IMG/VR virus record: IMGVR_UViG_3300027519_000001
Length of the DNA: 64,000 nucleotides
Reading direction: 5' to 3' (one strand)
Source: a virus
In this document: positions 1-64,000 of the stretch, in pieces
Position numbering within the stretch: the stretch's first letter is position 1
How the letters are laid out: each line of letters opens with the position of its first letter
Program-made: the position numbers and the translations under genes
Notes under the pieces: model-generated
Told to the model about the DNA's origin: nothing
The model's database searches: none
What the model saw: the letters and a program-made list of their open reading frames with translations, nothing else

Positions 1-358
1 TGTCTGCCTTATTGAACTCTATAGACAAGTCTACTAGTTCTTGATTAGTGACAGTTTCTTGGGCAGCAAGGGCTTGAAGTTGTAATCTAGGTTTCTCAAA
101 CTCTTCTTCGTCTTTTATGACACTAAAACCTAGCGTGATGCATTTACCAACTGTATCAAATAGAGTAGCATCTTCAATAATAGGTAGAAGAATTACGAAC
201 GCATTAGTAGGACCTACGGTTATTTGATTTTCTAATACGCTATCAATAACAGTAAAGAAGTGGTCACTAGATAGAACGGTATAAATGTCTTTCAACCATT
301 TACTTTCAGGGTCAAGCTTTTCTATGTGCTTCTTTTCGAGTTCAATTCTGTCTTTCAT
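1..358 (-). CDS. hypothetical protein, C-terminus cut by window edge
   Basis: ATG at 358-356 (MKDRIELEKKHIEKLDPESKW...) stays open to position 1. ATGA overlap with the stop of ORF 355..984. Absent from the supplied track because it is incomplete. Confidence 0.5.
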   Translation of the reverse strand, partial: MKDRIELEKKHIEKLDPESKWLKDIYTVLSSDHFFTVIDSVLENQITVGPTNAFVILLPIIEDATLFDTVGKCITLGFSVIKDEEEFEKPRLQLQALAAQETVTNQELVDLSIEFNKAD

Positions 359-984
359 AACATGCTCTTGTTAATTAAATAAACTTTTAGTCCCTCAAAG
401 TCCCAGTTGAAGTCTATCTCTGCTTTGTAGACTGGTTTGGCTTTTGAGTCAAATGTACTTTCGGTAATGTCTACTCTAAATGCAGACCCTAAGTGCGGTA
501 TCTTTATAATGTACCTGCTCTCCATAGAGAAAATGGAAACATCATTGTTGGGTGTGTCGGTAAAAGTCAATGCGTCATAGACAGACTGAGATAGTTCAGG
601 CATGGCTTTTATTATAGAACGTGTATTGTCGTTCATTAAAGTTTTACCCTTACTGCCCAGAACTTGCTGTATCTGCGCATAAGATTCTAAGACCTTGAAG
701 TCTCTTGCGTCAATAATGTTATCTACAAGTTCTTTTGTAGCCTTCTCTACGGTATCCAGTATATCAAGCGTGACACCTACCATTTTAAAATCGGCCTCGG
801 CAGTTAAAGTCCAAGAATGTCTGCAAGAAATATTAGGTTTACTTACAGTAGTATTAGAGTCCGATATGTGGGAGAAGTGATTAACACTAGCGTTGATTAC
901 CAAACCATCTAAAAGCTTTTTACGTTCTTCATCGGTCTTAGCATCATCGTATAGGCTCTGTAGAACATTTCTTGCATAGAGCAT
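355..984 (-). CDS. hypothetical protein (209 aa)
   Basis: Long ORF with an ATG start, divergent from the baseplate operon. The 13 nt motif AAAACTGTAAATA lies 48 nt upstream. Confidence 0.65.
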   Translation of the reverse strand: MLYARNVLQSLYDDAKTDEERKKLLDGLVINASVNHFSHISDSNTTVSKPNISCRHSWTLTAEADFKMVGVTLDILDTVEKATKELVDNIIDARDFKVLESYAQIQQVLGSKGKTLMNDNTRSIIKAMPELSQSVYDALTFTDTPNNDVSIFSMESRYIIKIPHLGSAFRVDITESTFDSKAKPVYKAEIDFNWDFEGLKVYLINKSML

Positions 985-1032
985 GGATTAACCCCTTGAT
1001 TTGCAATTTGCTAATTTACTATTATTAAGTGG

Positions 1033-1045
1033 TATTTACAGTTTT
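1033..1045 (-). promoter_or_regulatory. copy 1 of conserved motif AAAACTGTAAATA (minus-strand reading)
   Basis: The + strand reads tatttacagtttt. It lies 48 nt upstream of the ATG at 984, in the divergent intergenic region. Confidence 0.5.
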
Positions 1046-1072
1046 ATAAAATTACTGAGTGCAGGAGTACTT

Positions 1073-1357
1073 ATGGGTAGTTCAGTTATGAGACTTGGAG
1101 ATAAGAGTGTAGGTCACGGCTATCCGCCTGTTCCATCTATCCAAGCAAGCAGCAACGTCAAAGCTAACAGCATAGGTGTTGTGCGTCAAGGAGATAAGTA
1201 CGCTGTACATTGTTTATCTAGCAGTTGCCACCAAGGCGCAGCATTGGGTTCATCGACTGTTAAAGTTAATGGCAAGGGTATTCACACTACTGGAAAGAAG
1301 CTTACTTGTGGAGACACAGCAGGACAAGGTAGCTCTAATGTAAAGGCAGGTGGTTAA
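1073..1357 (+). CDS. PAAR-domain spike-tip protein (94 aa)
   Basis: MGSSVMRLGDKSVGHGYPP...VVRQGDKYAVHC...GSSTVKVNGKGIH...CGD fits the PAAR repeat pattern. AGGAG lies 7 nt before the ATG at 1073. The track ORF begins at an upstream TTG that adds a hydrophobic leader, which I do not accept. Confidence 0.8.
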   Translation: MGSSVMRLGDKSVGHGYPPVPSIQASSNVKANSIGVVRQGDKYAVHCLSSSCHQGAALGSSTVKVNGKGIHTTGKKLTCGDTAGQGSSNVKAGG

Positions 1358-1857
1358 TGGCACGTTCTCCTCTCAATCTTTCTTATTACGAAAGACATAC
1401 AGCACAAGAAATTCCTACCAATAATACAACTATAGCTCTAAAAGATAATATAGTTGATACCCACAGAACTGCCCAGCGCAACTTTTTATTCTCAGACGTA
1501 AACCTTCAAATGAATAAAACTTCTCAAACAGAAGTACGTGACAGAGAAAGCGTTGTGCAAAGTATAATGATGATACTAGGTGTAAGCAAAAGAACAAGAT
1601 GGTTTAGACCTGAGTTTGGTGTAGACTTAGAACGACTCCTATTCCAACCTCTAGATACAGTAACTGCTAATGCTATTCGTAGTACTATTATTACTGGTCT
1701 TACTGGAAGTAGAATAGGTGATAGCAGAGTTAATGTGAGAAACGTTGAAGTTCTACCAGATGTAGACAACGGCAATTACTTTGTTTCTATCGCTATAGAG
1801 ATACCTAGACTTGGGCTAACTTTTGAAAACATAGAATTTGGATTGAAGCGACTATGA
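1357..1857 (+). CDS. baseplate wedge protein, GPW/gp25 family
   Basis: ESVVQSIMMILGVSKRTRWFRPEFGVDLERLLFQPLD matches the gp25/GPW core. TAATG overlap with the PAAR gene. Confidence 0.85.
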   Translation: MARSPLNLSYYERHTAQEIPTNNTTIALKDNIVDTHRTAQRNFLFSDVNLQMNKTSQTEVRDRESVVQSIMMILGVSKRTRWFRPEFGVDLERLLFQPLDTVTANAIRSTIITGLTGSRIGDSRVNVRNVEVLPDVDNGNYFVSIAIEIPRLGLTFENIEFGLKRL

Positions 1858-3317
1858 ACAACATTCAACTATCGAGAACTACAGTAGGTTTCCAAAACAT
1901 TGTTGACGAAATCCAAGAACAGTTTGCACAAGAATATCCTTGGCAAGATAAACTTACTTCTAGTTTGAATACGTTTCTTGTAGATGTAATGGCAGGTCTA
2001 TACACTAATGCCGGTGTTAACCTAGACGTTGCACAACTAGAAGCATTTATTACACACGCTAGAAGAGACAGCAGTATATTTGCATGTACCAGAATGTTAG
2101 GCGTTAAAATAAATCGCCGTACTAGTGCAAGAGCAGAGTTCCAACTTACCAATAACTCAAACGAAAAAGTTAACGTGCCTCCATACGCCCAGATAAACGT
2201 TTCTGGTAGAAGTTTTTATTGTCGTGAAAGCATTATACTTCAAGTAAGAGAAACAAAGATATTCACTCTCTATGAAGGCACTGTTCATCGTAAAGAATTC
2301 TCAATGGCTAACAGAAACATAAACATGCCAGAGATTATACTAGGTGAACCTAACTTCTCAGTTGCTGATCACGATGTACTTGTTTATACATTAGATGAAA
2401 AAGGCAATTACACAGAATGGGAAGACCACGAAGAATCTCTAACTGACCTCACTTCATCGGATGCAAAGTATTTTGAATCTACAACAGGTGATGGTGATGT
2501 TTCTTTCTTGTTTGGTGATGGTACTTTTGGCAAAGCACTGACAAAGAAAGACACTGTTATTGTTCAGTACGTAATTACTCAAGGTCAGAACGGCAACGTT
2601 GGAAATACTGGTACACGCGCAACCGTAGTAGCTAATCCATTAGTTACAGGTTCTTCTATTGAGAACATTAAAGGTGGTACGTTTCCTAAGTCAGCATCGT
2701 ACTACAAAAAGTATGCTCCACATATTTACCAATCTAAGAATACATGGACTAGACCTTCTAGCTGGAAAGGGAACATTATGAAGTACCCGGGCGTTGCTGA
2801 TTGTACTATTATGTCTCAGCGAGATATTGCCCCAAATGACCCAAGCTGGATGAACGTAGTTCGTGTATGTATCTTACCTATTGGTAGTGCTACTTGGGGT
2901 GGAGATAATCCTAATCCACGCAGCGCAATATGGAATGACTTTGTAGCATACGCACAGCAACGTATAGGTCCTCACATTACGATTCAAACATACAATCCGA
3001 AAAAGATTCTGGTTGATTTGAATGTTGAAGTATCTGTACAAGACTGGGTTAACTTACAAGAAATGAAAGCTACGTTACGTGAAGCAATTATTAATCTATT
3101 CAAACGTAAGCCTGGCATGTTAGGCAAACGCTTTTCTAAGTCAGATGTTATTGACGTATGCAAGTTTATTCCAGATGAAGATGCGCGCCGTGATGGTGTT
3201 GACTACGTAGAAGTACTAAGTCCTACCAACGACCTTGAGCCAGATTCAAAACTAGAGTATGTGACACTTAACAGCTTAAACGTTTTCGTTAAGTACACAG
3301 AACGTGAGGACAGATAA
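1854..3317 (+). CDS. baseplate J / gp6-like wedge protein (487 aa)
   Basis: Position immediately after the gp25-like gene (the P2 W-J order), size, and ATGA coupling. No single diagnostic motif was read. Confidence 0.6.
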   Translation: MNNIQLSRTTVGFQNIVDEIQEQFAQEYPWQDKLTSSLNTFLVDVMAGLYTNAGVNLDVAQLEAFITHARRDSSIFACTRMLGVKINRRTSARAEFQLTNNSNEKVNVPPYAQINVSGRSFYCRESIILQVRETKIFTLYEGTVHRKEFSMANRNINMPEIILGEPNFSVADHDVLVYTLDEKGNYTEWEDHEESLTDLTSSDAKYFESTTGDGDVSFLFGDGTFGKALTKKDTVIVQYVITQGQNGNVGNTGTRATVVANPLVTGSSIENIKGGTFPKSASYYKKYAPHIYQSKNTWTRPSSWKGNIMKYPGVADCTIMSQRDIAPNDPSWMNVVRVCILPIGSATWGGDNPNPRSAIWNDFVAYAQQRIGPHITIQTYNPKKILVDLNVEVSVQDWVNLQEMKATLREAIINLFKRKPGMLGKRFSKSDVIDVCKFIPDEDARRDGVDYVEVLSPTNDLEPDSKLEYVTLNSLNVFVKYTEREDR

Positions 3318-6300
3318 TGAGTAAGACAGCTACCGACTTGCTTGTTGATATTCTAAAGGAAGATGATTTATGGTCTTCCTTTGCAGATGTTGCACAGCGA
3401 GTATACGATAGTAAGATAGGTTCTCCTCTAAAAGAGCTAGAAAGAATTCGCTACATTGATCAAGACACAGACCCTGTATTTATTGAACGAGCTATTCGTC
3501 AAGCAGGCATAAACCTTACTAGTGAATTTTTCGAACATAACAAAGAGAAGCTTACTAATTCATTCTACCAGTTGATTAAGTTTTGGGAAACAGACGGTAA
3601 CCCGAACTATCCTAAGTTTATCAGCTTCTTGCTAGGTAGAGACTTCAAAGAAGATGTTCTTTATACAAGCGACTACATTGAATTTTCGCCTACTCATGGA
3701 AAGCTTGTTGTAGACGGCGGTAACTGGTACAGCACAAGCACAGTTGATTTAGCCGTTGATGTACAAGGCTTGAAAGAAAGTCTAACGCTAAGAATCACTA
3801 CAGAAGACATTCCTAGTATTCGTGAACTACTGGGTTACTCTACGGCTTCTGATGAAGAACGTGTTTCAATCAATGAAACGATTCGTACTCTTCAATTAAA
3901 AGAGCTAACTACTTCGGACAGCCCTGCTATTGTCCGTAAACTGATAGAGAATAGAATACTTCAAGTCTATTACCAGTTTGCACCTATTGAGAAAGTTGTT
4001 AGAGATATCTATCTGACAATTTCAGCAGTAGCAAATATAGGCATGTTTGGTTCTAGCTTAATTAAACCAAAGCGTTATGTAGACCCAAATAAACCTGCTA
4101 TTGTTAGCATGGAGTTCGTTATTCCGTCTAAAGTACAAGGGTTCAGAAAGTATCCAGCGCATGTGTTGGTATCCTACATGGATGAAACACAAGCCAGCGA
4201 GTATCCTATTTCTGTTTCTGGTCAGTACGTTAAAAGCTTTGACGGTAAAACAATTGAGTTTTTAGACATTGACTTTGTTTCTGATATCGAATTCACTTAC
4301 ACTGCAAAAGGAACAACAAATACTGTAATGGTAGAGCTTTATCCTATCGGTACTCCTTTCATTCCAGATGAATTGCAGATAGTTGGAAGTATCAGACCTC
4401 TTGAAGAAGCTACCAATACGTATCGTCTAATCACAAGACACGACAATGTAAGAGAGTACGGTGACGAGGACAGAATTACTTGGAGCATAGATAGTGAACA
4501 TGCTAGCTTCAAAGATAACGTCCTTGTAGTTGAAGAAATCTTCGAAGAATATTCTGCTACTGTTACTGCTAAACACCGTAACGTTGACGGCACTACTAGT
4601 TCTGAAACACTCGATGTAACGCTAGTACCTAAAGAGCGTAACGTTGTTGCTAAAAGCATTCGCCTAGTTGCAGAGCAGTACGTTGATAATGCGTGGGTCG
4701 AGTTGAATACTTTGACTGACGTAGTTCAAGGTATGACAGGTGTTTTCCTTACTGCAATTGTAGAATACACTGACGGCAGTGAGAAAGAACTTTATAGCTT
4801 ACCAGCCCAATTTCGTGCTGGAAGTACTGAACTTACTTTACCTTACTGGCAAACATCTACTAGTGCAACTAGCATTAGTGAGACAGGTGAGATTCAGATT
4901 CCAATTGTTTACAGGGACTTCACGGCAGAGTTTGTAGTGAACTATCAAGAAGATGATAGAGTGCTTAATGGTTCTATTAAAGTATTCTTCAAAAAGCCTA
5001 GACTTGTTGTTGAGTCAATCGAGATTATAGGACCTAGTTCTGTTCTTGAAGAAACACGTAACGTTTACCAGTTGCAGGCTACGTGGTCTAATGGAATGAT
5101 TAGTATTGTAGATGCAGACTGGTCTAGTAGACAAACAGCTAATTCAACTAGTACAGAGATATCCGACTCTGGTTTAATGACTGCACCTAGTGTAGACGAT
5201 GACGCAATCAATGTAAGCGTGAATGCAATCATTGATGTGTACCGTTACGACGAGGACGACAACGAAAGTATTGTTAAGTTAGCAACTTCAAAAACAGTAG
5301 AAGTCAAAGCACTACGTAGGGAAGTAAACAGTATTGAAGCTCTTATGCCTCAATCACTTTCACAAGGTAACACTAACCGAGTTCGCTTTTACGTTGATTG
5401 GAATGACAATAGCAATACTCAGATTATTCCGTACCGTGTTGAACTAAAGCAAGGTGACAGGGTTTTATCTAAGTATGTTCGTCTTGATTCGGGATACGAG
5501 TTAGAGCATGAAGACAACGTTCCTGTTATTCTTTCTCTATCTGAGGAACAGTTTAGTGCTGTAGATGAAAGCCTAGACCATCCGCAATTTCTTATCGATT
5601 ATCTAAGTGATACAGAGGAAACAAACTTCGAACAGATTAAAGGTCTGGTAGACATATACATCTACTACATAAACCCGTTAGATGTTCCAGAAGAGGGTGT
5701 TGTCCTAACAGACGAAGAGCTTGACTTAACAGAAGTTCCTTACTCTACTTATGCAACGTCTATCAGTGTAACACCTAAGATTTTCTTAACAGAAGACTTA
5801 GAGATTATTTACGCCGAAAACATGCCTGAGGGTACGCGTACATTCTTGACTGCTATTGTTACTTATGCTAATGGTGAGCAAGAACAAGCAAACGCTACAT
5901 GGAGTATTGAACCTAGCTTTATCGACCAAGAAATCGAAGCAGACTTAACACAAGGTCAGTTTACGATTGAGGGAATGGTTAAAGCACTTATCGGTGTAGA
6001 CCGAGCTTGGTTAGACAGTAACGAACTAACGCAAGCACAGGTAGATAGATTAATTAACGGTGAATTGTTCTTTAAAGTTCTAGCAGAAGAGGTTCAAGCG
6101 GATTGGACGCAAGCAGTTAAGAACATTATAGACAACGACCCAGAAACTGAATATCCACGCGCAGTAATTCAAACAAGAACCTTACTTGACGGTGAACAGC
6201 AAAGCTTCAAAGTAACTGCACGATATTTCCAACAAGTAGAGTCTGTTACTATCACTAGCAATGCTAACCCTGTTCAAGCAATCGATAAGATTCTGAACTC

Positions 6301-8119
6301 ACGTATTGAAGGACCCGGTGAGATTTATGCAGACAACACGCTAGACTTCTCGTATGGATTAGTTGTTGATTACGACGACCTTGGTGACACCTACATGGTA
6401 TCAAGTGATTGGCGTGTAGATGTAGTTAACAAAGTAGAAGTACTAACTGCTTTGCTTGCAGTAAATGAAAGCTACCGTTCACTGTTGCCTACTCATGATG
6501 ATTTGAGGATTTATGAGGTCAATGAATTAGACGAAGAACAGTTATCAGAAATCTTCCAGTCAATTCAAATTGCTGAAATAGATAACGAAGGTTATTTGTA
6601 TCCACGTATCAATATTAACGCACAGCTTTTGGTATACGCCGACTATGATGACGGCATTACGCAGTTTACTGAGCAGTTAGATGTTTACATGAAAAGTACT
6701 AATGCTATTCTTACAGGCATGTACATGTATAACATTACTAACGATGGTCAGTTTGAACGTAGCAGTAATACAACTCCGTCAGATGCAACTGGTGCTGGTG
6801 AGATTATACGTCTTCCTGATGTAGCAGTACTGCCCGGCAATCCCGATAGCTTTGCAGACATAGACCCTACAAGTGGTAAGCTATTCTATAGATTCAAAGC
6901 AAAGGTCGAGCGTAACGACGAATTTGGTACGTTCTACGATCCAGAAGTTGTTGAATGGTCATTAGAAACATCGAGTAATAAAGTAAGCCTTACTCAGCCG
7001 AGCAGAAACGTAATTGGACTTCTTGTTAATCCTGTCGAGACAGATACACAAGTAATTATTAACGGCGTGTACACTGAGGAATTTGCTAGAAGTACAGACG
7101 CAGTAGATGCAGGCAACCCTGCTGCTGCCCAAGATAGAGTTGAAACAGTAGCTAGCTCGTTACGTTTTATTATTGAAAGCTCTAAAGCAATCGATGTAAT
7201 TGAGCAGTCAGGTCAAACAGTTGTTTACGATGACCCTGATTCAATCTTTGTACCTACTGTTAGAATTCAAAGACGCGATGGAACATACGTTACTGACCCA
7301 AATGCTATGGTAACATGGTATGTAGTTAGCGGACCTATTGGTGTTTCATATAATGCCGAAACTAAAGGTTTTAAGATTCCTAAGTTAACGAACAATACAG
7401 TAATGGTACTACGTGCTACAGCAAAAGAAGGGTTAAGAACTATATCAGAAGATTTTGAGTATACACTACTTATGCAGTTTACTCCTACTGACATATCCTT
7501 AACATTACCTCAAACTGTACAGACTGCTATTATAGACGCAGGTGAATACGAGCTTGGTGCTATTATGACAGGTTCTACTTCACAAGGTCCTGATACTCTT
7601 GACGTTTCAGACAGTGCTTTCTTTTTCTTTAACTACAATGAACCTGACGCAGAGTTTGACGAAAACATTTTGTCTATCTCTCCAATCGTTGAAAACAAAG
7701 AAATAGAAATCTCTATCAAGGCTAAAGACTATCCCAGTTTCACGGACAAGAAGACTATCAAAGTATATTCTAGCTTTCCTTTGTTTGGAACATACTTAGA
7801 CGGTGTTAACAATTCTACCCGTTTCAATGATAACTTGGGAGTGTTCGAAAAGCAGGCTAGTAGGACAGGCGGTACGTTTGAAATCAATCCAGATGCAGAC
7901 GAGTATGGATACTTCGCACACCCTAAAACATTGGGTCGAGCAGAGTTTACATACATTCCAGAACCAAATAGCGATACATCATTGTTTGGCGAATGGCAAG
8001 AACCTATTACTGTTACACGCGTCTATGAAACCGACTTAGATGAAGCTTGGTATCTATATAGAACAACGGCTAGAGGTTTTAGTCGAGGCAAGTTCTCTGT
8101 AAGGTATATACCAGAATAA
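3317..8119 (+). CDS. large baseplate/fibre-network protein with repeated Ig-like (Big_2-type) domains (1600 aa)
   Basis: It occupies the P2 gpI / T4 gp7 slot after the J-like gene. Repeated segments of about 90 aa fit the pattern v.sI.i..p....eg....l.a.v.y.dG......a.Ws, for example VVESIEIIGPSSVLEETRNVYQLQATWSNG and LEIIYAENMPEGTRTFLTAIVTYANGEQEQANATWS. Confidence 0.6.
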   Translation: MSKTATDLLVDILKEDDLWSSFADVAQRVYDSKIGSPLKELERIRYIDQDTDPVFIERAIRQAGINLTSEFFEHNKEKLTNSFYQLIKFWETDGNPNYPKFISFLLGRDFKEDVLYTSDYIEFSPTHGKLVVDGGNWYSTSTVDLAVDVQGLKESLTLRITTEDIPSIRELLGYSTASDEERVSINETIRTLQLKELTTSDSPAIVRKLIENRILQVYYQFAPIEKVVRDIYLTISAVANIGMFGSSLIKPKRYVDPNKPAIVSMEFVIPSKVQGFRKYPAHVLVSYMDETQASEYPISVSGQYVKSFDGKTIEFLDIDFVSDIEFTYTAKGTTNTVMVELYPIGTPFIPDELQIVGSIRPLEEATNTYRLITRHDNVREYGDEDRITWSIDSEHASFKDNVLVVEEIFEEYSATVTAKHRNVDGTTSSETLDVTLVPKERNVVAKSIRLVAEQYVDNAWVELNTLTDVVQGMTGVFLTAIVEYTDGSEKELYSLPAQFRAGSTELTLPYWQTSTSATSISETGEIQIPIVYRDFTAEFVVNYQEDDRVLNGSIKVFFKKPRLVVESIEIIGPSSVLEETRNVYQLQATWSNGMISIVDADWSSRQTANSTSTEISDSGLMTAPSVDDDAINVSVNAIIDVYRYDEDDNESIVKLATSKTVEVKALRREVNSIEALMPQSLSQGNTNRVRFYVDWNDNSNTQIIPYRVELKQGDRVLSKYVRLDSGYELEHEDNVPVILSLSEEQFSAVDESLDHPQFLIDYLSDTEETNFEQIKGLVDIYIYYINPLDVPEEGVVLTDEELDLTEVPYSTYATSISVTPKIFLTEDLEIIYAENMPEGTRTFLTAIVTYANGEQEQANATWSIEPSFIDQEIEADLTQGQFTIEGMVKALIGVDRAWLDSNELTQAQVDRLINGELFFKVLAEEVQADWTQAVKNIIDNDPETEYPRAVIQTRTLLDGEQQSFKVTARYFQQVESVTITSNANPVQAIDKILNSRIEGPGEIYADNTLDFSYGLVVDYDDLGDTYMVSSDWRVDVVNKVEVLTALLAVNESYRSLLPTHDDLRIYEVNELDEEQLSEIFQSIQIAEIDNEGYLYPRININAQLLVYADYDDGITQFTEQLDVYMKSTNAILTGMYMYNITNDGQFERSSNTTPSDATGAGEIIRLPDVAVLPGNPDSFADIDPTSGKLFYRFKAKVERNDEFGTFYDPEVVEWSLETSSNKVSLTQPSRNVIGLLVNPVETDTQVIINGVYTEEFARSTDAVDAGNPAAAQDRVETVASSLRFIIESSKAIDVIEQSGQTVVYDDPDSIFVPTVRIQRRDGTYVTDPNAMVTWYVVSGPIGVSYNAETKGFKIPKLTNNTVMVLRATAKEGLRTISEDFEYTLLMQFTPTDISLTLPQTVQTAIIDAGEYELGAIMTGSTSQGPDTLDVSDSAFFFFNYNEPDAEFDENILSISPIVENKEIEISIKAKDYPSFTDKKTIKVYSSFPLFGTYLDGVNNSTRFNDNLGVFEKQASRTGGTFEINPDADEYGYFAHPKTLGRAEFTYIPEPNSDTSLFGEWQEPITVTRVYETDLDEAWYLYRTTARGFSRGKFSVRYIPE

Positions 8120-8155
8120 CTATAATTTTATAGAAACATTAATGGAAGTTTTATA

Positions 8156-10582
8156 ATGACACCAAACATAATTCACTTAACAGAAGCAGGGCGTCAAGCA
8201 CTTCTTAATGCAGATGCGGGTGGCATTCGTGTCGCCCCTAAAGTATTCAAGCTTGGTGACTTAGAAGTATCAGACGTTGAAGACTTCTACGAACAAGAGG
8301 GTGGTATCCCAGACAACCTCGTAAGCAACACTGTTTTTACAGGTAACATTTCTTACGTACAAGTATTGTCAGAAAATACAGTTCGATTCACATTGGATAT
8401 TCCACAAGGTATACCTGATGCAAACGCAACTAGCTCTATCACTATTGGTGAGCTAGTTGTTTTATTAGAAGACAACACAGTGCTAGGTCATTGTGTTTAT
8501 TCTGAGCCTTACGTTAAGTCATCTGCCGAAGCAATTCGCATTGAAGCTATGTTGCACATTAGCGAAGTAGATGCAGGCACTATCGATGTAACGCTATCTG
8601 AGTTTGGTTCTATCCCATCTGTACCTACAGTTGAAGACTTGCCAAGCCCTGTAAATGCTATTGCTAATGCAGTTGGTGTACAGACATTAGAATGGTCGCT
8701 AGATGGAAACGCAGTACCGGGCATTGCTCAGAAGTTCGGACCTGGAGGCGCGCATTGGGGATTCTCTGGATACACTAGAATCTTTAACGGTGAAGTTGGA
8801 TACGAAAACGTTTACGACGAAACTGAATTCAAACAACCTGATGCTAGCGAACTTGGTAACGTACAAGCTGGCGACATAGTTGTAGTGCAAGTCATTCAAG
8901 GACCCGGGGCTGGTGAGACTCGTATCTTTGATGCTACTCAGAACGGCGATAACATTGCATATATTGCTAAAGGAACTGGATTTAGTGCGCTGTCAGATAC
9001 TAGCGTTATTTCAATCTGGTATCCACGTTCAGGCAACTACGGTGCTACATCATTAAGTTGGTTAAACGAAGAAGTACCGTCTAACTATGTATTAGAGCGT
9101 GGAGTTACAAGCCCACGTTGGGTGCCTCCGCTAAAAGCTTCTGGTAATGGCAGTACGCTTTACCACCCGCCCGGCACATTAAAGATGAATGCTTACGTAA
9201 CAGAGCCAGAAGATGCAGCAGGTTCTCGTACATTTGTTCTATATCAAAAAGACTTGTCGCAAGCACAAAGCCAGAAAGCCCAGATTCATTACTACAGCCA
9301 TGCTAAGAATAACAACTATGCAATGGTAGCACTTGGCGGCGTTACACAGCACAGAGAAGCTTTTGAGATTACAGAAAACGCAATTGAATTCTCAGAAGAC
9401 TTGCCTAGTGAAACCCAGATTGATGCTCGTTTGTTTACATTGTCTCCAAGCACAGGCGCACTGCTAAATATTCGCTATGCAGAATACATTGCAGATGGTA
9501 ATCAAACTGAATTCGATATCCCTGTAGTAGGTGAAGAAAAGATAACTAGTTCTAGTCAGTGTCTTGTATACGTAGACCCTTTCTTGCAGAGCATAAACAA
9601 TTACGTTATCGATGAAGATAATCAAAAGATTGTTTTCACTACTGCACCTGCACAAGGGCTACTTGTAGAAATCAATGCGTTCATTACACAAGAAGTTCGT
9701 GGATACGCAACTCATGTTCACACTCAGAACTATGTTACTAAAGACCTGACTCGTGTTCTTCAATTGCCATTCAGTCCTCAAGATAAGGGTCTGGTGTTTG
9801 TATCTGAACAGGGTCTTCATGCTAATCGTAGTCTATATGATATTGTAGATGACCGTTTGATTTTCCGCAGAGACATTGATGCGAATCAAGAAATCGAAGT
9901 TCAGATATTTAGAAACGTATTAAGTCAAGGCAATCCTGATAGTAGTATTCAAGGTGTTGTTACAGACGCATTAGTAACGTCTAAGAGTATTGAGCTTGTA
10001 CGTCACAACTTAGAGCCGTTACGTATTCCAGTTCCTCGATTCAATATGATAGGTGGAACAGGTATTAAAGTTTCTGGTACTTTTCCTGAGTACACAATTG
10101 AATCTAAACTAAGTCAGCAAATAGCAAAAGACAAACCTGTTGTGTTCAATAACCAACACAGAATAGCTAACGCGGAAGAGATTATTTATACTCAACGTGT
10201 GAACTTTAAAGGTGATGTTATTGTTAAAGCTACAGCAGACTTCAATGCTAGACTAGGCCCCGGCTTTACATCAGCCAGTGGTTTAGAAAACATTGAATTT
10301 GTTCTTGGATTCAGAACGCACAGCCTTAACGAACCTGAATATGGTAGAAACATTAAAGGTACTGGCAGCAGTGGTTTCAATGTAACTAATCCAGAACAGC
10401 AAGGCACTTATGCGTATGCCGACAAATCAATTACTCAAAGCTGGAATGTATTGAAAAACAATAACCCAACTGGTGCTATTGAGATAGTTGCTAAAATGCG
10501 TGTACGTAACGGTCGCGTAAGTGACTACGGCTCAGCACTAACGATTAACTTGGTAGTCGATGTATCGCCTAATTTGGGGTAA
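8156..10582 (+). CDS. tail fibre protein with P2 gpH-type N-terminal tail-collar domain (808 aa)
   Basis: The N-terminus IIHLTEAGRQALLNADAGGIRVAPKVFKLGD...ITIGELVVLLEDNTVLGHCVY parallels P2 gpH (ITTAGAAKLAAA...VGDG...ELGLYDDAGTLIAVAN). Confidence 0.65.
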   Translation: MTPNIIHLTEAGRQALLNADAGGIRVAPKVFKLGDLEVSDVEDFYEQEGGIPDNLVSNTVFTGNISYVQVLSENTVRFTLDIPQGIPDANATSSITIGELVVLLEDNTVLGHCVYSEPYVKSSAEAIRIEAMLHISEVDAGTIDVTLSEFGSIPSVPTVEDLPSPVNAIANAVGVQTLEWSLDGNAVPGIAQKFGPGGAHWGFSGYTRIFNGEVGYENVYDETEFKQPDASELGNVQAGDIVVVQVIQGPGAGETRIFDATQNGDNIAYIAKGTGFSALSDTSVISIWYPRSGNYGATSLSWLNEEVPSNYVLERGVTSPRWVPPLKASGNGSTLYHPPGTLKMNAYVTEPEDAAGSRTFVLYQKDLSQAQSQKAQIHYYSHAKNNNYAMVALGGVTQHREAFEITENAIEFSEDLPSETQIDARLFTLSPSTGALLNIRYAEYIADGNQTEFDIPVVGEEKITSSSQCLVYVDPFLQSINNYVIDEDNQKIVFTTAPAQGLLVEINAFITQEVRGYATHVHTQNYVTKDLTRVLQLPFSPQDKGLVFVSEQGLHANRSLYDIVDDRLIFRRDIDANQEIEVQIFRNVLSQGNPDSSIQGVVTDALVTSKSIELVRHNLEPLRIPVPRFNMIGGTGIKVSGTFPEYTIESKLSQQIAKDKPVVFNNQHRIANAEEIIYTQRVNFKGDVIVKATADFNARLGPGFTSASGLENIEFVLGFRTHSLNEPEYGRNIKGTGSSGFNVTNPEQQGTYAYADKSITQSWNVLKNNNPTGAIEIVAKMRVRNGRVSDYGSALTINLVVDVSPNLG

Positions 10583-10585
10583 CGT

Positions 10586-12097
10586 ATGGCACAAGAAGCT
10601 AGCATTAAAAGTCTTGTACCTAGCAAGAATAAAGAGGGAACTAGTTTAAAGACTGATTCCCTAAAAAGTTTAGAATACAGTTCAGAACAACCTGTTAGCG
10701 AAAGAGCTATTGCCCAAATCGGATTCAATAAGAGAACAGGCACACTCAACTTTATCAGACATAATGGTGAAGCTGTAGAAGTGTCTGGATTCTTAACACT
10801 TGGTCAGATGGGTGAGGGACCTCGTGGAGAAAAAGGCCCTAATGGTAAGAAAGGACGCGATGGTAGGGTCGGTCGTGATGGTAAAAAAGGAAAGACTGGA
10901 TGTGAAGGACCGATTGGACCTACTGGTGAATCTGGAAATAAAGGTCTAGATGGTAACGATGGTGAAACTGGTATTACTGGATATACAGGATGTCCCGGTC
11001 CTATTGGATTGCGTGGAGACACTGGTGAAGATGGTGACGTTGGTAACATGGGGCCTGTTGGACCTGCTGGACCTAGCTGTATAGTTGGTGAGCGTGGTAT
11101 TCAAGGAATTAAACCAGCGGAAACAGTATACTATGGAGAAAACGCACCAGACTCGAACTACTTTCTTTGGGCACGACCTAGTGGTACTGCTCTTCCATCC
11201 CCTATAGTAGAAGCTGAACCAATGTCAGGACAAGTAACAGATGTTAGTGTTAGACTAGCACATGTTACTGATGATTCTTACGGCGGTAACGCTATTCTTT
11301 CATTGACTAACTTTGAAGGTGGAATAGGCCCTTTCAGTTACAAGTGGATTGATACGGATAGTAGTATACGCGAAGCTGGAATTTCTATTGATGGTTCTTC
11401 TACTTCACGTTCATTAAAGATTGCTGCATTACGTACTATTCAACCTCAACAAAGCTACAACTTTTCAGGTAAGATGGAACTTGTTATTACCGATAAAGGA
11501 GATAACAATAAACGTCTGTCTATCAAAAATATTCGTTTCTCTTTCTCTGGTTATAATAGTCGTGACAACGAAGAAGAGACAGAGCCTGGTGGTCCTGTAA
11601 TAGTTGGCGGTGGTGGTTGCGTTCATGAAGATACACCAATTCTTATGTGGGATGGTAGTACTAAACGTGCCAAGTACGTCAAAGTAGGCGATACGTTACA
11701 GTCTTTTACTTCGGTAGGAATGCTAGACGAAGACGAGAGCGACTGGAAAGAGTGGAAGACTACAGAATTCAAGAATCCTAAGATTGTACCTACTACAGCG
11801 CGTGTTGCTTATAACGCTAGCTATGTGCAGTACTGGAAGATTAACAATGACGTATGTATTACGCAAGACCACCCTGTTCTGGTTAGAAAAAATCAGCAGT
11901 GGGGTTGGTATGATGTTACGGAAGTTTCAGTTGGTGACTTCCTTAAAGGTACAGACGGAGTTATTGAAATCAAGTCTATCGATCACATTAAAGAAAATCT
12001 CAATGTTGTCGTACTAGATGTTGAACCGTATGATAACTACTTTGCCGGACATGAGCCTATTGTTGTCCATAACACAACACAGACGGTTAAGCACTAA
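10586..12097 (+). CDS. collagen-like fibre protein with PKD-like domain and C-terminal Hint autoprocessing domain (503 aa)
   Basis: 29+3 GXY triplets. FSYKW...ELVITDKGDN is PKD-like. GGGGC followed by Hint blocks that end VVHN. Confidence 0.85.
   Translation: MAQEASIKSLVPSKNKEGTSLKTDSLKSLEYSSEQPVSERAIAQIGFNKRTGTLNFIRHNGEAVEVSGFLTLGQMGEGPRGEKGPNGKKGRDGRVGRDGKKGKTGCEGPIGPTGESGNKGLDGNDGETGITGYTGCPGPIGLRGDTGEDGDVGNMGPVGPAGPSCIVGERGIQGIKPAETVYYGENAPDSNYFLWARPSGTALPSPIVEAEPMSGQVTDVSVRLAHVTDDSYGGNAILSLTNFEGGIGPFSYKWIDTDSSIREAGISIDGSSTSRSLKIAALRTIQPQQSYNFSGKMELVITDKGDNNKRLSIKNIRFSFSGYNSRDNEEETEPGGPVIVGGGGCVHEDTPILMWDGSTKRAKYVKVGDTLQSFTSVGMLDEDESDWKEWKTTEFKNPKIVPTTARVAYNASYVQYWKINNDVCITQDHPVLVRKNQQWGWYDVTEVSVGDFLKGTDGVIEIKSIDHIKENLNVVVLDVEPYDNYFAGHEPIVVHNTTQTVKH
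10817..11113 (+). repeat. collagen-like GXY tract (29 uninterrupted triplets, then CIV, then 3 more)
   Basis: Gly at every third residue from G78 to S164. There are two G-C-x-G-P triplets. Confidence 0.95.
11618..12073 (+). other. Hint (intein/Hedgehog/BIL-type) domain
   Basis: Cys345 (tgc 11618-11620) follows GGGG. CVHEDTPILMWDG (block A), ITQDHP (TxxH, block B), VVLDVEPYDNYFAG (block F), IVVHN (block G), then Thr. Only 7 aa follow. Confidence 0.8.
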
Positions 12098-12558
12098 TGA
12101 TTAAGCAAAGGATTACTACAGGAACAGATACTCTTCAAAGTAAGAATACACAAGATGTATTCGTAGGCGATCAGATTACTGCATTAAGAATAGGTGCTAT
12201 GCCTAGTTCTAGATTTGGCAATCAAGAGTTCGCTATGGCGTGGGTTACAAAAGACGTTCAAGGAAAAGTGATTGAAGGCACTGTTATAGACCGCGAAATA
12301 TTTATACGCAGTGGATACTATAAAATAAACTTGATGCACTTTGTAGCCGACCAACCCATTTTAATCAAGCGTACTGATTTTTGGGAATGGAAGAAGCCTC
12401 CACAAATTCAAAAAGGCGATGTTATGTTTGGACACTCTACGCAATTTAAAGTAGAGACAATTTCTTTTATAGAAGTTAGTGTACAGACATTTGAATTAAA
12501 GGTTGATATGTGCGATACATATTTTCTAAACGGCATTTTAGTACATAACAGGGTTTAA
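12097..12558 (+). CDS. free-standing degenerate Hint-like protein (153 aa)
   Basis: It aligns by eye with both Hint domains: VGDQITAL; YYKINLMHFVADQPILIKRTDFWEW against YWKINNDVCITQDHPVLVRKNQQWGW; and LKVDMCDTYFLNGILVHN. It lacks Cys1, and TxxH is replaced by ADQP. TAATG overlap with the upstream gene. Confidence 0.65.
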   Translation: MIKQRITTGTDTLQSKNTQDVFVGDQITALRIGAMPSSRFGNQEFAMAWVTKDVQGKVIEGTVIDREIFIRSGYYKINLMHFVADQPILIKRTDFWEWKKPPQIQKGDVMFGHSTQFKVETISFIEVSVQTFELKVDMCDTYFLNGILVHNRV

Positions 12559-12560
12559 TT

Positions 12561-13196
12561 ATGCTTACAAAAATTCCTGTAACTATGGTACGATCATCAG
12601 GTGACGAAGGCAGTAGTGTAGTTGTCAAAAACGGAAAGCTTGCTACGTCTAGCGAAGCAGTCGATACCACCAGCGAAATCGAAGCTGGATTCTATGACCA
12701 AGGAAGCGGCATTCTTACACTAACTTTTGCTAGCGGTAATGAGATTGCTATTACTGGTTTTCCGACATTTGATAGCATTCCTCAGGGTCAACAAGGGCCT
12801 CAGGGAGAAGCTGGTGAAGATGGTCGTGATGGACGCGATGGTAAAGACGGCGAAGTTGGTGACGAAGGCTGTGTTGGACCTATTGGACCTACAGGCCCTC
12901 GTGGAGAAGATGGACAAAATGGTCGTGATGGACAAGTTGGACTTCCCGGTCCTGCTGGATGTGCTGGACCTATGGGCCCTCGTGGACTACAAGGAAAGAA
13001 AGGTGAGCGTGGTGATGTAGGCCCAACTGGACCTACTGGTGCTACAGGTCCTACGGGCCCACGTGGAGAGCAAGGCCCTGCTGGAAACATCAACATAGTT
13101 ATTAGTAGTACAGACCCTGGCTCTAGCATAGGACCTGGCTCTATTTGGGTAAATCCAGATATAGGTCAGTACGATGATGACTTAGACCAATTTTAA
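12561..13196 (+). CDS. collagen-like fibre protein (211 aa)
   Basis: 33 GXY triplets. It shares the N-terminal module FYDQGSGILTLTF..ITGFPT and the C-terminal DPGSSIGPGSIWVNP motif. Confidence 0.85.
   Translation: MLTKIPVTMVRSSGDEGSSVVVKNGKLATSSEAVDTTSEIEAGFYDQGSGILTLTFASGNEIAITGFPTFDSIPQGQQGPQGEAGEDGRDGRDGKDGEVGDEGCVGPIGPTGPRGEDGQNGRDGQVGLPGPAGCAGPMGPRGLQGKKGERGDVGPTGPTGATGPTGPRGEQGPAGNINIVISSTDPGSSIGPGSIWVNPDIGQYDDDLDQF
12786..13082 (+). repeat. collagen-like GXY tract (33 triplets)
   Basis: G76 to A174, with Gly at every third residue. Confidence 0.95.
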
Positions 13197-13208
13197 GAGA
13201 GACTTATT

Positions 13209-13703
13209 ATGGCTATTACAAAAGCTAGCTTGAACATGATTAGTGGTGGTTCTACTGTAGGTAACGTAGAATCTTCGGGTAGAGGTTTGTCTATTGTAGC
13301 AGATGATGAAGTAGCAGACACGTTAGAAGGCTACTATGATAATACGTCTGGTACTCTTACTCTAAGCATCCCAGGTTATCCAGTTCTACGTATAAATAAC
13401 TTCATGACGCAAAGTGATGTTGGTACTGGTAAAGAGGGACCGCAAGGTGTTTCTGGTAACGCTGGTATTAATGGACTTCTTGGCGAAAATGGATTGCGCG
13501 GTGAGCGTGGATGCAGAGGTCCTCGTGGCCCAGTTGGAGAACGTGGTGTTCGTGGTGCGCAAGGAAAGCAAGGGGAACAGGGACCTATTGGTGCTACTGG
13601 ACCTCAAGGCGAACATGGATTAGATGGTAAAGTAAGTATCTATATAACTACAGAAGACCCAGGTCCTGTTGGTGCTGGTGCTTTATGGATTAAACCTCGT
13701 TAA
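13209..13703 (+). CDS. collagen-like fibre protein (164 aa)
   Basis: About 22 GXY triplets. N-terminal YYDNTSGTLTLSI module and C-terminal EDPGPVGAGALWIKP. Confidence 0.85.
   Translation: MAITKASLNMISGGSTVGNVESSGRGLSIVADDEVADTLEGYYDNTSGTLTLSIPGYPVLRINNFMTQSDVGTGKEGPQGVSGNAGINGLLGENGLRGERGCRGPRGPVGERGVRGAQGKQGEQGPIGATGPQGEHGLDGKVSIYITTEDPGPVGAGALWIKPR
13428..13634 (+). repeat. collagen-like GXY tract (about 22-23 triplets)
   Basis: Periodic Gly from G74 to about V142. Confidence 0.9.
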
Positions 13704-13712
13704 GGTAGTGCT

Positions 13713-16700
13713 ATGACAACTACAAGACTAACAGTTCGTAATGCACAAGATAATGGTTGGCTCGACCAATGCAGCAGCGAGTTCTATTTCCGTGACGGGT
13801 TTAATAGTACGTGGATACGTTTTTATCCAGACCAAACACAAGTAAGAGATAGCGGAAACAACACTTGGATGCAGGTGGACTGTACTTTTGACGATGTACT
13901 AGACGACCCGTGTGCGAACCTAGCTATGCTTACTTCTCTTACTTGTTCTAACTCTATTCCAATTACAGAAGCAGGTTCTGGTGATGGTAGTGGTAGCGGT
14001 GGAAACGAGTTTGATATACTACGTGGATATCCAGAAGGCTACGACTTACCAGACGCAGGTCAAGCAGGCTTTGGACTAGAGAGAGCTTATGGTACGTATG
14101 AAGGGCAAGTTATCAACAGACCTGGAATCGAAAACACAAAAGAAACGTACACTAAGCCGGGCACTAATTCGTTCCTTGGAAGAGGTAGCTATGAAAATCC
14201 TAGTTATCTATCCACTCATACATTTTCTAATGGAAGTGCTATCACTGAAACAATTTATGAGTTAGGTGACAGAGGTGGTATATTTGAAATTCTTTATGCT
14301 TGTTACCATGAACAAGGTATCTCTATCGATGTATACTATCTTGGTGCGTTAATTGCTTCCACATGTGGCAGAGTTACGGGTAGAGGAAAACTAGAGTTCG
14401 GTCTAGACCCTGCAATTGGTTCTGGTGAAGACAGAGTAATGATACGAGTTCGCGGTGAAGACAAGTGCAGATGGATGTATTCCACTATAGGCCCTAAGTC
14501 ATTTCTTACTCTTCAAGATTTTGAACCCGGCAACAATAGACACTTAGCGCAAGTTCGTACTACTGAGTATATTGGTACTAGCTTGTTTCCAGCACCTGCG
14601 CATAGCCGTGTAACTCCATTCGAGAACAGAATTACAGATGGACAATATTGGGTAGAGTACGTTCACACAGTTGGACTAGTTGACCCTGCTACAGGTCCTT
14701 ATATTCTTCATCTTAATTATGAGACTTGGGAAAATTCAGACTGGGTTGAAGTCTATCACGGCGGTGAACGTATTGCTTCAACTATGGGAAATAAAGACAC
14801 TGACGGATTACTATCTATTGTGTTCGACCCTTGGAGATTTGCAAACGCTGTTCCTGATATCGTAGTTAAAGTAATGGCTAGACAGCGCGAGTACGGAGCA
14901 GATATACTTTCACAAGAGTACATGCTTTACGATCCAAATACTCGTGGATACAAAGAAAATCGTTGGCCGTGTGAAGTACCAGAGTCAGGTATAAATAGTG
15001 CTGGACACCACAGTACAGAAGACCATTATTTAATGAATGACCTCGATAACGGAGTAGCTTCAATTAAAGTTACTGGATATGGAGACTTTACTTATACTGC
15101 TAGCGTATTTAACAAGAAAGGTGAATTGATAACTGCTAAACGTAGCAGAGGTACGACTTTCTTACAGTGGTTCAGACTTGAAGAAGATGTAGGCTATGAA
15201 GACTTGCGAGAAATCAGTGTACGTATCGATTGCCCTATTGACAGCAGTTGGGCTTATTGGGTTGGCTGTTATATTCCTCTCCTAGATGTAGAGATTGATG
15301 ATCAGGAAGTTCCAAACTGTCCTGACGTTCAAATAGCTATCAACAGTATCACAGTAGCGGAAGGTTCTACAGCTAAATTTACAGTAGGTCTTAACTATCC
15401 AATTGACGAAGACTTGTCTTTGAATTACAGAACGGAAGATATGACTGCTAGTAGCGAAGCCGTTGCAGCAGGCGAAGTTAACCCGTACCCTCTTTTCAGA
15501 GATAACAATGATGTATCTTCGGTTGTCTACTCAGATGACGATTTAGGATATACATTGATGTTAGAGGCTGACCCTCATAGACTATACGACATTGACAATT
15601 ACTTACAAACTGCTACTACTCAGAATGCTACTGATGGAAGAAGTGACGTAGACCGCAGCGTATCAACGTATGCCGAACTTAATGACTATCAGAAGATGAT
15701 AGTTAACATGTTGAAGCACCGTCTTGGTTCTTTATCTAATAAAAAGCTTTTAGTGGTAACCCACCAGCGTATTCAATACTATGCAACTCCGTATGACCCT
15801 GATCCAAGGGTGGAAGAGCGAGAGTATGAAATAGTTTACCAAATGTCTACAGTTATGGACTTCTTCACTAAGTCACTGACAAACATTTACGGTATTCAGG
15901 TTGATGTTCATGTAGTTAATGAGTTTGACTCGCATGGTACAGTTAAGCAAGGCAGCTTTACTAATCAAGATGCAACCTATAGCTCGCCTAAAAATATTGT
16001 AGGTAACTATGATATTATTGTATCTGATCAGTTTAGTGAGTGGAGACACCACGTTAAAGAAAATGCAGGAGTAGATACTTCTAATCATTTCTTGAATAAG
16101 ATGTTTAGTCTTGAACAAGGTACTGCTTTTGGTGTTGCTGTAGCTAGAGCAGCTAAAGGTTCTAAACCTATGGTAGTGATTAGCGCAGCAGCTTTCGATA
16201 TCAGTACCGCAGGTAACTACTATAGATTTGCAAATGCTCATGCGAAAGACCTTATAAACTCTTTCAACATAAAAAGTCATGTAGACATATTAGCGTCAGA
16301 TTCTACTATTAGTAGTCCGTCTGGTGCGCGTAGTGTATCTGTTCAGCAAATAAAAGACAAAGCAGGCGATAGCTATCTATTTGAAGACTTGTCTGGGTCG
16401 GGTTCATTTGAAAACCAAAGCGGTGTTAAAAGAATGACAAAGTTCGTTCTTGCTAACACAGGTTCAGATGGAAGCCCTTCTACACCTATAGCTAATGCTG
16501 ACTATCAAGCCAAGACAGGAACTTTAACTATTCCAGCAGGCGCAGGTAGTGGTACTATTAGCGTCAATACTTTTGCGGACAGTGAACGTGACCCGAATGA
16601 GCAATTTAAAGTTATCATCTACGATGCGAGCGTTGGAGCTATAATTCAAGATGAAGGCATTGCTACTATTGTAGAATCTTCTGCCCCTGTTCAAGGAGAT

Positions 16701-17810
16701 ATGAACATTGTGTACACTGGAACTCTTAGAAGTACTGGTACTGCAAAAGTTACTGCAACTAAGTACGCACACCCTGAAACTATTCTAGCTTTCAAGATTA
16801 ACTCTAACAAGTTAGATATGGATTGGGGTTCAGACGGTGACTTGGGTGATGGTGTTCCCGAATACTCAGAAGACAATGGAAAAGTATCTGTATTCACTAT
16901 GTCTAAAACTGCGGATAGTGCTACAAGTGGAGTCGATGACAAAGCAGCAGGTACTAACTGGACTAGTAGACTATTAGCGGAATTTGAATTTGACCCAGCG
17001 CGTTCTTATACCTATAAGTGGAACGTTGTTACAGTTAACAATTCAATTCCAGGCTCACGCGTATCAGTTAAGCCTTACTGTGCCTTTGATGAATCCAAAG
17101 AAACATCGACGGTACATAGTAATGTTTCTAACTACAGCGCTAATAACCAATGCATGAGTATTCAGTTTGAACGTGCGGTTTCTAATTCGAGCTTAGCAGG
17201 AATTGCCAATTTAACAGTAGAGATATTCGTTAAAGACGACTTAGGCAATATACAAAAGTCTTCACCTATAGAAGTGAGCTTGCAGCAAAAAGCACAAGTT
17301 TACTCAGGCGGTGGCGGTGGTGGTTGTATATCTTTTGGAACAATGGTCGTGCTAGAAGATGGAAAGACTATCAACGCTGAAAGACTTAAAGTAGGTGATA
17401 AGGTAGTAGGTGAATACATTCCAAATATGATTGACGAAAACGTCGAAGGCTGGGAAGATTGGACGACTGAATCCGTTAATGGAAGATATCCTGTAGTAAG
17501 TACTGTTAGAGCAGTTAAGCATGATTGGTTCAGAGAGTATTGGGTTATCAACGGTGATGTGGAAATAACTGAACAGCATCATATATTTGTTAAGCGTAAC
17601 GATACTTGGCAATGGATGGACGTTAGGGATATACGTATCGGCGATAAACTTCTTTCTATTTACGAAGATAAAGAGATAGTTGTTGGTACGTTAAACCGAA
17701 TAGACGATCCTATTGATGTAGTGTGCTTAGATGTAGAAGAAAACGACTGCTACTATGTAGGTAAGAATCCTTTCTTGGTGCATAACATTAATTACGAGAG
17801 AGCAAAGTAA
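13713..17810 (+). CDS. giant structural/adhesin-like protein with interrupted Calx-beta, PKD-like domain and C-terminal Hint domain (1365 aa)
   Basis: Calx-beta halves at aa 538-581 and 927-990. YTYKW...LTVEIFVKDDLGN is PKD-like. GGGGGGC is followed by Hint blocks ending LVHN. Confidence 0.8.
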   Translation: MTTTRLTVRNAQDNGWLDQCSSEFYFRDGFNSTWIRFYPDQTQVRDSGNNTWMQVDCTFDDVLDDPCANLAMLTSLTCSNSIPITEAGSGDGSGSGGNEFDILRGYPEGYDLPDAGQAGFGLERAYGTYEGQVINRPGIENTKETYTKPGTNSFLGRGSYENPSYLSTHTFSNGSAITETIYELGDRGGIFEILYACYHEQGISIDVYYLGALIASTCGRVTGRGKLEFGLDPAIGSGEDRVMIRVRGEDKCRWMYSTIGPKSFLTLQDFEPGNNRHLAQVRTTEYIGTSLFPAPAHSRVTPFENRITDGQYWVEYVHTVGLVDPATGPYILHLNYETWENSDWVEVYHGGERIASTMGNKDTDGLLSIVFDPWRFANAVPDIVVKVMARQREYGADILSQEYMLYDPNTRGYKENRWPCEVPESGINSAGHHSTEDHYLMNDLDNGVASIKVTGYGDFTYTASVFNKKGELITAKRSRGTTFLQWFRLEEDVGYEDLREISVRIDCPIDSSWAYWVGCYIPLLDVEIDDQEVPNCPDVQIAINSITVAEGSTAKFTVGLNYPIDEDLSLNYRTEDMTASSEAVAAGEVNPYPLFRDNNDVSSVVYSDDDLGYTLMLEADPHRLYDIDNYLQTATTQNATDGRSDVDRSVSTYAELNDYQKMIVNMLKHRLGSLSNKKLLVVTHQRIQYYATPYDPDPRVEEREYEIVYQMSTVMDFFTKSLTNIYGIQVDVHVVNEFDSHGTVKQGSFTNQDATYSSPKNIVGNYDIIVSDQFSEWRHHVKENAGVDTSNHFLNKMFSLEQGTAFGVAVARAAKGSKPMVVISAAAFDISTAGNYYRFANAHAKDLINSFNIKSHVDILASDSTISSPSGARSVSVQQIKDKAGDSYLFEDLSGSGSFENQSGVKRMTKFVLANTGSDGSPSTPIANADYQAKTGTLTIPAGAGSGTISVNTFADSERDPNEQFKVIIYDASVGAIIQDEGIATIVESSAPVQGDMNIVYTGTLRSTGTAKVTATKYAHPETILAFKINSNKLDMDWGSDGDLGDGVPEYSEDNGKVSVFTMSKTADSATSGVDDKAAGTNWTSRLLAEFEFDPARSYTYKWNVVTVNNSIPGSRVSVKPYCAFDESKETSTVHSNVSNYSANNQCMSIQFERAVSNSSLAGIANLTVEIFVKDDLGNIQKSSPIEVSLQQKAQVYSGGGGGGCISFGTMVVLEDGKTINAERLKVGDKVVGEYIPNMIDENVEGWEDWTTESVNGRYPVVSTVRAVKHDWFREYWVINGDVEITEQHHIFVKRNDTWQWMDVRDIRIGDKLLSIYEDKEIVVGTLNRIDDPIDVVCLDVEENDCYYVGKNPFLVHNINYERAK
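17325..17786 (+). other. Hint (intein/Hedgehog/BIL-type) domain
   Basis: Cys1205 (tgt 17325-17327) follows six Gly. CISFGTMVVLEDG, ITEQHH (TxxH), VVCLDVEENDCYYVG, FLVHN. Seven aa (INYERAK) follow, and the +1 residue is Ile. Confidence 0.8.
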
Positions 17811-17811
17811 T

Positions 17812-20406
17812 ATGGCACAAGTGAACCCGTGGGTTGAAATTTATTACAGCCCAACGGGAACACGCTCGTATAATCATGAGTGGGTTCCCAATAAAGAGTA
17901 CTGCATTCAAGTACACGAAAAAGATAAAGATGATGAAGTAGGTCATTCATTTATAAAAATACCACCTGATATGGATCTTCAAAAACCAACTACAGGTACT
18001 ATTGGATGGAGAGTAAGCGGAGGTATCGATCACTTAGTTGTTGCAGAAATAACTACAACAGGCCTAAAGAGGTTTAGACTTGAACGTTCTCAAGGTAACA
18101 GCACTATTGTTCGTATATCAGAAAGAGACCTAGTTCCAGATTCTTCTCTACTAGACCCTGCTGATAACACTGCTGAGTTTGAACTTTGGTACACAACTCA
18201 AGGTAGAGCCTTAACAATACCTAACTTTGATGTAGATTATGAATATCTGTTCGTAATACAATGTGACCAATCGAGTTCGGAACGCTATTATAGCGGAACA
18301 AGCTTTTACAACTTCTCAAGTCCTTATACACTTAGTTCTCACATTCATAGTAGAATGATTCACTATTGGGGATTAGGTGGTTGGGATGACTGGTTTAGAT
18401 TAACAGGTAAAACAGTTACAGCAACCTATCCTACTACAAAATTTAAAGGTCCTGGGCAGCATAAGATGTACAGAATATATCGTAGACCTATGAACTATGA
18501 TATAAATAAGAATTTCTACAATACGTTTAAGTCTGTATCCAAAGGAAGTCAGCCGCTAGACAGAATATCTGTATCTAAAGCTTCTATGCCTATGAATGAG
18601 GAGTACATGTTTGCTACTCTAGATACAAAGGGAGACAACGAGCTTTGTATGCAAGGACAGATGGTTTTAACTGAAAAATTAATGTCTTTGTTTACACCTA
18701 ATGCAGGCTTTGCACACCAGGCTGGTACAGATCATTGGATGGAAGTAATAGGAACTCCTTCTTCTTACTACTGGACTGTAGATTCACGAAGCGGTAGATG
18801 GTTAGAAATTTTTAGAAAGGTAACAGTAGAAGAATACGTAGCACCTCCTGATGAACCAGATCCAGAGCCATTACCTCCTCCACCAGAACCCGATCCTATT
18901 ATTCCTTGCGAAGATAGATGCTTGAATGAAGGCGATACGTTTGTATCAGAAGTTAAAGTAGAGGTTCGCTTTGTAGACCCACCTGATTGGCAACTAAGAC
19001 GATATAAATACGAATGGAAAAGTAAACACAAAGAGCTTAGCTTAAAAGGTGTTGAACAGAACGGTCGTATCGGCATATTTAAACTTACGCGTACTGTTAC
19101 AGAAGCAGATAGCAATCAACTAATACCATACACCGTTAGTGTTACTGTATCGGATTTAGATTATGCAACGGCTGGTGTGTCAGATGCAGACGAGGCTGTA
19201 TTAAGTTTTGAAATGCCTTGCGTTGTTGTTAATAACGAAACTGAATTCTCTGTTAACGATATTAACGTTGCCGAGTGTGGTGCTAGTGACAACGATACTA
19301 CAGCTACTTTCACTATTACTTCTAGTGAGGCTGTTATAGGTGATAGTCGTACAGTAGAGTATTCTACAACTGGAATAACTGCTACTTCTGGTAGTGACTT
19401 TACGGCTGCTACGGGCACAGTAACATTTGACGAAGGCGATACGTCTAAGCAGGTGGATATTGTTATCAAATGTGATGACGTTCCAGAGAAAGATGAAACC
19501 TTTAAGCTCGTTATCTCGAACCCTAGTATCGGGACTATTGGTAAAAGTGAGGGTATTGCTACTATTGTAGATGATTCTCCTGATGTTACAGTAGTTGAAT
19601 TAGCTAGTGAGGGTGAAAGCTACCAAGTATATATCTATCGTGACATTAGTGGGTCTATGTTGGGTCAGAACATGAATCTAAATGGCGACATATCTGCAAC
19701 TAGAGATAATATAGCTGTACAGATTCTTAACGACTTTTTGATTCCTAGCGCAAACGTTGTAGGTTCAGCAGGCGCATCTGTTACGTTCTTTACTTCTTAT
19801 GTAAGATGGGTATTAGACAACTTACCTGCAAATCAAAAGAAAGTAAGTATTCTATTTGTAACAGATGCAGAAGACGGGTATGGATCAGGCGCACCTAACC
19901 TAATTGGATATAGTAGTGCTAGTGACAATCACCCTCCTGTAGAATCTCACGGTAATGTGACAGGCAATCAATATGCAGCTACTCCGGAAGCTACTGCTGT
20001 AGTAGCACAAGAGGGAAGTACTTGGTCTTCCACTATCGGTACAGTGCCTGCGCATATTGAAGAAATGAAAATTACTGTAGTACGTCTGTTACCTCAATCT
20101 AGCATTGATGCTGCGGAAGACTCTAGAAATAGTGGAAACCCAAATAATACGGCAGTAGCAGAAGATGGATTTAATGGAATTCTTACTACAGCGCCGTCCA
20201 TTGTTACTCAAGCTAGCTTTGAAACTTTCAGTAGTTATACGACTGGCGAAGATAGTGTTCTTAATGACCGTATTTCGGAGGCTGTTCTAAATACGTATAC
20301 TGCTTATTGCGCTAAGTCACCTGATGATACTATCAGCGTACAAGCCGCAGATGAAACAGAAGCTAAGAGCAAAGCTAAACCACTACTGAACTGCCCGGAT
20401 GATTAA
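17812..20406 (+). CDS. structural/adhesin-like protein with Pro-rich linker, PKD-like, Calx-beta and VWA domains (864 aa)
   Basis: See the sub-features below. The start codon follows the stop of the previous gene by 1 nt. Confidence 0.8.
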   Translation: MAQVNPWVEIYYSPTGTRSYNHEWVPNKEYCIQVHEKDKDDEVGHSFIKIPPDMDLQKPTTGTIGWRVSGGIDHLVVAEITTTGLKRFRLERSQGNSTIVRISERDLVPDSSLLDPADNTAEFELWYTTQGRALTIPNFDVDYEYLFVIQCDQSSSERYYSGTSFYNFSSPYTLSSHIHSRMIHYWGLGGWDDWFRLTGKTVTATYPTTKFKGPGQHKMYRIYRRPMNYDINKNFYNTFKSVSKGSQPLDRISVSKASMPMNEEYMFATLDTKGDNELCMQGQMVLTEKLMSLFTPNAGFAHQAGTDHWMEVIGTPSSYYWTVDSRSGRWLEIFRKVTVEEYVAPPDEPDPEPLPPPPEPDPIIPCEDRCLNEGDTFVSEVKVEVRFVDPPDWQLRRYKYEWKSKHKELSLKGVEQNGRIGIFKLTRTVTEADSNQLIPYTVSVTVSDLDYATAGVSDADEAVLSFEMPCVVVNNETEFSVNDINVAECGASDNDTTATFTITSSEAVIGDSRTVEYSTTGITATSGSDFTAATGTVTFDEGDTSKQVDIVIKCDDVPEKDETFKLVISNPSIGTIGKSEGIATIVDDSPDVTVVELASEGESYQVYIYRDISGSMLGQNMNLNGDISATRDNIAVQILNDFLIPSANVVGSAGASVTFFTSYVRWVLDNLPANQKKVSILFVTDAEDGYGSGAPNLIGYSSASDNHPPVESHGNVTGNQYAATPEATAVVAQEGSTWSSTIGTVPAHIEEMKITVVRLLPQSSIDAAEDSRNSGNPNNTAVAEDGFNGILTTAPSIVTQASFETFSSYTTGEDSVLNDRISEAVLNTYTAYCAKSPDDTISVQAADETEAKSKAKPLLNCPDD
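19246..19575 (+). other. Calx-beta domain
   Basis: FSVNDINVAECG...TVEYSTTGITATSGSDFTAATGTVTFDEGDTSKQVDIVIKCDDVPEKDETFKLVISNP..IGKSEGIATIVDD matches the Calx-beta consensus (tA..g.DF....G.l.F..G...k.i.v.i.dD...E..E.F.v.l). Confidence 0.8.
19621..20110 (+). other. von Willebrand factor A-like domain (approximate limits)
   Basis: YQVYIYRDISGSMLG carries a DxSxS MIDAS motif, followed by VTFFTS and ILFVTDAEDG beta-strand motifs in the VWA order. Confidence 0.6.
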
Positions 20407-20890
20407 CATGCATAACGTTTTACAATGGAATACAAAGCTTGCTCCTACACCAATGAACAAGCAAATGGTATTAGAGAAGCCGAAGTTTACAGGATATGCG
20501 TATATTTGCTTTAGCACACAAGTAGAGTCTGTTCTTCAAAACTCTAATTTAGTATTAAAAGCAGAATCGTATTGTTTCAAAATCACACCTGACGATAAAT
20601 TTGTTCTTACTGTCAAAAGCGATGTGCCTTATTTTATTTCTTCACAATTGATGGAGTTTAAAACAGAATCAGGCACTGCTAGTATAGATAAGTTCAAGTC
20701 TATCGGCTTGTTCTCTACAGGTCGTGTAACACTAGACTTTAAAGAGAATCGTGGTTACGCAATTCGAAACGAAGACAACTCTGTTATCTATGTAGGGCAC
20801 GAACCTAACACTGTAGAGTTCAATTCTAATGGATGGTTTGCTATTGAAAACATAGATGACAGACCTCTTATGGTAGATATAAAACTATGA
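20399..20890 (+). CDS. hypothetical protein (163 aa)
   Basis: ORF in the operon, overlapping the stop of the upstream gene. An alternative ATG lies at 20408. Confidence 0.6.
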   Translation: MINMHNVLQWNTKLAPTPMNKQMVLEKPKFTGYAYICFSTQVESVLQNSNLVLKAESYCFKITPDDKFVLTVKSDVPYFISSQLMEFKTESGTASIDKFKSIGLFSTGRVTLDFKENRGYAIRNEDNSVIYVGHEPNTVEFNSNGWFAIENIDDRPLMVDIKL

Positions 20891-21135
20891 GTATGCCCGA
20901 GTCTCCTAAGAAAGTCCACATGTATGTAAGAGACAGACATAACGAAAACAACCCGTGGAGTGTAGACAACTTCCACAACAGAGGTTGGAAAGTTCGTAGT
21001 GAAGATAACAGTAAGTGGATTGTTATGGGTCCTGAGAATGTTCGAATAAGAAACCCTGAACACGACCCGGATGTACATGATGCAAACGATCCAGATTACC
21101 CTCTTTGGTTAGAGCCAGAGAATATTGAGGACTAG
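20887..21135 (+). CDS. hypothetical protein (82 aa)
   Basis: ATGA-coupled small ORF between structural genes. Confidence 0.5.
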   Translation: MSMPESPKKVHMYVRDRHNENNPWSVDNFHNRGWKVRSEDNSKWIVMGPENVRIRNPEHDPDVHDANDPDYPLWLEPENIED

Positions 21136-21137
21136 AA

Positions 21138-21980
21138 ATGTCGTTAACTAAAGTCAACCTAAAAATGATATCACCTTCGCCGGGTTCGGAAGCTGGCGAT
21201 ACTGTTTACAATACAAAGCAGGGTTTGCAAACACAAAATCCTGCCGAACAAACTTCTAGCATGATTGAAAAGTTCGATGCGGAGTTTGATAAGCAGTCAG
21301 GCGTGTTGTCTATCACTATCAATAATAGAACAGTACGCGTTGCAGGAATTCCAACAGAGCTTAACTTACCATCTGGACCTATTGGACCTCGTGGTAAAGA
21401 AGGTCAGCCTGGAATCTCTGGTAGAAATGGACGTGACGGACCCAAAGGGGAACAAGGGTGTATCGGACCTAAAGGAGATAGAGGTCCTCGTGGAGCTACA
21501 GGCCCAACTGGTGAACGTGGTATCCAAGGAGTTATTGGACCTATAGGCCCAACTGGTTCTACAGGCCCAACTGGTGAACGTGGTATAGACGGTGAAGAGC
21601 CAGAATATTTTGCTGGTGTACGTAACGAAGAAGGCTCACATTCATTTATTGAAGTAGATGGAGAGGGAAATACTACACAAGGTCGTTCACCGTATGTACG
21701 TGCAATTCGTAGTGGTGCAATGCATCAGTGGGGTAGATTTATTAATGATACTGGTACAGAAGAAGTAACTGTATTGTTTTCTGAACCATTCAAAAATCGT
21801 GTTACAGGCCTAATGGTATTCTTCAATGACCCGTATTCATATCAAAGTCAGAACTACGAGTTTGGTACGTATATTGATATTGATAGCGACATAGGTGGCT
21901 TTACTATTGGTGTTAAAGGAACTTTTAGTTTGCCTCTATCAGATTTATGGGACTTTAATTGGGTTGCATTTGGAGATTAA
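21138..21980 (+). CDS. collagen-like fibre protein with globular C-terminal domain (280 aa)
   Basis: 25 GXY triplets. It has the same N-terminal module (FDKQSGVLSITI..VAGIPT) as the three collagen-like genes at 10.6-13.7 kb. Confidence 0.85.
   Translation: MSLTKVNLKMISPSPGSEAGDTVYNTKQGLQTQNPAEQTSSMIEKFDAEFDKQSGVLSITINNRTVRVAGIPTELNLPSGPIGPRGKEGQPGISGRNGRDGPKGEQGCIGPKGDRGPRGATGPTGERGIQGVIGPIGPTGSTGPTGERGIDGEEPEYFAGVRNEEGSHSFIEVDGEGNTTQGRSPYVRAIRSGAMHQWGRFINDTGTEEVTVLFSEPFKNRVTGLMVFFNDPYSYQSQNYEFGTYIDIDSDIGGFTIGVKGTFSLPLSDLWDFNWVAFGD
21375..21599 (+). repeat. collagen-like GXY tract (25 triplets)
   Basis: G80 to E154, with Gly at every third residue. Contains G-C-I-G-P. Confidence 0.95.
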
Positions 21981-21983
21981 TAT

Positions 21984-22469
21984 ATGCCGTTTGTACATTA
22001 TGATAAAGCTATAACTCACAGAACGAATGTAAAAGGAATTTACACAACTACTCCACCTGCAGGCTTAGAACCTATTGTAGAAGTAGATCAAAGAAGCATT
22101 GAACTGTTTAAGCGAAATCCGAATGCCTATCTTGTTAAGGACGATAGACTCGTCCGAATAGAAGAAACAAATGGTAATTTTAAGAAAGAGCAAGCAGTTC
22201 GTCAAGGTAAGAACCAAACTAAGCTAGAGATACTTAGCCCTTTAGAGTTCGACTCTCACGTTTACAATGTGGACTCTGCATTCTATGACAATCTAACCTT
22301 ATGCTTAGGTATAGTTGCTTTAGATAAAGAACACGTTTGTAAGTTGTGGGCAAAGAATGCTTCAACTGACGAGTGGATTTTCCTAGACCACGACAAAGTT
22401 AAACTGCTAGAACTTGCAAAAGCTCTAAACACCCGTCGCCAAGACAGCAGCGAAAAGCTTTATAGATAA
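21984..22469 (+). CDS. hypothetical protein, possibly a fibre-assembly/DUF4376-like protein (161 aa)
   Basis: Position after a fibre gene. FDSHVYNVDSAFYDNLT...KLWAKNASTDEWIFLDHDKVKLLELAKAL weakly resembles the DUF4376 pattern. The functional call is weak. Confidence 0.55.
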   Translation: MPFVHYDKAITHRTNVKGIYTTTPPAGLEPIVEVDQRSIELFKRNPNAYLVKDDRLVRIEETNGNFKKEQAVRQGKNQTKLEILSPLEFDSHVYNVDSAFYDNLTLCLGIVALDKEHVCKLWAKNASTDEWIFLDHDKVKLLELAKALNTRRQDSSEKLYR

Positions 22470-22478
22470 TAGGACTTA

Positions 22479-23360
22479 ATGATGGGCCTTCAACTACAAG
22501 AATTTGTTGACAAGTGCATCGATATAGCAGCAGGGCGAGGCCTTGCTGCTGACTACCCTGTAAAGTTAAGAGTAACAGAGCCAGCTAGTTCTACTGAAAC
22601 GATTGTTGTCGTTTCCTATAGTGAACCGCATTACCTAATCTTACCTCTTAATGTAACATGGATCGATGGAAATCCAGCAAGTGATGATTACAAAATTCCG
22701 TTTAAAAGAACATCTAAGAATTCATCAGGCGGACTACAGCACACTTGGGAAGAACTTACCACGTATGCAGAAATCTTCGAACCTCCACAGTATTACGCAC
22801 CTGAAGATAATCCCGAACCTGTATATGGAAGTGCTGAACTAGAAAGCATTATTGACGATCTTACTAGTTCAAAGCTAGATAAAACTGGCGGCACTCTTAC
22901 AGGACCTTTAGCTACACGAACATTAGCAACTGGTGAAAACTACCAACAAACAGAAGTCGTACCTTTATCTTACTTAACGTCTAGACTAAATCAACAGACC
23001 CAAGGTTTCTATACCATTATAATGGGTCTTATGCGTAGACTATCCGCAGTAGAGTCGCTGGCAGGTAACAACAAGTACAGACTAGATAACTTAGATATAG
23101 GTGATGGTTCAGACGGAGGAAGCGGAGGGAATACTGGCTCTGGTGTAGTTAGTTTCATCCACGAACAAACAGAAGCTTCTGACACTTGGACTATATCTCA
23201 CAACTTCGGAACTGATAATATCCTATATGCTATTTACGATGAAGAAAATGATCAGGTCTTTCCGGTCAAAACTTCTATCGTGCAGAATACTAGCAACAAC
23301 ACTAGCGTTATTTTATTCTCAGAAGATGTTGCAGGTAAGGCAATTTTGGTAAAAGCATGA
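22479..23360 (+). CDS. tail fibre-like protein (293 aa)
   Basis: LDKTGGTLTGPLA is a common fibre motif. The C-terminal 72 aa (23142..23357) are a copy of the W-T-x-x-HN module. Confidence 0.7.
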   Translation: MMGLQLQEFVDKCIDIAAGRGLAADYPVKLRVTEPASSTETIVVVSYSEPHYLILPLNVTWIDGNPASDDYKIPFKRTSKNSSGGLQHTWEELTTYAEIFEPPQYYAPEDNPEPVYGSAELESIIDDLTSSKLDKTGGTLTGPLATRTLATGENYQQTEVVPLSYLTSRLNQQTQGFYTIIMGLMRRLSAVESLAGNNKYRLDNLDIGDGSDGGSGGNTGSGVVSFIHEQTEASDTWTISHNFGTDNILYAIYDEENDQVFPVKTSIVQNTSNNTSVILFSEDVAGKAILVKA

Positions 23361-24292
23361 AGAAACTACTAGCAGGTTTACTACTGGCACTAAGCTCGTC
23401 TGCCCAAGAAGTAGATGATATAAACACAATTTACTTGGTGTCTAGTAGACCTCTAGCAAGCTTCTACAGTCACCCTCTAAGTGCAAACATTGTTAGAAAT
23501 ACTGACAAGGATGTTTACGCACTTTACATAACCCTTGGATACGGAGACTACGGAACATCTAGCGAACAGCTTATGCATTCGGTAGCTCTGGATATCCAGC
23601 GTGTAGACCCTCAAATGATTATAGTAGATGAAGTTGATGCTACGTCATATCTACTAACTTTACTCCCTGAAAAATACAAAAACATAACTTACTTCATTAA
23701 CAGAAGCTTTACTGACGGTATACCTAGATCGCGATTGTTTAGAATCGAAAACTTAGGATTTAAGATAACTTCTTTAGTATCTGCAATGAACTTGTTCCCT
23801 GACACTTACTATATTCTATATGACACTACAGGATTGACTGCAAGAGATAGCTATAACTTAAAAAACAGCTTGCAGGCTATAACAGGTTCAGTAAAGTCTT
23901 TCGAAGTGTCAAGTGTCAAACAACTGGAAAAACTACTGACTACATTGAACGTAAATCAAAGAGGTGTAATCATTAATAATATGATGGCCTTAACTGATGA
24001 CGAATTTGGTAGCGTAGTTAAGATGCAAGAGATTAAAGAAATACTGCAACGTAAAAACTCTAAACACCTATCTATAGGCTTTAGCTATCTTCCTGAGATA
24101 GACAACGAGTGCTTAGTATTTCAACTTGATTACGGTTCTGTAGTGAACGATTTTATAAGCAACAACATAGAACCCGAAGATATGAACCCGCTGCCGTTCA
24201 GAGTATACGTAGATAAAAGTAGAATGCGTTCGCTCGGATTTAAAAAGAATTACATTGCAGCACATGAAGATATAGATGTGTTAGTTGAATGA
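23357..24292 (+). CDS. secreted protein with cleavable signal peptide (311 aa)
   Basis: MKKLLAGLLLALSSSAQE is an N-terminal signal. ATGA coupling to the fibre gene. Confidence 0.65.
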   Translation: MKKLLAGLLLALSSSAQEVDDINTIYLVSSRPLASFYSHPLSANIVRNTDKDVYALYITLGYGDYGTSSEQLMHSVALDIQRVDPQMIIVDEVDATSYLLTLLPEKYKNITYFINRSFTDGIPRSRLFRIENLGFKITSLVSAMNLFPDTYYILYDTTGLTARDSYNLKNSLQAITGSVKSFEVSSVKQLEKLLTTLNVNQRGVIINNMMALTDDEFGSVVKMQEIKEILQRKNSKHLSIGFSYLPEIDNECLVFQLDYGSVVNDFISNNIEPEDMNPLPFRVYVDKSRMRSLGFKKNYIAAHEDIDVLVE

Positions 24293-24672
24293 ATGTAAAC
24301 GACCAACTTACTTCTGACCAGAAAAAGAGGTACAGAATAGCAAACATTTCTATGATTGCGGCAGCTTTAATTGTTCTGGCAATTGCCCTTAATCAGACGG
24401 TGTTTAAAGAAGAATCTCTATCAAAGAGAGTAGTTAAGCAAGAAGATATTTATTGTATTAGTGCAGTATGCATAATAGAAGGGTCTACTACTAAGTGTAT
24501 GGAAATAAACCCATCTATCAGCCACATGATAATATCGGAAGACCCACAAGTCAAACAGTCGTACAGACTTGTAGTTAATCCAACTGATAAAGTATGCGGT
24601 TTAAATACGTATCTATCTTTAGAGAAAGAAAGTATCGAACCTACGGAAACCGACGAAACTTCTGAGAACTAA
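24289..24672 (+). CDS. single-pass membrane protein (127 aa)
   Basis: Hydrophobic helix IANISMIAAALIVLAIALNQTVF. ATGA coupling. Confidence 0.6.
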   Translation: MNVNDQLTSDQKKRYRIANISMIAAALIVLAIALNQTVFKEESLSKRVVKQEDIYCISAVCIIEGSTTKCMEINPSISHMIISEDPQVKQSYRLVVNPTDKVCGLNTYLSLEKESIEPTETDETSEN

Positions 24673-25361
24673 TGGATTCACTAATAAACTCATTACTTAC
24701 AGGTAACCTTGGATACGGCACAATCATAATCATACTTGGTCTTTTCTATGCAGTGTATGTTATGTTTATTGTACCTAGATTAAAAGAAGTAGACGTTCTT
24801 GAAAACAAGGTTACTGCAAAAGACGAAGAGATTACAAGCAAAGATGCTACAATTTCTAGTCAGATGGATACAATAGATTCTATGCAAAAGACAGTAGAGT
24901 CTTTGACCGAGAATATCCTAAAGCAAGAAAATACTATCCAAGCGCTTAATAAGATTTCTACCTTAGAGACTACTACGTTGAAGATTCCAGAAGCTATGGA
25001 TGAACTGTGTAAGTCACTAATCAAAAAACTTGAAACCGTTGACGATGCGGTTAGAGAACGTTTGGTAAATACGAACGAAGCGGTGGTTAAACAAGACAAA
25101 GCTTTATTAACTTGCGTTAATGCAATAGAAGAATTGTCTTCGGCATTTGAAGTAAACTTTAATGAGATTGAATCTAGGTTAAATCAGGTTGAATCTCTTT
25201 GTAGAGAAATTGCTTCTAATCGTGCTAGTTCTAGTAATCAGGTTTCTGTAACTCTATCAACCATTCAATCGGAACTATCTCAAATGCGAGGACTCGTTGC
25301 TACGCAGCGTAATCAATCGCTACTAGGAAACGCTGACGTTTCTATGCAAGAGATTAAGTAA
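24672..25361 (+). CDS. membrane-anchored coiled-coil protein (229 aa)
   Basis: N-terminal TM segment GYGTIIIILGLFYAVYVMFIV, followed by a heptad-rich polar sequence. Confidence 0.6.
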   Translation: MDSLINSLLTGNLGYGTIIIILGLFYAVYVMFIVPRLKEVDVLENKVTAKDEEITSKDATISSQMDTIDSMQKTVESLTENILKQENTIQALNKISTLETTTLKIPEAMDELCKSLIKKLETVDDAVRERLVNTNEAVVKQDKALLTCVNAIEELSSAFEVNFNEIESRLNQVESLCREIASNRASSSNQVSVTLSTIQSELSQMRGLVATQRNQSLLGNADVSMQEIK

Positions 25362-26141
25362 ATGATTAAAGTCGAATACACACCTAACAATATAAACTTT
25401 CAGTTGGCGGCTAGTGCGTCGTGGATTAACTTCTATAAGGTGAGAGAGTTCTTACTCAATCAATTGATTATCTCAGAGAACCGATTTAGCCCTACATGCA
25501 AAGAAAGTTTTTTATGTACAGTTCACCAACTTAGATATTGGTTAGTAGAACTAGAAGAAAGAATTAAACGGGTTAAGCACGACGATGATGCAGACCTTAG
25601 GCAAATGTCTAATGAAGAAGCAGATAACTTCGAAGCTTACCTAGATAACATCCTTAGAATAATGCTACACTATGAAGAACAGTTCGACCAAAACTTCATA
25701 GAGATTTATGCTAAGATATTTCGTCAATATAAAAAGCCTATTGCTGATAAGATAAGAAGGACACTAAAACAGGATTTAGGAAATAGCTTTAATGATTGCA
25801 TGGTGTTTATAACGCAGTACATGCAACACGCTATGCATATATTGTATGAGTTAGATTACTTGTACCATAATGCAAAAGATAGCGATACAATTAATTTCTA
25901 TCCCTTTCTCGGGCTAGACTCTGTAGATGTTAATTTATATAGAGATAAGAGAATATCTCTTATAGACCTTCGTATAAAAGTCTACAAAGAATATGGGTTG
26001 ATTAAAGAGAAATCTTATTGGACAGTGAAGTCATATTTCAATCAATCCGCCTTGGATGCCGACTTTCACTTGTTCAAACAATTTAACAAGTTGGTGTCCG
26101 ATATCGAATTGCATGATATACGATTGTCGTGTGTTATGTGA
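25362..26141 (+). CDS. hypothetical protein (259 aa)
   Basis: Long ORF that starts directly after the upstream stop (TAAATG). Confidence 0.6.
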   Translation: MIKVEYTPNNINFQLAASASWINFYKVREFLLNQLIISENRFSPTCKESFLCTVHQLRYWLVELEERIKRVKHDDDADLRQMSNEEADNFEAYLDNILRIMLHYEEQFDQNFIEIYAKIFRQYKKPIADKIRRTLKQDLGNSFNDCMVFITQYMQHAMHILYELDYLYHNAKDSDTINFYPFLGLDSVDVNLYRDKRISLIDLRIKVYKEYGLIKEKSYWTVKSYFNQSALDADFHLFKQFNKLVSDIELHDIRLSCVM

Positions 26142-26185
26142 TATTATATGTGCATATTACTCATAAATAATTAGGAGTTCCTAAC

Positions 26186-27895
26186 ATGAGACATGGTTCT
26201 ATTACACTACTCGGTTCTGCTGAGTTAAAGAACGTAGTAATTGAGAAGCTAGCTACCGATCCAGCTAGCCCTCGTCTTGGTCAAATGTGGTTTAATACTA
26301 CCGAAGAAGCGTACAAGTTCTTTGACGGTAGTGAAATATTCCCATTTGCTAAAGGTGGTGACTTAGAAGAGTACTTGAAGCGTGACGGTTCTGATGCAGG
26401 CATGACAGGTGAATTGGTACTTGATACTAATGACCAGTCTTCTGCTTCTAGCGACCGTGTTGCTATATCTAAAGGTCACTTGGATACAGTTGCTGCAACT
26501 AAGCAAGATACTATTACTGGTGCTGCTTCAACAATTACAACAAACGACCTTACTGGTGACGTTGCGCTTGTAACTGACGCGGCTGGTAAAGTTGCTGAGT
26601 CTGCAACAACCTCTGCTGAAATCGGTTATGTGTCTGGTGTTACTGCACCTATCCAAACTCAGATTGATGGTAAGCAAGACGACCTCGGTTACGTTCCAGT
26701 AAACAAAGCTGGCGATTCAATGACTGGCAACCTAGCGTTCAATGGCAACCGTGCTACTGGACTAGGTGCGCCGACAGATGCTAACGATGCTATTCGTCTA
26801 GTTGACTTAGAAAACGAAGTTGCTAACCTTAACTGGCAAGACGATGTACTTGCAGTTCAAACTGATGATACTCTTGACCCAGGTGCTTCTCCTGCAACTG
26901 GTGCGCGTTACATCATTACAGACAGTGCAAACTTGAATGCGAACTTTGGTACAATCGCAGGTCTTGAAGACAACGATATTATCGAATTCGATGGTACTGA
27001 CTGGACTGTAGCCTATGACGTAAGTGCAGAAGGTGCTGACGCGGCTGGTACTCTTGCTGCTTCACAAGCAGACGAGAAGTTCTACCGTTACAATGTAGCT
27101 GGTACTTCTTGGAATACGTTTACTGGTCTTGAAGCGCTTAACGCTGGTATCGGTCTTGTTAAGACAGGTAACGTTATCGACGTTAACATGGGTGCTGGTG
27201 TTGCTCAGCTTCCATCTGACGAAGTTGGTATCGACTGCGGTCCTACTGGCGGTCTATATCTTGCAGACCCAACAACTGGTGATGCATCTGTAAACACTGA
27301 CGCGGTTCTTAGCTTACTACTTGACGGTACTACGTTAACTACTACTGCGACCGGTGTTAAAGTTTCTAACTCTGGTATTACAGAAGTAGAGCTTGCGTCT
27401 TCTGCACTTGGTAACGGTCTTGCAGGTGGTGACGGTGTTGCGCTTAACGTTCTTGGTGGAACTGGTATCACAGTTGACGAGAACGGCGTTAACGTTGATG
27501 AAACATATCTTGATAACAAGTATGTTAACGTTGATGGTGACACGCTAACAGGTCCTCTGATTCTTGCTGCTGACCCTACGGTTGCACTTGAAGCCGCTAC
27601 TAAGCAATATACTGATGCTGCGGTACAAGCAGTTGATGACAGCGTATCTGATCTAGAAACCCGCGTAGCTAAAGGTTACTTTGTTTACGATGGTACTGGT
27701 TCTGCTGATGCTTCACACACTGTTGTTCACAACATCGGTCAGCAATACGTTAACGTTACAATCATCGATGATCTTGGTAACATGATCATGCCTGATGAAG
27801 TATCGTTTGACGATGAAAACCAACTTACTGTTACACTAACTCAGGGTCTTGGTATCCGCGTTGTGTGTATGGCTGTAGCTCCTGCTGCTGCTTAA
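26186..27895 (+). CDS. tail fibre protein (569 aa)
   Basis: AGGAG RBS. Fibre motifs: KLATDPASPRLGQMWFNT, VNKAGDSMTGNLAF and DGDTLTGPLILAADP..ATKQYTD. C-terminal W/H-T-V-x-HN module. Followed by an intrinsic terminator. Confidence 0.8.
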   Translation: MRHGSITLLGSAELKNVVIEKLATDPASPRLGQMWFNTTEEAYKFFDGSEIFPFAKGGDLEEYLKRDGSDAGMTGELVLDTNDQSSASSDRVAISKGHLDTVAATKQDTITGAASTITTNDLTGDVALVTDAAGKVAESATTSAEIGYVSGVTAPIQTQIDGKQDDLGYVPVNKAGDSMTGNLAFNGNRATGLGAPTDANDAIRLVDLENEVANLNWQDDVLAVQTDDTLDPGASPATGARYIITDSANLNANFGTIAGLEDNDIIEFDGTDWTVAYDVSAEGADAAGTLAASQADEKFYRYNVAGTSWNTFTGLEALNAGIGLVKTGNVIDVNMGAGVAQLPSDEVGIDCGPTGGLYLADPTTGDASVNTDAVLSLLLDGTTLTTTATGVKVSNSGITEVELASSALGNGLAGGDGVALNVLGGTGITVDENGVNVDETYLDNKYVNVDGDTLTGPLILAADPTVALEAATKQYTDAAVQAVDDSVSDLETRVAKGYFVYDGTGSADASHTVVHNIGQQYVNVTIIDDLGNMIMPDEVSFDDENQLTVTLTQGLGIRVVCMAVAPAAA

Positions 27896-27909
27896 TAGTA
27901 GTTCTGTCT

Positions 27910-27940
27910 GAGGGGGCGATTGCTCCCTCTTTGTTTTTGT
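27910..27940 (+). terminator. rho-independent terminator
   Basis: GAGGGGGC-gatt-GCTCCCTC forms an 8 bp stem with one G-U pair, followed by TTTGTTTTTGT. It lies 15 nt after the stop of the fibre gene. Confidence 0.75.
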
Positions 27941-27950
27941 AGGAGTAAGC

Positions 27951-28565
27951 ATGAGACACTATTCAAATACAAAACACATGGGCGGACTCGATCTACTAGG
28001 AAACTTTCTAGAAAACGTAACACTCCCAATGGTTAGTGAGTGGCCTTTAGAACCTAAAGTTGGAACGTTCATATTCAAAGACAAGCGCGTTATGATTTGC
28101 TTAGAGTTAGCAGATGCGCCTATTTGGATTCCAATGACTCAGGAACTAAACACGTACATCTTTGACCAGCAAGAGCCGTCTGTTGAGTGGACTGTCACAC
28201 ATAACATGAACAGTACAAGTGTCATGGTTCAATGCTTTGATGAAAACGGAAGAGTTGTTATTCCGAAAGAGTTTGAAGCTACAGACAATAACACGATTAC
28301 TATTCAGTTTGATGATCCAATGATCGGTCGAGCTATTTGTTTACTTGGTGCGTTTGATGGAACACCTAAGCCTAATGTCGGCTATACTTTAGAGTTCGAA
28401 AACAAGTCTACAGTTAATGTTAATCACATGCTAGGCTATGAACCAAGTATTCGTATTATCGTAGATGGTTACGAAATCCAACCAGATTCAGTTCAGCATA
28501 TCGATACCAACACTGCGGTCGTTACGTTCAGTAACCCTACGTCTGGTAAAGTTATCGCGATTTAG
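27951..28565 (+). CDS. fibre-associated protein with two W-T-V-x-HN modules (204 aa)
   Basis: AGGAG RBS. Module copies lie at 28152..28349 and 28383..28562. Confidence 0.7.
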   Translation: MRHYSNTKHMGGLDLLGNFLENVTLPMVSEWPLEPKVGTFIFKDKRVMICLELADAPIWIPMTQELNTYIFDQQEPSVEWTVTHNMNSTSVMVQCFDENGRVVIPKEFEATDNNTITIQFDDPMIGRAICLLGAFDGTPKPNVGYTLEFENKSTVNVNHMLGYEPSIRIIVDGYEIQPDSVQHIDTNTAVVTFSNPTSGKVIAI

Positions 28566-28576
28566 GAGATTACATT

Positions 28577-28813
28577 ATGCCTATTAATGGTAATCGTCTA
28601 TTCATTGCTAGTGGTCATACGCATGTTCAAGAAGACCCTAGCAGTACTTGGACTGTAAAACATAACATGGGTCGAGAGGTTGTTGCAGACGTTCTTGTAC
28701 ATATTGATGGTGTGTTAGAAAAGATTCTTCCACAAAGCCAAATCAATACTGACACCAATACGCTAACTGTAAACTTCTCTAGACCTTTTACAGGTAAAGT
28801 AAGGGTAGTATAA
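28577..28813 (+). CDS. single-module protein (78 aa), stand-alone W-T-V-x-HN module
   Basis: SSTWTVKHNMGREVVADVLVHIDG...TLTVNFSRPFTGKVRVV. GGAG RBS. Confidence 0.65.
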   Translation: MPINGNRLFIASGHTHVQEDPSSTWTVKHNMGREVVADVLVHIDGVLEKILPQSQINTDTNTLTVNFSRPFTGKVRVV

Positions 28814-29391
28814 TGAAAGTAGATGGTGTTGACTTAATTGACGGCAGTAAGATATCTCGTGAGTTGATTGACTTTCGTGGTGCAGTCTTTCCAGAAACTC
28901 CCGAAGACGGGCAGCTCTTTCAGTTAACTGCTACTGTAGACACTAAAGAGCCAGGCATCTATGTGTACAGTTCAGCAAGAGGCGATTGGATTGTTCAAGA
29001 AGATACAGAAAGACAGCCTTATGATATTGCGCTATCTGTTATCGGAAGACCTAAGCCAGATGCTATTGTCGCAAACTACATTGCAGTTCGTACTGCAACA
29101 ATCTATGCAGACTTCGATAGAAGTTTAGCGTTAGCCCAAGATGCCGCAACAAGTGAAGCTATTTTCAGTATGCGTATCATCGATAGTGATGGAAACGTTG
29201 TACGTGAAATTGGTACTATCACTTTTGCAGCAGGTGTCAAAGCTGGAACATTCACTCCTGCCACACCTAGCGTACCGATGCTTATTCAGAGAGGTGAAAT
29301 TGTTTCACTTAAAGCACCAGAAGTTCGGGACGCGACACTTAAAGAAATTTCAATAACGATTGCTGGGCAACTGGCAGTACTAGCAGACTAG
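28813..29391 (+). CDS. hypothetical structural protein (192 aa)
   Basis: TAATG coupling. The N-terminus (VDLIDGSKI...FPETPEDGQLFQLT) resembles the N-termini of the two preceding fibre proteins. Confidence 0.6.
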   Translation: MKVDGVDLIDGSKISRELIDFRGAVFPETPEDGQLFQLTATVDTKEPGIYVYSSARGDWIVQEDTERQPYDIALSVIGRPKPDAIVANYIAVRTATIYADFDRSLALAQDAATSEAIFSMRIIDSDGNVVREIGTITFAAGVKAGTFTPATPSVPMLIQRGEIVSLKAPEVRDATLKEISITIAGQLAVLAD

Positions 29392-29399
29392 GAATAACT

Positions 29400-29690
29400 A
29401 TGAAAATGCAACTTAATCTTTCTACTATCCAAGCAGTAGGTATGGAATATTTAAACCGTTCTGACAATCTTGCATTAAGCAGTAAAAGCACTAAGCAAGA
29501 AGAACTAAGTCCACTACAAGAAGAATACAGAAAGTTCTTTTTAGGTCAGCTTGAAGAGCATGGTTTCGATAGAAGCCCAGCAGAAGGCAACGAAGAAGAA
29601 CTGCGTGAATTCTTTAACAATATTAAAGCTCGTTGGAAAGTGCGCAAGCGTGAACTAGCTGATAAAGGTATTGTGGGTGCAGAAGATTAA
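29400..29690 (+). CDS. hypothetical protein (96 aa)
   Basis: ORF in the operon. Soluble and charged. Confidence 0.5.
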   Translation: MKMQLNLSTIQAVGMEYLNRSDNLALSSKSTKQEELSPLQEEYRKFFLGQLEEHGFDRSPAEGNEEELREFFNNIKARWKVRKRELADKGIVGAED

Positions 29691-29705
29691 GTTGCTCGTA
29701 GTGCG

Positions 29706-30056
29706 ATGGATGTAATTGACCTACTCGGACCTATAGCTAATTATTCTTGGGGCTATATACTTCTTAGCTTCTCAGTAACTATCTTGGGTACACTGGTACA
29801 CTACGTTAAGAAGTGTATTAAACTTGAGGCAGACTGGAATACATACTGGTCTAAAAATAAACCTCAGACAATTACAGCTATCTTTGCAGTACTTGGATCA
29901 TACTTTACAATCTTGTATACAGAAGCAGATCCAAGTTTGCTGACCTTCATAGCAGTAGGTTACGCAATAGATAGTATGTTTAACAAAGCACCACCAAGCT
30001 CTAAAGTCCCTAAGCGAAGAGCTAGTGATGCGTTTAGACAGGATGATACTCAATGA
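29706..30056 (+). CDS. holin candidate (116 aa, three predicted TM helices, charged C-tail)
   Basis: WGYILLSFSVTILGTLVHYV, TITAIFAVLGSYFTILY and LLTFIAVGYAIDSMF, followed by KVPKRRASDAFRQDD. Confidence 0.55.
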   Translation: MDVIDLLGPIANYSWGYILLSFSVTILGTLVHYVKKCIKLEADWNTYWSKNKPQTITAIFAVLGSYFTILYTEADPSLLTFIAVGYAIDSMFNKAPPSSKVPKRRASDAFRQDDTQ

Positions 30057-30376
30057 CTGAGTGGTTTAAGCGCTGGTGGAAAGCGATATTAGCGGGTCTC
30101 GGTTTGATACTGTCGGGGCTTGCTATTGCTCTTACTGCTGGCAAGAAAGGAACAAAGGTTTCAGACCTTGAAAAGTCTATTAGAGATATAGACGATGAAC
30201 AAATGAAAGAAGAATTGGAGATTCACAAGGAGGTTAACAAAGCTCTACACAAAGAGCGAGAAGAACTTGCTGAACTCAATGATGAAGTACACAAGCAAAT
30301 AAAACAAATGCCTAAGTATGATCCTGAACTATCAGACGTTGATAACCTGAAAAAGATTGCAGAGTCCAAATGGTAA
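30053..30376 (+). CDS. i-spanin-like or antiholin-like membrane protein (107 aa)
   Basis: N-terminal TM segment AILAGLGLILSGLAIALTA, followed by a charged coiled-coil region. ATGA coupling. Confidence 0.5.
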   Translation: MTEWFKRWWKAILAGLGLILSGLAIALTAGKKGTKVSDLEKSIRDIDDEQMKEELEIHKEVNKALHKEREELAELNDEVHKQIKQMPKYDPELSDVDNLKKIAESKW

Positions 30377-30948
30377 AGAAGTTATTAGTGGTGTTGTCGT
30401 TAGCAATAGCCGGGTGTGCCTCCAATCCACAAGAAGTCACCAAAACTCCAAGTATCCAAAAAGAACTCTTTGATATAGAGCTTCTATCTCATGAACCTGT
30501 TAAACCCATTCCTTATCCAGAAGATTTAGAGCAACGAATTAAAGCAGCTACAGTAGTGCGCAAAACGTATGATCAAAACTTTGAGTTGTACCAAGAAGTA
30601 CACGTAGGGACCGAAGAAACTAATACAGATAAATTGCCTATTGCAGACCGTAATGACGAACTGTTTATATTGGTAGACACAGAGACAGTGTTTAAGATAA
30701 GGGATGCTGTAGTTTCTGCAAGAGATAATGGAAAGCTTGTAGAGAAACTTGATAAGATTCAAGAACTGAATATAGAAGAAAGGAATCAAATACTCCGTAT
30801 GCTTAGGCTAGAGTATATGCATAGTAAAAGAATGGAAGAATTCAATGAGTACTACAAGGATGAAATTAAACGCCAAGAAACAAGTAGTAGAATAGACTCG
30901 TTAACTTGGCGAATAATTGCAGTACTGTCTTTAGCCGTAGCTATTTAA
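30370..30948 (+). CDS. lipoprotein with C-terminal TM anchor (u-spanin-like architecture, 192 aa)
   Basis: Lipobox LAIAGC at residues 11-16. C-terminal hydrophobic tail LTWRIIAVLSLAVAI. The start overlaps the upstream stop (ATGGTAA). Confidence 0.6.
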   Translation: MVKKLLVVLSLAIAGCASNPQEVTKTPSIQKELFDIELLSHEPVKPIPYPEDLEQRIKAATVVRKTYDQNFELYQEVHVGTEETNTDKLPIADRNDELFILVDTETVFKIRDAVVSARDNGKLVEKLDKIQELNIEERNQILRMLRLEYMHSKRMEEFNEYYKDEIKRQETSSRIDSLTWRIIAVLSLAVAI

Positions 30949-30995
30949 CAAGTACGTCAGTCTTAACATCATAGACTTTGTTGGCGTAAGATAAG

Positions 30996-31037
30996 GCTAG
31001 GAATATTACAACGCACACAATTCCTAGCTTTCTTTTC
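30996..31037 (+). terminator. hairpin terminator at the convergence of the + and - blocks
   Basis: GCTAGGAAT-(15 nt)-ATTCCTAGC is a 9 bp stem, followed by TTTCTTTTC on the + strand. Confidence 0.7.
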
Positions 31038-31041
31038 ACAC

Positions 31042-31341
31042 TCACCTGTACGGTCTTGTATCGTAAGTCATTTTGATATTGCCCGGCTTTCTTTCGAGAC
31101 TATCGAAAACATATTGAGCTTTCGCTCTGTCCCCAAAATATCCCGATATAAAACACACTCCATTGACAAAGAATGCTCGACCTGGACGCATAACAAAATT
31201 GTACTTGTAATGTTCATATAGCCCATCAAGCTGAACACCATTGAAGATATACGATTCATTCAAGTACAGACCTATCGTTGTGACTATTTCAGTATCGCAA
31301 CAACTGTCCTCTATTAGGTCCATTCTGCTTAATGCTTCCAT
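31042..31341 (-). CDS. hypothetical protein (about 100 aa)
   Basis: The track ORF 31042..31521 overlaps the endolysin gene by 233 nt. Internal ATGs at 31341 and 31323 reduce the overlap to 53 or 35 nt. Confidence 0.45.
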   Translation of the reverse strand: MEALSRMDLIEDSCCDTEIVTTIGLYLNESYIFNGVQLDGLYEHYKYNFVMRPGRAFFVNGVCFISGYFGDRAKAQYVFDSLERKPGNIKMTYDTRPYR

Positions 31342-31858
31342 GAACCCATCCTGAGTTAGTTCCTCGTTCTGGTCTGTAGAATTCAAGAATGAGTTGATCG
31401 AACTGGAGGTTGTCTCTACACCAGTCGAACAACACTTGGTTCGATAAGCCTGCGAGTTCGAAATCGACGGCCATGCCCTTAGGATGTTGTTTGCGTTCAT
31501 AATACTCTCTCCACTCTTCATGGAAAATCTCTGGCAGAATATAAAGAGTTGGATACTTGCGATAAGTATTTTTATCTACACCCTCTACACCTTTGCGCAT
31601 AAGCTTGTTAAAAAATGATTCAGCACAAAGAACATATTCTAGTTCTTCACAGCGAAACCAGCTATTAGGACTGAAAGGTCTACGTGTCCAACTGCGCACA
31701 GGTTCAAGAATCTTTTCCGCTGTATATGCAGCACAGTCAAGAATCTGTTCTGTAATTGGAGTCGCATTGTCGATACCTAAACGCTGCGCTTCGTAGCTCT
31801 TGAATACTTCTTTAAACTTAAAGTGGGTTGAAACTTTATAATCTGGATCACGAATCAT
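31289..31858 (-). CDS. endolysin, peptidase M15 (VanY / L-Ala-D-Glu peptidase type)
   Basis: QHPKGMAVDFE fits the HxxGxAxD zinc motif, with a distal GWVHGS His. Confidence 0.8.
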   Translation of the reverse strand: MIRDPDYKVSTHFKFKEVFKSYEAQRLGIDNATPITEQILDCAAYTAEKILEPVRSWTRRPFSPNSWFRCEELEYVLCAESFFNKLMRKGVEGVDKNTYRKYPTLYILPEIFHEEWREYYERKQHPKGMAVDFELAGLSNQVLFDWCRDNLQFDQLILEFYRPERGTNSGWVHGSIKQNGPNRGQLLRY

Positions 31859-32399
31859 CGGACGAACTCCCGTAAATATGTGAATGTTGATTCTTAGGGT
31901 CTTTCGTAACTTCTGATGTTAGCCGTGCCATTTTGCTGTATACTGAATGAAAATCAATGTTCATCGCGTCACATGCTTTCATACAATTGAATCCAGCCTT
32001 GTCGTACTCGATTAAAAACTTACGAACTTTATCGGGTTTAAGCCTAAACATTCTAAAGAAATGCTCTTGCTCAATAACCGTTTCATAGACTGAGAAATAA
32101 GATATACGCAAGAAATCAAGTATGTCTCGTGCTGTTCCGAACCGCAGAGAAGCATAATACACAGGCAAAATAGGTAGATCGAGTTCTTCCCTAAATTGGT
32201 TCAAGTTAATCACACTGCCTGGAACTTGATAAATTCCGTACTTAACATACGTTTGACTAAGCTTGGTAATAACCTTGTCTTCATCGTATTCACTAGACAA
32301 CGCTCGGTCTAAGCCTTTAGTGTTTAGTTCCAATCTACGCTTTGCGTATGCGAAACTAGCGGGCTTTTCCTGTATTCTTTTAAACCAATAACTACTCAT
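31848..32399 (-). CDS. hypothetical protein (183 aa)
   Basis: Long ORF in the operon. Confidence 0.6.
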   Translation of the reverse strand: MSSYWFKRIQEKPASFAYAKRRLELNTKGLDRALSSEYDEDKVITKLSQTYVKYGIYQVPGSVINLNQFREELDLPILPVYYASLRFGTARDILDFLRISYFSVYETVIEQEHFFRMFRLKPDKVRKFLIEYDKAGFNCMKACDAMNIDFHSVYSKMARLTSEVTKDPKNQHSHIYGSSSDDS

Positions 32400-32401
32400 A
32401 T

Positions 32402-32776
32402 CTACACTTCTAACTCAGGGTCATCACCCTTCAAACTGCTATAGACTCGCATAAGTGCAGATGTAAAGCTTTCATCTGAGACAACAAATGCGTCGAACAA
32501 ATCAGGGTCTGTAGGATAAACGTGAATGTTAATCAGGTTTTCATACTTCCCTATAGTCAAATTAACACCATCAAGAACAGATGCATAATTATCCGGCAAG
32601 CTAGATACTTCTGATAGTACATCTGGATTTAGATTAGAACTAATACCATGAATCATACCTATGAAACCCACCAGCATTTCCAGCTTTGGATTCAAGTTTC
32701 TATACTGCCCTAACGCATCCAGTGCATCTAATAACGACTGATTGGTTTCTTTCAAAGACTGGTCTAATGAAGGCAT
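32402..32776 (-). CDS. hypothetical protein (124 aa)
   Basis: ORF beginning 4 nt after the stop of the peptidase gene. Confidence 0.6.
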   Translation of the reverse strand: MPSLDQSLKETNQSLLDALDALGQYRNLNPKLEMLVGFIGMIHGISSNLNPDVLSEVSSLPDNYASVLDGVNLTIGKYENLINIHVYPTDPDLFDAFVVSDESFTSALMRVYSSLKGDDPELEV

Positions 32777-32780
32777 AAAT

Positions 32781-33497
32781 TTATCCCTCTAGTTTGACTT
32801 GGTAGGTCTTAGTGTTTGCGTTTGTATTCGGGTCTAGCAAGCTAGTTGCACGAACAGCATTAGATAGTAGGAAAGGAATGTCGTGATACTTATCCAATGC
32901 ACCCGTTAAGAAGGCTTCGATGTTTGTCTCTGTACCAATTTGTTCTAGTGAACCTAGTACTGCACCAATTGCAATTCTAGAGCCAGAGCCTATACCAAGA
33001 AGTTTACCTTTCGCTACACTACCATCCGATGTTATATGGAACAAGCCGTGTGGAGTAGCTATTAAACAGTCCGCGTAAGTATCGGTACTGCATTCAGATT
33101 CAGAGCCTAGAACACAAGAGTTGTGCTTCACTGCAAGAGTAAGCATTTTCCAAAACAAAGATAGACCTTCAAAATTTAAAGCTTCTTTTGAAAAGTCGCT
33201 GGCTTGGTCTTGATCTAAGTCGAGGAAGTACAGCAAGCTATAGTACTCAAAAGAGTTTTCTTTTATTCCTAAAGCGTTAAATGCTTCAATGGAATTAAAC
33301 CCGCCTGCCTGAATTTGAATAAGAACACGCTTTACCAGATGTGTAACGTCAGCGTATCCAGAAAAGCAAATATAGTTCTTTCCTACACTAAATGCCTTCT
33401 GAGTAGTTTCGCTGCCTATATAGTTCATTCCAGTCAATCTTGAATCTACACAAAGATGAACACTATCTTTGCTTTGAATTCCTATACCCGTTGTCAT
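32781..33497 (-). CDS. HslV / proteasome beta-type (family T1, Ntn) threonine peptidase homologue (238 aa)
   Basis: MTTGIGIQSKDSVHLCVDSRLT...TQKAF. After Met removal this gives Thr1, Asp17 and Lys33 in the exact proteasome register. LLGIGSGSRIAIGAVLG supplies the GSG motif. Confidence 0.75.
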   Translation of the reverse strand: MTTGIGIQSKDSVHLCVDSRLTGMNYIGSETTQKAFSVGKNYICFSGYADVTHLVKRVLIQIQAGGFNSIEAFNALGIKENSFEYYSLLYFLDLDQDQASDFSKEALNFEGLSLFWKMLTLAVKHNSCVLGSESECSTDTYADCLIATPHGLFHITSDGSVAKGKLLGIGSGSRIAIGAVLGSLEQIGTETNIEAFLTGALDKYHDIPFLLSNAVRATSLLDPNTNANTKTYQVKLEG

Positions 33498-34270
33498 ACC
33501 TTAGCTCCTGCTTTAGATAGAACTACATCGATATCAAGTCCACATCGTTGTGCAATATCTGTTAAAGTAGTGATTTGGTTTTCAATCTCTTGACGTTTAT
33601 ACTTAGGCCAAGACCCAGACTCTTTATTGTACTTTTCAATTAAAGGAGTAAGAGTTTGAAGAACAACCCAATCATTAGAAAATTGATTCGTGGAAATTAA
33701 CTGCTTCATTTTATCCAAGATGTTATAGTCAGCCGATGAAGTGTCGTACATAATAGATGCTAGTACGTTTCTAGGTATTTCAATCCATACTTCGTCTTTT
33801 GGAGGCTCGAATGCAGGATTCATCTGACTGTCTAACTTATCGAACACAGCAACTACAGGAAACACCGTACTGTTTCTAACTAGAAATTGCGTCTGGGTTC
33901 TGTATTTACTGTTTGCGTATTCTGCATAGGTCTTAACGGTGTCATACAGAAAACTAAAATCGGTTGAAAGATTATCGAAAATAAGACTAAAAATCTTTTC
34001 GTTATGCTTAGACTTTGCTTTCATCTTATGCTTGTACATATCAGTACCTAGATAAGAGGTTGCTAGTCTGTTTCGATAAAACATTTCATTAGGAACGTGG
34101 TATTTTTCAAAAGCAGGGAACAAACCTGAGAACCCACGTATGTCCAAGTGTAGAGTGCAATCATATTTTCTTTTTAGTTCTATGAAGGCTCTACTTAATC
34201 TTTCTTTTTGCGCGTAGTTGTTCCAGCTATTGCAAAGCAACATCGGAACAAAATATCTAGTTATATGCAT
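33494..34270 (-). CDS. hypothetical protein (258 aa)
   Basis: ATG at 34270 (MHITRYF). The track start at 34327 is a TTG whose first 19 codons run through the hairpin. ATGA coupling to the peptidase gene. Confidence 0.65.
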   Translation of the reverse strand: MHITRYFVPMLLCNSWNNYAQKERLSRAFIELKRKYDCTLHLDIRGFSGLFPAFEKYHVPNEMFYRNRLATSYLGTDMYKHKMKAKSKHNEKIFSLIFDNLSTDFSFLYDTVKTYAEYANSKYRTQTQFLVRNSTVFPVVAVFDKLDSQMNPAFEPPKDEVWIEIPRNVLASIMYDTSSADYNILDKMKQLISTNQFSNDWVVLQTLTPLIEKYNKESGSWPKYKRQEIENQITTLTDIAQRCGLDIDVVLSKAGAKV

Positions 34271-34284
34271 TAGCTTTACTCTTA

Positions 34285-34305
34285 AAGTGGGGCACTGCCC
34301 CACTT
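34285..34305 (-). promoter_or_regulatory. intercistronic GC-rich RNA hairpin
   Basis: AAGTGGGGC-(3 nt)-GCCCCACTT is a 9 bp perfect stem with no U-run, lying between the stop at 34308 and the ATG at 34270. Confidence 0.6.
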
Positions 34306-34307
34306 CA

Positions 34308-34919
34308 TTAAGAAGAAAGAACTTCAATTAAACGCTTTCTACTTTTGACAAGTTCAAACATATCTATGGCTATAGTTTTATTTTCTAGTTGTACTTCTAC
34401 CATAGGTACGCCTACCTCAGATTCCAACAACGTCTTACTGTCCGCAAACGAAAATGTAATAAAATCGTTTGGTGCAGTCTGTATTGATTGATATCCAGAA
34501 GAAATTGCGTACAGATTGATTGTCGTTAAGTCTTGACTTGGGTCAACGCGGCTTAGCTTTGGTTCAAACATTAAACCTTCAAATACCATATATTCAACAT
34601 GGTCTTCATAGGTCAATCGAACCATTATATCAAATCCGAATAGCATTTTAGATAATACTTGAAGATACGCCGAGTTCTTTCGCTTGCGTCCAACAGTGAC
34701 AGGAAACTTCTTACCGAATAAAGAGAAGAAGAAATCCAAACAATTATGGTCTAAGCTTTCTACATCGAAAGTTAATATGCCTTCACTATTTTTGTTTTGT
34801 GTTGACATATCAATCAAGCTGTCTTCGAGTATAGAAGATATTATAGATGCAGCCGATACTGACTCGGGCGTTCGTCTGTCAGGAAGAAGAGCTATCTCCC
34901 ATGTTTTTAATTCTGACAT
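34308..34919 (-). CDS. hypothetical protein (203 aa)
   Basis: ATG at 34919 is preceded by GAGGA with 9 nt spacing. The track start at 34940 is a TTG. Confidence 0.6.
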   Translation of the reverse strand: MSELKTWEIALLPDRRTPESVSAASIISSILEDSLIDMSTQNKNSEGILTFDVESLDHNCLDFFFSLFGKKFPVTVGRKRKNSAYLQVLSKMLFGFDIMVRLTYEDHVEYMVFEGLMFEPKLSRVDPSQDLTTINLYAISSGYQSIQTAPNDFITFSFADSKTLLESEVGVPMVEVQLENKTIAIDMFELVKSRKRLIEVLSS

Positions 34920-35481
34920 TTTTAGTTTTTCCTCGTTCAAAGCTTTCTATTTTAGGTATTAACCCAAGTCCATTACTACATTGAGCGAACTTCAAAGCTT
35001 CGTATTGTTTACGCGCATTACTCTTTTCCTTTTCAAAAAGAAAACGGTTTATCATTTCAATAACGTGTAGAGACACCTTATCTTCCAGACCGATAAATGC
35101 GCTATTGCAGAAGATGCAAGTATCTGTATCTTCTTCTTCGTTAGTCACACTGATGACGTAGTGAGATAAATTCCAATCACCTGCAAATTCACCTACCAAA
35201 GATTCCGTAAGGGCCTTCTCTGAATAGAGATTAGGAATAGGCTTTACATATTCCTCTTTCTTTTTGTGGTGGGTGACTTTAGTAACATAGTTCAATAGAA
35301 CGCTCTGGTTAACGCCGTTACATTCTATAGTTCCCATTATCTTAGTGATAGAAGTAAACGTAACTATCTTACCACTAGGTCTTATTTCTTGGTTTTGTCG
35401 TACTGACAATATCTCACCCGTTAGAAAAAGGAAATCAATAATTCCCACTTCGTCAGGTACTTCATATAAGTCTGTTATCAT
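34879..35481 (-). CDS. hypothetical protein (200 aa)
   Basis: Long ORF. ATGA overlap with the upstream gene. Confidence 0.6.
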   Translation of the reverse strand: MITDLYEVPDEVGIIDFLFLTGEILSVRQNQEIRPSGKIVTFTSITKIMGTIECNGVNQSVLLNYVTKVTHHKKKEEYVKPIPNLYSEKALTESLVGEFAGDWNLSHYVISVTNEEEDTDTCIFCNSAFIGLEDKVSLHVIEMINRFLFEKEKSNARKQYEALKFAQCSNGLGLIPKIESFERGKTKNVRIKNMGDSSSS

Positions 35482-36059
35482 GACTTAGACTGTCTTCTTC
35501 TGTAAGCAATGATACGACCATTAAAACCAATAGCTTCTGCTTCTTCGTTGAGAATAGTTAGGAAGTTATCCCAGCGACGACCTTCACCCATCTGATTCAT
35601 ACCAATGTTTACACCGAGAGATTTAGCAGATTCAAGCATTCCAGCAACTGATGTACGGAACGAATCATAAATCTTAGGAGCGTCCTGAGTTTCTGCTTTA
35701 GACTTATCATTCTTGTCTTTAAGAACTTTGTGAATAACAAGTGCAGCAACATGACCCTGACGTTCAATTGGTTTTTGATTAGGGCGAGTAGGTTCAATAG
35801 TGGTAACTACTTTTACCAAGTGACATTCGCCAAACTGACCATTAAGCTCGTGAAGCATAGGGAAACTACGGAACGTGTCTTTCTGTATTCCCATCATCGG
35901 AACAAAGTGAGGATTTGTATCAGTAACAAGAATACCAAACGGGCATTTCATGTATTTAGTAAAAACAGTCAAAGCGTTACCTTCAACTGTTTCAACATAA
36001 TTCTTTTTTGAACCTACACCAAACTCTTGCAGAGACTGCAATTTTTCTAATGATGCCAT
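35478..36059 (-). CDS. hypothetical protein (193 aa)
   Basis: Long ORF with a GGAG RBS. Confidence 0.65.
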   Translation of the reverse strand: MASLEKLQSLQEFGVGSKKNYVETVEGNALTVFTKYMKCPFGILVTDTNPHFVPMMGIQKDTFRSFPMLHELNGQFGECHLVKVVTTIEPTRPNQKPIERQGHVAALVIHKVLKDKNDKSKAETQDAPKIYDSFRTSVAGMLESAKSLGVNIGMNQMGEGRRWDNFLTILNEEAEAIGFNGRIIAYRRRQSKS

Positions 36060-36081
36060 TTTAAAACTCCTTAAATGAATA

Positions 36082-36339
36082 TTAATAACTTAGTCCGTGT
36101 ACTAAGGCAAGAACTACTACAGTGACTAGTAACCAAACGCACGAATCTATTGTTTTAGCTAAAGTATCTAACTCTTGTACAAACACATTTACAATAATTA
36201 GAATACCTGTAATAGCTGGAAACAACATGTGCATGAAGTAACTGTCAGTCAGCGTCCATACTAGTAAACAACCAATACAACAAATGAATAAACATAAAGC
36301 GATAATGCCTTGAACATAGTTGGTATCTACTTTAGACAT
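36082..36339 (-). CDS. small integral membrane protein (85 aa, about three TM helices)
   Basis: Almost entirely hydrophobic: IIALCLFICCIGCLLVW, FPAITGILIIVNVFV and WLLVTVVVLALV. Confidence 0.6.
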   Translation of the reverse strand: MSKVDTNYVQGIIALCLFICCIGCLLVWTLTDSYFMHMLFPAITGILIIVNVFVQELDTLAKTIDSCVWLLVTVVVLALVHGLSY

Positions 36340-36351
36340 ATCTATTTCCTC

Positions 36352-36996
36352 TTATCTAAAGGTAGGTCCGTGAACCCACAAGTTAAGACAGAATCTTTCA
36401 CCACGCTCGATAGGGCTTACTGAATGTTCCAAGTAAGATGGAAATACAATAACGTTGCCCACGTCTTTGTCTGCGTCACCGTAAGCGCTTATATTTAAAG
36501 TACAACCGTCATATTCAGGTTTGTCAGACAGTTGCACAATAACAGTAAGCTTACGACGACTAATTGAACCTTCACCAATATCATTATGACCTACATAATG
36601 ACCGGGAACAGTGTTATCAGCGTTATGGTAATGTAGTAGATTAATAGTCTCTTCAATACCGTACAGGTCAAACTCAAAGTATTTGTTTGCCGACTCTATG
36701 ATAACTTCAAGCTCTGCATAGACTTCACCAATAAGCTCTTGAAGTTTTTGTTGCTTCTCAGAACCTTCAAACACACCGTCAAACTTTTCTGAGTTGAAAT
36801 CAAAGGAGTACATATCTACTCTGCGAATAGAAAAGTCTTCTCTATCATCTTCGTTACCCTCAGCAGCAAGACCACCAGTATCTTTTTCAAAGTAGTGGAA
36901 GTTCTCGCGTAACCGCTTAACTAGGTCTTTATCGAAATCGAACTGCAATGCTGTAGACAGATAATTGTTTTCTTTTGCTAACTCTATGAAATACAT
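36352..36996 (-). CDS. 2OG-Fe(II) oxygenase, prolyl-4-hydroxylase-like (P4Hc / PF13640 type)
   Basis: GHNDIG (HxD), RRKLTVIVQLSD..EYDGCTL, and FPSYLEHSVSPIERGERFCL (distal His plus Arg). Confidence 0.75.
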   Translation of the reverse strand: MYFIELAKENNYLSTALQFDFDKDLVKRLRENFHYFEKDTGGLAAEGNEDDREDFSIRRVDMYSFDFNSEKFDGVFEGSEKQQKLQELIGEVYAELEVIIESANKYFEFDLYGIEETINLLHYHNADNTVPGHYVGHNDIGEGSISRRKLTVIVQLSDKPEYDGCTLNISAYGDADKDVGNVIVFPSYLEHSVSPIERGERFCLNLWVHGPTFR

Positions 36997-36997
36997 T

Positions 36998-38083
36998 TTA
37001 AACCCAAAACAATTGATTAAATTCTAAGTCTTCTTTCCAACGCTTTAGTGCAGCATTGTCAGGCTTACCCATTTTCAACTTGCTAAGAGACAATGGAACG
37101 TTCTTAACATCAGTTTTAATTCTAGCAAGCTTTCTGCTTACTTCGAAATTAGGACAAGGAACAGGTTCTTTTAAAGTAGGATGATCTACTTTCTTTCCTT
37201 TCTCGTTCACAATCTTTACAGGCTGTGGAACACCAGCAGCAGTAAGCGCTACTTTTCTATCGGGATGACCTGTAATGCGACCGTGCTTCTCAATTATGTT
37301 ATCGAGACTTCCCCAGCGGTCAAGAAGCTTGATAGCAGTAGTTGCACCACAACCTGGGATACCAGCAATGTTGTCAACTTTATCACCATCCATAATTAGA
37401 TAGTCAACGTACTGGTGGGGATGAAGACCGTCTTGCCCGTACATATTATTTTTAGTGTACAGTTTAGCTGGTGAGTTTTGTTGTTCAGGTTGCCATAACC
37501 GAATATGATGCTTAGTCAATAACTGCTTGAAGTCTTTGTCTCGACTATGAATCATTCGAAGACAACCTTTCAATTTCCAAGCAAGTGTACCAAGTATATC
37601 ATCGGCTTCGACAGGTTGATTAATCATGCGGCCGTCTAGTATAGTAAATCCAGCTAGCTTGCACAACGTTTTACAAATTTCAATCTGTTCGTGTAAGTCT
37701 TCATACGTATGTTCACTTACTTTACGATTGCCTTTATAAGATCGTTCTTCTTTCTTTGGAAAGAGAGCCTCTACTAATTCAGGTTCTTCTTTTGCCCACT
37801 TAGTAAAAACATCATATCGAAACGTTTCTTTACGTGGAATGTCAAAACAGATAACAATATACGGTACTTGCTTCTTAGACTGAATAAGAGTATACAGACC
37901 GTTTACCATGTTAATAAACCCTTTCACACCGTTGGTAGGAATACCATCTGACGTATGAAGAACAGGAGTAGCATAGTAAGCTCGATTGACCCAGTTGTTA
38001 CCATCTATTAAATGCACTATTGGAAGTCGTGCTTTGACTTGTGGTTGTTTCTTTGCCTTCTTAGAGGCTCCAAATTCGCGCAT
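36998..38083 (-). CDS. 5'-3' exonuclease / flap endonuclease (Pol I N-terminal domain type)
   Basis: PIVHLIDGNNWVNRAYYA, PVEADDILGTLA and DNIAGIPGCGATTAIKLL (H3TH). It carries an 18 aa basic N-terminal extension. Confidence 0.85.
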   Translation of the reverse strand: MREFGASKKAKKQPQVKARLPIVHLIDGNNWVNRAYYATPVLHTSDGIPTNGVKGFINMVNGLYTLIQSKKQVPYIVICFDIPRKETFRYDVFTKWAKEEPELVEALFPKKEERSYKGNRKVSEHTYEDLHEQIEICKTLCKLAGFTILDGRMINQPVEADDILGTLAWKLKGCLRMIHSRDKDFKQLLTKHHIRLWQPEQQNSPAKLYTKNNMYGQDGLHPHQYVDYLIMDGDKVDNIAGIPGCGATTAIKLLDRWGSLDNIIEKHGRITGHPDRKVALTAAGVPQPVKIVNEKGKKVDHPTLKEPVPCPNFEVSRKLARIKTDVKNVPLSLSKLKMGKPDNAALKRWKEDLEFNQLFWV

Positions 38084-38116
38084 AGTATATGTTCACTTCT
38101 TTGTTTCTTATAGTTC

Positions 38117-38129
38117 TATTTACAGTTTT
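38117..38129 (-). promoter_or_regulatory. copy 2 of motif AAAACTGTAAATA
   Basis: It lies 33 nt upstream of the FEN ATG and overlaps the stop codon (38120-38122) of the upstream gene. Confidence 0.55.
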
Positions 38130-38635
38130 TTAATATCTAACATCGTGTCCCTGTAAGACTGAGATTTGAATATTCGATACACTGGTAAATACGGAGTGTG
38201 TATAATGTCCATAGCATACTGATAAAAAGACCCGTACGATAAGTTAAACCAACTATAACCTGCACGGCCGTGAATCATCATGAATTGCTCTAACGAATCA
38301 TAGTCAATTTGCTTATGCGTAGAATAGAAAGGAATTGAGCCTATTCTGTTTTTGCCTGTACCGAGGACAATAAGATTTCTTACATTACGTTTAAGAATGC
38401 GCAACTGTGATTTAGTCGGATTCTCTACAATGACATTATCAGAAAAGATATGAAGATCTAGAAAGGAATTAAGAGAGGAGCGAAAGAGGTCTAAGCCTAC
38501 AGAGTTGTGACGTAGTTTTTTATTATGTGTGTTGCCATACGATACGTACGGTTCATTATGTATTTGACAATGCTGTGGAGAATCAAAGCAGCAGCCACAA
38601 CGGGCCACTGCTTCTATTTTAGTTTTCGTAACCAT
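38120..38635 (-). CDS. hypothetical protein (171 aa)
   Basis: ATG at 38635. The track start at 38653 is a GTG. Confidence 0.6.
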   Translation of the reverse strand: MVTKTKIEAVARCGCCFDSPQHCQIHNEPYVSYGNTHNKKLRHNSVGLDLFRSSLNSFLDLHIFSDNVIVENPTKSQLRILKRNVRNLIVLGTGKNRIGSIPFYSTHKQIDYDSLEQFMMIHGRAGYSWFNLSYGSFYQYAMDIIHTPYLPVYRIFKSQSYRDTMLDIKKL

Positions 38636-38933
38636 AGACAACTTCTTTGTCACTGTCTATTCGTTTGGATTCTATCTTACTAGAAACCCAGTCATATACA
38701 GATTGATAGTTATCGTTAAACAGATTTCCATTTAAGTAAACTATGATGAAGTTTTTAGGGTACTCTAAAGGATACAACTGCTCATACGAGTAAAAGATAG
38801 ATTCTTTGTACTTGTCTGCATCTGCTTTATTTCCAGATACTAAAGCAACCGTAATAATACCCTGCTTGTCATTGGTTCTAATATTGTGAACACTAAGACA
38901 TTGTTGAGTGAAGAGGCGTACTAGACCTTCCAC
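38619..38933 (-). CDS. hypothetical protein (104 aa)
   Basis: ORF in the operon. Confidence 0.55.
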   Translation of the reverse strand: MEGLVRLFTQQCLSVHNIRTNDKQGIITVALVSGNKADADKYKESIFYSYEQLYPLEYPKNFIIVYLNGNLFNDNYQSVYDWVSSKIESKRIDSDKEVVYGYEN

Positions 38934-39361
38934 TCGTCTTCCTCGTCCTCGTCTTCTTCATCGTCTTCATCGGCAGGAACGCCGTCTTCATCTTCATCAG
39001 TAAAGACAATTGCTTCGATTTCGCTAGAGTTAGAATACTGATCATCTAGCTCTTTAACAGCATCCGCCGAAAGCTCTACTGTAATAACAAGAACTGAACC
39101 GATACGCAGAGTCTGAGTTATCATCATGAAGCCGTCATCAGATTCGGCTAGCTCTGCAACTAGAAGAGACAAGTAAGAATAAACGTCACCGAGAAGTTCA
39201 GACTTATCATAATCGTCTTCAAGTAATTCTTGAACTCGTTCTTCGCCGAGCCAATCTTCAAATGATGAAAATACAAAATCTAAACCGTAGTCGTTAGTAA
39301 GTACGACGATTGAAGGTTGTTCTGGGTTGTAGTCGTATGATGAAAATAATTCGTCAGACAT
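38921..39361 (-). CDS. acidic hypothetical protein (146 aa)
   Basis: ORF with a D/E-rich C-terminus (DEDEDGVPADEDDEEDEDEEDEW). Confidence 0.6.
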   Translation of the reverse strand: MSDELFSSYDYNPEQPSIVVLTNDYGLDFVFSSFEDWLGEERVQELLEDDYDKSELLGDVYSYLSLLVAELAESDDGFMMITQTLRIGSVLVITVELSADAVKELDDQYSNSSEIEAIVFTDEDEDGVPADEDDEEDEDEEDEWKV

Positions 39362-39363
39362 AT

Positions 39364-39648
39364 TTATCGCTCCATTGAATTGTGTAATGCCTCAAGAATC
39401 TTTTTGTTAGAGCTTGTAAGCACAGTAAAGTAAAACAAATAAGCAAAGTCGGGGTCACCAATATCTACTGGTAACTTTGCTTGTTGATCGTAAAGCTTTG
39501 AGCCTACTTCGTCCGCAAGAGACTTAGTAAACTTAGTCAACTGATGGATTTCTAACATAGACAAATCAATTTTATTTGCTTCGTCCATGTAATCTTTTTC
39601 AGGTTTATTGAATTTTTCAGAATACCATTTACTAAGATTCATATTCAA
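39364..39648 (-). CDS. hypothetical protein (94 aa)
   Basis: ORF in the operon. Confidence 0.55.
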   Translation of the reverse strand: MNMNLSKWYSEKFNKPEKDYMDEANKIDLSMLEIHQLTKFTKSLADEVGSKLYDQQAKLPVDIGDPDFAYLFYFTVLTSSNKKILEALHNSMER

Positions 39649-40027
39649 CGCCTAAAGGATTAATGATACGTTCGGCAGTATCTACTAAGAAACATTTGCC
39701 TGTAGCGTAACCTTTTAACCATTCATTGAATCTAATAACGAACATACCAAAAGGTTGAAACAACTCTACAGGAATGTCAGTAGATAGCTTGATAGTTTCA
39801 AACATAGTTTTATCAAAAGTAGAGAAATCCGTTATAGGACTTTGCGCTCGTACTGGAATAAACTTGTATTTAATATCGCCTTCTGTATCTACGTATAGCG
39901 TAACAAGAATTCCGCATTGAGGTAAAGTTTTATCGATGATAATAACTCTGAACCTTTCTTTTGGGTTATCTAGTTGCCACTCTTTAAACGCATCAGGATT
40001 TTCTAAATCTTTACTGATAGATATCAC
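39632..40027 (-). CDS. hypothetical protein (131 aa)
   Basis: ORF in the operon. ATGA overlap upstream. Confidence 0.55.
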   Translation of the reverse strand: MISISKDLENPDAFKEWQLDNPKERFRVIIIDKTLPQCGILVTLYVDTEGDIKYKFIPVRAQSPITDFSTFDKTMFETIKLSTDIPVELFQPFGMFVIRFNEWLKGYATGKCFLVDTAERIINPLGVEYES

Positions 40028-40968
40028 TGTCGTAATTCCTCAAATTTCTGAATAGGTGGTCGGTACACACCTTGACGTTCATAACTGTTTCGTGCTTTGA
40101 ATGCTGGAACGCGAGTTCTAATAGTCGTAGGCAACGAGTTATACATTACAGCATATTCGGACAACCCTATCAATGTGACACCGAGCGTAAAGTCTTGCAC
40201 CAAATCAGCTTCCCACTTCTTAACAAGATTGGCAATGTAAGGACTTGATACGTTTAACTTTCTCTGCTCTAAGTGTACTAGTCGCATATAGGACCGTAAG
40301 AACCTCTCTATAAAGAAATCAACTTGCTCATTCTGCATCATTATAACAGTGAACCAGTGTGCAATATTAATAAAGCCTCTACTATAGTACGCATGACTAT
40401 TAGGACTTACAGAATACTGAACATCAATATCCATAGAATCAAGTATCATCTTTTCGAAATCTTTATCGAAAGAGGTTTTAAGGTTCTTCGACCAAATAGA
40501 GTTTACTGCATTACCTCCTACAAAGCTTTTACTATACGGAAAATTAGATATTTCAAATTCGTTTCTGTTTATGTAATCTTTGTAGAGGTATCCACCAAGC
40601 GCTGAGAAACAAGGTGAACTATTTTGTACAGCTAGTATGTAACTGTTGCCTTGTTCTTTTTCCTGACATAGAGTTAGTAGATTAGGAATCAGAATCTTGT
40701 TAAAGCAGATATCAGTTTTTCTATCGAACTCTACTTCTAGGCTGTCACGGGGTTTTTTAAGAATACCTTTATCGTACATTTTACTGCACAACTTATCTGA
40801 GATAGCATGATATGTTACAGCGATACGCCCTAATGGACGGTAGAACAAATCGTTTTTAAGCTCAGTCGCTCTCTGACGCAAGCGAGTACTATGGCGTTTA
40901 AAAAGATAGCCAAAGACTAAACCTAATATCTGTCTAGTCTTTAACGTATCTAACTGTTTCTCGATCAT
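40024..40968 (-). CDS. hypothetical protein (314 aa)
   Basis: Long ORF, ATGA-coupled to the putative portal gene. Confidence 0.65.
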   Translation of the reverse strand: MIEKQLDTLKTRQILGLVFGYLFKRHSTRLRQRATELKNDLFYRPLGRIAVTYHAISDKLCSKMYDKGILKKPRDSLEVEFDRKTDICFNKILIPNLLTLCQEKEQGNSYILAVQNSSPCFSALGGYLYKDYINRNEFEISNFPYSKSFVGGNAVNSIWSKNLKTSFDKDFEKMILDSMDIDVQYSVSPNSHAYYSRGFINIAHWFTVIMMQNEQVDFFIERFLRSYMRLVHLEQRKLNVSSPYIANLVKKWEADLVQDFTLGVTLIGLSEYAVMYNSLPTTIRTRVPAFKARNSYERQGVYRPPIQKFEELRQ

Positions 40969-42839
40969 TTCTTAGCTTTGTTCTTTTTAGCCGTAGACGT
41001 TGCTTGGTATAAATGAGATACAGCCTTAGCATTCGGGTCTAAACTACGCAAAGCTTTGGCGATATTATCGTTTGCTTTTTCGTTAGCCGCTGCCTGTCTG
41101 AATACGTGTTGCTTCTTACGTCCAGACTTGCTTACTGTATAAATCTCACTAGCTTCACCGAAGTCACGTTCGTACAGTTTAGGTTGACGTTTGTATCCAT
41201 CAAGTACACGACTCTTGAATCCATTTGGTCTTGATGCAGACGAGAATGAACCAAAGCCACCGCCACCACCCATACCATCATCAGCACCACCGGGTTTAAG
41301 TTTAGATAGTGCGTCTTGGTAATCGTTAATCTGTTTCTGCAAAGCTAGGTCTTCTTCGCGGTTGTTAATTAGTGAATCCAAGTTGAATCCACCAGCAGCC
41401 GCCATAGCACGTAACGGAACAGGAACACCCATTTCTTGAAGACTGCGTAACATATCCATGTACTGTTGATCTGCTTCTGGTTTAAGTTGCTTAGCCCAGT
41501 GAACAGTAGGTATGAACAATTTACTTCCATCATTCATAGTACGTAGAATGTCTTCGCTGTCTTGTTGCATCAGACCTTCTTTCTGAACAATCTTACCACG
41601 CTTATTGATTGTATACCCTTGCATCATTGCTACTAATGGAAATACTTTAGAGTAAAAGATACGGCGCGTTAAGTTGTCGCGGAAAGCTCTCATGGATTCA
41701 ACGAAGACCGTAAGAGACCCTTCCATATTTGCGTAAGATGCATCACCAGAAAGGAAAGCTTCTGATATACCGAGTGCCCGCATTTTAACGAATGTAGTTT
41801 CGTTCCACAAGTCAGTGACTTTCCAGAAGTCACCACCCTGTCTAAGCTCGTCTACAGCAACACCTAGTCGTGTCGCAACTACAGCACCAATCGGGTCAGC
41901 GTCTGCGTTAGTAAACATGTTTGAGATTATCTCAAAGTCTTCTGGGCCCGGCTCCCACTGATCACCATCACCAATTTGAAGATGCATGATACCACGCTGT
42001 CTACGCCCTGACTCAATCAATGTACCTCGATAAAGATTCTTTTCAATTAACCAAATCGGAAGTACACGCTTGAAGTAACTTGTAGGGTTAGAGTGGGTGA
42101 ATGTTCTACGCGGAACGTACAGCGTACTGATAGGATCTAACTCTAATCTATCAGTCATTAGCTTGTTAAAGAATTCTTCGCCTACACTTTTCTTCAATCG
42201 TTCAATACGAGGGCTTTCCATTTGCAGAGTTTTACGAAGTTCTCTATCCATTTCTAGAATGATGATAGGGTCTTGTCCGTATGCAAATAGCTGGTGGATT
42301 TCCAAACTATCCAATCTGTGACACATCAAGTCAATAAACTTTTTGGATTGCTTATTGTGTAACAAACTGCCGCAGAAACCTCCAGTAACTTTATAGTCAA
42401 TAGAGATTTCAGAGAATATGTTGCGTAAGTTTAGTACTTCAATTGCAGAACGGTAAGCATCAAGGAACTTATCATTTGCACCACCGATAGAGAATTCACT
42501 GAACGGTAAAGTACTAAACATATCTACAGCAGATCCACAAACAGGGTCATGCCAGTACATATCACGATATACATTAAACAGAACTTTGTCATGTAAATCG
42601 TAATCCATGCCTTCCATCAAAGGGTCAGTGTCGATGTTTAATGGCATTTGAGTAACACTAGGAATAGCATCACTGGTACTGGATAAACCTGCTTGCTTAG
42701 CTAGTGCAGCTATGCGTTGGCTATCTTTTTCTTGATACACCTGCGAGTCAGACAACCGCTTAGTGCCTGTAGCACCAGCAGTTATCTTTCTACTTTGCGT
42801 AGGGGCCCCACTTCTGTATCTATTGCTAAAGTTAATCAT
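40965..42839 (-). CDS. probable portal protein (624 aa)
   Basis: The call rests on size and on position three genes downstream of terL. It has a Gly-rich, basic C-terminal tail. No diagnostic motif was recognised. Confidence 0.5.
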   Translation of the reverse strand: MINFSNRYRSGAPTQSRKITAGATGTKRLSDSQVYQEKDSQRIAALAKQAGLSSTSDAIPSVTQMPLNIDTDPLMEGMDYDLHDKVLFNVYRDMYWHDPVCGSAVDMFSTLPFSEFSIGGANDKFLDAYRSAIEVLNLRNIFSEISIDYKVTGGFCGSLLHNKQSKKFIDLMCHRLDSLEIHQLFAYGQDPIIILEMDRELRKTLQMESPRIERLKKSVGEEFFNKLMTDRLELDPISTLYVPRRTFTHSNPTSYFKRVLPIWLIEKNLYRGTLIESGRRQRGIMHLQIGDGDQWEPGPEDFEIISNMFTNADADPIGAVVATRLGVAVDELRQGGDFWKVTDLWNETTFVKMRALGISEAFLSGDASYANMEGSLTVFVESMRAFRDNLTRRIFYSKVFPLVAMMQGYTINKRGKIVQKEGLMQQDSEDILRTMNDGSKLFIPTVHWAKQLKPEADQQYMDMLRSLQEMGVPVPLRAMAAAGGFNLDSLINNREEDLALQKQINDYQDALSKLKPGGADDGMGGGGGFGSFSSASRPNGFKSRVLDGYKRQPKLYERDFGEASEIYTVSKSGRKKQHVFRQAAANEKANDNIAKALRSLDPNAKAVSHLYQATSTAKKNKAKK

Positions 42840-42841
42840 AC

Positions 42842-43063
42842 TTAAACACTTTTAGGTAGAGGGTTTGTCACTCTGCATTTAGCGCAATGGTAAGCGTCTT
42901 CTTTTGGAGAAACAGCTACGATAGCCATTTGTCCAGAACATTTAGGGCAAGAGCCGTGAGTGTTGTTTTCAAACAGTGCGCTTGTCGATTCTACGCCTTC
43001 AACACTTGAAGTACTTTCAGGTTCTTGCTTCTTTACTGCTTCTAATGGATTAAAAAATTGCAT
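42842..43063 (-). CDS. small zinc-ribbon protein (73 aa)
   Basis: CPKCSGQM...(17 aa)...CAKCRV, two CxxC pairs. Confidence 0.55.
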   Translation of the reverse strand: MQFFNPLEAVKKQEPESTSSVEGVESTSALFENNTHGSCPKCSGQMAIVAVSPKEDAYHCAKCRVTNPLPKSV

Positions 43064-43096
43064 AATATGCCTCTCCTTTTATTTACTGATAAATTA

Positions 43097-43747
43097 TCAT
43101 TTGTCTCTTATCAGTTTTTTGTGCTTGTTCTTTTCTATTTTAGACCAAACAGGGTCAAGTAGGTCACACTGTAGATTCCACTTGTCTCTGTGGTAAGATA
43201 GCATAATTAAACACATGTAGATTATTTGATTCAGAGTAGCTAACTTATCGATAGCCGAATCTGTGTTCAAGTCGAAAGAACGAAAAGAGTTGACCAGAGA
43301 ACCTAGTTTAGTATACAGCGCAAATGTCCAGTCTTCATATACAAAGTCATCACGATTTAAGTTTTCAAATCGATTGTCGATAACTGTGTCAATAGACATA
43401 ATTGCTTCTAGGTTCAACTGACCTTTTGTCTCTTGGTCTAAACAATAAATAAAGTTTAGAGTTCGTAGAAGTACATCTGATATTTCCCACCCTTGTCTGG
43501 TGCAGGCTCTTTCAGGAGATTCATTCTCGTTGTCATACTCGCAATACATTTCATAAACTTCACTAAAGAGCATAGCGATCTTTTCAAGGTAGTTTGATTT
43601 ATCATTCCACCCGATACTAAGAATCCACTCGCTATGTGCCTTGTGAACTTCATATAACTTAGAGTCCAACTTCCCTGTTTCAAACTTAAAGAATTCTTTT
43701 ACACTCTGTCTGAAAAACGCTTTACAGTTTGTACTCCTATCTATCAT
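43097..43747 (-). CDS. hypothetical protein, possible MazG-like all-alpha NTP pyrophosphohydrolase (216 aa)
   Basis: FSEVYEMYCEY (ExxE) followed by GWEISDVLLRTLNFIY (ExxD) is spaced as in MazG. This is a weak, motif-only call. Confidence 0.4.
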   Translation of the reverse strand: MIDRSTNCKAFFRQSVKEFFKFETGKLDSKLYEVHKAHSEWILSIGWNDKSNYLEKIAMLFSEVYEMYCEYDNENESPERACTRQGWEISDVLLRTLNFIYCLDQETKGQLNLEAIMSIDTVIDNRFENLNRDDFVYEDWTFALYTKLGSLVNSFRSFDLNTDSAIDKLATLNQIIYMCLIMLSYHRDKWNLQCDLLDPVWSKIEKNKHKKLIRDK

Positions 43748-43749
43748 TT

Positions 43750-45843
43750 TTATTTTCTCCGTTGAGTTAGACCAATGTTGCCGCCATTACCACTACTGTA
43801 ATGTTTGGCTTGTGAAGATACACCACTTGAATTTGTCTTAGAACCGAGTAACGCTATTCCGATAGGCAGCTTGGGTTTCTCAGACTCTTTCATAGGTTGT
43901 AAGATTATTTCTGAATACTCTGGATCACGAATTCCCCAATAGAACAAACTTAGCGCTCTAAATGAATCATCAGTTAAATCGCCTTCGCCTTTCAATACAG
44001 TTCTACCACTATCTTGAACAGTAAGTATCTGCAATGCAAGGTGTTCTATAGGTCTTCCGTCGAAGCAGTATGGATATTCATCTAGAGGGTCACGCAACAA
44101 CTTTTCCAATTCTGAACCTTTGTTCATAGCTGGAATAATCAATTGGAATTGTTCTAGACCTGTTTTAACTGCCCAGAAGTCTTGATACTTCAAGCTGTAT
44201 TGCTTGATAATCATATCAACGTCTTGGAAGTCTAATTGAATATCGTGCAGGAGCTTCAAGCTGTTCCATCTATCTGCAAGTACTACCCTTACATTACGCG
44301 CCTCGATAATAGGCTTCATAACTTCTTCGTAAATCATTGTATAGTGTAATGGAATTCCCGGTCTAGGAATAATCTCACACACAACTTCGATAGTAGGTAT
44401 ACCTTGCGAATTGAAAGAACCAACAACCATTGAAAAGCTGTTGTTTGTATATCCAGCATCGAGTGCCATTATACTATAGCTTGACCCGGGCTTAACTTTA
44501 TCTACTACACCGTATCTGTACTTCTCTTTACCAACAACAATAAAGTCTTGCTTGTACTTAATGAAGTTGCGATTTGTTTTACTAAATGCCTCTTCCACCA
44601 GAAGTTTGTTGTTGATAAATGCGTTAGCACTTAGAGGTGGATCAGCACCATAGTCTCGTTGGGCTGTAATCGGGTCTTTGCGATATTCTTCAACAATGAA
44701 TCCACTGTTTCTAGAGATAGTTGGGTTCATCTTCCATGTTGGAGCATGAAGACCGAATGTTTTTCTAGAACCAATAGACGTTCTAACAAGTTCACATATC
44801 TTGTCTCGTATACTAGACGGTGAACTAATGTTGAGCATATATGCAGTAAGCGCTTGGTCGTATCCAATATCGATAAGCCTGTCTTCCGATGCACGAAGAG
44901 TACCAAGTGAACGCACGAGAGCCTCGTAAACACCGTTAGCGTCTATCGTTATCTTGTTACTTGCTTTGTTGTTATCGAACCAACCGATTTCATCTATCGC
45001 ACCAATGACTCGCGTTCTACCACGCAGTTTACGTTTATCAGGTCCTGCTGGGTACAGAATCAAGTTACGATGTTTATAGTGGATGAACATGTCCTTTACA
45101 CGCACGAATTCAGTATGATATTTACGTTCATAGAATTTCATTAGTGCATGGTATTTCTTGAACCAAGGACTGTTGTTGATATAACCAAGAAAAGGGTCCC
45201 AAAGCGTTTCTTTCGCTTGACCCTGTGTCAATGCCACGAATGTAGCATGTAAGATTTGCCCCTTACCAACTCTAAATATTTCAGTTGGCTTTTGCATTTT
45301 AAGAATGCGATGGGTTATGTAGGTTGATGCCATTGCAGTAACGATACTCTTACCACTACGCTGTCCAGCTAGTACCGCTAGTTCATTGTAGAAGTTGAGT
45401 TCACCACTACGGATCATTTCAGCACGACCTGCACCACACTTAGGACATTTACCAAATTTAAGCATCTGCACTTTTTCAACGATAGCGCCAAGGCCTTCTT
45501 GAGGTTCGTGGTTATCTATGTGCATCCATTCAGTATCGCTGCATTTCGGGCAGTACTCCGCGAAAAGCTGAATACATATAAGTGCTTGCTCTAAGTATGG
45601 AGGTTCACACCCTAAGAACTTGTCGCTAATCATCCAATCAAAAACGTTTGGAGCTTCGGGACAACTAGAGTCATCGAGTCGTAAGTCAGGAGCAACAAGA
45701 GTATCGTTCTCTATTACTTCATCTACCATAGCTATTACGTCTATGGATTCACCGTCATCTAGAGGGTTATACTCTTGCTCTTTTTCGTCAAGGAAAGATA
45801 AATCTTCTGATTCTGAATCATCAGCTTCACCCATATTAAGCAA
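43750..45843 (-). CDS. terL: terminase large subunit
   Basis: Walker A VLAGQRSGKS. Q/adenine motif region ATFVALTQGQAKE. Walker B AIDEIGWF. C-terminal RNase-H-like nuclease Asp motifs IMALDAG and VVLADRW. The track start at 45843 is a TTG, and the first ATG is at 45834. Confidence 0.8.
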   Translation of the reverse strand: MLNMGEADDSESEDLSFLDEKEQEYNPLDDGESIDVIAMVDEVIENDTLVAPDLRLDDSSCPEAPNVFDWMISDKFLGCEPPYLEQALICIQLFAEYCPKCSDTEWMHIDNHEPQEGLGAIVEKVQMLKFGKCPKCGAGRAEMIRSGELNFYNELAVLAGQRSGKSIVTAMASTYITHRILKMQKPTEIFRVGKGQILHATFVALTQGQAKETLWDPFLGYINNSPWFKKYHALMKFYERKYHTEFVRVKDMFIHYKHRNLILYPAGPDKRKLRGRTRVIGAIDEIGWFDNNKASNKITIDANGVYEALVRSLGTLRASEDRLIDIGYDQALTAYMLNISSPSSIRDKICELVRTSIGSRKTFGLHAPTWKMNPTISRNSGFIVEEYRKDPITAQRDYGADPPLSANAFINNKLLVEEAFSKTNRNFIKYKQDFIVVGKEKYRYGVVDKVKPGSSYSIMALDAGYTNNSFSMVVGSFNSQGIPTIEVVCEIIPRPGIPLHYTMIYEEVMKPIIEARNVRVVLADRWNSLKLLHDIQLDFQDVDMIIKQYSLKYQDFWAVKTGLEQFQLIIPAMNKGSELEKLLRDPLDEYPYCFDGRPIEHLALQILTVQDSGRTVLKGEGDLTDDSFRALSLFYWGIRDPEYSEIILQPMKESEKPKLPIGIALLGSKTNSSGVSSQAKHYSSGNGGNIGLTQRRK

Positions 45844-46006
45844 TTCAGCTAGAGGGTTGTAGGTGTCTTTAGGTGCTGAGACTTCAAATGTTTTGACTTC
45901 CTGAACTTCCTCTGTGCGTTTTCTTCGTTTGAGTCTACGCTTTTTAGGTTGCTCAGGAGTCTTAACATCAGCTTTGTCTTTGCCACTAGAAGACTTGCGG
46001 ATTCTT

Positions 46007-46891
46007 CTAATATTTAGTCCTGTTTGTCTGTCTAGATCTAACTAAGCCGTGAGCGTTTTTGCTATCGTCTTCTTTGACTTGACCTGCTGCGCTTTGGACG
46101 TTGTTTAGTCTGCGCAAACGCTCACTGGTTCTAGCGTTGTCCGAGTCTTTCGCTGCTCGTTCCACATAGTAGTGAATAACTCGTTCCATGTACATATCTT
46201 TATAGGCTTTTGGGAGTCGCATCTTTTTAAGATAGAAGTACAAAGAATCAATAGAGCATAGTTGAGATAAGAAGTGGAGTGGGCTATCGTCTACATTTAT
46301 TTCAGATTCAATATCCAATCCGTCTCGGGCGAACGCTTCTACATAACTTCCAGCATTATCAAAGCTAATAAGATAGCTAAGATGTTTAGCCACCCTATCG
46401 CCTATTTGCTTTGCAGTTTTTTCCGTTAAGTCAAAGCTACGTTCAATATCTTCTTTACTGATCGGAACTATGTTTTCAACGGCACGACCGCGTTCGTCTT
46501 CTTCAAGTAAACCATTCGGCTTTGGAGTAACTGTATCGCGAGTGTGACCTTTCTTAGATTCTGCTATACGCTGTCTAATCAAGTCTAAGTCTATACGAGC
46601 CGCACTATCTCTATCTATTTCATTAGCGATTTCTACGGCCCTAGACTCTTCACGTTTGGGAATCAAAAGACCTTCAATGATTTTCTTGTTATGTTCTGCA
46701 ATGAAAACGATATCTGTACCAATAGACGGAAGTGTGTTGAAGTCTACAACTTTAACCCCACGAAAAGGTTTCTTCATATCCATAAACTCATTTGGTCTGG
46801 ATTGAACTAACCTATGGATTTCCGATATCGGTACTTCGTCAATTGCGTCCCCTAAATATCCGTATGGGTTTAAATCTGAATTATCAAGCAT
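46007..46891 (-). CDS. hypothetical protein (294 aa)
   Basis: Long ORF, TAATG-coupled to the helicase gene. It occupies the slot where a small terminase might sit, but nothing supports that call. Confidence 0.6.
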   Translation of the reverse strand: MLDNSDLNPYGYLGDAIDEVPISEIHRLVQSRPNEFMDMKKPFRGVKVVDFNTLPSIGTDIVFIAEHNKKIIEGLLIPKREESRAVEIANEIDRDSAARIDLDLIRQRIAESKKGHTRDTVTPKPNGLLEEDERGRAVENIVPISKEDIERSFDLTEKTAKQIGDRVAKHLSYLISFDNAGSYVEAFARDGLDIESEINVDDSPLHFLSQLCSIDSLYFYLKKMRLPKAYKDMYMERVIHYYVERAAKDSDNARTSERLRRLNNVQSAAGQVKEDDSKNAHGLVRSRQTNRTKY

Positions 46892-48366
46892 TACACTAGC
46901 ACCATATCGTCATTGGATTTAGAACGTCTACGACCTGATGAACGTTCGGTATCGTCAGAGTCTGAATCGCGCTTACGCTTGCGACGGCTGCTTCGGCGTT
47001 CTTTCTCTTTGTCTTCTTGATCATCACTCATTTGTTGACGTTTGCGCTTGTTAGTATTTCTACTAGCTTTCATTTCTTCATATAGTTCCATAGCTTCATC
47101 ATCTGGGTCTGTGATTCTCATTACAGAGAAGTCCTCAGATACAGGCATAGGGAACAACTCACCATCACGCGCTTTATCAATGTCGATAGTAATAACATGT
47201 GTTTCACGGACCTCTTCGTCTGCGTAGTTCCACTTCCACATAACGTCGGCGTGTTCTTTAATACCTTTAGAGTATCGAAGCTTACTTGTTTCAGTATCAA
47301 GCTGAGCAAGAAGAATGATTAAGCAATTGTGTTCTGCACTAAATACCTTACACTTACGGGCAATAGCAGAAAGCATTCGCCATTGGTTATCGTCATCAAC
47401 ACCTTCCAATAGAGATATGTAGTCGATAATGATTACATCGAATGCGTATGGTACAAACCAAGCTAGTAGCTGGTCAATGGTTCTAGCTCGTTTAACAGCC
47501 GTAAAGGAAAAGCGGCTTCCTACTGCTTTAAGCTGATCGCGCCATGCTTTCATATCAGCTTTAGCCTTGGATGCCTCACGTTCTGTTAAACTATTGAACT
47601 TGAATTTCTTTAGAGGAATTCCAGATACCATTGAAATAACACGTTTCGCCTCTTGCTCTTCACTCATTTCCAGAGTAGCTTTACAGGCAGATACGTTTTC
47701 GTTAAGCGCTGCAATGTTCTTTTCTAAGTTCATTGATACAGCAGATTTACCACCTGACGTTGTTGCTGCCATAATCATGACACCAGTAGAAGGCAATCCA
47801 CCGTTACGAGTATCGTACTCGGTAAAACCAGTCTTCAATAGTTTTTCAGACGGAGTATACAAGGCACGTTCAACGATATCATCAGAGTTGTCTTCTACAC
47901 CAAAAGACCAAACAGTTTCTTCTTCAACTGAGTTAGCCTCTATACGACCTACTTCTGTTCTTATTTTACCAATGATATCATCAGGACTAACTTTGTCGTC
48001 GTCAAAGTCATCAGTAACGTTAGTAACAAGTTCGAAAATCATGCGGCGCTTTCTAAATATCTCTAAGTCATCTAACAGCTTAGACATAGACTTAGGACCT
48101 TTGGCAGAACTTACATCTGTGTCCTCGAATAAGTCCCGCGCATTTCTATCTAGCGCTTGGTCAGTGCGCAACTCTCCCCATTCTAACAGATGGTTTTTGT
48201 TTTGTACCATATTCATTATTCGACGGTACGCCTGTTGCGTGTACTCATGATGGAAAGTCAATTCAGTCACACGCCCTAGGAATTCCAATCTCTTTAACTT
48301 TGGTATCTTTCGATTCGTTACTGTTTTTAAGAATCGTAACTCTGAATCTATAGAATATAGTTCCAT
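46891..48366 (-). CDS. DnaB-like replicative DNA helicase (491 aa)
   Basis: Walker A MAATTSGGKSAVSMN and Walker B VIIIDYISLL, in the DnaB/RecA-fold order. It has a 60 aa K/R/S/D-rich C-terminal tail. Confidence 0.75.
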   Translation of the reverse strand: MELYSIDSELRFLKTVTNRKIPKLKRLEFLGRVTELTFHHEYTQQAYRRIMNMVQNKNHLLEWGELRTDQALDRNARDLFEDTDVSSAKGPKSMSKLLDDLEIFRKRRMIFELVTNVTDDFDDDKVSPDDIIGKIRTEVGRIEANSVEEETVWSFGVEDNSDDIVERALYTPSEKLLKTGFTEYDTRNGGLPSTGVMIMAATTSGGKSAVSMNLEKNIAALNENVSACKATLEMSEEQEAKRVISMVSGIPLKKFKFNSLTEREASKAKADMKAWRDQLKAVGSRFSFTAVKRARTIDQLLAWFVPYAFDVIIIDYISLLEGVDDDNQWRMLSAIARKCKVFSAEHNCLIILLAQLDTETSKLRYSKGIKEHADVMWKWNYADEEVRETHVITIDIDKARDGELFPMPVSEDFSVMRITDPDDEAMELYEEMKASRNTNKRKRQQMSDDQEDKEKERRSSRRKRKRDSDSDDTERSSGRRRSKSNDDMVLV

Positions 48367-48373
48367 GTTTGCC

Positions 48374-48919
48374 TTATTGCTTATACACCAACTTTTGTTT
48401 CATAAAAGAAACCTGTGGCATTTGGGTTTCAAACTGTTTACACCATTCCATAATCAAAGACTGATCTTTGTTCTGTAGGTTGTATCTCTTTTTACACTTT
48501 TTGTCATTATTATAAACAAAGGCATTTACGCAGGCATAAATGTTTTCAAGAGCTTTCAAGCTAGATACAACCAAGTTTGATTCAATGTTAAAGTTATTTC
48601 GCATGAACCAAATGATTGTAGAATCAGGCAAATTCTTATCTTGATTAGTTACAATGAACTGGTACGTCAACCACAAACAAAACCGAACATGATCAGTGTT
48701 GTTTATAGCTTTTGTGTCAGTAGCTCGACGATTTTTATTAGCTACTTGTGTGCCTGACTCTACTTCTTTACTTACTTCGTGCATCGTAGATTTGCCTATG
48801 CGATTAGGCATAGACACTACTACGTTCTCATTCAAAGTAAGAAGAAACAACGCTTCTGCTTGATGTGAATAAAGCTTTCTCGTTCGGTTAAGAGACAAGG
48901 TCTGTGTTTGAGTTTGCAT
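48374..48919 (-). CDS. hypothetical protein (181 aa)
   Basis: ORF in the operon. Confidence 0.55.
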   Translation of the reverse strand: MQTQTQTLSLNRTRKLYSHQAEALFLLTLNENVVVSMPNRIGKSTMHEVSKEVESGTQVANKNRRATDTKAINNTDHVRFCLWLTYQFIVTNQDKNLPDSTIIWFMRNNFNIESNLVVSSLKALENIYACVNAFVYNNDKKCKKRYNLQNKDQSLIMEWCKQFETQMPQVSFMKQKLVYKQ

Positions 48920-48931
48920 TTGTGTTTCCTT

Positions 48932-50098
48932 TTACATTAAGCCTAACTTCCGCGCCATACTAGGAAGTGATATCTCTAGCAATGACTCAACTGTAGTGTT
49001 CAGATACTTACTGACAATATCCAAAAGCTCTTCACGGGTTTTGCTATCCATAAAATCCTGTGTAGATTTTAATTCACTACGAAGATATTTATTCTTGAGA
49101 AGCCAACTACCAAAGAGAGGACAGTCGGTTCTGAAAAACAAGCTGATTAATTTACCATGCCTTGTATAAACACCGTACTTACGTAACAACTGATCAACAC
49201 TAAAGTCTATGTCTTTTGAACGTTCCATGTTAAGTCTAAATGTAGAGCTAAACATCGAATCATAAGGTGTGTCGATATCATCACCTGACATAGATTGTAA
49301 GTTAAGTTGGTTTTCTGATACTACACGCAAGGAAAATACATAACTTCCACTTGCGTCTTCACCTTCATTGACCAGTCTTTCACGTTTGTTAGACGTATAC
49401 AGCTTTATAATATTTATTGCTGCGTTATCAATACTTCTACGTACAATGTTTAACGACTTCTCAAAAGGGTAATCGTTAGGCTTTGACTTATAATGTGCTT
49501 TGATTGCACTAAACATTAACTCAGATGAAAATTCATCATGGGTCATATTGTAGGTGCGTTTAATAAATCTTAAACGCTTCTCTACTACTCGGTCGATGAA
49601 ACGATATACATCATCTAACATCATACCAAATTCTTCAATACATGCATTCATAGATTCAGGCGAATAGAACGATGTGTCGGCTGTGGAGTACATAGAACGA
49701 ATAACAGTACGCAACGAAGAATCACCGTACACCTTTTTGCTTAGCATGTATCTCAATGTTTCACAATCCTGTTTAGCTATATTGAACTGACAGCGATAGA
49801 AGTCATAGACAACAGGACGTAAAACCTTTCTACTGGAACATAAGTAAATAGCGTAGAATCGCATATTTAGAATTACGTATCCAGATTTGCTTATAGCAAG
49901 CCTAAACTTACTGGGAGTTACTTCTAGATTTTTGAAATCTATTATTGAACTCAGATTTGTGTGAAACTGTTTAATTGGAGTTTGAAGACATATATGCTCT
50001 AGGCAGTAGGTGAACACAAGATTAAATTCCTTGCTGTTCACCTCAACTCCTAACAGTTCAACAATCTGGTCACTCAGACTCTTGAACTTTTTATACAT
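48932..50098 (-). CDS. hypothetical protein (388 aa)
   Basis: Long ORF. Confidence 0.65.
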   Translation of the reverse strand: MYKKFKSLSDQIVELLGVEVNSKEFNLVFTYCLEHICLQTPIKQFHTNLSSIIDFKNLEVTPSKFRLAISKSGYVILNMRFYAIYLCSSRKVLRPVVYDFYRCQFNIAKQDCETLRYMLSKKVYGDSSLRTVIRSMYSTADTSFYSPESMNACIEEFGMMLDDVYRFIDRVVEKRLRFIKRTYNMTHDEFSSELMFSAIKAHYKSKPNDYPFEKSLNIVRRSIDNAAINIIKLYTSNKRERLVNEGEDASGSYVFSLRVVSENQLNLQSMSGDDIDTPYDSMFSSTFRLNMERSKDIDFSVDQLLRKYGVYTRHGKLISLFFRTDCPLFGSWLLKNKYLRSELKSTQDFMDSKTREELLDIVSKYLNTTVESLLEISLPSMARKLGLM

Positions 50099-50101
50099 TT
50101 A

Positions 50102-51016
50102 TTAATCTTCCAACCCGTCTTCTAAATCACCCAACTCAATTTCGTTGATGCCATTCTTGCTTCGACCTTTCGGCTTACGCTTAGCAGCAGATGAATTGTA
50201 TGAATGAGAAGCGAGTTCGTACTCACCTGTTTCCTCGGACATTTCAACATAGTTAGCAGTTCCAGATTCAATTGATTGCGCTATCTTTGTTAAGTCCATT
50301 ATGTTGTCGTTTGGACGAGCGCGGCGGGCTACTTTGTTAGAACGAACTACTTTACCAACATTGCTTACCAAACCGTTCAAGCCGTCTGAGTTAAGTTTGA
50401 AGTCTACATCTTTCATATCTTCTGGGCGTAGACGTTTTGGTGTTTCACGCTCACTCGGGTCGATACGCTTTCCTTTCTCAATCATAACTTCTTTGATTGG
50501 AGCAAAAGCTTCTACGCTGTAAATGCTAGGACCTTCGTGACCTGTGTTCTCATACCGTAAGACAGTCTTTCCATCGTCTGAGATAATTCGAACAGTGTTT
50601 TTGTCAGCGTTAACAACGCGACCTGTCATGAAGTTGCTCATGTAGTTAGCATTTGCTGTACCACGAAAACGAATATAAACAGGCTGCCACATATAAAACC
50701 CGTTCTTACGCGTAACAACTTCATTTAATAATGCACCAGCCATAGCTTTCAACTGACGCGGATTCATACCTTTAACACAACTAGCAATTTCTCTAAACCC
50801 ATCTTCCGCATCTTCTTCAAGAGCTTCGCGAATGATTGAGGGTTCAGCTTTAAACTTCGGACATGCACGGCTTGTAGCCATCATCCCTTCTTCTGAGCAA
50901 CTACTAACGTCACCGCCTATCAGATTTTCTACGTTTAGTCCTACGCATTCCCCACACGTTAGGTATCCCGTCGTGATTTCTCTTACTGGCAGTTGTACGT
51001 TGATTAAGTTCTTCAT
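50102..51016 (-). CDS. hypothetical protein with N-terminal Cys cluster (304 aa)
   Basis: ATG at 51016 with an AAGGA RBS 7 nt upstream. CGEC...C...C lies in the first 55 aa. Confidence 0.65.
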   Translation of the reverse strand: MKNLINVQLPVREITTGYLTCGECVGLNVENLIGGDVSSCSEEGMMATSRACPKFKAEPSIIREALEEDAEDGFREIASCVKGMNPRQLKAMAGALLNEVVTRKNGFYMWQPVYIRFRGTANANYMSNFMTGRVVNADKNTVRIISDDGKTVLRYENTGHEGPSIYSVEAFAPIKEVMIEKGKRIDPSERETPKRLRPEDMKDVDFKLNSDGLNGLVSNVGKVVRSNKVARRARPNDNIMDLTKIAQSIESGTANYVEMSEETGEYELASHSYNSSAAKRKPKGRSKNGINEIELGDLEDGLED

Positions 51017-51503
51017 TGCTGTATCCTTTAGTTCTTAATGTATAATGTATGCAATAATCGATAACTTGTGACATATTAGTTACGCCAGGCAAATCTTTCT
51101 TTAAACGATCTAACAACTCACGAGTTGGTAAATCTACCTCTGGATTCGCCAACTTAATTCGCTTCTCCCCATCTGATATAGGCGGATTAAGTAATGAACT
51201 AACTAATATCTCTAGATATGGTTGGGCTCTTTGTTCTGATTCCCAACTGTCCCAATATCTGCCCGGTGGCTCATTCCTATTTCCTCGCAAAAACGAAGCG
51301 GCTGCATCTGCTTTTGCATGGAGTGTTGTGTGACAGTCTCCGTCAATAGGAATCTGCAAGCTATCTTTTCCACCAAGGGCTTGCGGCGTAGTATGATGCC
51401 AATGGATGTTTCTAGTCCATTGATGACATATACAACATTTAGTGAAGTCACCATCTGTCTCAGGCGGTAACTTATTTACAACCGTCTTTGCGGTGTTAGA
51501 CAT
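50910..51503 (-). CDS. HNH endonuclease (197 aa)
   Basis: CCICHQWTRNIHWHHTTPQALGGKDSLQIPIDGDCHTTLH is an HNH core. The preferred ATG at 51503 overlaps the upstream stop by 8 nt. The 3' end overlaps the next gene by 107 nt. Confidence 0.7.
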   Translation of the reverse strand: MSNTAKTVVNKLPPETDGDFTKCCICHQWTRNIHWHHTTPQALGGKDSLQIPIDGDCHTTLHAKADAAASFLRGNRNEPPGRYWDSWESEQRAQPYLEILVSSLLNPPISDGEKRIKLANPEVDLPTRELLDRLKKDLPGVTNMSQVIDYCIHYTLRTKGYSNEELNQRTTASKRNHDGIPNVWGMRRTKRRKSDRR

Positions 51504-52902
51504 GTACTTTCCAAGGAAGACCCCAGCTAGTAACGATGTTCTGATCTCCATACAGAGATCGTACAACGTCTGCGACTTCACTAGGTACTAACCATGCTAT
51601 CAGTACATCTGATACACTAGGATGACTTTCATATTTGCTACTTAATAGAGAATAGCGATGACCTTTGTTATGAAACTCACCAAGTATATATCCAATATAC
51701 TGATCATAAGCTTTCTCGTTTAAAAGCTTTCTTTTCTTTCCCTCCTGTGTTTTAAGGTTTGATGTTCTGAATAGCTCACGCTTTAATAAAGTTATCTTGT
51801 GACGTTTGTGCTTTATTTGCGCTTCAAGCTTTTCAATGTCTCGCTCTAAGCTTTCGGCTGTGGCGGCAAATTCCGATACCCTTTCAGCGATTAGAGCTTG
51901 CGTCTTTTTATTAATCTTTGAAGAAGTTGTTGCATACTTTTCCATTTTAGACTGGGTTGCCTTCAAAGACTTACGCTTTTGTTTAAGCTGTTTAGATATA
52001 TCGCTGGAAGTAATCTCTTTAGACATTGCTTTAACTTTGTTTTCAAAGAACACCTGTGCTGCCTTTTTGCTGAACTGCAAAAGAACTTGGTCTTCTATAA
52101 TCAAAGCTACGTCGGCAACGTTGCTACTGCGAGTGGATATGTTAGTAAACTTAAAACCGAGTTGGTTAAGAACATCGGATTCTCGTAGTCTACCTTTTGA
52201 AAATGAAACGAATACAGGACAAACTGTAGGCAAGCTTGTTCCTGTCTCAACCATCCGTTTGTAGTCTGAGCTACTTTTGGTAAGAAGTTTTTGTTCGTGC
52301 TTTTTGTAAGCTAGAACCTTTTGGCTCGTTAGCTCTAGTGTTTCCACATCGTTCTCTTGAAGAGATTCCATTTCTGACCGAAGCATATCCTTCATATCAT
52401 CAGAGTCGTTTTCAGTTGTAACTTTCTTCAATGCTTCAACGAAAGCACTTTCTTGGTTTTTCTGATCAGATGCCTGACTGGCTAATTCGTCCATAGCGTA
52501 GATACGCTCACGGATGTTAGACCGAGCTTTAGCTTCTAACGCACTGGTTTTTGATAGAGTTTGGGAAGATTCGATCACACGTTGGATACGTGTTAAGAGG
52601 GTCAACCCTGACATAGTACGCGCTTCATTGAACGATAAGTCTTTTTCAAGTATACCGTGATGCATAGCGTCTATACAATGCAAGACTGAGCGAAGTTGTT
52701 TTGTAAGTGAACGTGGCTTGTTCTTTACCGACTTAGAAACATCGATAGATACATTAACTTCGGTTGATAGGTTTTCGAGTGCTGTAAGCACATTAGAGCG
52801 TTTGCGAAGTGGAGACTTTTCTGCTCTCATTTTAGACTGGAAATCTAAAACGCGATTAGAGACCTGCTCTAACGCCGAGAGTAGTTCAATTTGCTTTGTC
52901 AT
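51496..52902 (-). CDS. coiled-coil hypothetical protein (468 aa)
   Basis: Long ORF, first gene downstream of a near-consensus sigma70-type promoter. Confidence 0.65.
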   Translation of the reverse strand: MTKQIELLSALEQVSNRVLDFQSKMRAEKSPLRKRSNVLTALENLSTEVNVSIDVSKSVKNKPRSLTKQLRSVLHCIDAMHHGILEKDLSFNEARTMSGLTLLTRIQRVIESSQTLSKTSALEAKARSNIRERIYAMDELASQASDQKNQESAFVEALKKVTTENDSDDMKDMLRSEMESLQENDVETLELTSQKVLAYKKHEQKLLTKSSSDYKRMVETGTSLPTVCPVFVSFSKGRLRESDVLNQLGFKFTNISTRSSNVADVALIIEDQVLLQFSKKAAQVFFENKVKAMSKEITSSDISKQLKQKRKSLKATQSKMEKYATTSSKINKKTQALIAERVSEFAATAESLERDIEKLEAQIKHKRHKITLLKRELFRTSNLKTQEGKKRKLLNEKAYDQYIGYILGEFHNKGHRYSLLSSKYESHPSVSDVLIAWLVPSEVADVVRSLYGDQNIVTSWGLPWKVHV

Positions 52903-53021
52903 ATTATTTTATCCTTTGGAAAGCGCGAAGCTTGAATGGGATATTTCCCAAGTACCTTAAAGGTACGATGTTGCAAAAGCATAGTTCTAAATTATGATTT
53001 TCAGATACCACACTTTGCAAC

Positions 53022-53050
53022 ATTATATCACACATGAATATTGCTTTCAA
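53022..53050 (-). promoter_or_regulatory. sigma70-type promoter (minus strand)
   Basis: Read on the minus strand: TTGAAA (53050-53045), a 17 nt spacer ending in TGA (an extended -10 TG), then TATAAT (53027-53022). Confidence 0.65.
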
Positions 53051-53071
53051 TGTGTTTTGTCCCGCTATATT

Positions 53072-54655
53072 TTATTTAACACGGGACTTGTAGGCTTTGA
53101 ATTGCTCTTTTGTCTTAGTAGCAATTCTAGGCGTTGGATCTTCTTGGTCTTGCTTGTATTGTCGAATCTCTGCCTTTAACTCTTTAATCTTTTGAAGCAA
53201 TGCTGGCTTTTCCAACTTAGCTAGTTTACGAACTTGTAGGTCAAGTAAAGCCTTTGCTTTTTCAGCGGAGATTTTAAGTTTAGAAATAAGGAACTTATCA
53301 GGGTCCTTACTATCTAGTGACTTGATGATTAGCTGTCTGTTATCTACGCCAAAGATAAGAAGTTCAGTTCTATCGATTTGCGCTAAGCATTCATCTATCA
53401 AGGCTTGCAGGTAATCAATCTCTAACTGTACGCGATACTTAATCCAGTTATTGAAGAATGATACAAAGCTAGACTTAACAAACATGTTGGAGTCATCTGC
53501 TCTACGAACCGTAAAGCCTAAATCGTATGATTCGCTAGATACTAACTCTTTAAACACTTGCTCTGCTAAATCGAAGAACTTCTCTTCTGAAATTCCACGA
53601 GCAGGCTTTATATAGAAGTACGCACCAAGAGGCCCTGACTTAGGATTCTTTTCGTTTGAATCGTCACCAGCTTTAGATACTGCATCCATTTCTGCAAACT
53701 TAGCAAGCTTTTTCTGTATGACGTTTGAACTTCTAAAGCCTGGAGAGAAGGACTTAATCTCAATTAGTTTGTTCTTCCAGTCTGCATTTACTTCTGGTGC
53801 AAACTTGATACTTCCTTTGCCGTACTTAATAAGATTAGCAACGTCTTCGTCTTCGCTAACCTGAACACCACCGTAAGAATAGTCTATACGTAAATGCTTA
53901 GCACAGTTGTTAGGACCTAGTTTCTTATTAGCTTTGAACGCTTTCAATCCAAGAAGAACAAGTTCGTAAACTCCATCTATGTTAAACGGAGGGCTGTCAG
54001 ACTTAACACCAAAACCAATACCAGAGCTACCAAGAACAAGAAGCATAGGCAGCGTAGCAGGCAAGTACAACGGTACTTTCTCTGAGTTATCAAAGTTATC
54101 TACCATTGGAACAGTTTTGAGATAACCCTTATCCAATAGAAAGATATCACTCATTGCGCTAAGTCGTGCTTCTGTATAACGCATAGCAGCTTGGTTATCA
54201 ACAGGAGTACCCCAGTTACCTTGTCCATCTACCAATTGTGGAGATAGCTTATAGTTAACAAGAGTTGCCATTGCACCATAAGCAGCTTGGTCGCCGTGCG
54301 GGTGGTACTTACCAAGAACGTCACCGATAGTACGAGCAGACTTTTTATACTTAGACTTTGAGTTCAAGCCAAGGTTCTTCATAGCCCATAAAATGTAGCG
54401 GTGAACGGGCTTTAGTCCATCACGAAAATCTGTGATAGACCTTTCTTCTACAACGTAGCTACCATATTGTTTTAACGATGTTGCTGCAAAAGAATCTATA
54501 GATATAGAATCTTCTGAGGTCGCTGCCTTACTAGGTGCTTTTCTGCGAGTACCAGTTTTTGTCTTATCACGTAAAGCAGATAAGCTACTTCTTTTTCTCG
54601 TTCTTTTTCTTGCTGGTGGGCTTTCCGCCTCAGTAGCAGACTTTCTTCTTCTCAT
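53072..54655 (-). CDS. type II DNA topoisomerase, cleavage-religation subunit (T4 gp52 / GyrA N-terminal type, 527 aa)
   Basis: RDGLKPVHRYILWAM and YHPHGDQAAYGAM. AMRYTEARL contains the catalytic Tyr. There is no GyrA beta-pinwheel CTD. About 50 aa of basic N-terminal extension. Confidence 0.9.
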   Translation of the reverse strand: MRRRKSATEAESPPARKRTRKRSSLSALRDKTKTGTRRKAPSKAATSEDSISIDSFAATSLKQYGSYVVEERSITDFRDGLKPVHRYILWAMKNLGLNSKSKYKKSARTIGDVLGKYHPHGDQAAYGAMATLVNYKLSPQLVDGQGNWGTPVDNQAAMRYTEARLSAMSDIFLLDKGYLKTVPMVDNFDNSEKVPLYLPATLPMLLVLGSSGIGFGVKSDSPPFNIDGVYELVLLGLKAFKANKKLGPNNCAKHLRIDYSYGGVQVSEDEDVANLIKYGKGSIKFAPEVNADWKNKLIEIKSFSPGFRSSNVIQKKLAKFAEMDAVSKAGDDSNEKNPKSGPLGAYFYIKPARGISEEKFFDLAEQVFKELVSSESYDLGFTVRRADDSNMFVKSSFVSFFNNWIKYRVQLEIDYLQALIDECLAQIDRTELLIFGVDNRQLIIKSLDSKDPDKFLISKLKISAEKAKALLDLQVRKLAKLEKPALLQKIKELKAEIRQYKQDQEDPTPRIATKTKEQFKAYKSRVK

Positions 54656-54686
54656 TGGAAAAACCTTTAAGTATAAAGTTAGTTCT

Positions 54687-54699
54687 TATTTACAGTTTT
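54687..54699 (-). promoter_or_regulatory. copy 3 of motif AAAACTGTAAATA
   Basis: It lies 31 nt upstream of the topoisomerase subunit ATG and overlaps the stop (54698-54700) of the upstream ORF. Confidence 0.55.
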
Positions 54700-55234
54700 A
54701 GCAATCACTACAAACTACGTGATCAGTGTCAGTACTTTCACCACTTGGATTGCCGTGAAGCGACGGACAAGCTTTAACACTTATATCTCTAAACAGTTTG
54801 TACAAATCAATATATTCAGGATTAGGAATTGTGAATGGCTCACCCTCTTGCCAAAATTTCTGATAGTGAGAATGTGATTTAAAAGGGCTCGTTTTAATCC
54901 AGTTCTCAGTATTAACAAACTCGTTGAAACCTTCCTCTACGTGAACACACTTCGAAACAAGGTCTTCGTAAGTAGGAGGTAGCAACTTCTTTCCAGTAAG
55001 ATTAAGAGCTTTGCCAAACTTACGGACTGTCCTATCATTTGTTATAACTATGCGAGAACGATACAAAGTAGAAATTGACCCAGGTACTATTATTTGCTTA
55101 GAGTCTTCATCGACAAAAGCAGGCAAGCTAAACCAGCGTTGTGTATGTGCATGGTTAATAGGACGTGACCCAGGGTCTAAGTACAAAAGAACTTTACCAT
55201 CAAATTCTGTTTTTGAAATCTCATGTATACTCAT
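54698..55234 (-). CDS. hypothetical protein (178 aa)
   Basis: ORF between the two topoisomerase genes. Confidence 0.6.
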   Translation of the reverse strand: MSIHEISKTEFDGKVLLYLDPGSRPINHAHTQRWFSLPAFVDEDSKQIIVPGSISTLYRSRIVITNDRTVRKFGKALNLTGKKLLPPTYEDLVSKCVHVEEGFNEFVNTENWIKTSPFKSHSHYQKFWQEGEPFTIPNPEYIDLYKLFRDISVKACPSLHGNPSGESTDTDHVVCSDC

Positions 55235-55698
55235 AGTTCCAACTCTGCTCCTGATATAATAGATTTTAAAAGGGAATTATCATACGGATACTTTTCAATC
55301 TGCTGTCTGAACTTTGCTATGCTACCGTAAACTCTTCTAATAGTTTCTATAGCTGTCTTCTTACTTGTTTTTTCTTTCCAGTCCCAAAGACCGTCAGTTG
55401 TATTCAAGCAGATGCCTTCAACAAATTCCATTTCATATCCATAGTATTCAACTCCCTCAATATCTTTATTGTACGAACATTTATAGATTGTTCCATCTTT
55501 ACCTATAACGAAAGGACAGATTACAGATAGTGCAAACGTTGGAAATACAAGTTCATCGTTCATCAGATGTAAAGTAGCACTAACCCAAGTAGGTTTAGAA
55601 ATATTCATGTTGTACATTCCGCTAGTCGAATCATCGTAAAGCGAAGTAAACACAATATCTACTATCATAAAAACTTCAACAAGGTTTACACTATCCAT
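55231..55698 (-). CDS. hypothetical protein (155 aa)
   Basis: ORF with ATGA coupling. Confidence 0.6.
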   Translation of the reverse strand: MDSVNLVEVFMIVDIVFTSLYDDSTSGMYNMNISKPTWVSATLHLMNDELVFPTFALSVICPFVIGKDGTIYKCSYNKDIEGVEYYGYEMEFVEGICLNTTDGLWDWKEKTSKKTAIETIRRVYGSIAKFRQQIEKYPYDNSLLKSIISGAELEL

Positions 55699-55706
55699 AG
55701 TAACTC

Positions 55707-57752
55707 CTAAGCTTCTTCTAAAGCTGGACGAGATTCTTTAAGTCCAAGAAGCTTACGCTTCTCAGCCGCAGACTCGGCAGCGATGTTTCGGAAGTAAGCA
55801 ATTTTTGCAGGGTCATCGTTCCAAGATATCTGACGTACTAATCGTGTATCTGGATCAAATGCGATTGGGTCAAGCATATCAGGGTTAACTTCTCCCCACC
55901 CTTTGATACGCGTTATTGCTTTCTTAGCTTCTTCTGTTTGAGGCATCGAACTATAACATTCATCAAACGTGTCACCAGAATAAAGTTTTCCTTTATACAG
56001 CGCAGAGTAAAGCTTACCCTCTACACAATACAATCGACCTTCTTTAATAAAGTCTGGTAACAAGCGGAAGAAGAAACATAAAAGCAATACGTTAATGTGT
56101 GCGCCGTCTGGATCTGGGTCAGATAGCAAGTAAACGCGTTGGCAACGTAACTTGTCAGAACTAAACTTAGGACTGTCTGCTTGTATGTCTAGAGAACCTG
56201 GGTCAATACCTAACGAGATAATAATGTTTAGCACTGCTTGTGAGTTTAACAGCTTATCCAAAGATGTATTGAGGGCGTTGGCAGGCTTACCAGACATTTT
56301 CAATATCTCTTGATTAGAGTTTCTAGCGTTCTTTGCAGTACCACCAGCAGAGTCCCCTTCAACGATGTATATTTCACGCTGGTCAGGTTTAACGTTTGGT
56401 GCTTCTGTTAAGTTCTCAGGTAAAACACCGCGAGACTTCTTACGAACTTCTGTCATAGACTTCATGACTTTCTTTAGAGATTCGCGGGCGTTGTTTGCAG
56501 TAGTAGCTTTCTTAATGATGTTCTTGGCAATTCTAGGATTGTCTTTAAACCATTCGATTAGAGATTCTTCAAGCTTTGTTTCAACGTCTTTAGCAACTTT
56601 TGATACAAGCTTATCTTTAACCTGTGAACTATATTGGGCAGAGTTCATTTTAAAGTTCAGAACACCGCAAGCACCTATCATTAAATCGTGAACAGTGAAC
56701 TTTGCTTTCTTGTCTCGATCAGTAAGATGCGGCTTGATAGCTTTTTGTAGAGCAGAACGGAAGCCTTCAACGTGAGTACCATGCTCTACTGTAGGTGAAC
56801 TGTTAACGTAAGAAGTAAATAAATGATCGTCTGCTTGGTCAGTCCAAGTAATTGCACAAGACAAGTCTTCATCTTCGTACATGAAAGGTTTACGGGATAC
56901 AGCTTGTGCTTCTGCTTCTTTGATTCTGTTAAGCACTAACCAGTCTAGACCTTTAGTGTTAACAAACTTCTTAGAGCCTTTACCAACACATGTGTAAGTA
57001 ATGTGGAAGCCTGGGTTAAGCATTGCTAAGTCACGTAACCAGCTACCTGCTGTACCAAGTTCAAGCTTCGCTACAGTCAACTTGTCTTCTGCTACTTTAC
57101 GTGAGCCTCGAGCAGCGTCTTCGGACACAACGGTTTGGTCAGGTATGAATCTAACAATAGTTCCATACTTGCTAATGGTTTTTTCTGCTAAGTCGAAGTT
57201 CTTAAATGCGGCTGGTGCGCGTGTACCGAGCTTTTTAACTTTAGCATCAGCAACGCCTTTCTTAAACGTTTGCGTGTACCAGACTTTTTCACGCTTAGTC
57301 CAAACTTCCATAACACTAGATGCGGCATTGACGGCTGCAATACCAACACCGTGAGTACCACTAGATGTTTTATACGCAGTATCATCGAACTTACCACCAG
57401 CATGAACTTTGGTAAGAATCAAAGTCATGGCACTGACTTTGCCTTCGTGTTCGGTCTGCTTTAATCCAACTGGAATACCTTGAGCGTAGTCAGCAATAAT
57501 GTAAGAGTTATCTTCTGGATTAACAATAATCTCAGCACCTGTGTTACGACCTGCTGCAAATTCATCGTACACGTTATCTACAGCTTCCTTTACCATTCGG
57601 AATACCATAGGATTACCAAGCGCACCTAAGTACATAGATGGATTGGCACGAATACCATTAAGACCTTCTTGAAACTTAATGCTATCTTCGTCATACGATT
57701 GAGACTTGGCAGGGGTCTTCGCGGGGCTGGTTCGTCTTTTTCTAATTGCCAT
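55707..57752 (-). CDS. type II DNA topoisomerase, ATPase/TOPRIM subunit (GyrB-like; T4 gp39+gp60 equivalent in one ORF, 681 aa)
   Basis: SYDEDSIKFQEGLNGIRANPSMYLG, EAVDNVYDE, GGKFD..YKTSSGTHGVG, EIYIVEGDSAGGTAK (TOPRIM) and PDPDGAHI. Confidence 0.9.
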   Translation of the reverse strand: MAIRKRRTSPAKTPAKSQSYDEDSIKFQEGLNGIRANPSMYLGALGNPMVFRMVKEAVDNVYDEFAAGRNTGAEIIVNPEDNSYIIADYAQGIPVGLKQTEHEGKVSAMTLILTKVHAGGKFDDTAYKTSSGTHGVGIAAVNAASSVMEVWTKREKVWYTQTFKKGVADAKVKKLGTRAPAAFKNFDLAEKTISKYGTIVRFIPDQTVVSEDAARGSRKVAEDKLTVAKLELGTAGSWLRDLAMLNPGFHITYTCVGKGSKKFVNTKGLDWLVLNRIKEAEAQAVSRKPFMYEDEDLSCAITWTDQADDHLFTSYVNSSPTVEHGTHVEGFRSALQKAIKPHLTDRDKKAKFTVHDLMIGACGVLNFKMNSAQYSSQVKDKLVSKVAKDVETKLEESLIEWFKDNPRIAKNIIKKATTANNARESLKKVMKSMTEVRKKSRGVLPENLTEAPNVKPDQREIYIVEGDSAGGTAKNARNSNQEILKMSGKPANALNTSLDKLLNSQAVLNIIISLGIDPGSLDIQADSPKFSSDKLRCQRVYLLSDPDPDGAHINVLLLCFFFRLLPDFIKEGRLYCVEGKLYSALYKGKLYSGDTFDECYSSMPQTEEAKKAITRIKGWGEVNPDMLDPIAFDPDTRLVRQISWNDDPAKIAYFRNIAAESAAEKRKLLGLKESRPALEEA

Positions 57753-57761
57753 TAGCGTTCC

Positions 57762-58166
57762 CTACAATGAAAATTCTCTGATATCTAAATCTAGTTCAGT
57801 ATCAGACTTGTTTATAAAATTGGAAAAAAGCTTTTCAGCTTCTTCGTCGCGTCTAAAGCTGGATTCATCACCGCTTAAATAGGCTGAAACCCAAGCTTGG
57901 TAGTCTGCTCTTATTCTTAAAAAGCTTTCGGCTACAACTCTATCAAAGCTAACCAAGTCAACACTTTCCACTTTCGAAAAGTTCATATCCAGTAACGCTA
58001 TTTCAACGTTAAGGATATCAGAGGACAGTGCAGAAAATTCAACGTAGCCGCAGAAGTAGTAACCGTTAGGAAGTTCTATGATTCTGTAGATATCGTTGCG
58101 GAGCTTTTTAAGAGTATCATCAAGTAGCTTTAGACCCAGATATTGGGTTGTTTGATATTCTGACAT
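57762..58166 (-). CDS. hypothetical protein (134 aa)
   Basis: ORF in the operon. Confidence 0.55.
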   Translation of the reverse strand: MSEYQTTQYLGLKLLDDTLKKLRNDIYRIIELPNGYYFCGYVEFSALSSDILNVEIALLDMNFSKVESVDLVSFDRVVAESFLRIRADYQAWVSAYLSGDESSFRRDEEAEKLFSNFINKSDTELDLDIREFSL

Positions 58167-58653
58167 TTTGTTTACCAGATTTATATTCTAATATTTGCTT
58201 AGATAAAACCTCTGTAATGCGTTTGCTCATTGAAAAAGCATTGTCGTCTACGTCAGCAAAGAACGGGTCTGATGAACGGAGTTCAAATGTCTCTCTATCT
58301 TCATTAGATAGTTTATCGCATACGTACTTAGCAATGGAGCGCAATAGAAGTTTGATTAACTCTAATGTCTTTACATATTCTTGATTGGTAAGCTTAGACT
58401 GGCGTGCCTTGGCTTTTCTCAATTCCAAGATACAATTTTCAACATCCTGAGCTGAACTGAACTTTGACCTAGCATCTTCTTTTATCTCAAAGTACTCCAA
58501 TCTAAGTTCGGCATCGACAACAGCTAAGTGGCTTTCTATTTGTGAGCGCATTGACTCTAACTGAGCAGTTAGAAGAGTAAGACTTTCTGCCTTATGGACT
58601 AGGTCTGAAACGTACCATCTATCGAATTGTACATTATCTACAAAAGATGACAT
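58120..58653 (-). CDS. coiled-coil hypothetical protein (177 aa)
   Basis: ATG at 58653 (MSSFVDNV). The track start at 58689 is a GTG lying inside a 7 bp hairpin (58678..58707). Confidence 0.55.
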   Translation of the reverse strand: MSSFVDNVQFDRWYVSDLVHKAESLTLLTAQLESMRSQIESHLAVVDAELRLEYFEIKEDARSKFSSAQDVENCILELRKAKARQSKLTNQEYVKTLELIKLLLRSIAKYVCDKLSNEDRETFELRSSDPFFADVDDNAFSMSKRITEVLSKQILEYKSGKQNVRISNNPISGSKAT

Positions 58654-58720
58654 AAAAACCCCAATGAAACGAGTAAAGGGTCTGAACACTTCTAATGTTA
58701 CAGACCCAATATAAATCTAA

Positions 58721-58734
58721 GCTAGAAAACTAGC
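58721..58734 (-). terminator. weak hairpin after the H1-like gene
   Basis: GCTAG-tttt-CTAGC on the minus strand, followed by TTAGATTTATATT. The stem is short, so support is low. Confidence 0.3.
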
Positions 58735-58741
58735 GATAGAC

Positions 58742-59323
58742 TTAGCTTTCGAAATCGAACTCGTCGCCAGCAGCAGCTTTTGAACGGCGACCACGGGCTG
58801 GTGCTTTTGCTTTTGCAGGAGCTTTCGCTTTACCACGAGCAGGTGCTTTTGCTTTTGCTGGTGCTTTACCACGAGCAGGTGCTTTTGCTTTTGTAGCAGT
58901 CTTAGTTGCAGCAGCTTTACCGCGTGGAGTTTTAGCAGTAGTCTTAGTTGCAGCAGCTTTACCACGAGCAGGAGCTTTTGTAGCAGCTTTAGCTTTGCCA
59001 CGAGCAGGAGCTTTAGCAGTAGTCTTAGTTGCAGCAGCTTTACCACGAGCAGGAGCTTTTGCAGGAGCAGCAGCAGGAGCATCTTCCGAAGTCATCTTTT
59101 CAACAAGTACATCGATTAGACCTTGAACGCGGTCGATACCTTTATCGATTTTATTTTGCTGAGTAGTGATTGATTTAGCAAGGCGAGGATTTTCAACTTT
59201 TTCAGCTAGCGCTGCAAGTTGTGCAGAGATAGAAGCAAAGCCTTCCATCGATTTTTGAATTTGACCTACTTTAGTTCCAGCAGCTTTAAAGTCAGTCGCT
59301 TTAAGTGATACCATTTTCGCCAT
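58742..59323 (-). CDS. histone H1-like / AlgP-like lysine-alanine-rich DNA-binding protein (193 aa)
   Basis: An N-terminal helical 80 aa is followed by about 11 copies of (A/T)KAPARGKA. The C-terminal tip is acidic-aromatic (GDEFDFES). GGAG RBS. Confidence 0.7.
   Translation of the reverse strand: MAKMVSLKATDFKAAGTKVGQIQKSMEGFASISAQLAALAEKVENPRLAKSITTQQNKIDKGIDRVQGLIDVLVEKMTSEDAPAAAPAKAPARGKAAATKTTAKAPARGKAKAATKAPARGKAAATKTTAKTPRGKAAATKTATKAKAPARGKAPAKAKAPARGKAKAPAKAKAPARGRRSKAAAGDEFDFES
58769..59077 (-). repeat. imperfect tandem repeats encoding KAPARGKA(A/K)ATK units
   Basis: Repeated gctttaccacgagcagg(a/t)gcttt(t/a)gc blocks are visible on the + strand. Confidence 0.85.
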
Positions 59324-59350
59324 TTTTTATTCTCCATTATTGTAAGAGTG

Positions 59351-59369
59351 AGGGGGCGGGCAGCCCCCT
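59351..59369 (-). promoter_or_regulatory. GC-rich hairpin in the leader of the H1-like gene
   Basis: AGGGGGC-(5 nt)-GCCCCCT is a 7 bp perfect stem. No U-run follows on the minus strand. Confidence 0.55.
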
Positions 59370-59420
59370 GTAATTAAAAGTAAAAGTTAGTTATTTAGAT
59401 TTAGAGATTAAACGGCGATA

Positions 59421-60359
59421 TTAATTATCGTCTTCCCAATCGTCTTCGTCATCTTCAAGCTCGTCTTCGTCTTCATCGATTTCGCCTTCGAAGTGTTCTT
59501 CAAGCGCATCGTATGCATCGTCGTAAGAGACCTTGCGACCTTTAACCAATTCAAGTTTCTTGGCTAGAGCGATAACTTCTTTTTCGCTCATTTCTTCAAG
59601 ATCCGGCGCTTCGTCCTCTTCTTCTTCAAGCTCGTCGTCTTCTTCTTCAAGCTCTTCGTCTTCGCCTTCAGCAAAGTGTTCATCAAGAAGGTCAAAAGCC
59701 TTATCAGCAGTCATGCGACCTTTGCCAAGTTTTAATTTCTTAGCAAGAGCAATTAGCTCTTTGTCGTCCATGCTTTCAAGATCTGGAACTTCGTCCTCGT
59801 CTTCTTCAAGCTCTTCGTCTTCGTCTTCAATTTCACCAAGGTGTTCATCGGCTAGCTCTTGAAGTTTTTCATCAGAAGCTTTGTTTAACTTAGCTTTGGT
59901 GATACCGCGAATACGTAAACCTGCAAGCTCTTCGATAATCGCTTCACGATCAAATTCGTCGTCAAGCTCTTCGTCTTCGTCTTCTTCAAGCTCTTCGTCT
60001 TCTTCTTCCAAGTGCTTGTCGGCAAGCTCTTGAAGTTTTTCATCAGAAGCTTTGTTTAGCTTAGCTTTGGTAATGCCGCGAATCTTTAAGGCAGCTAAAG
60101 CTTCAATGATTTCGTCGCGGTCAAAGTCTTCTTCAAGCTCTTCGTCTTCGTCTTCTTCAAGCTCTTCATCTTCATCCGCTTCAACAGCTTCACCAGAGAC
60201 TGAAAGACCAGCGGCTTCAAGAATTTCAATAGATTCCGCGTCACCGTCGTTAGCCGCTTCTGAAAGACCAACTACTAAAGACTTTAATAGCTCGATTGCT
60301 TCGTTAGTCTTCTTAGCAGTGCGCTTTGCAGGGGCTTTTGATTTTGCATTTCTTGGCAT
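59421..60359 (-). CDS. hyper-acidic protein with four HeH/SAP/Rho_N-like motifs (312 aa)
   Basis: Basic N-terminal tag MPRNAKSKAPAKRTAKK. Then two 57 aa repeats and two 60 aa repeats, each holding a short helix-extended-helix-like motif flanked by poly-D/E. Confidence 0.7.
   Translation of the reverse strand: MPRNAKSKAPAKRTAKKTNEAIELLKSLVVGLSEAANDGDAESIEILEAAGLSVSGEAVEADEDEELEEDEDEELEEDFDRDEIIEALAALKIRGITKAKLNKASDEKLQELADKHLEEEDEELEEDEDEELDDEFDREAIIEELAGLRIRGITKAKLNKASDEKLQELADEHLGEIEDEDEELEEDEDEVPDLESMDDKELIALAKKLKLGKGRMTADKAFDLLDEHFAEGEDEELEEEDDELEEEEDEAPDLEEMSEKEVIALAKKLELVKGRKVSYDDAYDALEEHFEGEIDEDEDELEDDEDDWEDDN
59424..59789 (-). repeat. tandem duplication, 2 x about 180 nt (unit PDLExMxxKExIALAKKLxLxKGR...)
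   Basis: Protein-level repeat at aa 191-251 and 252-312. Confidence 0.8.
59790..60125 (-). repeat. tandem duplication, 2 x 171 nt (57 aa unit FDR(D/E)xIIExLAxL(K/R)IRGITKAKLNKASDEKLQELAD)
   Basis: ctcttgaagtttttcatcagaagctttgttta recurs at 59856 and 60027. Confidence 0.9.
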
Positions 60360-60419
60360 TTCTTTTTCCTTAAAGGATGTTTTGATTTTGAATGTTGGAT
60401 TGTAATTGCTTACGAGTAC

Positions 60420-60432
60420 TATTTACAGTTTT
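60420..60432 (-). promoter_or_regulatory. copy 4 of motif AAAACTGTAAATA
   Basis: It lies 60 nt upstream of the ATG at 60359, in an 87 nt intergenic spacer. Confidence 0.55.
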
Positions 60433-60446
60433 TGCTTTTGTAGCTT

Positions 60447-60983
60447 TTATGCAGCAGCTTCGTCAAATTCAATTTGAACGTCTAGCTTAGGATTAGCCTG
60501 GTCGATTTCGATAACGTCACCAGTTTTTAAATCAGTAACGATAGCGATAGAGCCTGCCATTTCAACAGTACACTTAGGTAGCGCTAACACTTCACCTTCT
60601 TTAATAACACCTAGCATAGTGTGCGAACCTTCTTCACCAATCATATACGCAATGTCTTCACGCTTGATTGTTTTGATAACTACTTTAGAAGAGCCGTGGC
60701 GCTTGTTGGTACGAATAACAACTTTGTCGTTATCAGCAGATAGACAGAAACCAACCATTTGACTAACTTGGTCTTTAGCGCGAACAACAACCGAAGCACC
60801 TACAGATGAAAGTTGCTTAGCACTAAGTTTACCAGTACCCATGTTGTTGATACGACTTTCGTGCTTTTGCAAACGAGAGTTACGAACAAGACCAGCTTTA
60901 GCTACAGCAGTACCAGTCTTACGACCGCGGGCAGGGGCTTTAGCTTTACTAGCAGGGGCTTTAGTTTTAGTATTACGTTTCAT
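60447..60983 (-). CDS. hypothetical protein with basic KAPA/RGR N-terminal tag (178 aa)
   Basis: MKRNTKTKAPASKAKAPARGRKTG, then a beta-rich body. GGAG RBS. Confidence 0.65.
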   Translation of the reverse strand: MKRNTKTKAPASKAKAPARGRKTGTAVAKAGLVRNSRLQKHESRINNMGTGKLSAKQLSSVGASVVVRAKDQVSQMVGFCLSADNDKVVIRTNKRHGSSKVVIKTIKREDIAYMIGEEGSHTMLGVIKEGEVLALPKCTVEMAGSIAIVTDLKTGDVIEIDQANPKLDVQIEFDEAAA

Positions 60984-60995
60984 TTCTTTACTCCG

Positions 60996-61024
60996 AGAAA
61001 AAGGAAGAAGCTTAAAGCTTCTTC
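60996..61024 (-). terminator. hairpin plus U-run (attenuator/terminator) between two genes
   Basis: GAAGAAGCTT-a-AAGCTTCTTC is a 10 bp inverted repeat that encloses the TAA stop at 61012-61014. It is followed on the minus strand by CTTTTTCTC, then the GGAG RBS of the next gene. Confidence 0.55.
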
Positions 61025-62445
61025 ACCAAAAAGATTGGGTTATTGATTACAGCGCTTTCGATGCAGAAGCGGGTGCTTACCAACATCAACTCAGGCGTTG
61101 CATCTTGTGAAATTGATAGAGGAAGAGAATAGTTTTCTTCTTCGTCTTCATCTACATTAGTAAGTTCAGAATCAGATTCATCATTTTCTTCGTCTAAATC
61201 ATCAGATTCTTCATCAGCGTCTTCGTCTTCGTCTTCATCCGACGGGTCAAAGGCTTCTTCTGAGTCTTCGTAGAAGTCTTCGTCTTCGTCTTCGCCGTCC
61301 CAGAATTGCTCGTCTTCAACTAACATCTTGTCTTCTGTATACTTCAAGATATCGCCAAGAGTCACAGTTTCGAAGTCCTGCTCCGTAGTAAGTGCGCGTA
61401 CCATTTCAGTAGCGGCATTGTCTAGGATGGCCTCTTCTGCATCGACAACGTAAACGAATTCAACATCTACATTTAAGTCGGCGTTCATGATTTGCTGTTC
61501 GAAGTATTGAACAAGCTTTGCAGCACGTTCCGCTTTATTCGCTGCACCATTCAATGTAGGTATAGGAAGTAGTTGCGATACTACGATTGTATCAGGGTCG
61601 TCTTGGTGTAGACCGGCAGAAGTAAATGCGTTAAAGCCAAGTTGCTCTGGCATATCTTCTACATCAAGTGGGAAAGGGTTTTCGCTAAGTGCCGAAACAA
61701 AGCGGCGCATTACGAACTGACCCATAGAATCCATCAAGTTAGATTCAGATACAAGATTGAATTCAAGATTGTTGAACTCAGAAGCTTTAGATAAAAGCTC
61801 CATAACTGAATCGTACATCAAACCGCTAGGCTTACCTTCTTTTGGAACAGCGATAGTAAGATTTCGATTGTAAGTAGTACCGTCTTCGGCTTCGTGTACT
61901 TCACGATAATCAATACCTGTATCGATGTTACCAGCAGGAACAATAAACTGCACTACGATACGCGGCGAGTAAGTGTCCATCATATCAACAAACAAGTCTT
62001 TGTTGATTTGCAGTGTGTTGCTAAGGCCCTGACCAAGCTTAATTGCTTCACCAATGTCTACGCCCATACCCATAACAGCGTCTTCGGTACTAAGTTCAAC
62101 ATCAACGTCTGCATTCGCAGTCTCTGTAGTAACAGGGTCTGGAATGTTACTACGTTCTTTTTGTTCAGCGATTGCTTCATCGCGGGCTTCGGGAGATAGC
62201 TTAGCACCCATCGCTACGGCACGCTGACGATCATTTGAATTCGTCACTTCGTTTTCCTTATTATCAGGTTGAGTTATTTCACTAGAACTTTCGTTCTGCT
62301 CAGTATTTACAGTTTCCACATTTGCTTGTGTAACTTGTTCCGCGTCGGCGCTCTTTTCAGAAGGCTTCCAATTTGTTGAATCATGTTCTACTACATTAGT
62401 ATTTGCAGAAACGTTTTCTTTATTTTGATCGTGATCATTAGACAT
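61012..62445 (-). CDS. acidic hypothetical protein (477 aa)
   Basis: Long ORF. The N- and C-terminal thirds are polar or strongly acidic (DEDEDADEESDDLDEENDESD). Confidence 0.65.
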   Translation of the reverse strand: MSNDHDQNKENVSANTNVVEHDSTNWKPSEKSADAEQVTQANVETVNTEQNESSSEITQPDNKENEVTNSNDRQRAVAMGAKLSPEARDEAIAEQKERSNIPDPVTTETANADVDVELSTEDAVMGMGVDIGEAIKLGQGLSNTLQINKDLFVDMMDTYSPRIVVQFIVPAGNIDTGIDYREVHEAEDGTTYNRNLTIAVPKEGKPSGLMYDSVMELLSKASEFNNLEFNLVSESNLMDSMGQFVMRRFVSALSENPFPLDVEDMPEQLGFNAFTSAGLHQDDPDTIVVSQLLPIPTLNGAANKAERAAKLVQYFEQQIMNADLNVDVEFVYVVDAEEAILDNAATEMVRALTTEQDFETVTLGDILKYTEDKMLVEDEQFWDGEDEDEDFYEDSEEAFDPSDEDEDEDADEESDDLDEENDESDSELTNVDEDEEENYSLPLSISQDATPELMLVSTRFCIESAVINNPIFLVKKL

Positions 62446-62461
62446 TGTATAATCCTCTTTA

Positions 62462-63811
62462 TTACTTAACTTTAATCCAGTTTACAGTTTTTGTACTTGA
62501 TACATCTGCTAACCGGTACATCACGCCGCTATTCGTATACCCGGGTGGAGTATTATTACTCAACTTTAGCGCAGTACGCTCAGGTGTAGACAACGGCTTT
62601 ATTGTTGTAATTGTTTCAAACATAGTACTAAGAAATTTTAGTACTGACTCATGCGGATTGGAAACCCGCTTTAGCTCTTCGTTCCAGTAGCTATACATAT
62701 CGTATGCAACAAATGATAAGCTAGGGACAATATCGTATTCGCGAAGTTTACGTTTCTCTTCCTTTGCTTCATTAACCACCTGCTCATGCTCTTCGTACTT
62801 CTCTACTAGATTGGTAGCTTTACTCAGCATAATAGTAGTGTTTCGGCTTAACCGCTTTTTAGAACTATTATCTACTATGAAGCGTATAGCTTTCTTGTAC
62901 TTCGATCTGTAGTTCTTAACAAAAGCGCTACTAGGATGAGAGCTAGGTAAATCAAAACCATCCATATCAGCAAGTGAAAATACATCTTGATCCAAAGAAC
63001 AACGTATAAGCTGTTTGACCGTAGATTCTTTTCCCCAATACTTTCTAAGCTTGGATAGGTTACGTGCCTTAATGCTCACTATTCCGCTAACAAATAAATA
63101 CGGACCGAATGAACTTAGAACGTTAGAGTCTATTTCCTTTCGAGCAAACTGCATAGCTTGAACAGTAAAGTTCATGAACTTATTATTCACTTTACAGTAT
63201 GCTGCAAATAGGTTTGCTTTGTTTGATGATTTATCTATGCGATAAACCAACGTACACTCTAAACCGTCCAGACTTGGAGCCGCAGAGAAAGGAGGATTCT
63301 TTTGAATAAATCGCTCCGTACTCATTGTACTAAAAGTACTAGCTAACAAATCTTTATAATGCGCTGTTTGTGTATTAAAGTAAAACCAATTCGGGTCTAC
63401 ACTGGCAGAGTTCACCTGCTTCCAATGTTCGCGAAGTATGCGCAACATATTAGAGTAAGAAAAAACTCTTCCATTCACTTTTGGGCTAAACCCTGCTGCT
63501 AAGTGTGTCCATAACAAATGACACTCTTTTGAATGCGGCAGACCTAACCCAACTCGATACAAGCTTGCAATCTTTGTACACACCGTAGGCGAGTACTCAC
63601 TGCTTGCTTGCTTAATTAGACTTTTCAACGTGTGTTTGGATATTCGCAACTCAAACACCTGAGTATGCTTATAAGCTTCACCAGGCACATGAATTTTTAC
63701 AGTTAAAGCAGACCCGTCTAACTTTGGGTCTGCTGGAAAGATTAACTTCTCATGTACAAGTGCGCGAATTCCATCTGGGTCTACTTCGTCAAATATTCGT
63801 ATATATGACAT
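62462..63811 (-). CDS. hypothetical protein with ligase-like nucleotidyltransferase motifs (449 aa)
   Basis: DPKLDGSAL (KxDG), a second AAPSLDGLE, FVAYDMY, SGVMYR, and a C-terminal NWIKVK. This is motif-level similarity only. Confidence 0.6.
   Translation of the reverse strand: MSYIRIFDEVDPDGIRALVHEKLIFPADPKLDGSALTVKIHVPGEAYKHTQVFELRISKHTLKSLIKQASSEYSPTVCTKIASLYRVGLGLPHSKECHLLWTHLAAGFSPKVNGRVFSYSNMLRILREHWKQVNSASVDPNWFYFNTQTAHYKDLLASTFSTMSTERFIQKNPPFSAAPSLDGLECTLVYRIDKSSNKANLFAAYCKVNNKFMNFTVQAMQFARKEIDSNVLSSFGPYLFVSGIVSIKARNLSKLRKYWGKESTVKQLIRCSLDQDVFSLADMDGFDLPSSHPSSAFVKNYRSKYKKAIRFIVDNSSKKRLSRNTTIMLSKATNLVEKYEEHEQVVNEAKEEKRKLREYDIVPSLSFVAYDMYSYWNEELKRVSNPHESVLKFLSTMFETITTIKPLSTPERTALKLSNNTPPGYTNSGVMYRLADVSSTKTVNWIKVK
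62479..62491 (-). promoter_or_regulatory. copy 5 (variant AAAACTGTAAACT) of the motif
   Basis: It lies 33 nt upstream of the ATG at 62445, inside the 3' end of the upstream ORF. Confidence 0.45.
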
Positions 63812-63829
63812 AATATTTCCAGTTAGATT

Positions 63830-64000
63830 TTATATGTTCCAATAGGCATGGACTGCATTGAATTGAGATTTCCAAAACTCTAGTCTTGCCGTCTCACCTT
63901 CTGGAACATCGTAACCTGCTTCTTTAGCGCAAGTAAAAAACCACTCACTCGGAAAGATAGCATTGTTCTTTTTGTCTTGTTTACAGACAATAGCAGTAAG
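63830..64000 (-). CDS. hypothetical protein, N-terminus outside the window
   Basis: The frame is open from 64000 to the TAA at 63832-63830 (...FFTCAKEAGYDVPEGETARLEFWKSQFNAVHAYWNI). Confidence 0.5.
   Translation of the reverse strand, partial: LTAIVCKQDKKNNAIFPSEWFFTCAKEAGYDVPEGETARLEFWKSQFNAVHAYWNI

What the first reader, a model, noticed from the sequence alone, without database searches (positions are those of the whole stretch)
11603..12097. Collagen-like fibre protein ends in a poly-Gly/Cys-primed Hint autoprocessing domain
Seen in sequence: after the collagen tract and a PKD-like domain, the protein reads ...PVIVGGGG-C345. Every Hint block is present in order: CVHEDTPILMWDG (A), ITQDHP (TxxH, B), VVLDVEPYDNYFAG (F) and IVVHN (G). 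The +1 residue is Thr, and only 7 residues follow. Established knowledge: Hint domains (inteins, bacterial intein-like BIL domains, Hedgehog C-terminal domains) convert the peptide bond before Cys1 into a thioester. They resolve it by splicing, by hydrolysis, or, as in Hedgehog, by transfer to an external nucleophile at a Gly-Cys junction. Inference: the fibre either cuts off its own C-terminal 159 aa, acting as a disposable folding or trimer-registration domain, or uses the Gly344 thioester to join the fibre covalently to another molecule. I do not recall Hint domains being described as maturation modules of phage fibres, though I cannot search to confirm this.
Basis: partly seen in the sequence, partly recalled or inferred. 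Interest (0 to 1): 0.85.

Follow-up and report, generated by a model that had tools for sequence, protein, structure and literature searches.

The report
Self-excising Hint domain ending a phage fibre
A collagen-like tail fibre of an uncultured giant phage ends in a bacterial-intein-like (Hint) self-processing domain, one of a large and little-studied phage family whose tiny C-terminal tail almost always carries a lysine, hinting at lysine-directed self-ligation rather than simple cutting.

Summary
ORF 10586-12097 (503 aa) reads N-terminal domain, 29 Gly-X-Y triplets, Ig-like sandwich, acidic/poly-Gly linker, then GGGG|C345, T426xxH429, H495-N496 and a 7-residue tail. Profile, fold and family evidence make the last 159 aa a Hint domain, closest to bacterial intein-like (BIL) domains rather than mobile inteins or Hedgehog. 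It is under purifying selection. The fact is not new: the 52%-identical homologue in phage NCTB is deposited as "tail protein, contains intein domain". I found no paper on what such domains do in fibres. The window holds two more copies: the 1365-aa protein at 13713-17810 (GGGGGG|C...HN-INYERAK) and a free-standing, catalytically degenerate 153-aa copy at 12097-12558. Among 162 sequences, 146 carry the domain at the extreme C-terminus of fibre-like proteins. Cys1, TxxH and HN are near-invariant, -1 is usually Gly and +1 is variable. New here: 124 of 128 short tails contain Lys (25-65 expected; K:R 134:9). The best structural match, Tetrahymena BIL2, ligates a C-terminal Gly to a Lys side chain. 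Best reading: both junctions fire, the Hint excises, and Gly344 is most likely passed to tail Lys502. The chemistry is inferred, not shown.

The parts
10586..12097 (+). Gene for the 503-aa collagen-like fibre protein with a C-terminal Hint domain
   Evidence: ORF list. PHROG 38766 'virion structural protein' E 1.4e-66 over aa 27-498. 52% identical to phage NCTB BN7874_136, in the same gene order.
10586..10813 (+). N-terminal domain (aa 1-76) shared with the paralogous short collagen fibres; presumed virion-attachment end (inference)
   Evidence: PHROG 38766 also covers aa 12-188 of the 211-aa paralogue.
10817..11077 (+). Collagen triple-helix tract, 29 uninterrupted G-X-Y triplets (aa 78-164)
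   Evidence: Pfam Collagen E 4.9e-15; run counted.
11225..11557 (+). All-beta sandwich domain (aa ~214-324), Ig/FN3-like; PKD membership not confirmed
   Evidence: AlphaFold model strands 15-124 of the modelled segment, block pLDDT 80-97. Only weak Ig-like Foldseek matches. BFVD two-domain matches are named 'Fibronectin type III'. No Pfam hit.
11558..11617 (+). Acidic then poly-Gly linker (aa 325-344, ...EEETEPGGPVIVGGGG) ending in the -1 residue Gly344
   Evidence: Sequence. Low pLDDT (<50) at modelled residues 132-143. Family-wide -1 is Gly in 91/146 with G/S/T-rich linkers.
11618..12073 (+). Hint (BIL-type) domain, Cys345 to Asn496, 152 aa. Cys345 codon 11618-11620; T426-Q-D-H429 at 11861-11872; H495-N496 at 12068-12073
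   Evidence: conservation; profile vs PDB; model and fold; local HMM E 1.1e-65, by construction; dN/dS 0.08-0.09.
12074..12094 (+). Mini C-extein / tail TTQTVKH (aa 497-503); Thr497 = +1, Lys502 codon 12089-12091
   Evidence: Lys is present in 124/128 family tails of 1-12 aa, K:R 134:9.
12097..12558 (+). Free-standing 153-aa degenerate Hint protein. Met1 sits at Hint position 1, block B T->V and H->Q, and it ends HN-RV. Its start overlaps the fibre's stop codon (TAATG)
   Evidence: HMM built without it gives E 6.5e-24. Alignment. 38% identical to NCTB 'intein domain protein'. The NCTB copy's BFVD model superposes on the window Hint with TM 0.90. dN/dS 0.12.
13713..17810 (+). 1365-aa Calx-beta-containing protein with a second C-terminal Hint. 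GGGGGG|Cys1205 (Cys codon from 17325), H1357-N1358 (ends 17786), tail INYERAK (17787-17807)
   Evidence: Translation. Pfam Calx-beta and PT-HINT (sub-threshold, 23.1 bits). Coordinates. 54% identical to NCTB 'large intein domain protein'.
12561..13703 (+). Two short paralogous collagen fibre genes (211 aa and 164 aa) without a Hint; context for the module

Best explanation
The last 159 residues are a bacterial-intein-like (A-type-BIL-like) Hint domain plus a 7-residue mini C-extein, placed at the presumed distal end of a collagen-like fibre of an NCTB-like jumbo myovirus. Proposed mechanism, all of it inferred: after folding, Cys345, helped by Thr426/His429, converts the Gly344-Cys345 peptide bond into a thioester. 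The invariant His495-Asn496 drives Asn cyclisation at the C-terminal junction. The thioester is resolved by an amine of the protein's own tail. The epsilon-amine of Lys502 is the favoured candidate and would give a Gly344-(N-epsilon)Lys502 isopeptide. The alternative is the alpha-amine of Thr497 after C-cleavage. The 17.5-kDa Hint would then be discarded, leaving a fibre of residues 1-344 capped by the heptapeptide (about 36.75 kDa). The Hint would act as a removable, self-quenching maturation or assembly module. Shown here: domain identity, intact catalytic residues, purifying selection, family-wide architecture and the Lys-rich tail. Inferred: that cleavage happens at all, the order of the steps, the Lys nucleophile, and the biological purpose.
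For: Hint identity: profile vs PDB gives BIL 2lwy at E 2.3e-12 and Tetrahymena BIL2 (6tmm/6y75) at 2.5e-11, followed by inteins. Foldseek on a pLDDT-86.8 model ranks 6y75, 2lwy, inteins, Vint and Hedgehog 1at0. 58/89 relatives hit Pfam PT-HINT.
Catalytic equipment across 146 C-terminal family members: Cys1 in 134 (the rest are N-terminally truncated), Thr 139, His 142, His-Asn 144, Gly at -1 in 91.
Selection: dN/dS is 0.08-0.09 in the Hint part against two 92-95%-identical environmental contigs, the same as the rest of the fibre.
Both junctions matter: HN is invariant although +1 is not a nucleophile in most members (A35, K24, V14, T12).
Tail Lys: 124/128 tails of 1-12 aa hold Lys, against 25-65 expected for K frequencies of 3.7-12% and never reached in 2e5 simulations. 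K:R is 134:9 against a background of 3488:2774 (Fisher p 1.5e-23). One-residue tails are K in 15 of 16. The only tail with Arg and no Lys belongs to the catalytically dead free-standing copy. At structural K/R columns inside the domain Arg substitutes freely, e.g. K98/R13 and K82/R25. Tandem Hint arrays in relatives have HN-K-G(n)-C linkers.
Precedent: BIL2, the best structural match, lacks a +1 nucleophile and forms a C-terminal-Gly-to-Lys-epsilon isopeptide (PMC8616854 section 2.4). A-type BILs with C-terminal His-Asn sit in variable regions of non-conserved proteins and auto-cleave (PMC7765530).
Against: There is no biochemical or proteomic evidence for any cleavage in this protein or its homologues. 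The RefSeq label 'virion structural protein' does not say which part is in the virion. In this protein +1 is Thr, so ordinary O-acyl splicing is chemically open. The last four residues of the model have pLDDT < 50 and no coordinates were available, so Lys502's reach to Gly344 could not be measured. Lys sits at variable distances from HN (+1 to +10) and is more regular relative to the C-terminus (last or penultimate in 91 of 134 tail lysines), which could reflect a different role such as a C-terminal recognition motif. Capping a fibre with a short branched peptide has no obvious benefit. The Lys statistic rests on the top 150 representatives of one search plus 12 sequences from the window, related phages and near relatives, and these sequences are related to one another. 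The block F His of BILs and inteins is replaced by Asp483, so the chemistry may differ from the precedents.
Confidence: 0.5

Rival explanations
1. Disposable folding or assembly domain removed by plain hydrolysis. The Gly344-Cys345 thioester is attacked by water, the fibre ends in a free Gly344 (35.96 kDa), and the Hint plus tail (18.3 kDa) leaves. This would be functionally analogous to the Peptidase_S74 intramolecular chaperone of other phage fibres. The tail Lys and His-Asn would then have structural or regulatory roles.
For: Cys1, TxxH and Gly -1 are conserved. The Hint always sits at the extreme C-terminus of very diverse fibre-like N-terminal parts (146/162), as expected for a generic removable module. 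BIL domains are known to auto-cleave (PMC7765530). Homologues of the 1365-aa protein in Alexandra-like phages lack the Hint altogether, so it is dispensable for that fibre's final form.
Against: N-terminal cleavage alone needs neither the terminal His-Asn nor a tail, yet HN is invariant (144/146) and the tail Lys is nearly so (124/128), with Arg almost excluded. A monomeric Hint has no known trimerising activity that could register a collagen helix.
Confidence: 0.22
2. Covalent coupling in trans. The Gly344 thioester is passed to a lysine or other nucleophile of another molecule, such as another virion protein, a partner fibre chain or a host surface component. The fibre would be permanently tethered, as BIL2 conjugates ubl4 to several substrates. 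The tail Lys would be only a default acceptor.
For: BIL2 conjugates its N-extein to different substrates through Lys. The Gly-Gly-type C-terminus resembles ubiquitin-like donors. Small Hint-ended proteins sit directly downstream of large fibre genes in other phages and in a P2-like prophage, a position suited to a protein that joins a fibre. A catalytically dead free-standing Hint is kept next to the fibre gene.
Against: No acceptor is identified. The built-in tail Lys would compete with any external acceptor. Nothing in the sequence data distinguishes cis from trans.
Confidence: 0.12
3. Classical mini-intein splicing through Thr497. The thioester is transferred to the Thr497 hydroxyl, Asn496 cyclises, and an O-to-N shift gives a normal peptide bond G344-T497.
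For: All canonical intein residues are present in this protein (Cys1, TxxH, HN, Thr +1). The +1 Thr is kept in the nearest relatives and in Alexandra/Yoloswag-like phages (TTQTVK[HY], TDIVA...).
Against: +1 is Ala in NCTB, Ile in P0004 and in the window's own 1365-aa protein, and Cys/Ser/Thr in only 19 of 145 family tails. There is no homing endonuclease, no intein-free allele with a contiguous conserved extein, and the 'C-extein' is 1-12 residues. These are features of BIL domains, not mobile inteins.
Confidence: 0.1
4. Catalytically silent structural domain. The Hint fold stays on the mature fibre tip as a binding or decoration domain and no bond rearrangement occurs.
For: The neighbouring 153-aa copy shows that the fold can be kept under selection without the catalytic residues. 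The label 'virion structural protein' is compatible with a full-length product.
Against: Near-invariance of precisely the catalytic positions across sequences that are only 24-60% identical is hard to explain without catalysis.
Confidence: 0.05

Closest known systems
BIL2 domain of the Tetrahymena thermophila BUBL1 polyubiquitin-like locus (PDB 6Y75/6TMM; Chiarini et al. 2021, cited in PMC8616854)
   Same: It is the best structural match (Foldseek E 2.2e-8, TM 0.77 on the target) and the second-best profile match (2.5e-11). It has Cys1, TxxH and a C-terminal Asn, lacks a +1 nucleophile, has an N-extein ending in Gly, and has a Lys in the C-extein that accepts the acyl group as an isopeptide.
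   Different: BIL2 sits between two ubiquitin-like domains in a eukaryote and its acceptor Lys lies in a folded domain. Here the N-extein is a phage fibre and the 'C-extein' is a 1-12-residue tail. BIL2 keeps the block F His (Zn-linked), which is Asp483 here. Sequence identity is only about 18%.
A-type bacterial intein-like domains, e.g. Clostridium thermocellum BIL4 (PDB 2LWY); Amitai 2003 and Dassa 2004 as summarised in PMC7765530
   Same: Best profile match (E 2.3e-12) and TM 0.81. The size is about 140-150 aa with no endonuclease. His-Asn is conserved at the C-terminus and +1 is not conserved. The host proteins are variable, non-conserved and extracellular-type. These domains auto-cleave and, from my own recollection of Dassa 2004 and Aranko 2013, splice without a +1 nucleophile.
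   Different: The described BILs are in bacterial secreted or adhesin-like proteins, usually with a sizeable C-flank. This clade is overwhelmingly at the extreme C-terminus of phage fibre-like proteins and has a Lys-bearing mini-tail, a DESxxxWxxW insert and a block F Asp.
Peptidase_S74 intramolecular-chaperone domain of phage tailspikes and fibres (K1F endosialidase, T5 pb1)
   Same: Same position (C-terminal end of a trimeric fibre) and presumably the same logic: a domain needed before or during assembly that removes itself. It co-occurs in the same fibre modules elsewhere.
   Different: Unrelated fold and chemistry (Ser-Lys dyad protease, obligate trimer). No Pfam match in the window protein.
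Hedgehog C-terminal autoprocessing domain (PDB 1AT0)
   Same: Hint fold (Foldseek E 3.8e-4) and a Gly|Cys junction forming a thioester that is resolved by an external nucleophile.
   Different: Hedgehog has a sterol-recognition region after the Hint and no terminal His-Asn. Here only 7 residues follow and HN is invariant.
Phage NCTB BN7874_136 / _135 / _132 (GenBank LT598654)
   Same: Orthologous module: 52%, 38% and 54% identity to the three window proteins, in the same order. Already annotated 'contains intein domain', 'intein domain protein' and 'large intein domain protein'.
   Different: This is annotation only. I found no functional analysis. Its +1 residue is Ala rather than Thr.

Membership tests
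Hint (Hedgehog/intein) superfamily | Hint fold | tested here: met
   AlphaFold model pLDDT 86.8. Foldseek top 14 PDB hits are all BIL or intein chains (rank 15 is a pilin), and 21 of the 23 hits at E <= 1e-3 are BIL, intein, Vint or Hedgehog. TM on the target is 0.74-0.81 and rmsd about 3 A for the BILs.
Hint (Hedgehog/intein) superfamily | Block A nucleophile (Cys/Ser at position 1) and block B TxxH | tested here: met
   Cys345, Thr426 and His429 are present. They are conserved in 134, 139 and 142 of 146 relatives.
Hint (Hedgehog/intein) superfamily | Significant sequence match to curated Hint models | tested here: inconclusive
   The window protein alone is below Pfam's gathering score (Intein_splicing 24.2 vs 35.8 bits) and has no NCBIfam hit. 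The family profile reaches E 2e-12 against solved BILs, and 58/89 relatives hit PT-HINT.
A-type bacterial intein-like (BIL) domain | Conserved C-terminal His-Asn, with no homing endonuclease | tested here: met
   H495-N496 present; 144/146 in the family. The domain is 152 aa with no insert of endonuclease size.
A-type bacterial intein-like (BIL) domain | No conserved +1 Cys/Ser/Thr; located in variable regions of non-conserved proteins | tested here: met
   +1 is A35/K24/V14/T12.... N-terminal parts range from collagen, Ig, PKD, fn3, Calx-beta and BACON to tail-fibre domains.
A-type bacterial intein-like (BIL) domain | Match to Pietrokovski's A-type block motifs specifically (as opposed to B-type) | not tested
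   The original block definitions were not available. The assignment rests on the best hits to 2LWY and BIL2 and on the HN terminus.
A-type bacterial intein-like (BIL) domain | Demonstrated auto-cleavage or splicing | not testable with these tools
   Needs expression of wild type and C345A / N496A.
Canonical mobile intein | Conserved +1 nucleophile and insertion into a conserved site of a conserved host protein, with intein-free alleles | tested here: not met
   +1 varies even among orthologues (T, A, I). The C-extein is 1-12 aa. All orthologues carry the domain at the very end.
Hedgehog-type Hog domain | Sterol-recognition / adduct-recognition region after the Hint; no terminal Asn required | tested here: not met
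   Only TTQTVKH follows the Hint, and HN is invariant.
Pretoxin Hint (PT-HINT) of polymorphic toxins | Hint followed by a C-terminal toxin domain | tested here: not met
   There is no domain after the Hint in 146/162 sequences. The window proteins are below the PF07591 cutoff, although relatives match the model strongly.
Peptidase_S74 intramolecular chaperone | Pfam PF13884 match / Ser-Lys dyad domain | tested here: not met
   No hit at E <= 1.
BUBL-type isopeptide-forming BIL (works-like claim) | Gly at -1, no obligatory +1 nucleophile, acceptor Lys in the C-flank | tested here: met
   Gly344. Variable +1. Lys in 124/128 tails with Arg excluded. Precedent text.
BUBL-type isopeptide-forming BIL (works-like claim) | Isopeptide product demonstrated | not testable with these tools
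   Needs MS/MS of the mature C-terminus.

The most novel reading that the evidence does not exclude
Phage fibre proteins carry a self-contained, ATP-independent Gly-to-Lys isopeptide ligase. The C-terminal BIL-type Hint activates the fibre's terminal glycine as a thioester and hands it to a lysine. The usual acceptor would be the conserved lysine of its own mini-tail. In some settings (small Hint-ended proteins next to large fibres, tandem HN-K-Gn-C arrays, the dead free-standing copy) the acceptor would be a lysine of another virion or host-surface protein, covalently stitching fibre components or tethering the phage.
Probability: 0.3. Interest if true: 0.8.

Novelty: new variant of a known kind. 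Interest (0 to 1): 0.6.

Why it matters
If the chemistry is as inferred, a large and mostly uncultured group of phages matures its fibres with intein-like chemistry rather than with the known S74 chaperone-protease. The conserved tail lysine would also extend the one known case of BIL-mediated isopeptide formation (a ciliate ubiquitin-like locus) to viruses. Three things become directly testable: how collagen-like phage fibres are finished, whether covalent Gly-Lys links exist in virions, and whether these compact 150-residue domains, which need only Gly at -1 and a nearby Lys, could serve as protein-ligation tools. If instead the domain merely hydrolyses itself off, it is still an undescribed but unsurprising use of a known autoprocessing fold.

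Tried and rejected
- Canonical intein, Hedgehog-type, PT-HINT toxin-release and Peptidase_S74 readings each failed a defining feature (see membership table).
- Single-sequence searches were weak: Pfam was below cutoff, phmmer vs PDB gave E 0.08-0.9, and NCBIfam gave nothing relevant. Family profiles were needed.
- The word-indexed protein search returned only 4 and then 20 proteins.
- megablast of 6 kb against isolated phages found nothing.
- The search for related loci with the 35-sequence alignment failed for lack of a conserved stretch. A narrower alignment gave 23 viral loci but only one genomic locus, and that scan is pattern-limited.
- None of ten literature searches returned a paper on Hint or BIL domains in phage fibres (the six aimed at that question). 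The Erwinia phage Y3 paper, which has virion MS, is not held. The PaBG, Dickeya and CBB papers mention only terminase inteins or none.
- Model coordinates are not exposed, so the Lys502-Gly344 distance could not be measured.
- I considered that the small ~150-aa family members were free-standing Hints. Except for the window and NCTB copies, they start at the conserved internal Met and keep TxxH, so they are probably truncated gene calls.
Full report
**What is there.** The window carries a + strand ORF at 10586-12097 encoding 503 aa. Its layout is:
- an N-terminal domain (aa 1-76)
- 29 uninterrupted Gly-X-Y triplets at aa 78-164 (Pfam Collagen E 4.9e-15)
- a short post-collagen segment
- an all-beta sandwich at about aa 214-324
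- an acidic then poly-Gly linker (aa 325-344, ...EEETEPGGPVIVGGGG)
- Cys345 and a 152-residue domain ending in His495-Asn496
- the heptapeptide TTQTVKH

The 'PKD-like' label for the middle domain is not confirmed. Pfam gives no PKD hit at E <= 1, and the structural model supports only an Ig/FN3-like sandwich.

**Is it a Hint domain?** Yes.
- Alone, the sequence is borderline: Pfam Intein_splicing scores 24.2 bits, below the 35.8 cutoff, and phmmer against PDB sequences gives E 0.08-0.9, though the three hits at E <= 10 are an intein precursor, a BIL domain and an intein.
- A full HMMER scan of 1.84 billion representative proteins with aa 335-503 found 813 relatives at E <= 1e-3 and 174 at E <= 1e-10.
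- A 35-sequence profile of the domain hits the solved bacterial intein-like domain 2LWY at E 2.3e-12 and the BIL2 domain of the Tetrahymena BUBL1 locus at 2.5e-11, then many inteins.
- 58 of 89 full-length relatives match Pfam PT-HINT at E <= 1e-3 (best 6.5e-42), and others match Hom_end_hint, Intein_splicing, Hint, Hint_2 and Vint.
- An AlphaFold model of aa 200-503 (mean pLDDT 86.8) matches BIL2 (E 2.2e-8, TM 0.77 on the target) and 2LWY (TM 0.81). Inteins, the Vint domain and Hedgehog 1AT0 follow.

**Where the window comes from.** The nearest isolated relative is phage NCTB (LT598654), a jumbo myovirus. Its homologue is 52% identical and already annotated 'putative phage tail protein, contains intein domain'. 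It lies in the same gene order: large tail protein, ~800-aa protein, collagen-Hint fibre, small 'intein domain protein', two short collagen fibres, then 'large intein domain protein'. At about 30% identity the fibre, with its Hint, is conserved in Erwinia, Dickeya and Yersinia jumbo phages (Alexandravirus, Yoloswagvirus, Y3), 52 records in all. That group is described as 'hairy Myoviridae' and placed with NCTB, PaBG and Lu11 (PMC6143709, PMC7412058). The window is 92-95% identical in nucleotides to uncultured viral contigs, namely IMG/VR UViG_3300020428_000007 (200 kb) and a Logan assembly. Against those contigs the Hint-coding part shows dN/dS of 0.08-0.09, the same as the rest of the gene. 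It is therefore maintained by selection.

**More copies in the same module.** An HMM scan of all six frames finds exactly three Hint domains in the 64 kb.
- The fibre itself.
- The 1365-aa Calx-beta protein at 13713-17810. It ends ...YSGGGGGG|C1205...ITEQHH...FLVHN1358-INYERAK and is 54% identical to NCTB's 'large intein domain protein'.
- A free-standing 153-aa protein at 12097-12558, whose start overlaps the fibre's stop codon (TAATG). Its Met1 occupies Hint position 1, block B has lost Thr and His (FVADQP), and it ends HN-RV. The NCTB copy's predicted structure superposes on the window Hint at TM 0.90. The window copy is conserved (38% to NCTB; dN/dS 0.12, from only 12 substitutions). It looks like a pseudo-enzyme and its role is unknown.

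Homologues of the 1365-aa protein in Alexandra-like phages share only the first ~530 residues and have no Hint. The domain is therefore a modular add-on.

**The family.** I analysed 162 sequences: the 150 best representatives plus 12 from the window, related phages and near relatives.
- 146 carry the domain at the extreme C-terminus of proteins of 109 to 3105 aa.
- The N-terminal parts include collagen, Ig, PKD, fn3, Calx-beta, BACON and Phage_tail_fib domains, and PHROG families annotated as tail fibre or tail protein.
- Column statistics over the 146: Cys1 134 (the rest lack the N-terminus), Thr426 139, His429 142, His495 and Asn496 144 each. Gly is at -1 in 91, preceded by G/S/T-rich linkers.
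- Family-specific invariants are W387/W390 in a DESxxxWxxW insert, N420, E480, D483 and Y485. D483 aligns with the block F His of 2LWY and BIL2.
- The +1 residue is not conserved (A35, K24, V14, T12...). Even among orthologues it is T, A or I.

This rules out a classical mobile intein. It fits the published description of A-type BIL domains: a conserved C-terminal His-Asn, location in variable regions of non-conserved proteins, and auto-cleavage (PMC7765530).

Context elsewhere is also fibre-related. In a P2-like prophage of Lysobacter cavernae a 268-aa Hint-ended protein directly follows the Peptidase_S74-containing tail fibre gene, between baseplate gene I and gene V. In a metagenomic contig a 231-aa one follows a 3726-aa S74 fibre. 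A degenerate-pattern scan gave 23 viral loci against one locus in 185,579 species genomes, but the pattern limits that comparison.

The tail after His-Asn is short, 1-12 residues in 128 of 145 cases.
- It contains lysine in 124 of those 128. Expected counts are 25, 49 or 65 tails for K frequencies of 3.7%, 8% or 12%, and the observed value was never reached in 200,000 simulations.
- Lys makes up 17% of tail residues against 3.7% in these proteins.
- K:R is 134:9 against 3488:2774 overall (Fisher p 1.5e-23).
- One-residue tails are K in 15 of 16.
- The only tail with Arg but no Lys is that of the catalytically dead 153-aa copy.
- For comparison, only 28 of 62 long ORFs in the window have a Lys in their last seven residues.
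- Inside the domain, structural basic columns tolerate Arg, e.g. K98/R13 and K82/R25.
- All 23 IMG/VR loci that end with HN plus a tail also have a tail Lys.
- Relatives with tandem Hint repeats have linkers of the form HN-K-G(n)-C.

So the lysine, not merely a positive charge, appears to be selected. Caveat: these sequences are related to one another, although they come from clusters at <= 50% identity.

**Mechanism.** Established knowledge: in Hint domains, Cys1 with the block B Thr/His turns the preceding peptide bond into a thioester, and the terminal Asn, assisted by the penultimate His, cyclises to cut the C-terminal junction. Both sets of residues are invariant here, so I infer that both junctions are active. 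That makes plain N-terminal cleavage an incomplete explanation.

Because +1 is usually not a nucleophile, the thioester must be resolved by an amine or by water. Two precedents exist for BILs.
- Ligation without a +1 nucleophile, by the alpha-amine freed after Asn cyclisation (Dassa 2004, cited in PMC7765530; Aranko 2013; both from my own recollection).

Three observations fit the second route best: the near-universal tail Lys, the Gly at -1, and the one-residue 'K' tails. A single lysine residue released as a free amino acid could hardly be retained for alpha-amine attack. For this protein the predicted outcome is a 36.75-kDa fibre (1-344 plus the heptapeptide joined through Lys502) and a discarded 17.5-kDa Hint.

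None of this is shown, and the purpose is also inferred. The options are a removable assembly or solubility module at the presumed distal tip that quenches itself cleanly, or a ligase able to use other lysines.

Confidence by claim:

| Claim | Confidence |
|---|---|
| Hint/BIL identity | about 0.97 |
| Cys345-dependent processing | about 0.8 |
| Lys-mediated resolution | about 0.35-0.4 |

**Rivals.**
- Hydrolytic self-removal: plausible, but it leaves HN and Lys unexplained.
- Trans-ligation to another virion or host protein: possible, with no acceptor identified.
- Classical splicing via Thr497: chemically open in this lineage, but not the family rule.
- A silent structural domain: contradicted by the conservation of the catalytic positions.

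**Novelty.** The presence of an 'intein domain' in this fibre family is already recorded in GenBank for NCTB, and UniProt auto-annotation labels many uncultured-phage proteins as Hint-containing. The bare observation is therefore not new. None of ten full-text searches returned a paper that describes or tests Hint or BIL domains as parts of phage fibres. Jumbo-phage genome papers mention only terminase or RNR inteins. As far as I could determine, three things have not been described: the clade-specific features (extreme C-terminal position on fibre-like proteins, Gly -1, Lys mini-tail, block F Asp, WxxW insert), the link to BIL2-type isopeptide chemistry, and the dead free-standing copy. I rate this a new variant of a known kind, of moderate-to-good interest and cheaply testable.

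**Limits.**
- No experimental data are available.
- The family statistics rest on the top 150 of 813 hits.
- Literature coverage is restricted to open-access text.

Noticed in passing
window 12097-12558 (+): Free-standing 153-aa Hint-fold protein. Its Met1 sits exactly at Hint position 1, block B Thr/His are lost (FVADQP), and it ends HN-RV. It is translationally coupled to the fibre gene (TAATG) and conserved in NCTB and in IMG/VR relatives, with dN/dS 0.12 (from only 12 substitutions). It may be a pseudo-enzyme partner of the fibre Hint; its function is unknown.
   Followed up: partly
window 13713-17810 (+): The 1365-aa Calx-beta protein ends in a second active-looking Hint (GGGGGG|C1205 ... 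HN1358-INYERAK). Its homologues in Alexandra/Yoloswag-like phages share only the first ~530 aa and lack the Hint.
   Followed up: partly
relatives P0070, P0110, P0116, P0132, P0135, P0148, P0151, P0066: These are tandem arrays of Hint domains joined by linkers of the form HN-K-G(n)-C. A Lys immediately follows each terminal Asn, and a short Gly run precedes the next Cys1. What such arrays produce is unclear; released or polymerised K-Gn peptides are one possibility.
   Followed up: no
L006 8001-8807 (Lysobacter cavernae P2-like prophage); L007 8001-8696: Small (230-270 aa) proteins ending in this Hint type lie directly downstream of Peptidase_S74-containing tail-fibre genes. In the prophage the position is the one held by the tail-fibre assembly gene of P2-like phages.
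   Followed up: partly
L014, L016, L024-L026, L029 (upstream ORFs): Giant (1400-1900 aa) fibre-like ORFs immediately upstream of small Hint-ended proteins contain a weak internal Hint-like match (E 1e-5 to 1e-7), followed by about 280 more residues.
   Followed up: no
window 10586-12097, aa 387-390 and 483: Clade-specific invariants: a DESxxxWxxW insert between blocks A and B (W387 in 119 and W390 in 110 of 146), and Asp483 (140/146) at the position where 2LWY and BIL2 have the block F His.
   Followed up: partly
window 10586-11110 (collagen part): Cysteines embedded in and just after the triple-helix tract (KTGCEGP and GPSC[IL][IV]G) are conserved in the window protein and in homologues P0001-P0004. 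They may be inter-chain disulfide knots.
   Followed up: no
window 12561-13196, 13209-13703, 21138-21980 (+): Three further collagen-like fibre genes. The first two share the N-terminal domain and a post-collagen motif (..P......[LI]W..P) with the 503-aa protein. That raises the possibility of a heterotrimeric fibre in which only one chain carries the Ig-like and Hint extension.
   Followed up: no
window 5597-18080: 92% nucleotide identity to IMG/VR UViG_3300020428_000007 (200 kb), and 95% over window 7586-12179 to a Logan contig of SRR28144564. No megablast match to any isolated phage. The window belongs to an uncultured NCTB-like jumbo phage.
   Followed up: partly

Follow-up and report, generated by a model that had tools for sequence, protein, structure and literature searches.

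A C-terminal Hint domain, predicted to remove itself, on a protein from the tail-fibre region of a marine jumbo phage, and its relatives on other phage fibre proteins

The 1365-aa protein encoded in the tail-fibre region of a marine jumbo phage ends in a genuine Hint domain, which, together with a short tail, makes up its final 160 residues. From its sequence, we consider it probable that this C terminus is a self-removing end module resembling the type-A BIL domains, with both of its junctions active. The family to which it belongs is a large, essentially unstudied set of end modules on phage fibre proteins. In the window, that is, the whole stretch of 64,000 nucleotides analysed here, the gene and its parts are arranged as follows.

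13713..17810, plus strand: gene of the 1365-aa protein, in the tail-fibre module (ORF translation)
aa 926-974 of the protein: Calx-beta domain
16983..17306, plus strand: beta-rich segment before the Gly run, aa 1091-1198 (the "PKD-like" part of the original prediction), found in orthologues only
17307..17324, plus strand: hexaglycine linker, Gly1199-Gly1204, disordered in the model; Gly1204 occupies position -1 at the predicted scissile Gly-Cys bond
17325..17786, plus strand: Hint (BIL-like) domain of 154 aa, Cys1205-Asn1358, with predicted autoprocessing (Pfam, AF2, Foldseek)
17325..17327, plus strand: codon of Cys1205, block A, predicted nucleophile of the N-S acyl shift (family conservation)
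17568..17579, plus strand: block B TxxH, Thr1286-Glu-Gln-His1289 (family conservation)
17781..17786, plus strand: His1357-Asn1358, block G, predicted site of Asn cyclisation (family conservation)
17787..17807, plus strand: 7-residue tail INYERAK, with Ile at +1 and Lys1365, the last residue, as its sole Lys (ORF translation)

Homologues of the N-terminal ~535 aa are phrog_26008 and gp107 of Erwinia phage Y3, and the Erwinia phage homologue of this N-terminal half has no Hint domain. The C terminus reads ...QVYSGGGGGG-C(1205)ISFGTMVVLEDG...ITEQHH...VVCLDVEENDCYYVGKNPFLVHN-INYERAK in the ORF translation. The original prediction had described a Hint domain with Cys1205, TxxH and HN, followed by Ile at the +1 position, and we found each of these elements in its place within a confidently modelled domain. 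In particular, the AF2 pLDDT is mostly >90 across aa ~1205-1358, while the INYERAK tail is modelled with low confidence. When the domain was scanned alone, it was matched by the PT-HINT, Intein_splicing and Hint models of Pfam, with the highest score for PT-HINT (PF07591; 30.4 bits versus a cut-off of 27.7); in the full-length protein, PT-HINT reached 23.1 bits and the Pfam matches fell under the curated cut-offs. The NCBIfam scan returned nothing meaningful. Furthermore, a Foldseek search with the model of the domain gave 24 PDB matches to Hint or intein structures at E ≤ 1e-3. The top match was the BIL domain of C. thermocellum 2LWY, a type-A BIL structure (E 8.7e-9, TM 0.79, 26% identity) that is also among the top PDB sequence matches, and the second-best structural match was Tetrahymena BIL2 (6Y75/6TMM, 15-17% identity). 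Both outranked the mini-inteins and Hedgehog 1AT0, whose structural match was weaker (E 2.6e-4).

The type-A BIL domains, reportedly described by Amitai et al. 2003 and Dassa et al. 2004, share with the phage module the Hint fold, Cys1, TxxH, His-Asn, the lack of a conserved +1 nucleophile and the lack of an endonuclease, for which the 154 aa of the 1365-aa protein's Hint domain are too few. They also sit, as here, in variable, surface-type proteins, and the N-terminal partners of the phage module are diverse. However, the phage module is strictly terminal, with a tail of 1 to 15 residues where a BIL domain has a C-terminal flanking domain, and it differs further in its usual oligo-Gly run, in an insertion of ~20 residues (the IPNMIDENVEGWEDWTT region) and in its location in phage fibre genes. 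A single conserved Lys in the tail is likewise a feature of the phage module, not met in the passages on BIL domains consulted (PMC4031507, PMC7664689, PMC8616854). Type-A BIL domains carry a C-terminal His-Asn as inteins do, and for ligation they do not depend on a nucleophile at +1 (PMC4031507). A precedent for Lys as the acceptor is offered by BIL2 of Tetrahymena BUBL: the Gly that ends its N-terminal flank becomes joined to the epsilon-amine of a lysine, located either in the downstream flank or on another protein (PMC8616854). BIL2 is, however, eukaryotic and has ubiquitin-like flanks, different from the fibre protein and 7-residue tail that flank the phage domain.

The Hog/Hint domain of Hedgehog (1AT0) is likewise C-terminal, cuts at a Gly-Cys bond, as is predicted here, and frees the N-terminal functional protein through a thioester, but it has no His-Asn at its C terminus and depends on a sterol-recognition region, which is missing in the 1365-aa protein. 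The PT-HINT domains of polymorphic toxins precede the toxin domain that they free, whereas here only 7 residues follow Asn1358. A canonical class-1 intein has Cys, Ser or Thr at +1 and resides in a conserved host protein, the two halves of which it ligates; the 1365-aa protein has Ile at that position, at the start of a non-conserved tail.

A full HMMER scan detected 3290 clusters (defined at 50% identity) at E ≤ 1e-3, a number that falls to 593 at E ≤ 1e-10 and to 43 at E ≤ 1e-30. An earlier word-index homologue search, now superseded, had returned two proteins only and had missed the orthologue in Phage NCTB, so that its low count is no evidence of rarity. The Hint domains of the 1365-aa protein and of a 503-aa fibre protein of the same phage, described below, are both members of this large family of 593 clusters at E ≤ 1e-10. 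Nearly all of the best 150 HMMER matches stop 1-15 residues short of the protein end, in proteins of ~110 to 3400 aa, many of the shortest being fragments. The members that we examined lie at the extreme C terminus of fibre- or adhesin-like proteins, the N-terminal parts of relatives contain collagen, Big_2, fn3, CARDB and Flg_new domains, and the genomic context was that of a phage in all four cases checked. Public records already annotate these genes as "intein domain protein". A literature search on tail-fibre domains of the Hint or intein-like kind, and on the virion proteomics of the Erwinia relatives, gave no functional study of the module; the matches concerned terminase or ribonucleotide reductase inteins and S74 chaperones, none of them a terminal Hint module.

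The catalytic positions are conserved across the family. Among 139 full-length domains, Cys1 is present in 98%, the Thr and His of block B in 91% and 92%, and the Glu and Asp of block F in 93% and 88%, and His-Asn is present in every one of the 139, all of which reach the end of the profile. The N-terminal junction consists of oligo-Gly, Cys and then Phe, Leu or Ile, with Gly at -1 in 98 of 164 members. The +1 residue varies (n = 170: K 37, A 33, L 16, V 13, S+T 17, C 0), while 164 of the 170 short tails contain Lys, and 158 of them exactly one, which is not replaced by Arg and is kept even in tails of one residue. Since His-Asn is invariant and the tail Lys nearly so, selection acts on the C-terminal junction as well, a feature shared with type-A BIL domains.

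All four orthologues of the 1365-aa protein (window, L002, L003 and Phage NCTB) carry the Hint domain at the same place, those of L002, L003 and NCTB retaining GGGGGG-C...HN with a tail of 7-8 residues. The domain is under purifying selection, with a dN/dS of 0.065 for its codons and a similar value for the rest of the gene. The +1 residue in the four orthologues is I, V, T and A, which makes canonical class-1 splicing unlikely. The view of the original prediction, that cleavage is more likely than splicing, holds as far as class-1 splicing is concerned, but it leaves aside the C-terminal junction, which is selected as well.

The window contains another Hint domain fused to a fibre protein and a third that stands alone.

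10586..12097, plus strand: gene of the 503-aa collagen-like fibre protein, orthologous to Y3_110 of Erwinia phage Y3
aa ~224-330 of the 503-aa protein: Ig-like segment (profile match to 5LXK)
11606-11617, plus strand: Gly4 run
11618-12073, plus strand: Hint domain, Cys345-Asn496
12074-12094, plus strand: tail TTQTVKH
12097..12558, plus strand: free-standing Hint-fold protein of 153 aa, with Met in place of Cys1 and no TxxH, ending in His-Asn-Arg-Val

The ORF at 12097..12558, a member of the Hint family, was absent from the original prediction; immediately downstream of it lie the genes of two collagen-like proteins.

It had been suggested that a PKD-like segment, a poly-Gly run and the Hint domain form a cassette of ~270 aa, copied between two structural genes of this phage. 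In fact, each of the two proteins has a beta-rich segment with Y-x-Y-K-W, a Gly run and a Hint domain, in that order, and the two Hint domains align over their whole length, as had been claimed: when aa 1090-1365 were compared by BLASTP with aa 235-503 of the protein encoded at 10586..12097, a single alignment resulted, which runs from the first Cys to His-Asn, with 53 of 154 residues identical (34%) and E = 2e-29. The interval 11618..12073 given for the shorter protein is precisely Cys345-Asn496. However, at least nine metagenomic Hint domains on unrelated proteins are nearer to that of the 1365-aa protein (37-52% identity) than the Hint domain of the 503-aa protein is (34-37%), and the latter, too, has nearer relatives elsewhere, which argues that both genes carry a widespread, shuffled end module and no recent intragenomic copy. 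Moreover, jumbo phages of Erwinia, Dickeya and Yersinia also have the 503-aa type, but the 1365-aa type was found in NCTB-like phages only.

Different from the Hint domains, the segments upstream of the Gly runs showed no detectable similarity in BLASTP, each being confined to its own orthologues. The hhalign comparison of orthologue alignments, run with 4-5 orthologues and again with enlarged alignments, gave probabilities of 1.1% and 5.1% and covered only ten columns around Y-x-Y-K-W, and Pfam at E ≤ 10 returned neither PKD nor any other domain in the two segments (aa 1060-1198 in the 1365-aa protein). We could notice, instead, a profile match of the 503-aa segment to the Ig-like domain of the T5 decoration protein pb10 (5LXK, E 1.2e-6), and a weak one of the 1365-aa segment, modelled as all-beta with low confidence, to the BIg domains of SiiE in the PDB (E 0.003). 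A shared Ig-like fold, even if present, would not save a cassette of 270 aa, and the adjacent 864-aa protein has YKYEWKS at aa ~394-400 yet no Hint domain. Upstream homology of a PKD-like kind was thus rejected, as it found support in none of BLASTP, hhalign with either set of alignments and Pfam, and with it the 270-aa cassette, whose copying is largely refuted and, in our judgement, very improbable. As far as the sequences tell, the common part of the two genes is the Gly run and the Hint domain only, ~165 aa.

We propose that, once the protein has folded, and probably once the fibre has assembled, Cys1205 would attack the carbonyl of Gly1204 in an N-S acyl shift, aided by Thr1286 and His1289 of block B, to give a thioester. 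Asn1358, assisted by His1357, would cyclise and release the heptapeptide tail, and the thioester would be resolved either by hydrolysis or by attack of a tail amine, be it the epsilon-amine of the one conserved Lys or the newly exposed alpha-amine, the latter being the route put forward for type-A BIL domains. The Hint domain of ~17 kDa would then be discarded, and the mature protein of ~1204 residues would end in oligoglycine, either free or with a short Lys-peptide cap. The 503-aa collagen-like protein ends in the same module, as do hundreds more phage proteins that resemble fibres or adhesins. The tail Lys may accept the C-terminal glycine of the fibre; it is possible, although we regard it as unlikely, that a lysine-directed "isopeptide splicing" takes place, in which the tail Lys, or a Lys of another virion protein, takes the glycine from the Cys1 thioester.

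Other explanations can be set against this self-removing module. In a trans reaction of the Hedgehog or ubiquitin type, an external nucleophile (a Lys of another virion protein, or an amine or lipid of the host surface) would take the fibre glycine from the thioester and so become covalently bound to it. The oligo-Gly-Cys-Phe/Leu/Ile junction of the family does resemble the G|CF of Hedgehog, and Tetrahymena BIL2 forms isopeptide bonds between its N-terminal flank and lysines on other proteins (PMC8616854). Such a transfer is improbable, however, because no sterol-recognition or adaptor region lies in the 7 residues past the Hint domain, both His-Asn and the tail Lys are kept in cis although a reaction wholly in trans could do without them, and a junction thioester would, on general chemical grounds, be too labile for a free virion. 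We regard as quite improbable that the domain is kept at the fibre tip as a catalytically silent structural or binding domain, with no processing, since both fused Hint domains and 91-100% of the family retain the residues for thioester formation and Asn cyclisation. The free-standing paralogue, conserved beside the 503-aa gene without Cys1 and TxxH, bears on this in two ways: its conservation suggests that the fold has some use independent of N-terminal cleavage, but, having no N-terminal flank, it has lost exactly the residues of the N-terminal junction, which fits a coupling of these residues to cleavage. Finally, a decaying canonical (mobile) intein that lies by chance near the 3' end of the gene would have the same Hint fold, Cys1, TxxH and His-Asn. 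We consider it extremely improbable, in agreement with the original prediction, which had argued against a stray mobile intein: there is no homing endonuclease, the domain is not within a conserved enzyme site, the "C-extein" would be 7 non-conserved residues without a conserved nucleophile at +1, the position is kept in four of four orthologues under strong purifying selection, and almost all of the 150 best matches of the family have the domain at the terminus.

A temporary role of the self-removing Hint module in folding or assembly may be envisaged by analogy with the S74 chaperones (endosialidase, T5 pb1), which are also C-terminal modules of phage fibres that remove themselves autocatalytically after assembly (PMC3742443). 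The S74 domain is, however, unrelated in fold and chemistry, with a Ser-Lys dyad in a trimeric domain, and neither Pfam, PHROG nor structural searches gave an S74 match in the 1365-aa protein, whose fold is Hint. Hint domains, moreover, are not known to trimerise, so that a role as assembly chaperone is an analogy only.

The one-lysine tail frames a sharp question, between hydrolysis, peptide ligation and isopeptide ligation, which is testable because cultured relatives (for example Erwinia phage Y3, with gp110, and Yoloswag) carry a protein of the 503-aa type. If isopeptide splicing onto the tail Lys were true, a mini-peptide attached through a Gly-(epsilon)Lys link would terminate each mature chain of the fibre, and, with either acceptor, an ATP-independent, ubiquitin-like conjugation would be part of fibre maturation over hundreds of phage lineages. 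Terminal mini-Hint domains with such tiny flanks are also possible tools for protein engineering. The start of the Hint domain would mark the true mature C terminus of fibre and receptor-binding proteins, which is of importance to structure prediction, to the engineering of host range and to virion proteomics. The S74 intramolecular chaperone is a known self-cleaving C-terminal module of phage tail fibres and spikes, and the Hint locus points to a second, chemically different one, frequent in uncultured phages.

The gene for the 1365-aa protein lies in a fibre module, together with genes for a fibre-like protein of 808 aa, the collagen-like protein of 503 aa, two further collagen-like products, both short, and a Calx-beta protein of 864 aa, and with an ORF of 153 aa. 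The family HMM recovered exactly three Hint ORFs over the 64-kb window, every one of them in this module. The module includes:

10586..12097, + strand, 503-aa collagen-like protein with a C-terminal Hint
12097-12558, + strand, free-standing Hint-fold protein of 153 aa, with Met in place of Cys1, no block-B TxxH, and His-Asn kept
12561-13196 and 13209-13703, + strand, two short collagen-like proteins without the Ig-like and Hint parts
13713..17810, + strand, ORF for the 1365-aa protein
17812-20406, + strand, 864-aa neighbour with a clear Calx-beta domain (E 9e-15)

The two short proteins have their N-terminal and collagen region in common with the 503-aa protein (phrog_38766 positions 12-188), and the long antisense ORFs inside the collagen-like genes (10804-11049, 12800-13129) are by-products of Gly-X-Y repeat coding. 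At about 28600-32800, long ORFs change from the + to the - strand and the sign of the GC skew flips at roughly that point; the window yielded no tRNA genes. The IMG/VR jumbo contigs L002 and L003 and the fragment L004 are syntenic with the window. Among GenBank records, Phage NCTB (LT598654, 258 kb) is the nearest, with identical gene order and the labels "putative phage tail protein, contains intein domain," "intein domain protein," and "large intein domain protein," and the intein content of these genes is already flagged in public records. PMC7412058 places NCTB beside the Pseudomonas phages PaBG and Lu11 and the jumbo myoviruses of Erwinia and Dickeya, and some phages of the group have a "hairy" tail morphology (PMC8472413).

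The ORF translation ends in ...QQKAQVYSGGGGGG-C1205-ISFGTMVVLEDG...VEITEQHHIFV...VVCLDVEENDCYYVGKNPFLVHN-INYERAK, matching the Gly run, Cys1205, TxxH and His-Asn read in the original prediction. Pfam PT-HINT scored 30.4 bits on the isolated residues 1199 to 1365 (gathering score, 27.7) and just under the gathering score within the full-length protein. In the AlphaFold2 model, based on an alignment of 29 sequences, pLDDT was mostly >90 over the Hint, the glycine run was disordered, and the upstream part was unreliable. Foldseek against the PDB ranked first the bacterial intein-like (BIL) domain of Clostridium thermocellum (2LWY; E 8.7e-9, TM 0.79, 26% identity), then Tetrahymena BUBL BIL2 and mini-inteins, with Hedgehog 1AT0 weaker, and a PDB sequence search was consistent with this ranking. 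In the definition of PMC4031507, type-A BILs are characterized by Cys1, block B, a C-terminal His-Asn and the lack of a +1 nucleophile, and mostly undergo cleavage, ligation still being possible. All the sequence-level features of that definition are present in the 1365-aa Hint, which likewise lacks a conserved nucleophile at +1 (I, V, T and A in four orthologues).

BLASTP of residues 1090 to 1365 against residues 235 to 503 of the 10586..12097 product gave one strong alignment (34% identity over 154 residues, E 2e-29), running from the junction cysteines to the His-Asn pairs. The similarity of the two Hints is real and well past chance, and the Hint domain originally recognized on the 1365-aa protein is confirmed. 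It had also been proposed that some 270 aa, comprising a PKD-like segment, the Gly run and the Hint, were copied between the two genes, but BLASTP aligned nothing upstream of the cysteine, and profile-profile comparison of the upstream segments, using orthologue alignments, matched ten columns, around the Y-x-Y-K-W motif, with probabilities of 1% and 5%. Neither PKD nor any other Pfam domain was found in either upstream piece, even at E<=10; the 503-aa piece is Ig-like (its profile matches 5LXK, an Ig-like domain of pb10, the T5 decoration protein, at E 1.2e-6), and the 1365-aa piece gave a weak BIg match (E 0.003) and an all-beta model of low confidence. The 864-aa neighbour carries YKYEWKS at about residues 394 to 400 and TVSVTVSDLD about 50 residues on, resembling the supposed PKD-like motifs; a Hint is absent from this protein, so the motif is not bound to the Hint module.

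Judged by sequence scores, the two Hints of this genome are not mutual nearest relatives: no fewer than nine Hints from metagenomes, borne by unrelated proteins of 421 to 1871 aa, outscore the 503-aa Hint against that of the large protein, and the 503-aa Hint conversely has closer metagenomic relatives. Each upstream segment was found solely in orthologues of its own protein. The 503-aa type (phrog_38766) is common to Erwinia, Dickeya and Yersinia jumbo phages, for example Y3_110 (...TTG|CIVFG...THEHP...VLVHN|TDIVAKAEKL). Homology to Erwinia phage Y3 gp107 (phrog_26008; L008 10599-12617) covers the first ~535 aa of the large protein (window 13713-15320); gp107 is a 672-aa protein with a different C-terminal half that ends without a Hint, and the pair follows the classic layout of fibre proteins, in which the proximal part is conserved and the distal part swapped. 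Therefore, the shared unit is a Gly-run/Hint/tail module of about 165 aa, shuffled among fibre genes. An intragenomic copy of a 270-aa cassette, which has in its favour that both proteins carry a beta-rich segment with the Y-x-Y-K-W motif ahead of a Gly run and a Hint, and against it the closer outside relatives and the unmatched, orthologue-restricted upstream segments, is very unlikely, and we regard the cassette inference as wrong. Comparison of window 17325-17786 with L002 10001-10471 gave Hint dN and dS about three times those upstream in the large gene (dS 1.69, versus 0.47-0.81 elsewhere; dN/dS alike), which suggests that the Hint segment was exchanged by recombination, with a breakpoint near the glycine run.

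A full HMMER scan with a profile of the two window Hints against 1.84 billion cluster representatives matched 3290 clusters at E<=1e-3, of which 593 reached E<=1e-10 and 43 reached E<=1e-30. Among the best 150, the match almost always ends 1 to 15 residues short of the protein end, on proteins of about 110 to 3400 aa, many of the shortest being fragments. The N-terminal parts of the relatives contain collagen repeats and Big_2, fn3, CARDB and Flg_new domains, and the neighbours in BFVD, from "uncultured Caudovirales," bear protein names taken from fn3, PASTA, collagen or Hint domains. All four genomic contexts inspected were phage (terminase and portal, Mtd_N, lysis enzymes, or marine phage auxiliary genes). 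Across 139 full-length domains, conservation was 98% for Cys1, 91% and 92% for block-B Thr and His, 93% and 88% for block-F Glu and Asp, and 100% for His-Asn; Gly occupies the -1 position in 60% of the family, often within a run of up to 11 Gly. Nine metagenomic members (P0131, P0132, P0148, P0156, P0176, P0193, P0195, P0197 and P0074) carry tandem Hint arrays with linkers of ~1-7 residues (for example HN-K-PHI-CF, HN-KG-CL, HN-IPPI-CF), similar to the BUBL locus but without ubiquitin domains. The BIL/Hint is a known kind of domain; in the literature searched we found no description of the family-wide architecture (strictly terminal placement in the fibre proteins of phages, oligo-Gly/Cys junction, invariant His-Asn, one-lysine tail).

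Of the 189 members whose C-terminal end is complete, 170 carry a tail of <=20 residues, and 164 of these tails contain Lys (3.7% of residues in these proteins), compared to ~40/170 random internal segments of equal lengths (maximum 55 over 1000 trials). Exactly one Lys occurs in 158 of the short tails; in 127 of the 170 the Lys lies within 4 residues of the C terminus, and it is the sole residue in all 12 one-residue tails; Arg is not enriched (0.7-fold). The window tails (INYERAK and, in the 503-aa protein, TTQTVKH) and those of orthologues (VDTVNRKV, TDSFYRKN, APVDQKH, AVMVAKK) conform, and the large protein's tail is conserved only at Lys, with 1/7 residues identical to L002. Being lysine-specific, single and position-tolerant, this residue points to a chemical rather than an electrostatic role. 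A precedent is offered by section 2.4 of PMC8616854, where Tetrahymena BIL2 forms an isopeptide bond between a lysine epsilon-amine and the Gly that ends its upstream flank. The free-standing Hint, which has neither N-terminal flank nor Cys1, carries Arg instead of Lys in the window copy (HN-RV); this would fit a Lys-thioester coupling, the cases being too few to carry it further.

We consider it likely that the 1365-aa C terminus is a self-removing BIL-type Hint. A thioester would form at Gly1204-Cys1205, cyclisation of Asn1358 would take place as well, and the Hint would be discarded, leaving an oligoglycine end that is either free or carries the Lys-containing tail as a cap. The expectation that cleavage prevails over splicing is probably too simple, given that His-Asn is invariant and that the tail has one lysine. 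Transfer in trans, with the host surface or a second protein as the acceptor, is unlikely. That the Hint is a silent, retained domain is quite improbable beside the family-wide conservation of its residues. A decaying mobile intein is hardly credible: between the window and L002, dN/dS is 0.065 for the Hint part of the large gene and 0.03-0.08 for its other codons, so the domain is maintained and not decaying; the 503-aa gene's Hint gave 0.08 and the free-standing Hint ORF 0.12.

We infer that the self-removing Hint would act as a temporary end-module while the fibre folds or assembles, by analogy with procollagen C-propeptides. A second analogue is the S74 domain, the intramolecular chaperone of tailspikes (PMC3742443). 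The free-standing 153-aa Hint is conserved in L002, L003, L004 and NCTB, and the BFVD model of its NCTB orthologue superposes on that of the 1365-aa Hint with a TM of 0.91 and an rmsd of 1.6 A. The free-standing Hint directly precedes two Hint-less collagen-like genes and may be a trans-acting assembly factor, and this arrangement hints that the Hint fold has an assembly role in its own right. In both proposals the fold, the residues and their conservation are observed, and what goes past them we infer: a Hint that would serve fibre assembly, at the end of the chain or as a separate protein.

Follow-up and report, generated by a model that had tools for sequence, protein, structure and literature searches.

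The locus described here raises two linked questions: whether a gene of a large phage encodes a peptidase of the proteasome superfamily and, if so, with which partner such an enzyme would work. The gene lies in IMG/VR record IMGVR_UViG_3300027519_000001, of which we analyzed a stretch of 64,000 nucleotides (the window, below). A sequence-only reading of the window had described the product as an HslV/proteasome-beta-type threonine peptidase and had offered two ways in which it might act: by co-opting an unfoldase of the host or by using the proteins encoded on either side of it as a cap or substrate adaptor. Alternatively, the peptidase may act on its own.

A constrained gene in a large tailed phage

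The window belongs to a large tailed phage. It encodes a baseplate wedge protein, collagen-like fibers, a portal protein, a large terminase, and a DnaB-type helicase, together with a split type II topoisomerase and a 5'-3' exonuclease. The nearest deposited relative is Phage NCTB (257,877 bp, from surface water), whose terminase shares 68% identity with that of the window; the terminases of Dickeya JA11 and Erwinia jumbo phages share ~49%. The peptidase gene is part of a co-directional array that exceeds 30 kb, in which it has an exonuclease/2OG-oxygenase pair on one side and an M15 endolysin-like gene on the other (Table 1).

The product of ORF 32781..33497 (minus strand) has the N terminus MTTGIGIQSKDSVHLCVDSRLTGMNYIGSETTQK, i.e., M-TTGIG. 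Its ATG is the earliest available start 3' of an in-frame stop; therefore, a propeptide is not possible. As the sequence-only reading had noted, this ATG forms an ATGA overlap with the TGA of the upstream 258-aa ORF, and a gap of 4 nt separates the peptidase gene from the downstream 124-aa ORF; both can be read directly from the sequence. Relative to its counterpart in a sibling phage, whose product is 94% identical, the peptidase gene has a dN/dS of 0.065 to 0.068 (dS ~0.55), and the neighboring genes give similar values. The peptidase gene is under strong purifying selection, and the ORF is a real, constrained gene.

Table 1. Features of the peptidase locus, with positions in the 64,000-nucleotide window
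Feature	Position	Strand	Remarks
Conserved 258-aa protein, context gene	33494..34270	-	Syntenic in the 2.4-kb contig L005 and in Phage NCTB; not peptidase-dependent
AGGAG Shine-Dalgarno	33505..33509	-	7 nt 5' of the ATG, within the 3' end of the 258-aa gene; read from the sequence
Peptidase gene, 238 aa	32781..33497	-	Putative orphan long subfamily in phrog_1040; MEROPS T1/Pfam PF00227
ATG-ACA codons (Met1-Thr2)	33492..33497	-	Thr aligned to Thr1 of beta subunits and BPH
Asp18 codon (33444..33446) to Lys34 codon (33396..33398)	33396..33446	-	Correspond to Asp17 and Lys33 of the triad; invariant in P0001 and P0002
Residues 64-103, acidic insertion between helices H1 and H2	33189..33308	-	From alignment gaps; net charge -6
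Residues 128-144, long pore loop after H2	33066..33116	-	17 aa; 4 acidic and 0 basic residues
Residues 170-174 (GSGSR), G-S-G loop	32976..32990	-	Ser171 corresponds to Ser129; GSG invariant in all alignments
Residues 222-225 (D-P-N-T)	32823..32834	-	Corresponds to the Asp166...Ser169 motif; D-x-x-S/T-G-G in relatives
Conserved 124-aa protein, context gene	32402..32776	-	NCTB homolog directly follows the 258-aa gene

Relatives and distribution of the peptidase

An exhaustive phmmer search of 1.84 billion representative proteins matched four proteins at E ≤ 1e-3. Namely, these were the 94%-identical peptidase of the sibling phage (P0001); a 228-aa protein (P0002) that is 27% identical across its full length and carries the same insertion; a eukaryote-type beta5 subunit; and a short phage-borne homolog (P0004). 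Word-indexed searches with the single sequence, a family profile, and a bridging superfamily profile returned P0001, P0002, and P0004 only. The long subfamily to which the peptidase belongs is thus represented, among these 1.84 billion proteins, by this phage species and its one 27%-identical relative.

No relative of the peptidase was found in 185,579 GTDB species genomes. In GenBank phages, tblastn with the peptidase retrieved nothing even at E ≤ 10, and megablast with the 5-kb block around it gave no match. The further contigs that emerged from scans of IMG/VR, GTDB genomes, and JGI metagenomes all belonged to the same phage species. The 94%-identical peptidase recurs, with the gene order unchanged, on metagenome contigs, the longest of 243,275 bp (MDTB01024876.1), and on an IMG/VR contig of 199,927 bp (IMGVR_UViG_3300020428_000007). 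The contigs carrying the peptidase appear to be marine, to judge from their record names alone. A search for canonical HslV in phages returned mostly host-derived or contaminant records, and we rejected it as evidence for phage HslV.

Superfamily membership and catalytic residues

Profile searches place the product in the proteasome superfamily. Pfam PF00227 (Proteasome) matched at 34.7 bits against a gathering score of 22.4 (E = 1.8e-8), in an alignment that covers residues 2 to 63 only. The sole PHROG match was phrog_1040, "peptidase HslV family," which extends over residues 1 to 236 (E = 6.4e-10; bona fide members of phrog_1040 score E = 2.5e-36 on that profile). The same family was likewise the sole PHROG match of P0001, P0002, P0004, and the "HslV" protein of pSal-SNUABM-04. 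When a family profile built from three sequences was compared with the PDB, the archaeal proteasome beta subunit 6z46_H matched at E = 1.4e-8, in two collinear stretches that take in both halves of the protein. BPH was the best solved match for the C-terminal half, with a marginal sequence similarity in partial alignments (5ovu, E = 2e-4; 5ovs, E = 0.007 to 0.03).

According to the profile alignments and a MAFFT alignment of the superfamily, residues T2, D18, K34, G47, S171, D222, and T225 correspond to Thr1, Asp17, Lys33, Gly47, Ser129, Asp166, and Ser169, respectively. All seven are invariant in P0002, a homolog just 27% identical. The Thr1/Asp17/Lys33 register claimed in the sequence-only reading is therefore kept in both profile and multiple alignments, with no loss of register, and the GSG segment to which that reading had assigned the conserved loop is equally invariant. 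Its central proposal, a phage-encoded homolog of T1/proteasome-type N-terminal threonine peptidases, is borne out by the Pfam, phrog_1040, and PDB profile matches; as far as the alignments indicate, the product is a member of the proteasome superfamily with an apparently complete catalytic set.

An Ntn alpha-beta-beta-alpha fold is supported by these sequence profiles. Two AlphaFold (AF2) models of the peptidase, built from a shallow multiple sequence alignment in which three or four sequences were usable, are of low confidence (pLDDT of 52 and 54, pTM of 0.53 and 0.45). In these low-confidence models, the secondary-structure elements follow an order that fits an Ntn sandwich. In a Foldseek search with the weak model, the best 50 matches listed were all proteasome alpha or beta subunits, BPH, or HslV, with low TM-scores of 0.3 to 0.48. 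We infer ring assembly and the oligomeric state of the peptidase by analogy with these proteins.

The peptidase and HslV

The sequence-only reading had labeled the product as HslV-type, and this part of it does not hold. The HslV equivalog models TIGR03692 and NF003964 gave no match to the peptidase at E ≤ 1 in NCBIfam, where the sole match was to arc_protsome_B, at 29 bits against a cutoff of 224. Comparison of the family profile with E. coli HslV by hhalign yielded a probability of 2.9% over 28 columns, using an approximate HslV sequence. Furthermore, the pore loop is acidic, like that of BPH, and not basic. Judged from its sequence, the peptidase is not HslV in the strict sense. The two proteins have in common the superfamily, the MTT start, and the lack of a propeptide, and the phage protein can be likened to HslV (ClpQ) as a single-gene, homo-oligomeric peptidase, the homo-oligomer being presumed for the phage protein. 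They differ in length and in that no hslU gene is present within the 64 kb of the window.

The difference in length has several sources. Relative to E. coli HslV, which we take to be 176 aa, the phage protein has 62 additional residues; the contiguous insertion, put at roughly 60 aa in the sequence-only reading, comprises just about 35 to 42 aa. It is located between helices H1 and H2 and, in our alignments, is missing from beta subunits, BPH, HslV, and the short phage family. In P0002, its length is conserved, some of its residues are invariant, and its net charge is -3. Both low-confidence models fold it as three short helices. A pore loop of BPH length and a longer linker between H3 and H4 account for the remaining extra length relative to HslV. 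The pore loop can be aligned with that of BPH (5ovs_A) with no gap, is equal to it in length, and is acidic in both family members; in HslV, the loop is short and carries a basic cluster (PMC5777263).

These features bear on whether the phage uses its peptidase as an HslV that docks on host HslU, or on a ClpX-type unfoldase, to form a hybrid ATP-dependent protease aimed at host defense or regulatory proteins. The MTT N terminus without a propeptide, as in HslV, would suit such a scenario, as would the name of the matching PHROG and the fact that no phage ATPase that could serve the peptidase is visible in the window. Yet the protein fails to match the HslV equivalog models and shows only the 2.9% hhalign probability against the approximate E. 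coli sequence, the PDB entries most similar to it are archaeal beta subunits and BPH rather than HslV, and its pore loop is long and acidic where that of HslV is short with a basic cluster. In BPH, which descends from HslV, the HslU-interface residues have already been lost (PMC5777263). In known structures, rings contact each other through H3/H4, and the H1/H2 face is the one that touches HslU or the alpha-ring (PMC8665760). The insertion between H1 and H2 would thus sit on the very face that HslU binds in established structures. This position lowers the likelihood of HslU docking and would allow for a built-in cap. Taken with the evidence above, we regard a hybrid with a host unfoldase as improbable.

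Comparison with BPH, 20S beta subunits, and short phage homologs

Among characterized proteins, BPH (5ovs, 5ovt, 5ovu) offers a close likeness. As characterized by Fuchs et al. 2017 (PMC5777263), it is tetradecameric, lacks an unfoldase, has an acidic pore loop, and forms a covalent complex with epoxomicin. The phage protein shares with it the absence of a propeptide, the Thr1/Asp17/Lys33 spacing, the acidic pore loop of equal length, and the lack of a visible unfoldase. In contrast, BPH is a compact subunit without insertions that is encoded in stress-regulated bacterial operons, whereas the phage protein has the acidic H1-H2 insertion, which amounts to ~36 aa relative to BPH. In the profile comparison, archaeal 20S beta subunits (6z46_H) gave the best match overall; there are no gaps in the alignment of the N-terminal 60 residues, and the active-site residues are conserved. 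Unlike these subunits, the phage protein has neither a propeptide nor the C-terminal H5, is not accompanied by an alpha-subunit gene, and bears the H1-H2 insertion.

Proteasome homologs in phages are not new. Lone homologs of this kind without AAA+ partners have been published (Fuchs et al. 2021, PMC8665760; PMC7823757), and at least 62 phage records in GenBank carry an annotated member of the phrog_1040 "peptidase HslV family." Its short form is found in SPN3US-like and Machina-like jumbo phages and in 48-kb Klebsiella phages. We equated the phrog_1040 phage family with the PPH class of Fuchs, Alva & Lupas 2021 (PMC8665760), whose members are about 140 to 160 aa long and lack helix H2.

The window protein resembles this short phage form (SPN3US gp1, pSal-SNUABM-04 ORF1, phiEaH2 gp185) in its MTT N terminus, its GSG loop, and its D-x-x-T/S-G-G motif; both are phage-encoded, often by jumbo phages, with no phage HslU. 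The C-terminal half of the peptidase aligned with the short form with a probability of 85% in hhalign. The differences are nevertheless considerable. The short form has about 155 to 180 aa, so that the window protein is ~80 aa longer; its Thr1/Asp13/Lys29 spacing is compressed; and it has an extra loop after the Lys but lacks H2 and the H3-H4 linker, both of which are present in the window protein. No cross-match between the long subfamily and the short phage form was obtained by tblastn.

Connectase represents a further branch of the superfamily, in which a two-helix insertion between S3 and S4 lies over the active site and the first helix pair is missing (PMC8665760). The peptidase differs from it: residues 2 to 63 are collinear with residues 1 to 63 of beta subunits, with no insertion there, and H1 is present. 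This comparison is relevant to a reading in which the phage protein is a non-canonical enzyme with a proteasome fold, i.e., a monomeric or open-ring sequence-specific protease, a connectase-like transpeptidase or ligase, or an amidase, whose insertion shapes specificity. The superfamily is functionally versatile, and insertions in it are suspected of blocking ring stacking (PMC8665760); moreover, the insertion is conserved and, in the low-confidence models, structured, and the subfamily is very isolated in sequence space. However, besides the absence of an insertion at the connectase S3-S4 site and the collinearity with beta subunits, the full set of proteolytic residues is kept, including Ser129, Asp166, and Ser169, and the nearest characterized relatives, beta subunits and BPH, are ring proteases. 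We consider such a non-canonical activity unlikely.

Overall, these comparisons suggest that the peptidase is best described as an orphan, long, insertion-bearing, phage-borne subfamily of the HslV/BPH-like ("group I") type. As far as could be told, the 2021 catalogue does not include this long subfamily. Its novelty lies in a rare architecture, in which the canonical spacing is combined with a pore loop like that of BPH and with the conserved acidic insertion.

Unfoldase candidates in the window

The sequence-only reading had pointed out that no Walker A protein is adjacent to the peptidase, and this is correct. Among window ORFs of at least 80 aa, Walker A motifs are restricted to the terminase and the DnaB helicase, and none is near the peptidase gene. 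Pfam detected no AAA+ domain in the other large window ORFs scanned. The scope of this search is the 64-kb window, about a quarter of the ~243-kb genome. In the published survey of new proteasome homologs, including those of phages, no AAA+ partner was found for any of them (PMC8665760).

Flanking genes and the history of the locus

In the absence of an unfoldase gene nearby, the flanking proteins had been proposed as partners, and the gene order in related phages is informative in this regard. The 2.4-kb contig L005, which carries P0002, has the order 209 aa, 260 aa, peptidase, next ORF, with flanks homologous to the 203-, 258-, and 124-aa proteins of the window at 26 to 38% identity. The peptidase gene has thus kept its place in two phages whose peptidases share ~27% identity. 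The ATGA overlap of the window is not kept in L005.

In Phage NCTB, the corresponding genes encode proteins of 184, 258, 226 (124-like), 208, and 193 aa, each homologous to its window counterpart. Its 258-aa protein is 29% identical to that of the window (E = 1e-40), the N terminus of its 226-aa protein matches the window 124-aa protein (39% identical, E = 5e-28), and its 193-aa endolysin-like protein is 57% identical to its counterpart. The 258-aa and 124-like genes of NCTB are separated by 18 nt, in which there is no peptidase and no remnant of one. Since NCTB keeps all the flanks without the peptidase, the flanks function without it, which argues against a dedicated cap or adaptor system; for the same reason, the peptidase is a dispensable accessory gene. 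Co-occurrence of these neighbors in other phages, to which the sequence-only reading had looked, is therefore seen in part: the order of the flanks is kept in L005 and NCTB, but the peptidase is missing from NCTB.

The flanks of L005 and NCTB are 34 to 35% identical to each other and thus closer than those of either are to the window flanks (23 to 31% identical), yet it is the window and L005 that share the peptidase at the identical site. The simplest history, with three unrooted taxa, would be an ancestral peptidase gene that was lost in NCTB.

The sequence-only reading had also regarded the surrounding genes as an undescribed five-to-six-gene system. No discrete operon can be recognized, as the genes sit in the co-directional array of more than 30 kb. 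A scan for promoters and terminators at the locus found sites at the level of shuffled sequence; therefore, operon boundaries cannot be drawn. Furthermore, synteny extends from the exonuclease to the endolysin gene, and it thus reflects genome-wide collinearity rather than a module. The flanking proteins matched nothing significant in profile searches of Pfam, PHROGs, NCBIfam, PADLOC, and the PDB. The profile of the 258-aa family gave PDB matches to PA28gamma (E = 0.1, 15.5 bits) and to a bromodomain (E = 0.014); we rejected both as chance matches, the bromodomain scoring better than PA28gamma.

These data allow us to weigh a model in which the peptidase and the flanking 203-, 258-, 124-, and 183-aa proteins form a new multi-component system whose neighbors act as cap, gate, or adaptor. 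The genes are tightly packed, with the ATGA overlap; the order 203-like, 258-like, peptidase, 124-like recurs in a relative with 26 to 38% identity; and PA28gamma, matched by the 258-aa profile at chance level, is a proteasome activator. Against this model, NCTB has every flank in the same order around its 18-nt gap, GenBank phages have no peptidase homolog at E ≤ 10, synteny is far wider than the block, the overlap is lost in L005, and the flanks gave no significant match in Pfam, PHROGs, NCBIfam, or PADLOC, nor is the PA28 match significant. A multi-component system with these neighbors is, in our estimation, very improbable.

The same gene order bears on a role in virion maturation, as a prohead protease or another essential morphogenetic protease. 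The peptidase gene is located on the same strand as the portal and terminase genes, ~7.5 kb downstream of the former and ~10 kb from the latter. However, its immediate surroundings are the exonuclease, oxygenase, and endolysin genes, not head genes, and NCTB has the same structural gene set without the peptidase. In addition, we know of no precedent for an Ntn-type prohead protease. A morphogenetic role is hardly credible, and given the absence of the gene from NCTB, we rejected the prohead protease as an identity for the peptidase.

Proposed mode of action and significance

The reading that we favor, with a probability of roughly 0.6, is that the locus encodes a stand-alone T1 Ntn peptidase, a dispensable accessory gene of an uncultured marine jumbo phage of the Phage NCTB lineage. 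If so, host methionine aminopeptidase would strip Met1 and expose the amine and hydroxyl groups of Thr1, as may be expected from HslV, BPH, and the 20S proteasome. The subunits would then form rings of 6- or 7-fold symmetry, probably a double ring, with the active sites facing the chamber; elsewhere in the superfamily, however, ring formation is suspected to be prevented by large insertions (PMC8665760). The acidic pore loop and the H1-H2 insertion would be positioned at the pore and the outer (apical) face, where they may select or gate substrates. Such a peptidase would not need an AAA+ unfoldase of its own, and its substrates would be unstructured or loosely folded proteins or peptides of the host or the phage. 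It could serve host takeover, amino-acid recycling, removal of defense proteins, or processing of phage proteins.

A more specific proposal concerns the insertion and the acidic pore loop, which might together constitute a built-in cap or receptor at the face where HslU or the alpha-ring docks, giving either a self-gated, unfoldase-independent protease or a new quaternary form. We put this forward tentatively, as an unlikely possibility. Should the cap reading be true, a marine jumbo phage would use a newly defined subfamily to process or destroy specific host or phage proteins. If the insertion is a built-in gate, the protein would be a compact example of ATPase-free regulation of a proteasome-type chamber.

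The practical value of the peptidase is limited, as the phage is uncultured and at least one relative can dispense with the gene. From an evolutionary standpoint, the long subfamily keeps the spacing of the proteasome, HslV, and BPH, unlike the short phage form; it is therefore a possible link between BPH-like bacterial enzymes and the reduced enzymes of phages. Our literature search found no functional study of, or peptidase activity for, any phage proteasome homolog. One such homolog, RAY gp116, localizes to the phage nucleus.

Divergence within the gene block around the peptidase

When the window was compared with the sibling phage, a near relative whose peptidase (P0001) is 94% identical, synonymous divergence was uneven across the block. 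The gene for the 258-aa protein has a dS of 0.18, whereas the genes that flank it on both sides, encoding the 203-aa protein, the peptidase, and the 124-aa protein, have values of 0.52 to 0.58. This unevenness suggests recent recombination between sibling phages inside the block.

Searching the PDB with the profile of the 258-aa family (alignment A5) returned the proteasome activator PA28gamma below threshold (E 0.1, 15.5 bits). A bromodomain outscores it (E 0.014), and the PA28gamma match is probably due to chance. The match touches on the proposal of the sequence-only reading that the flanking unknown proteins act as a cap or adaptor of the peptidase. In Phage NCTB, a relative with the same flanking genes and no peptidase, the homolog of the 124-aa protein continues at its C-terminus for about 100 aa that have no counterpart in the protein of the window.

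A possible alternative start for P0004

The nearest outgroup, the short phage-borne homolog P0004, is 167 aa long as called and lacks an N-terminal Thr. An in-frame GTG lies at L010 3953, with GAGG 8 nt upstream, and overlaps the stop codon of the preceding gene as GTGA. Translation from this codon gives M-TTLLVHQANGRAWMASEG..., by which Thr1 and Glu17 are regained. The surrounding genes form a siphovirus-like block, in which one gene is tail-terminator-like and another encodes the tape measure.

Other features of the window

Coordinates of the features are collected in the table. The last of the small membrane ORFs looks, from its sequence, like a unimolecular spanin because it combines an N-terminal lipobox with a hydrophobic C-terminal tail. 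Together, the three ORFs and the M15 endolysin-like gene, whose product shares 57% identity with the corresponding NCTB protein, look like a lysis cassette divided between convergent strands. A type II topoisomerase appears to be encoded in pieces (50102..57752, minus strand), with unknown ORFs scattered between its genes. The gene for the 2OG-Fe(II) oxygenase, an enzyme with a possible role in modifying or repairing DNA, directly adjoins the exonuclease gene on its downstream side, and the same pair occurs in the sibling phage; at the corresponding position, matched by position alone, NCTB has an unannotated 208-aa ORF.

Features of the window and of related loci
Feature	Location	Strand	Remarks
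Giant ORF, 1600 aa	3317..8119	+	Tail and baseplate region
Collagen-like fibre proteins	10586..12097; 21138..21980		Alongside the giant ORFs
Giant ORF, 1365 aa	13713..17810	+	Tail and baseplate region
Three small membrane ORFs	29706..30948	+	Facing M15 endolysin-like gene
Last of the three	30370..30948	+	Lipobox (LAIAGC) at start, hydrophobic tail at end
M15 endolysin-like gene	31289..31858	-	phrog_894, E 2e-16
258-aa gene	33494..34270	-	
5'-3' exonuclease (FEN / Pol I N-terminal type), then 214-aa 2OG-Fe(II) oxygenase	36352..38083	-	
304-aa "DNA topoisomerase" PHROG member	50102..51016	-	
GyrA-like gene	53072..54655	-	
GyrB-like gene	55707..57752	-	
BN7874_110 (NCTB)	L006 32535..33215		Homolog of 124-aa protein
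P0004 gene from alternative start	L010 3953..4498		GTG, in frame
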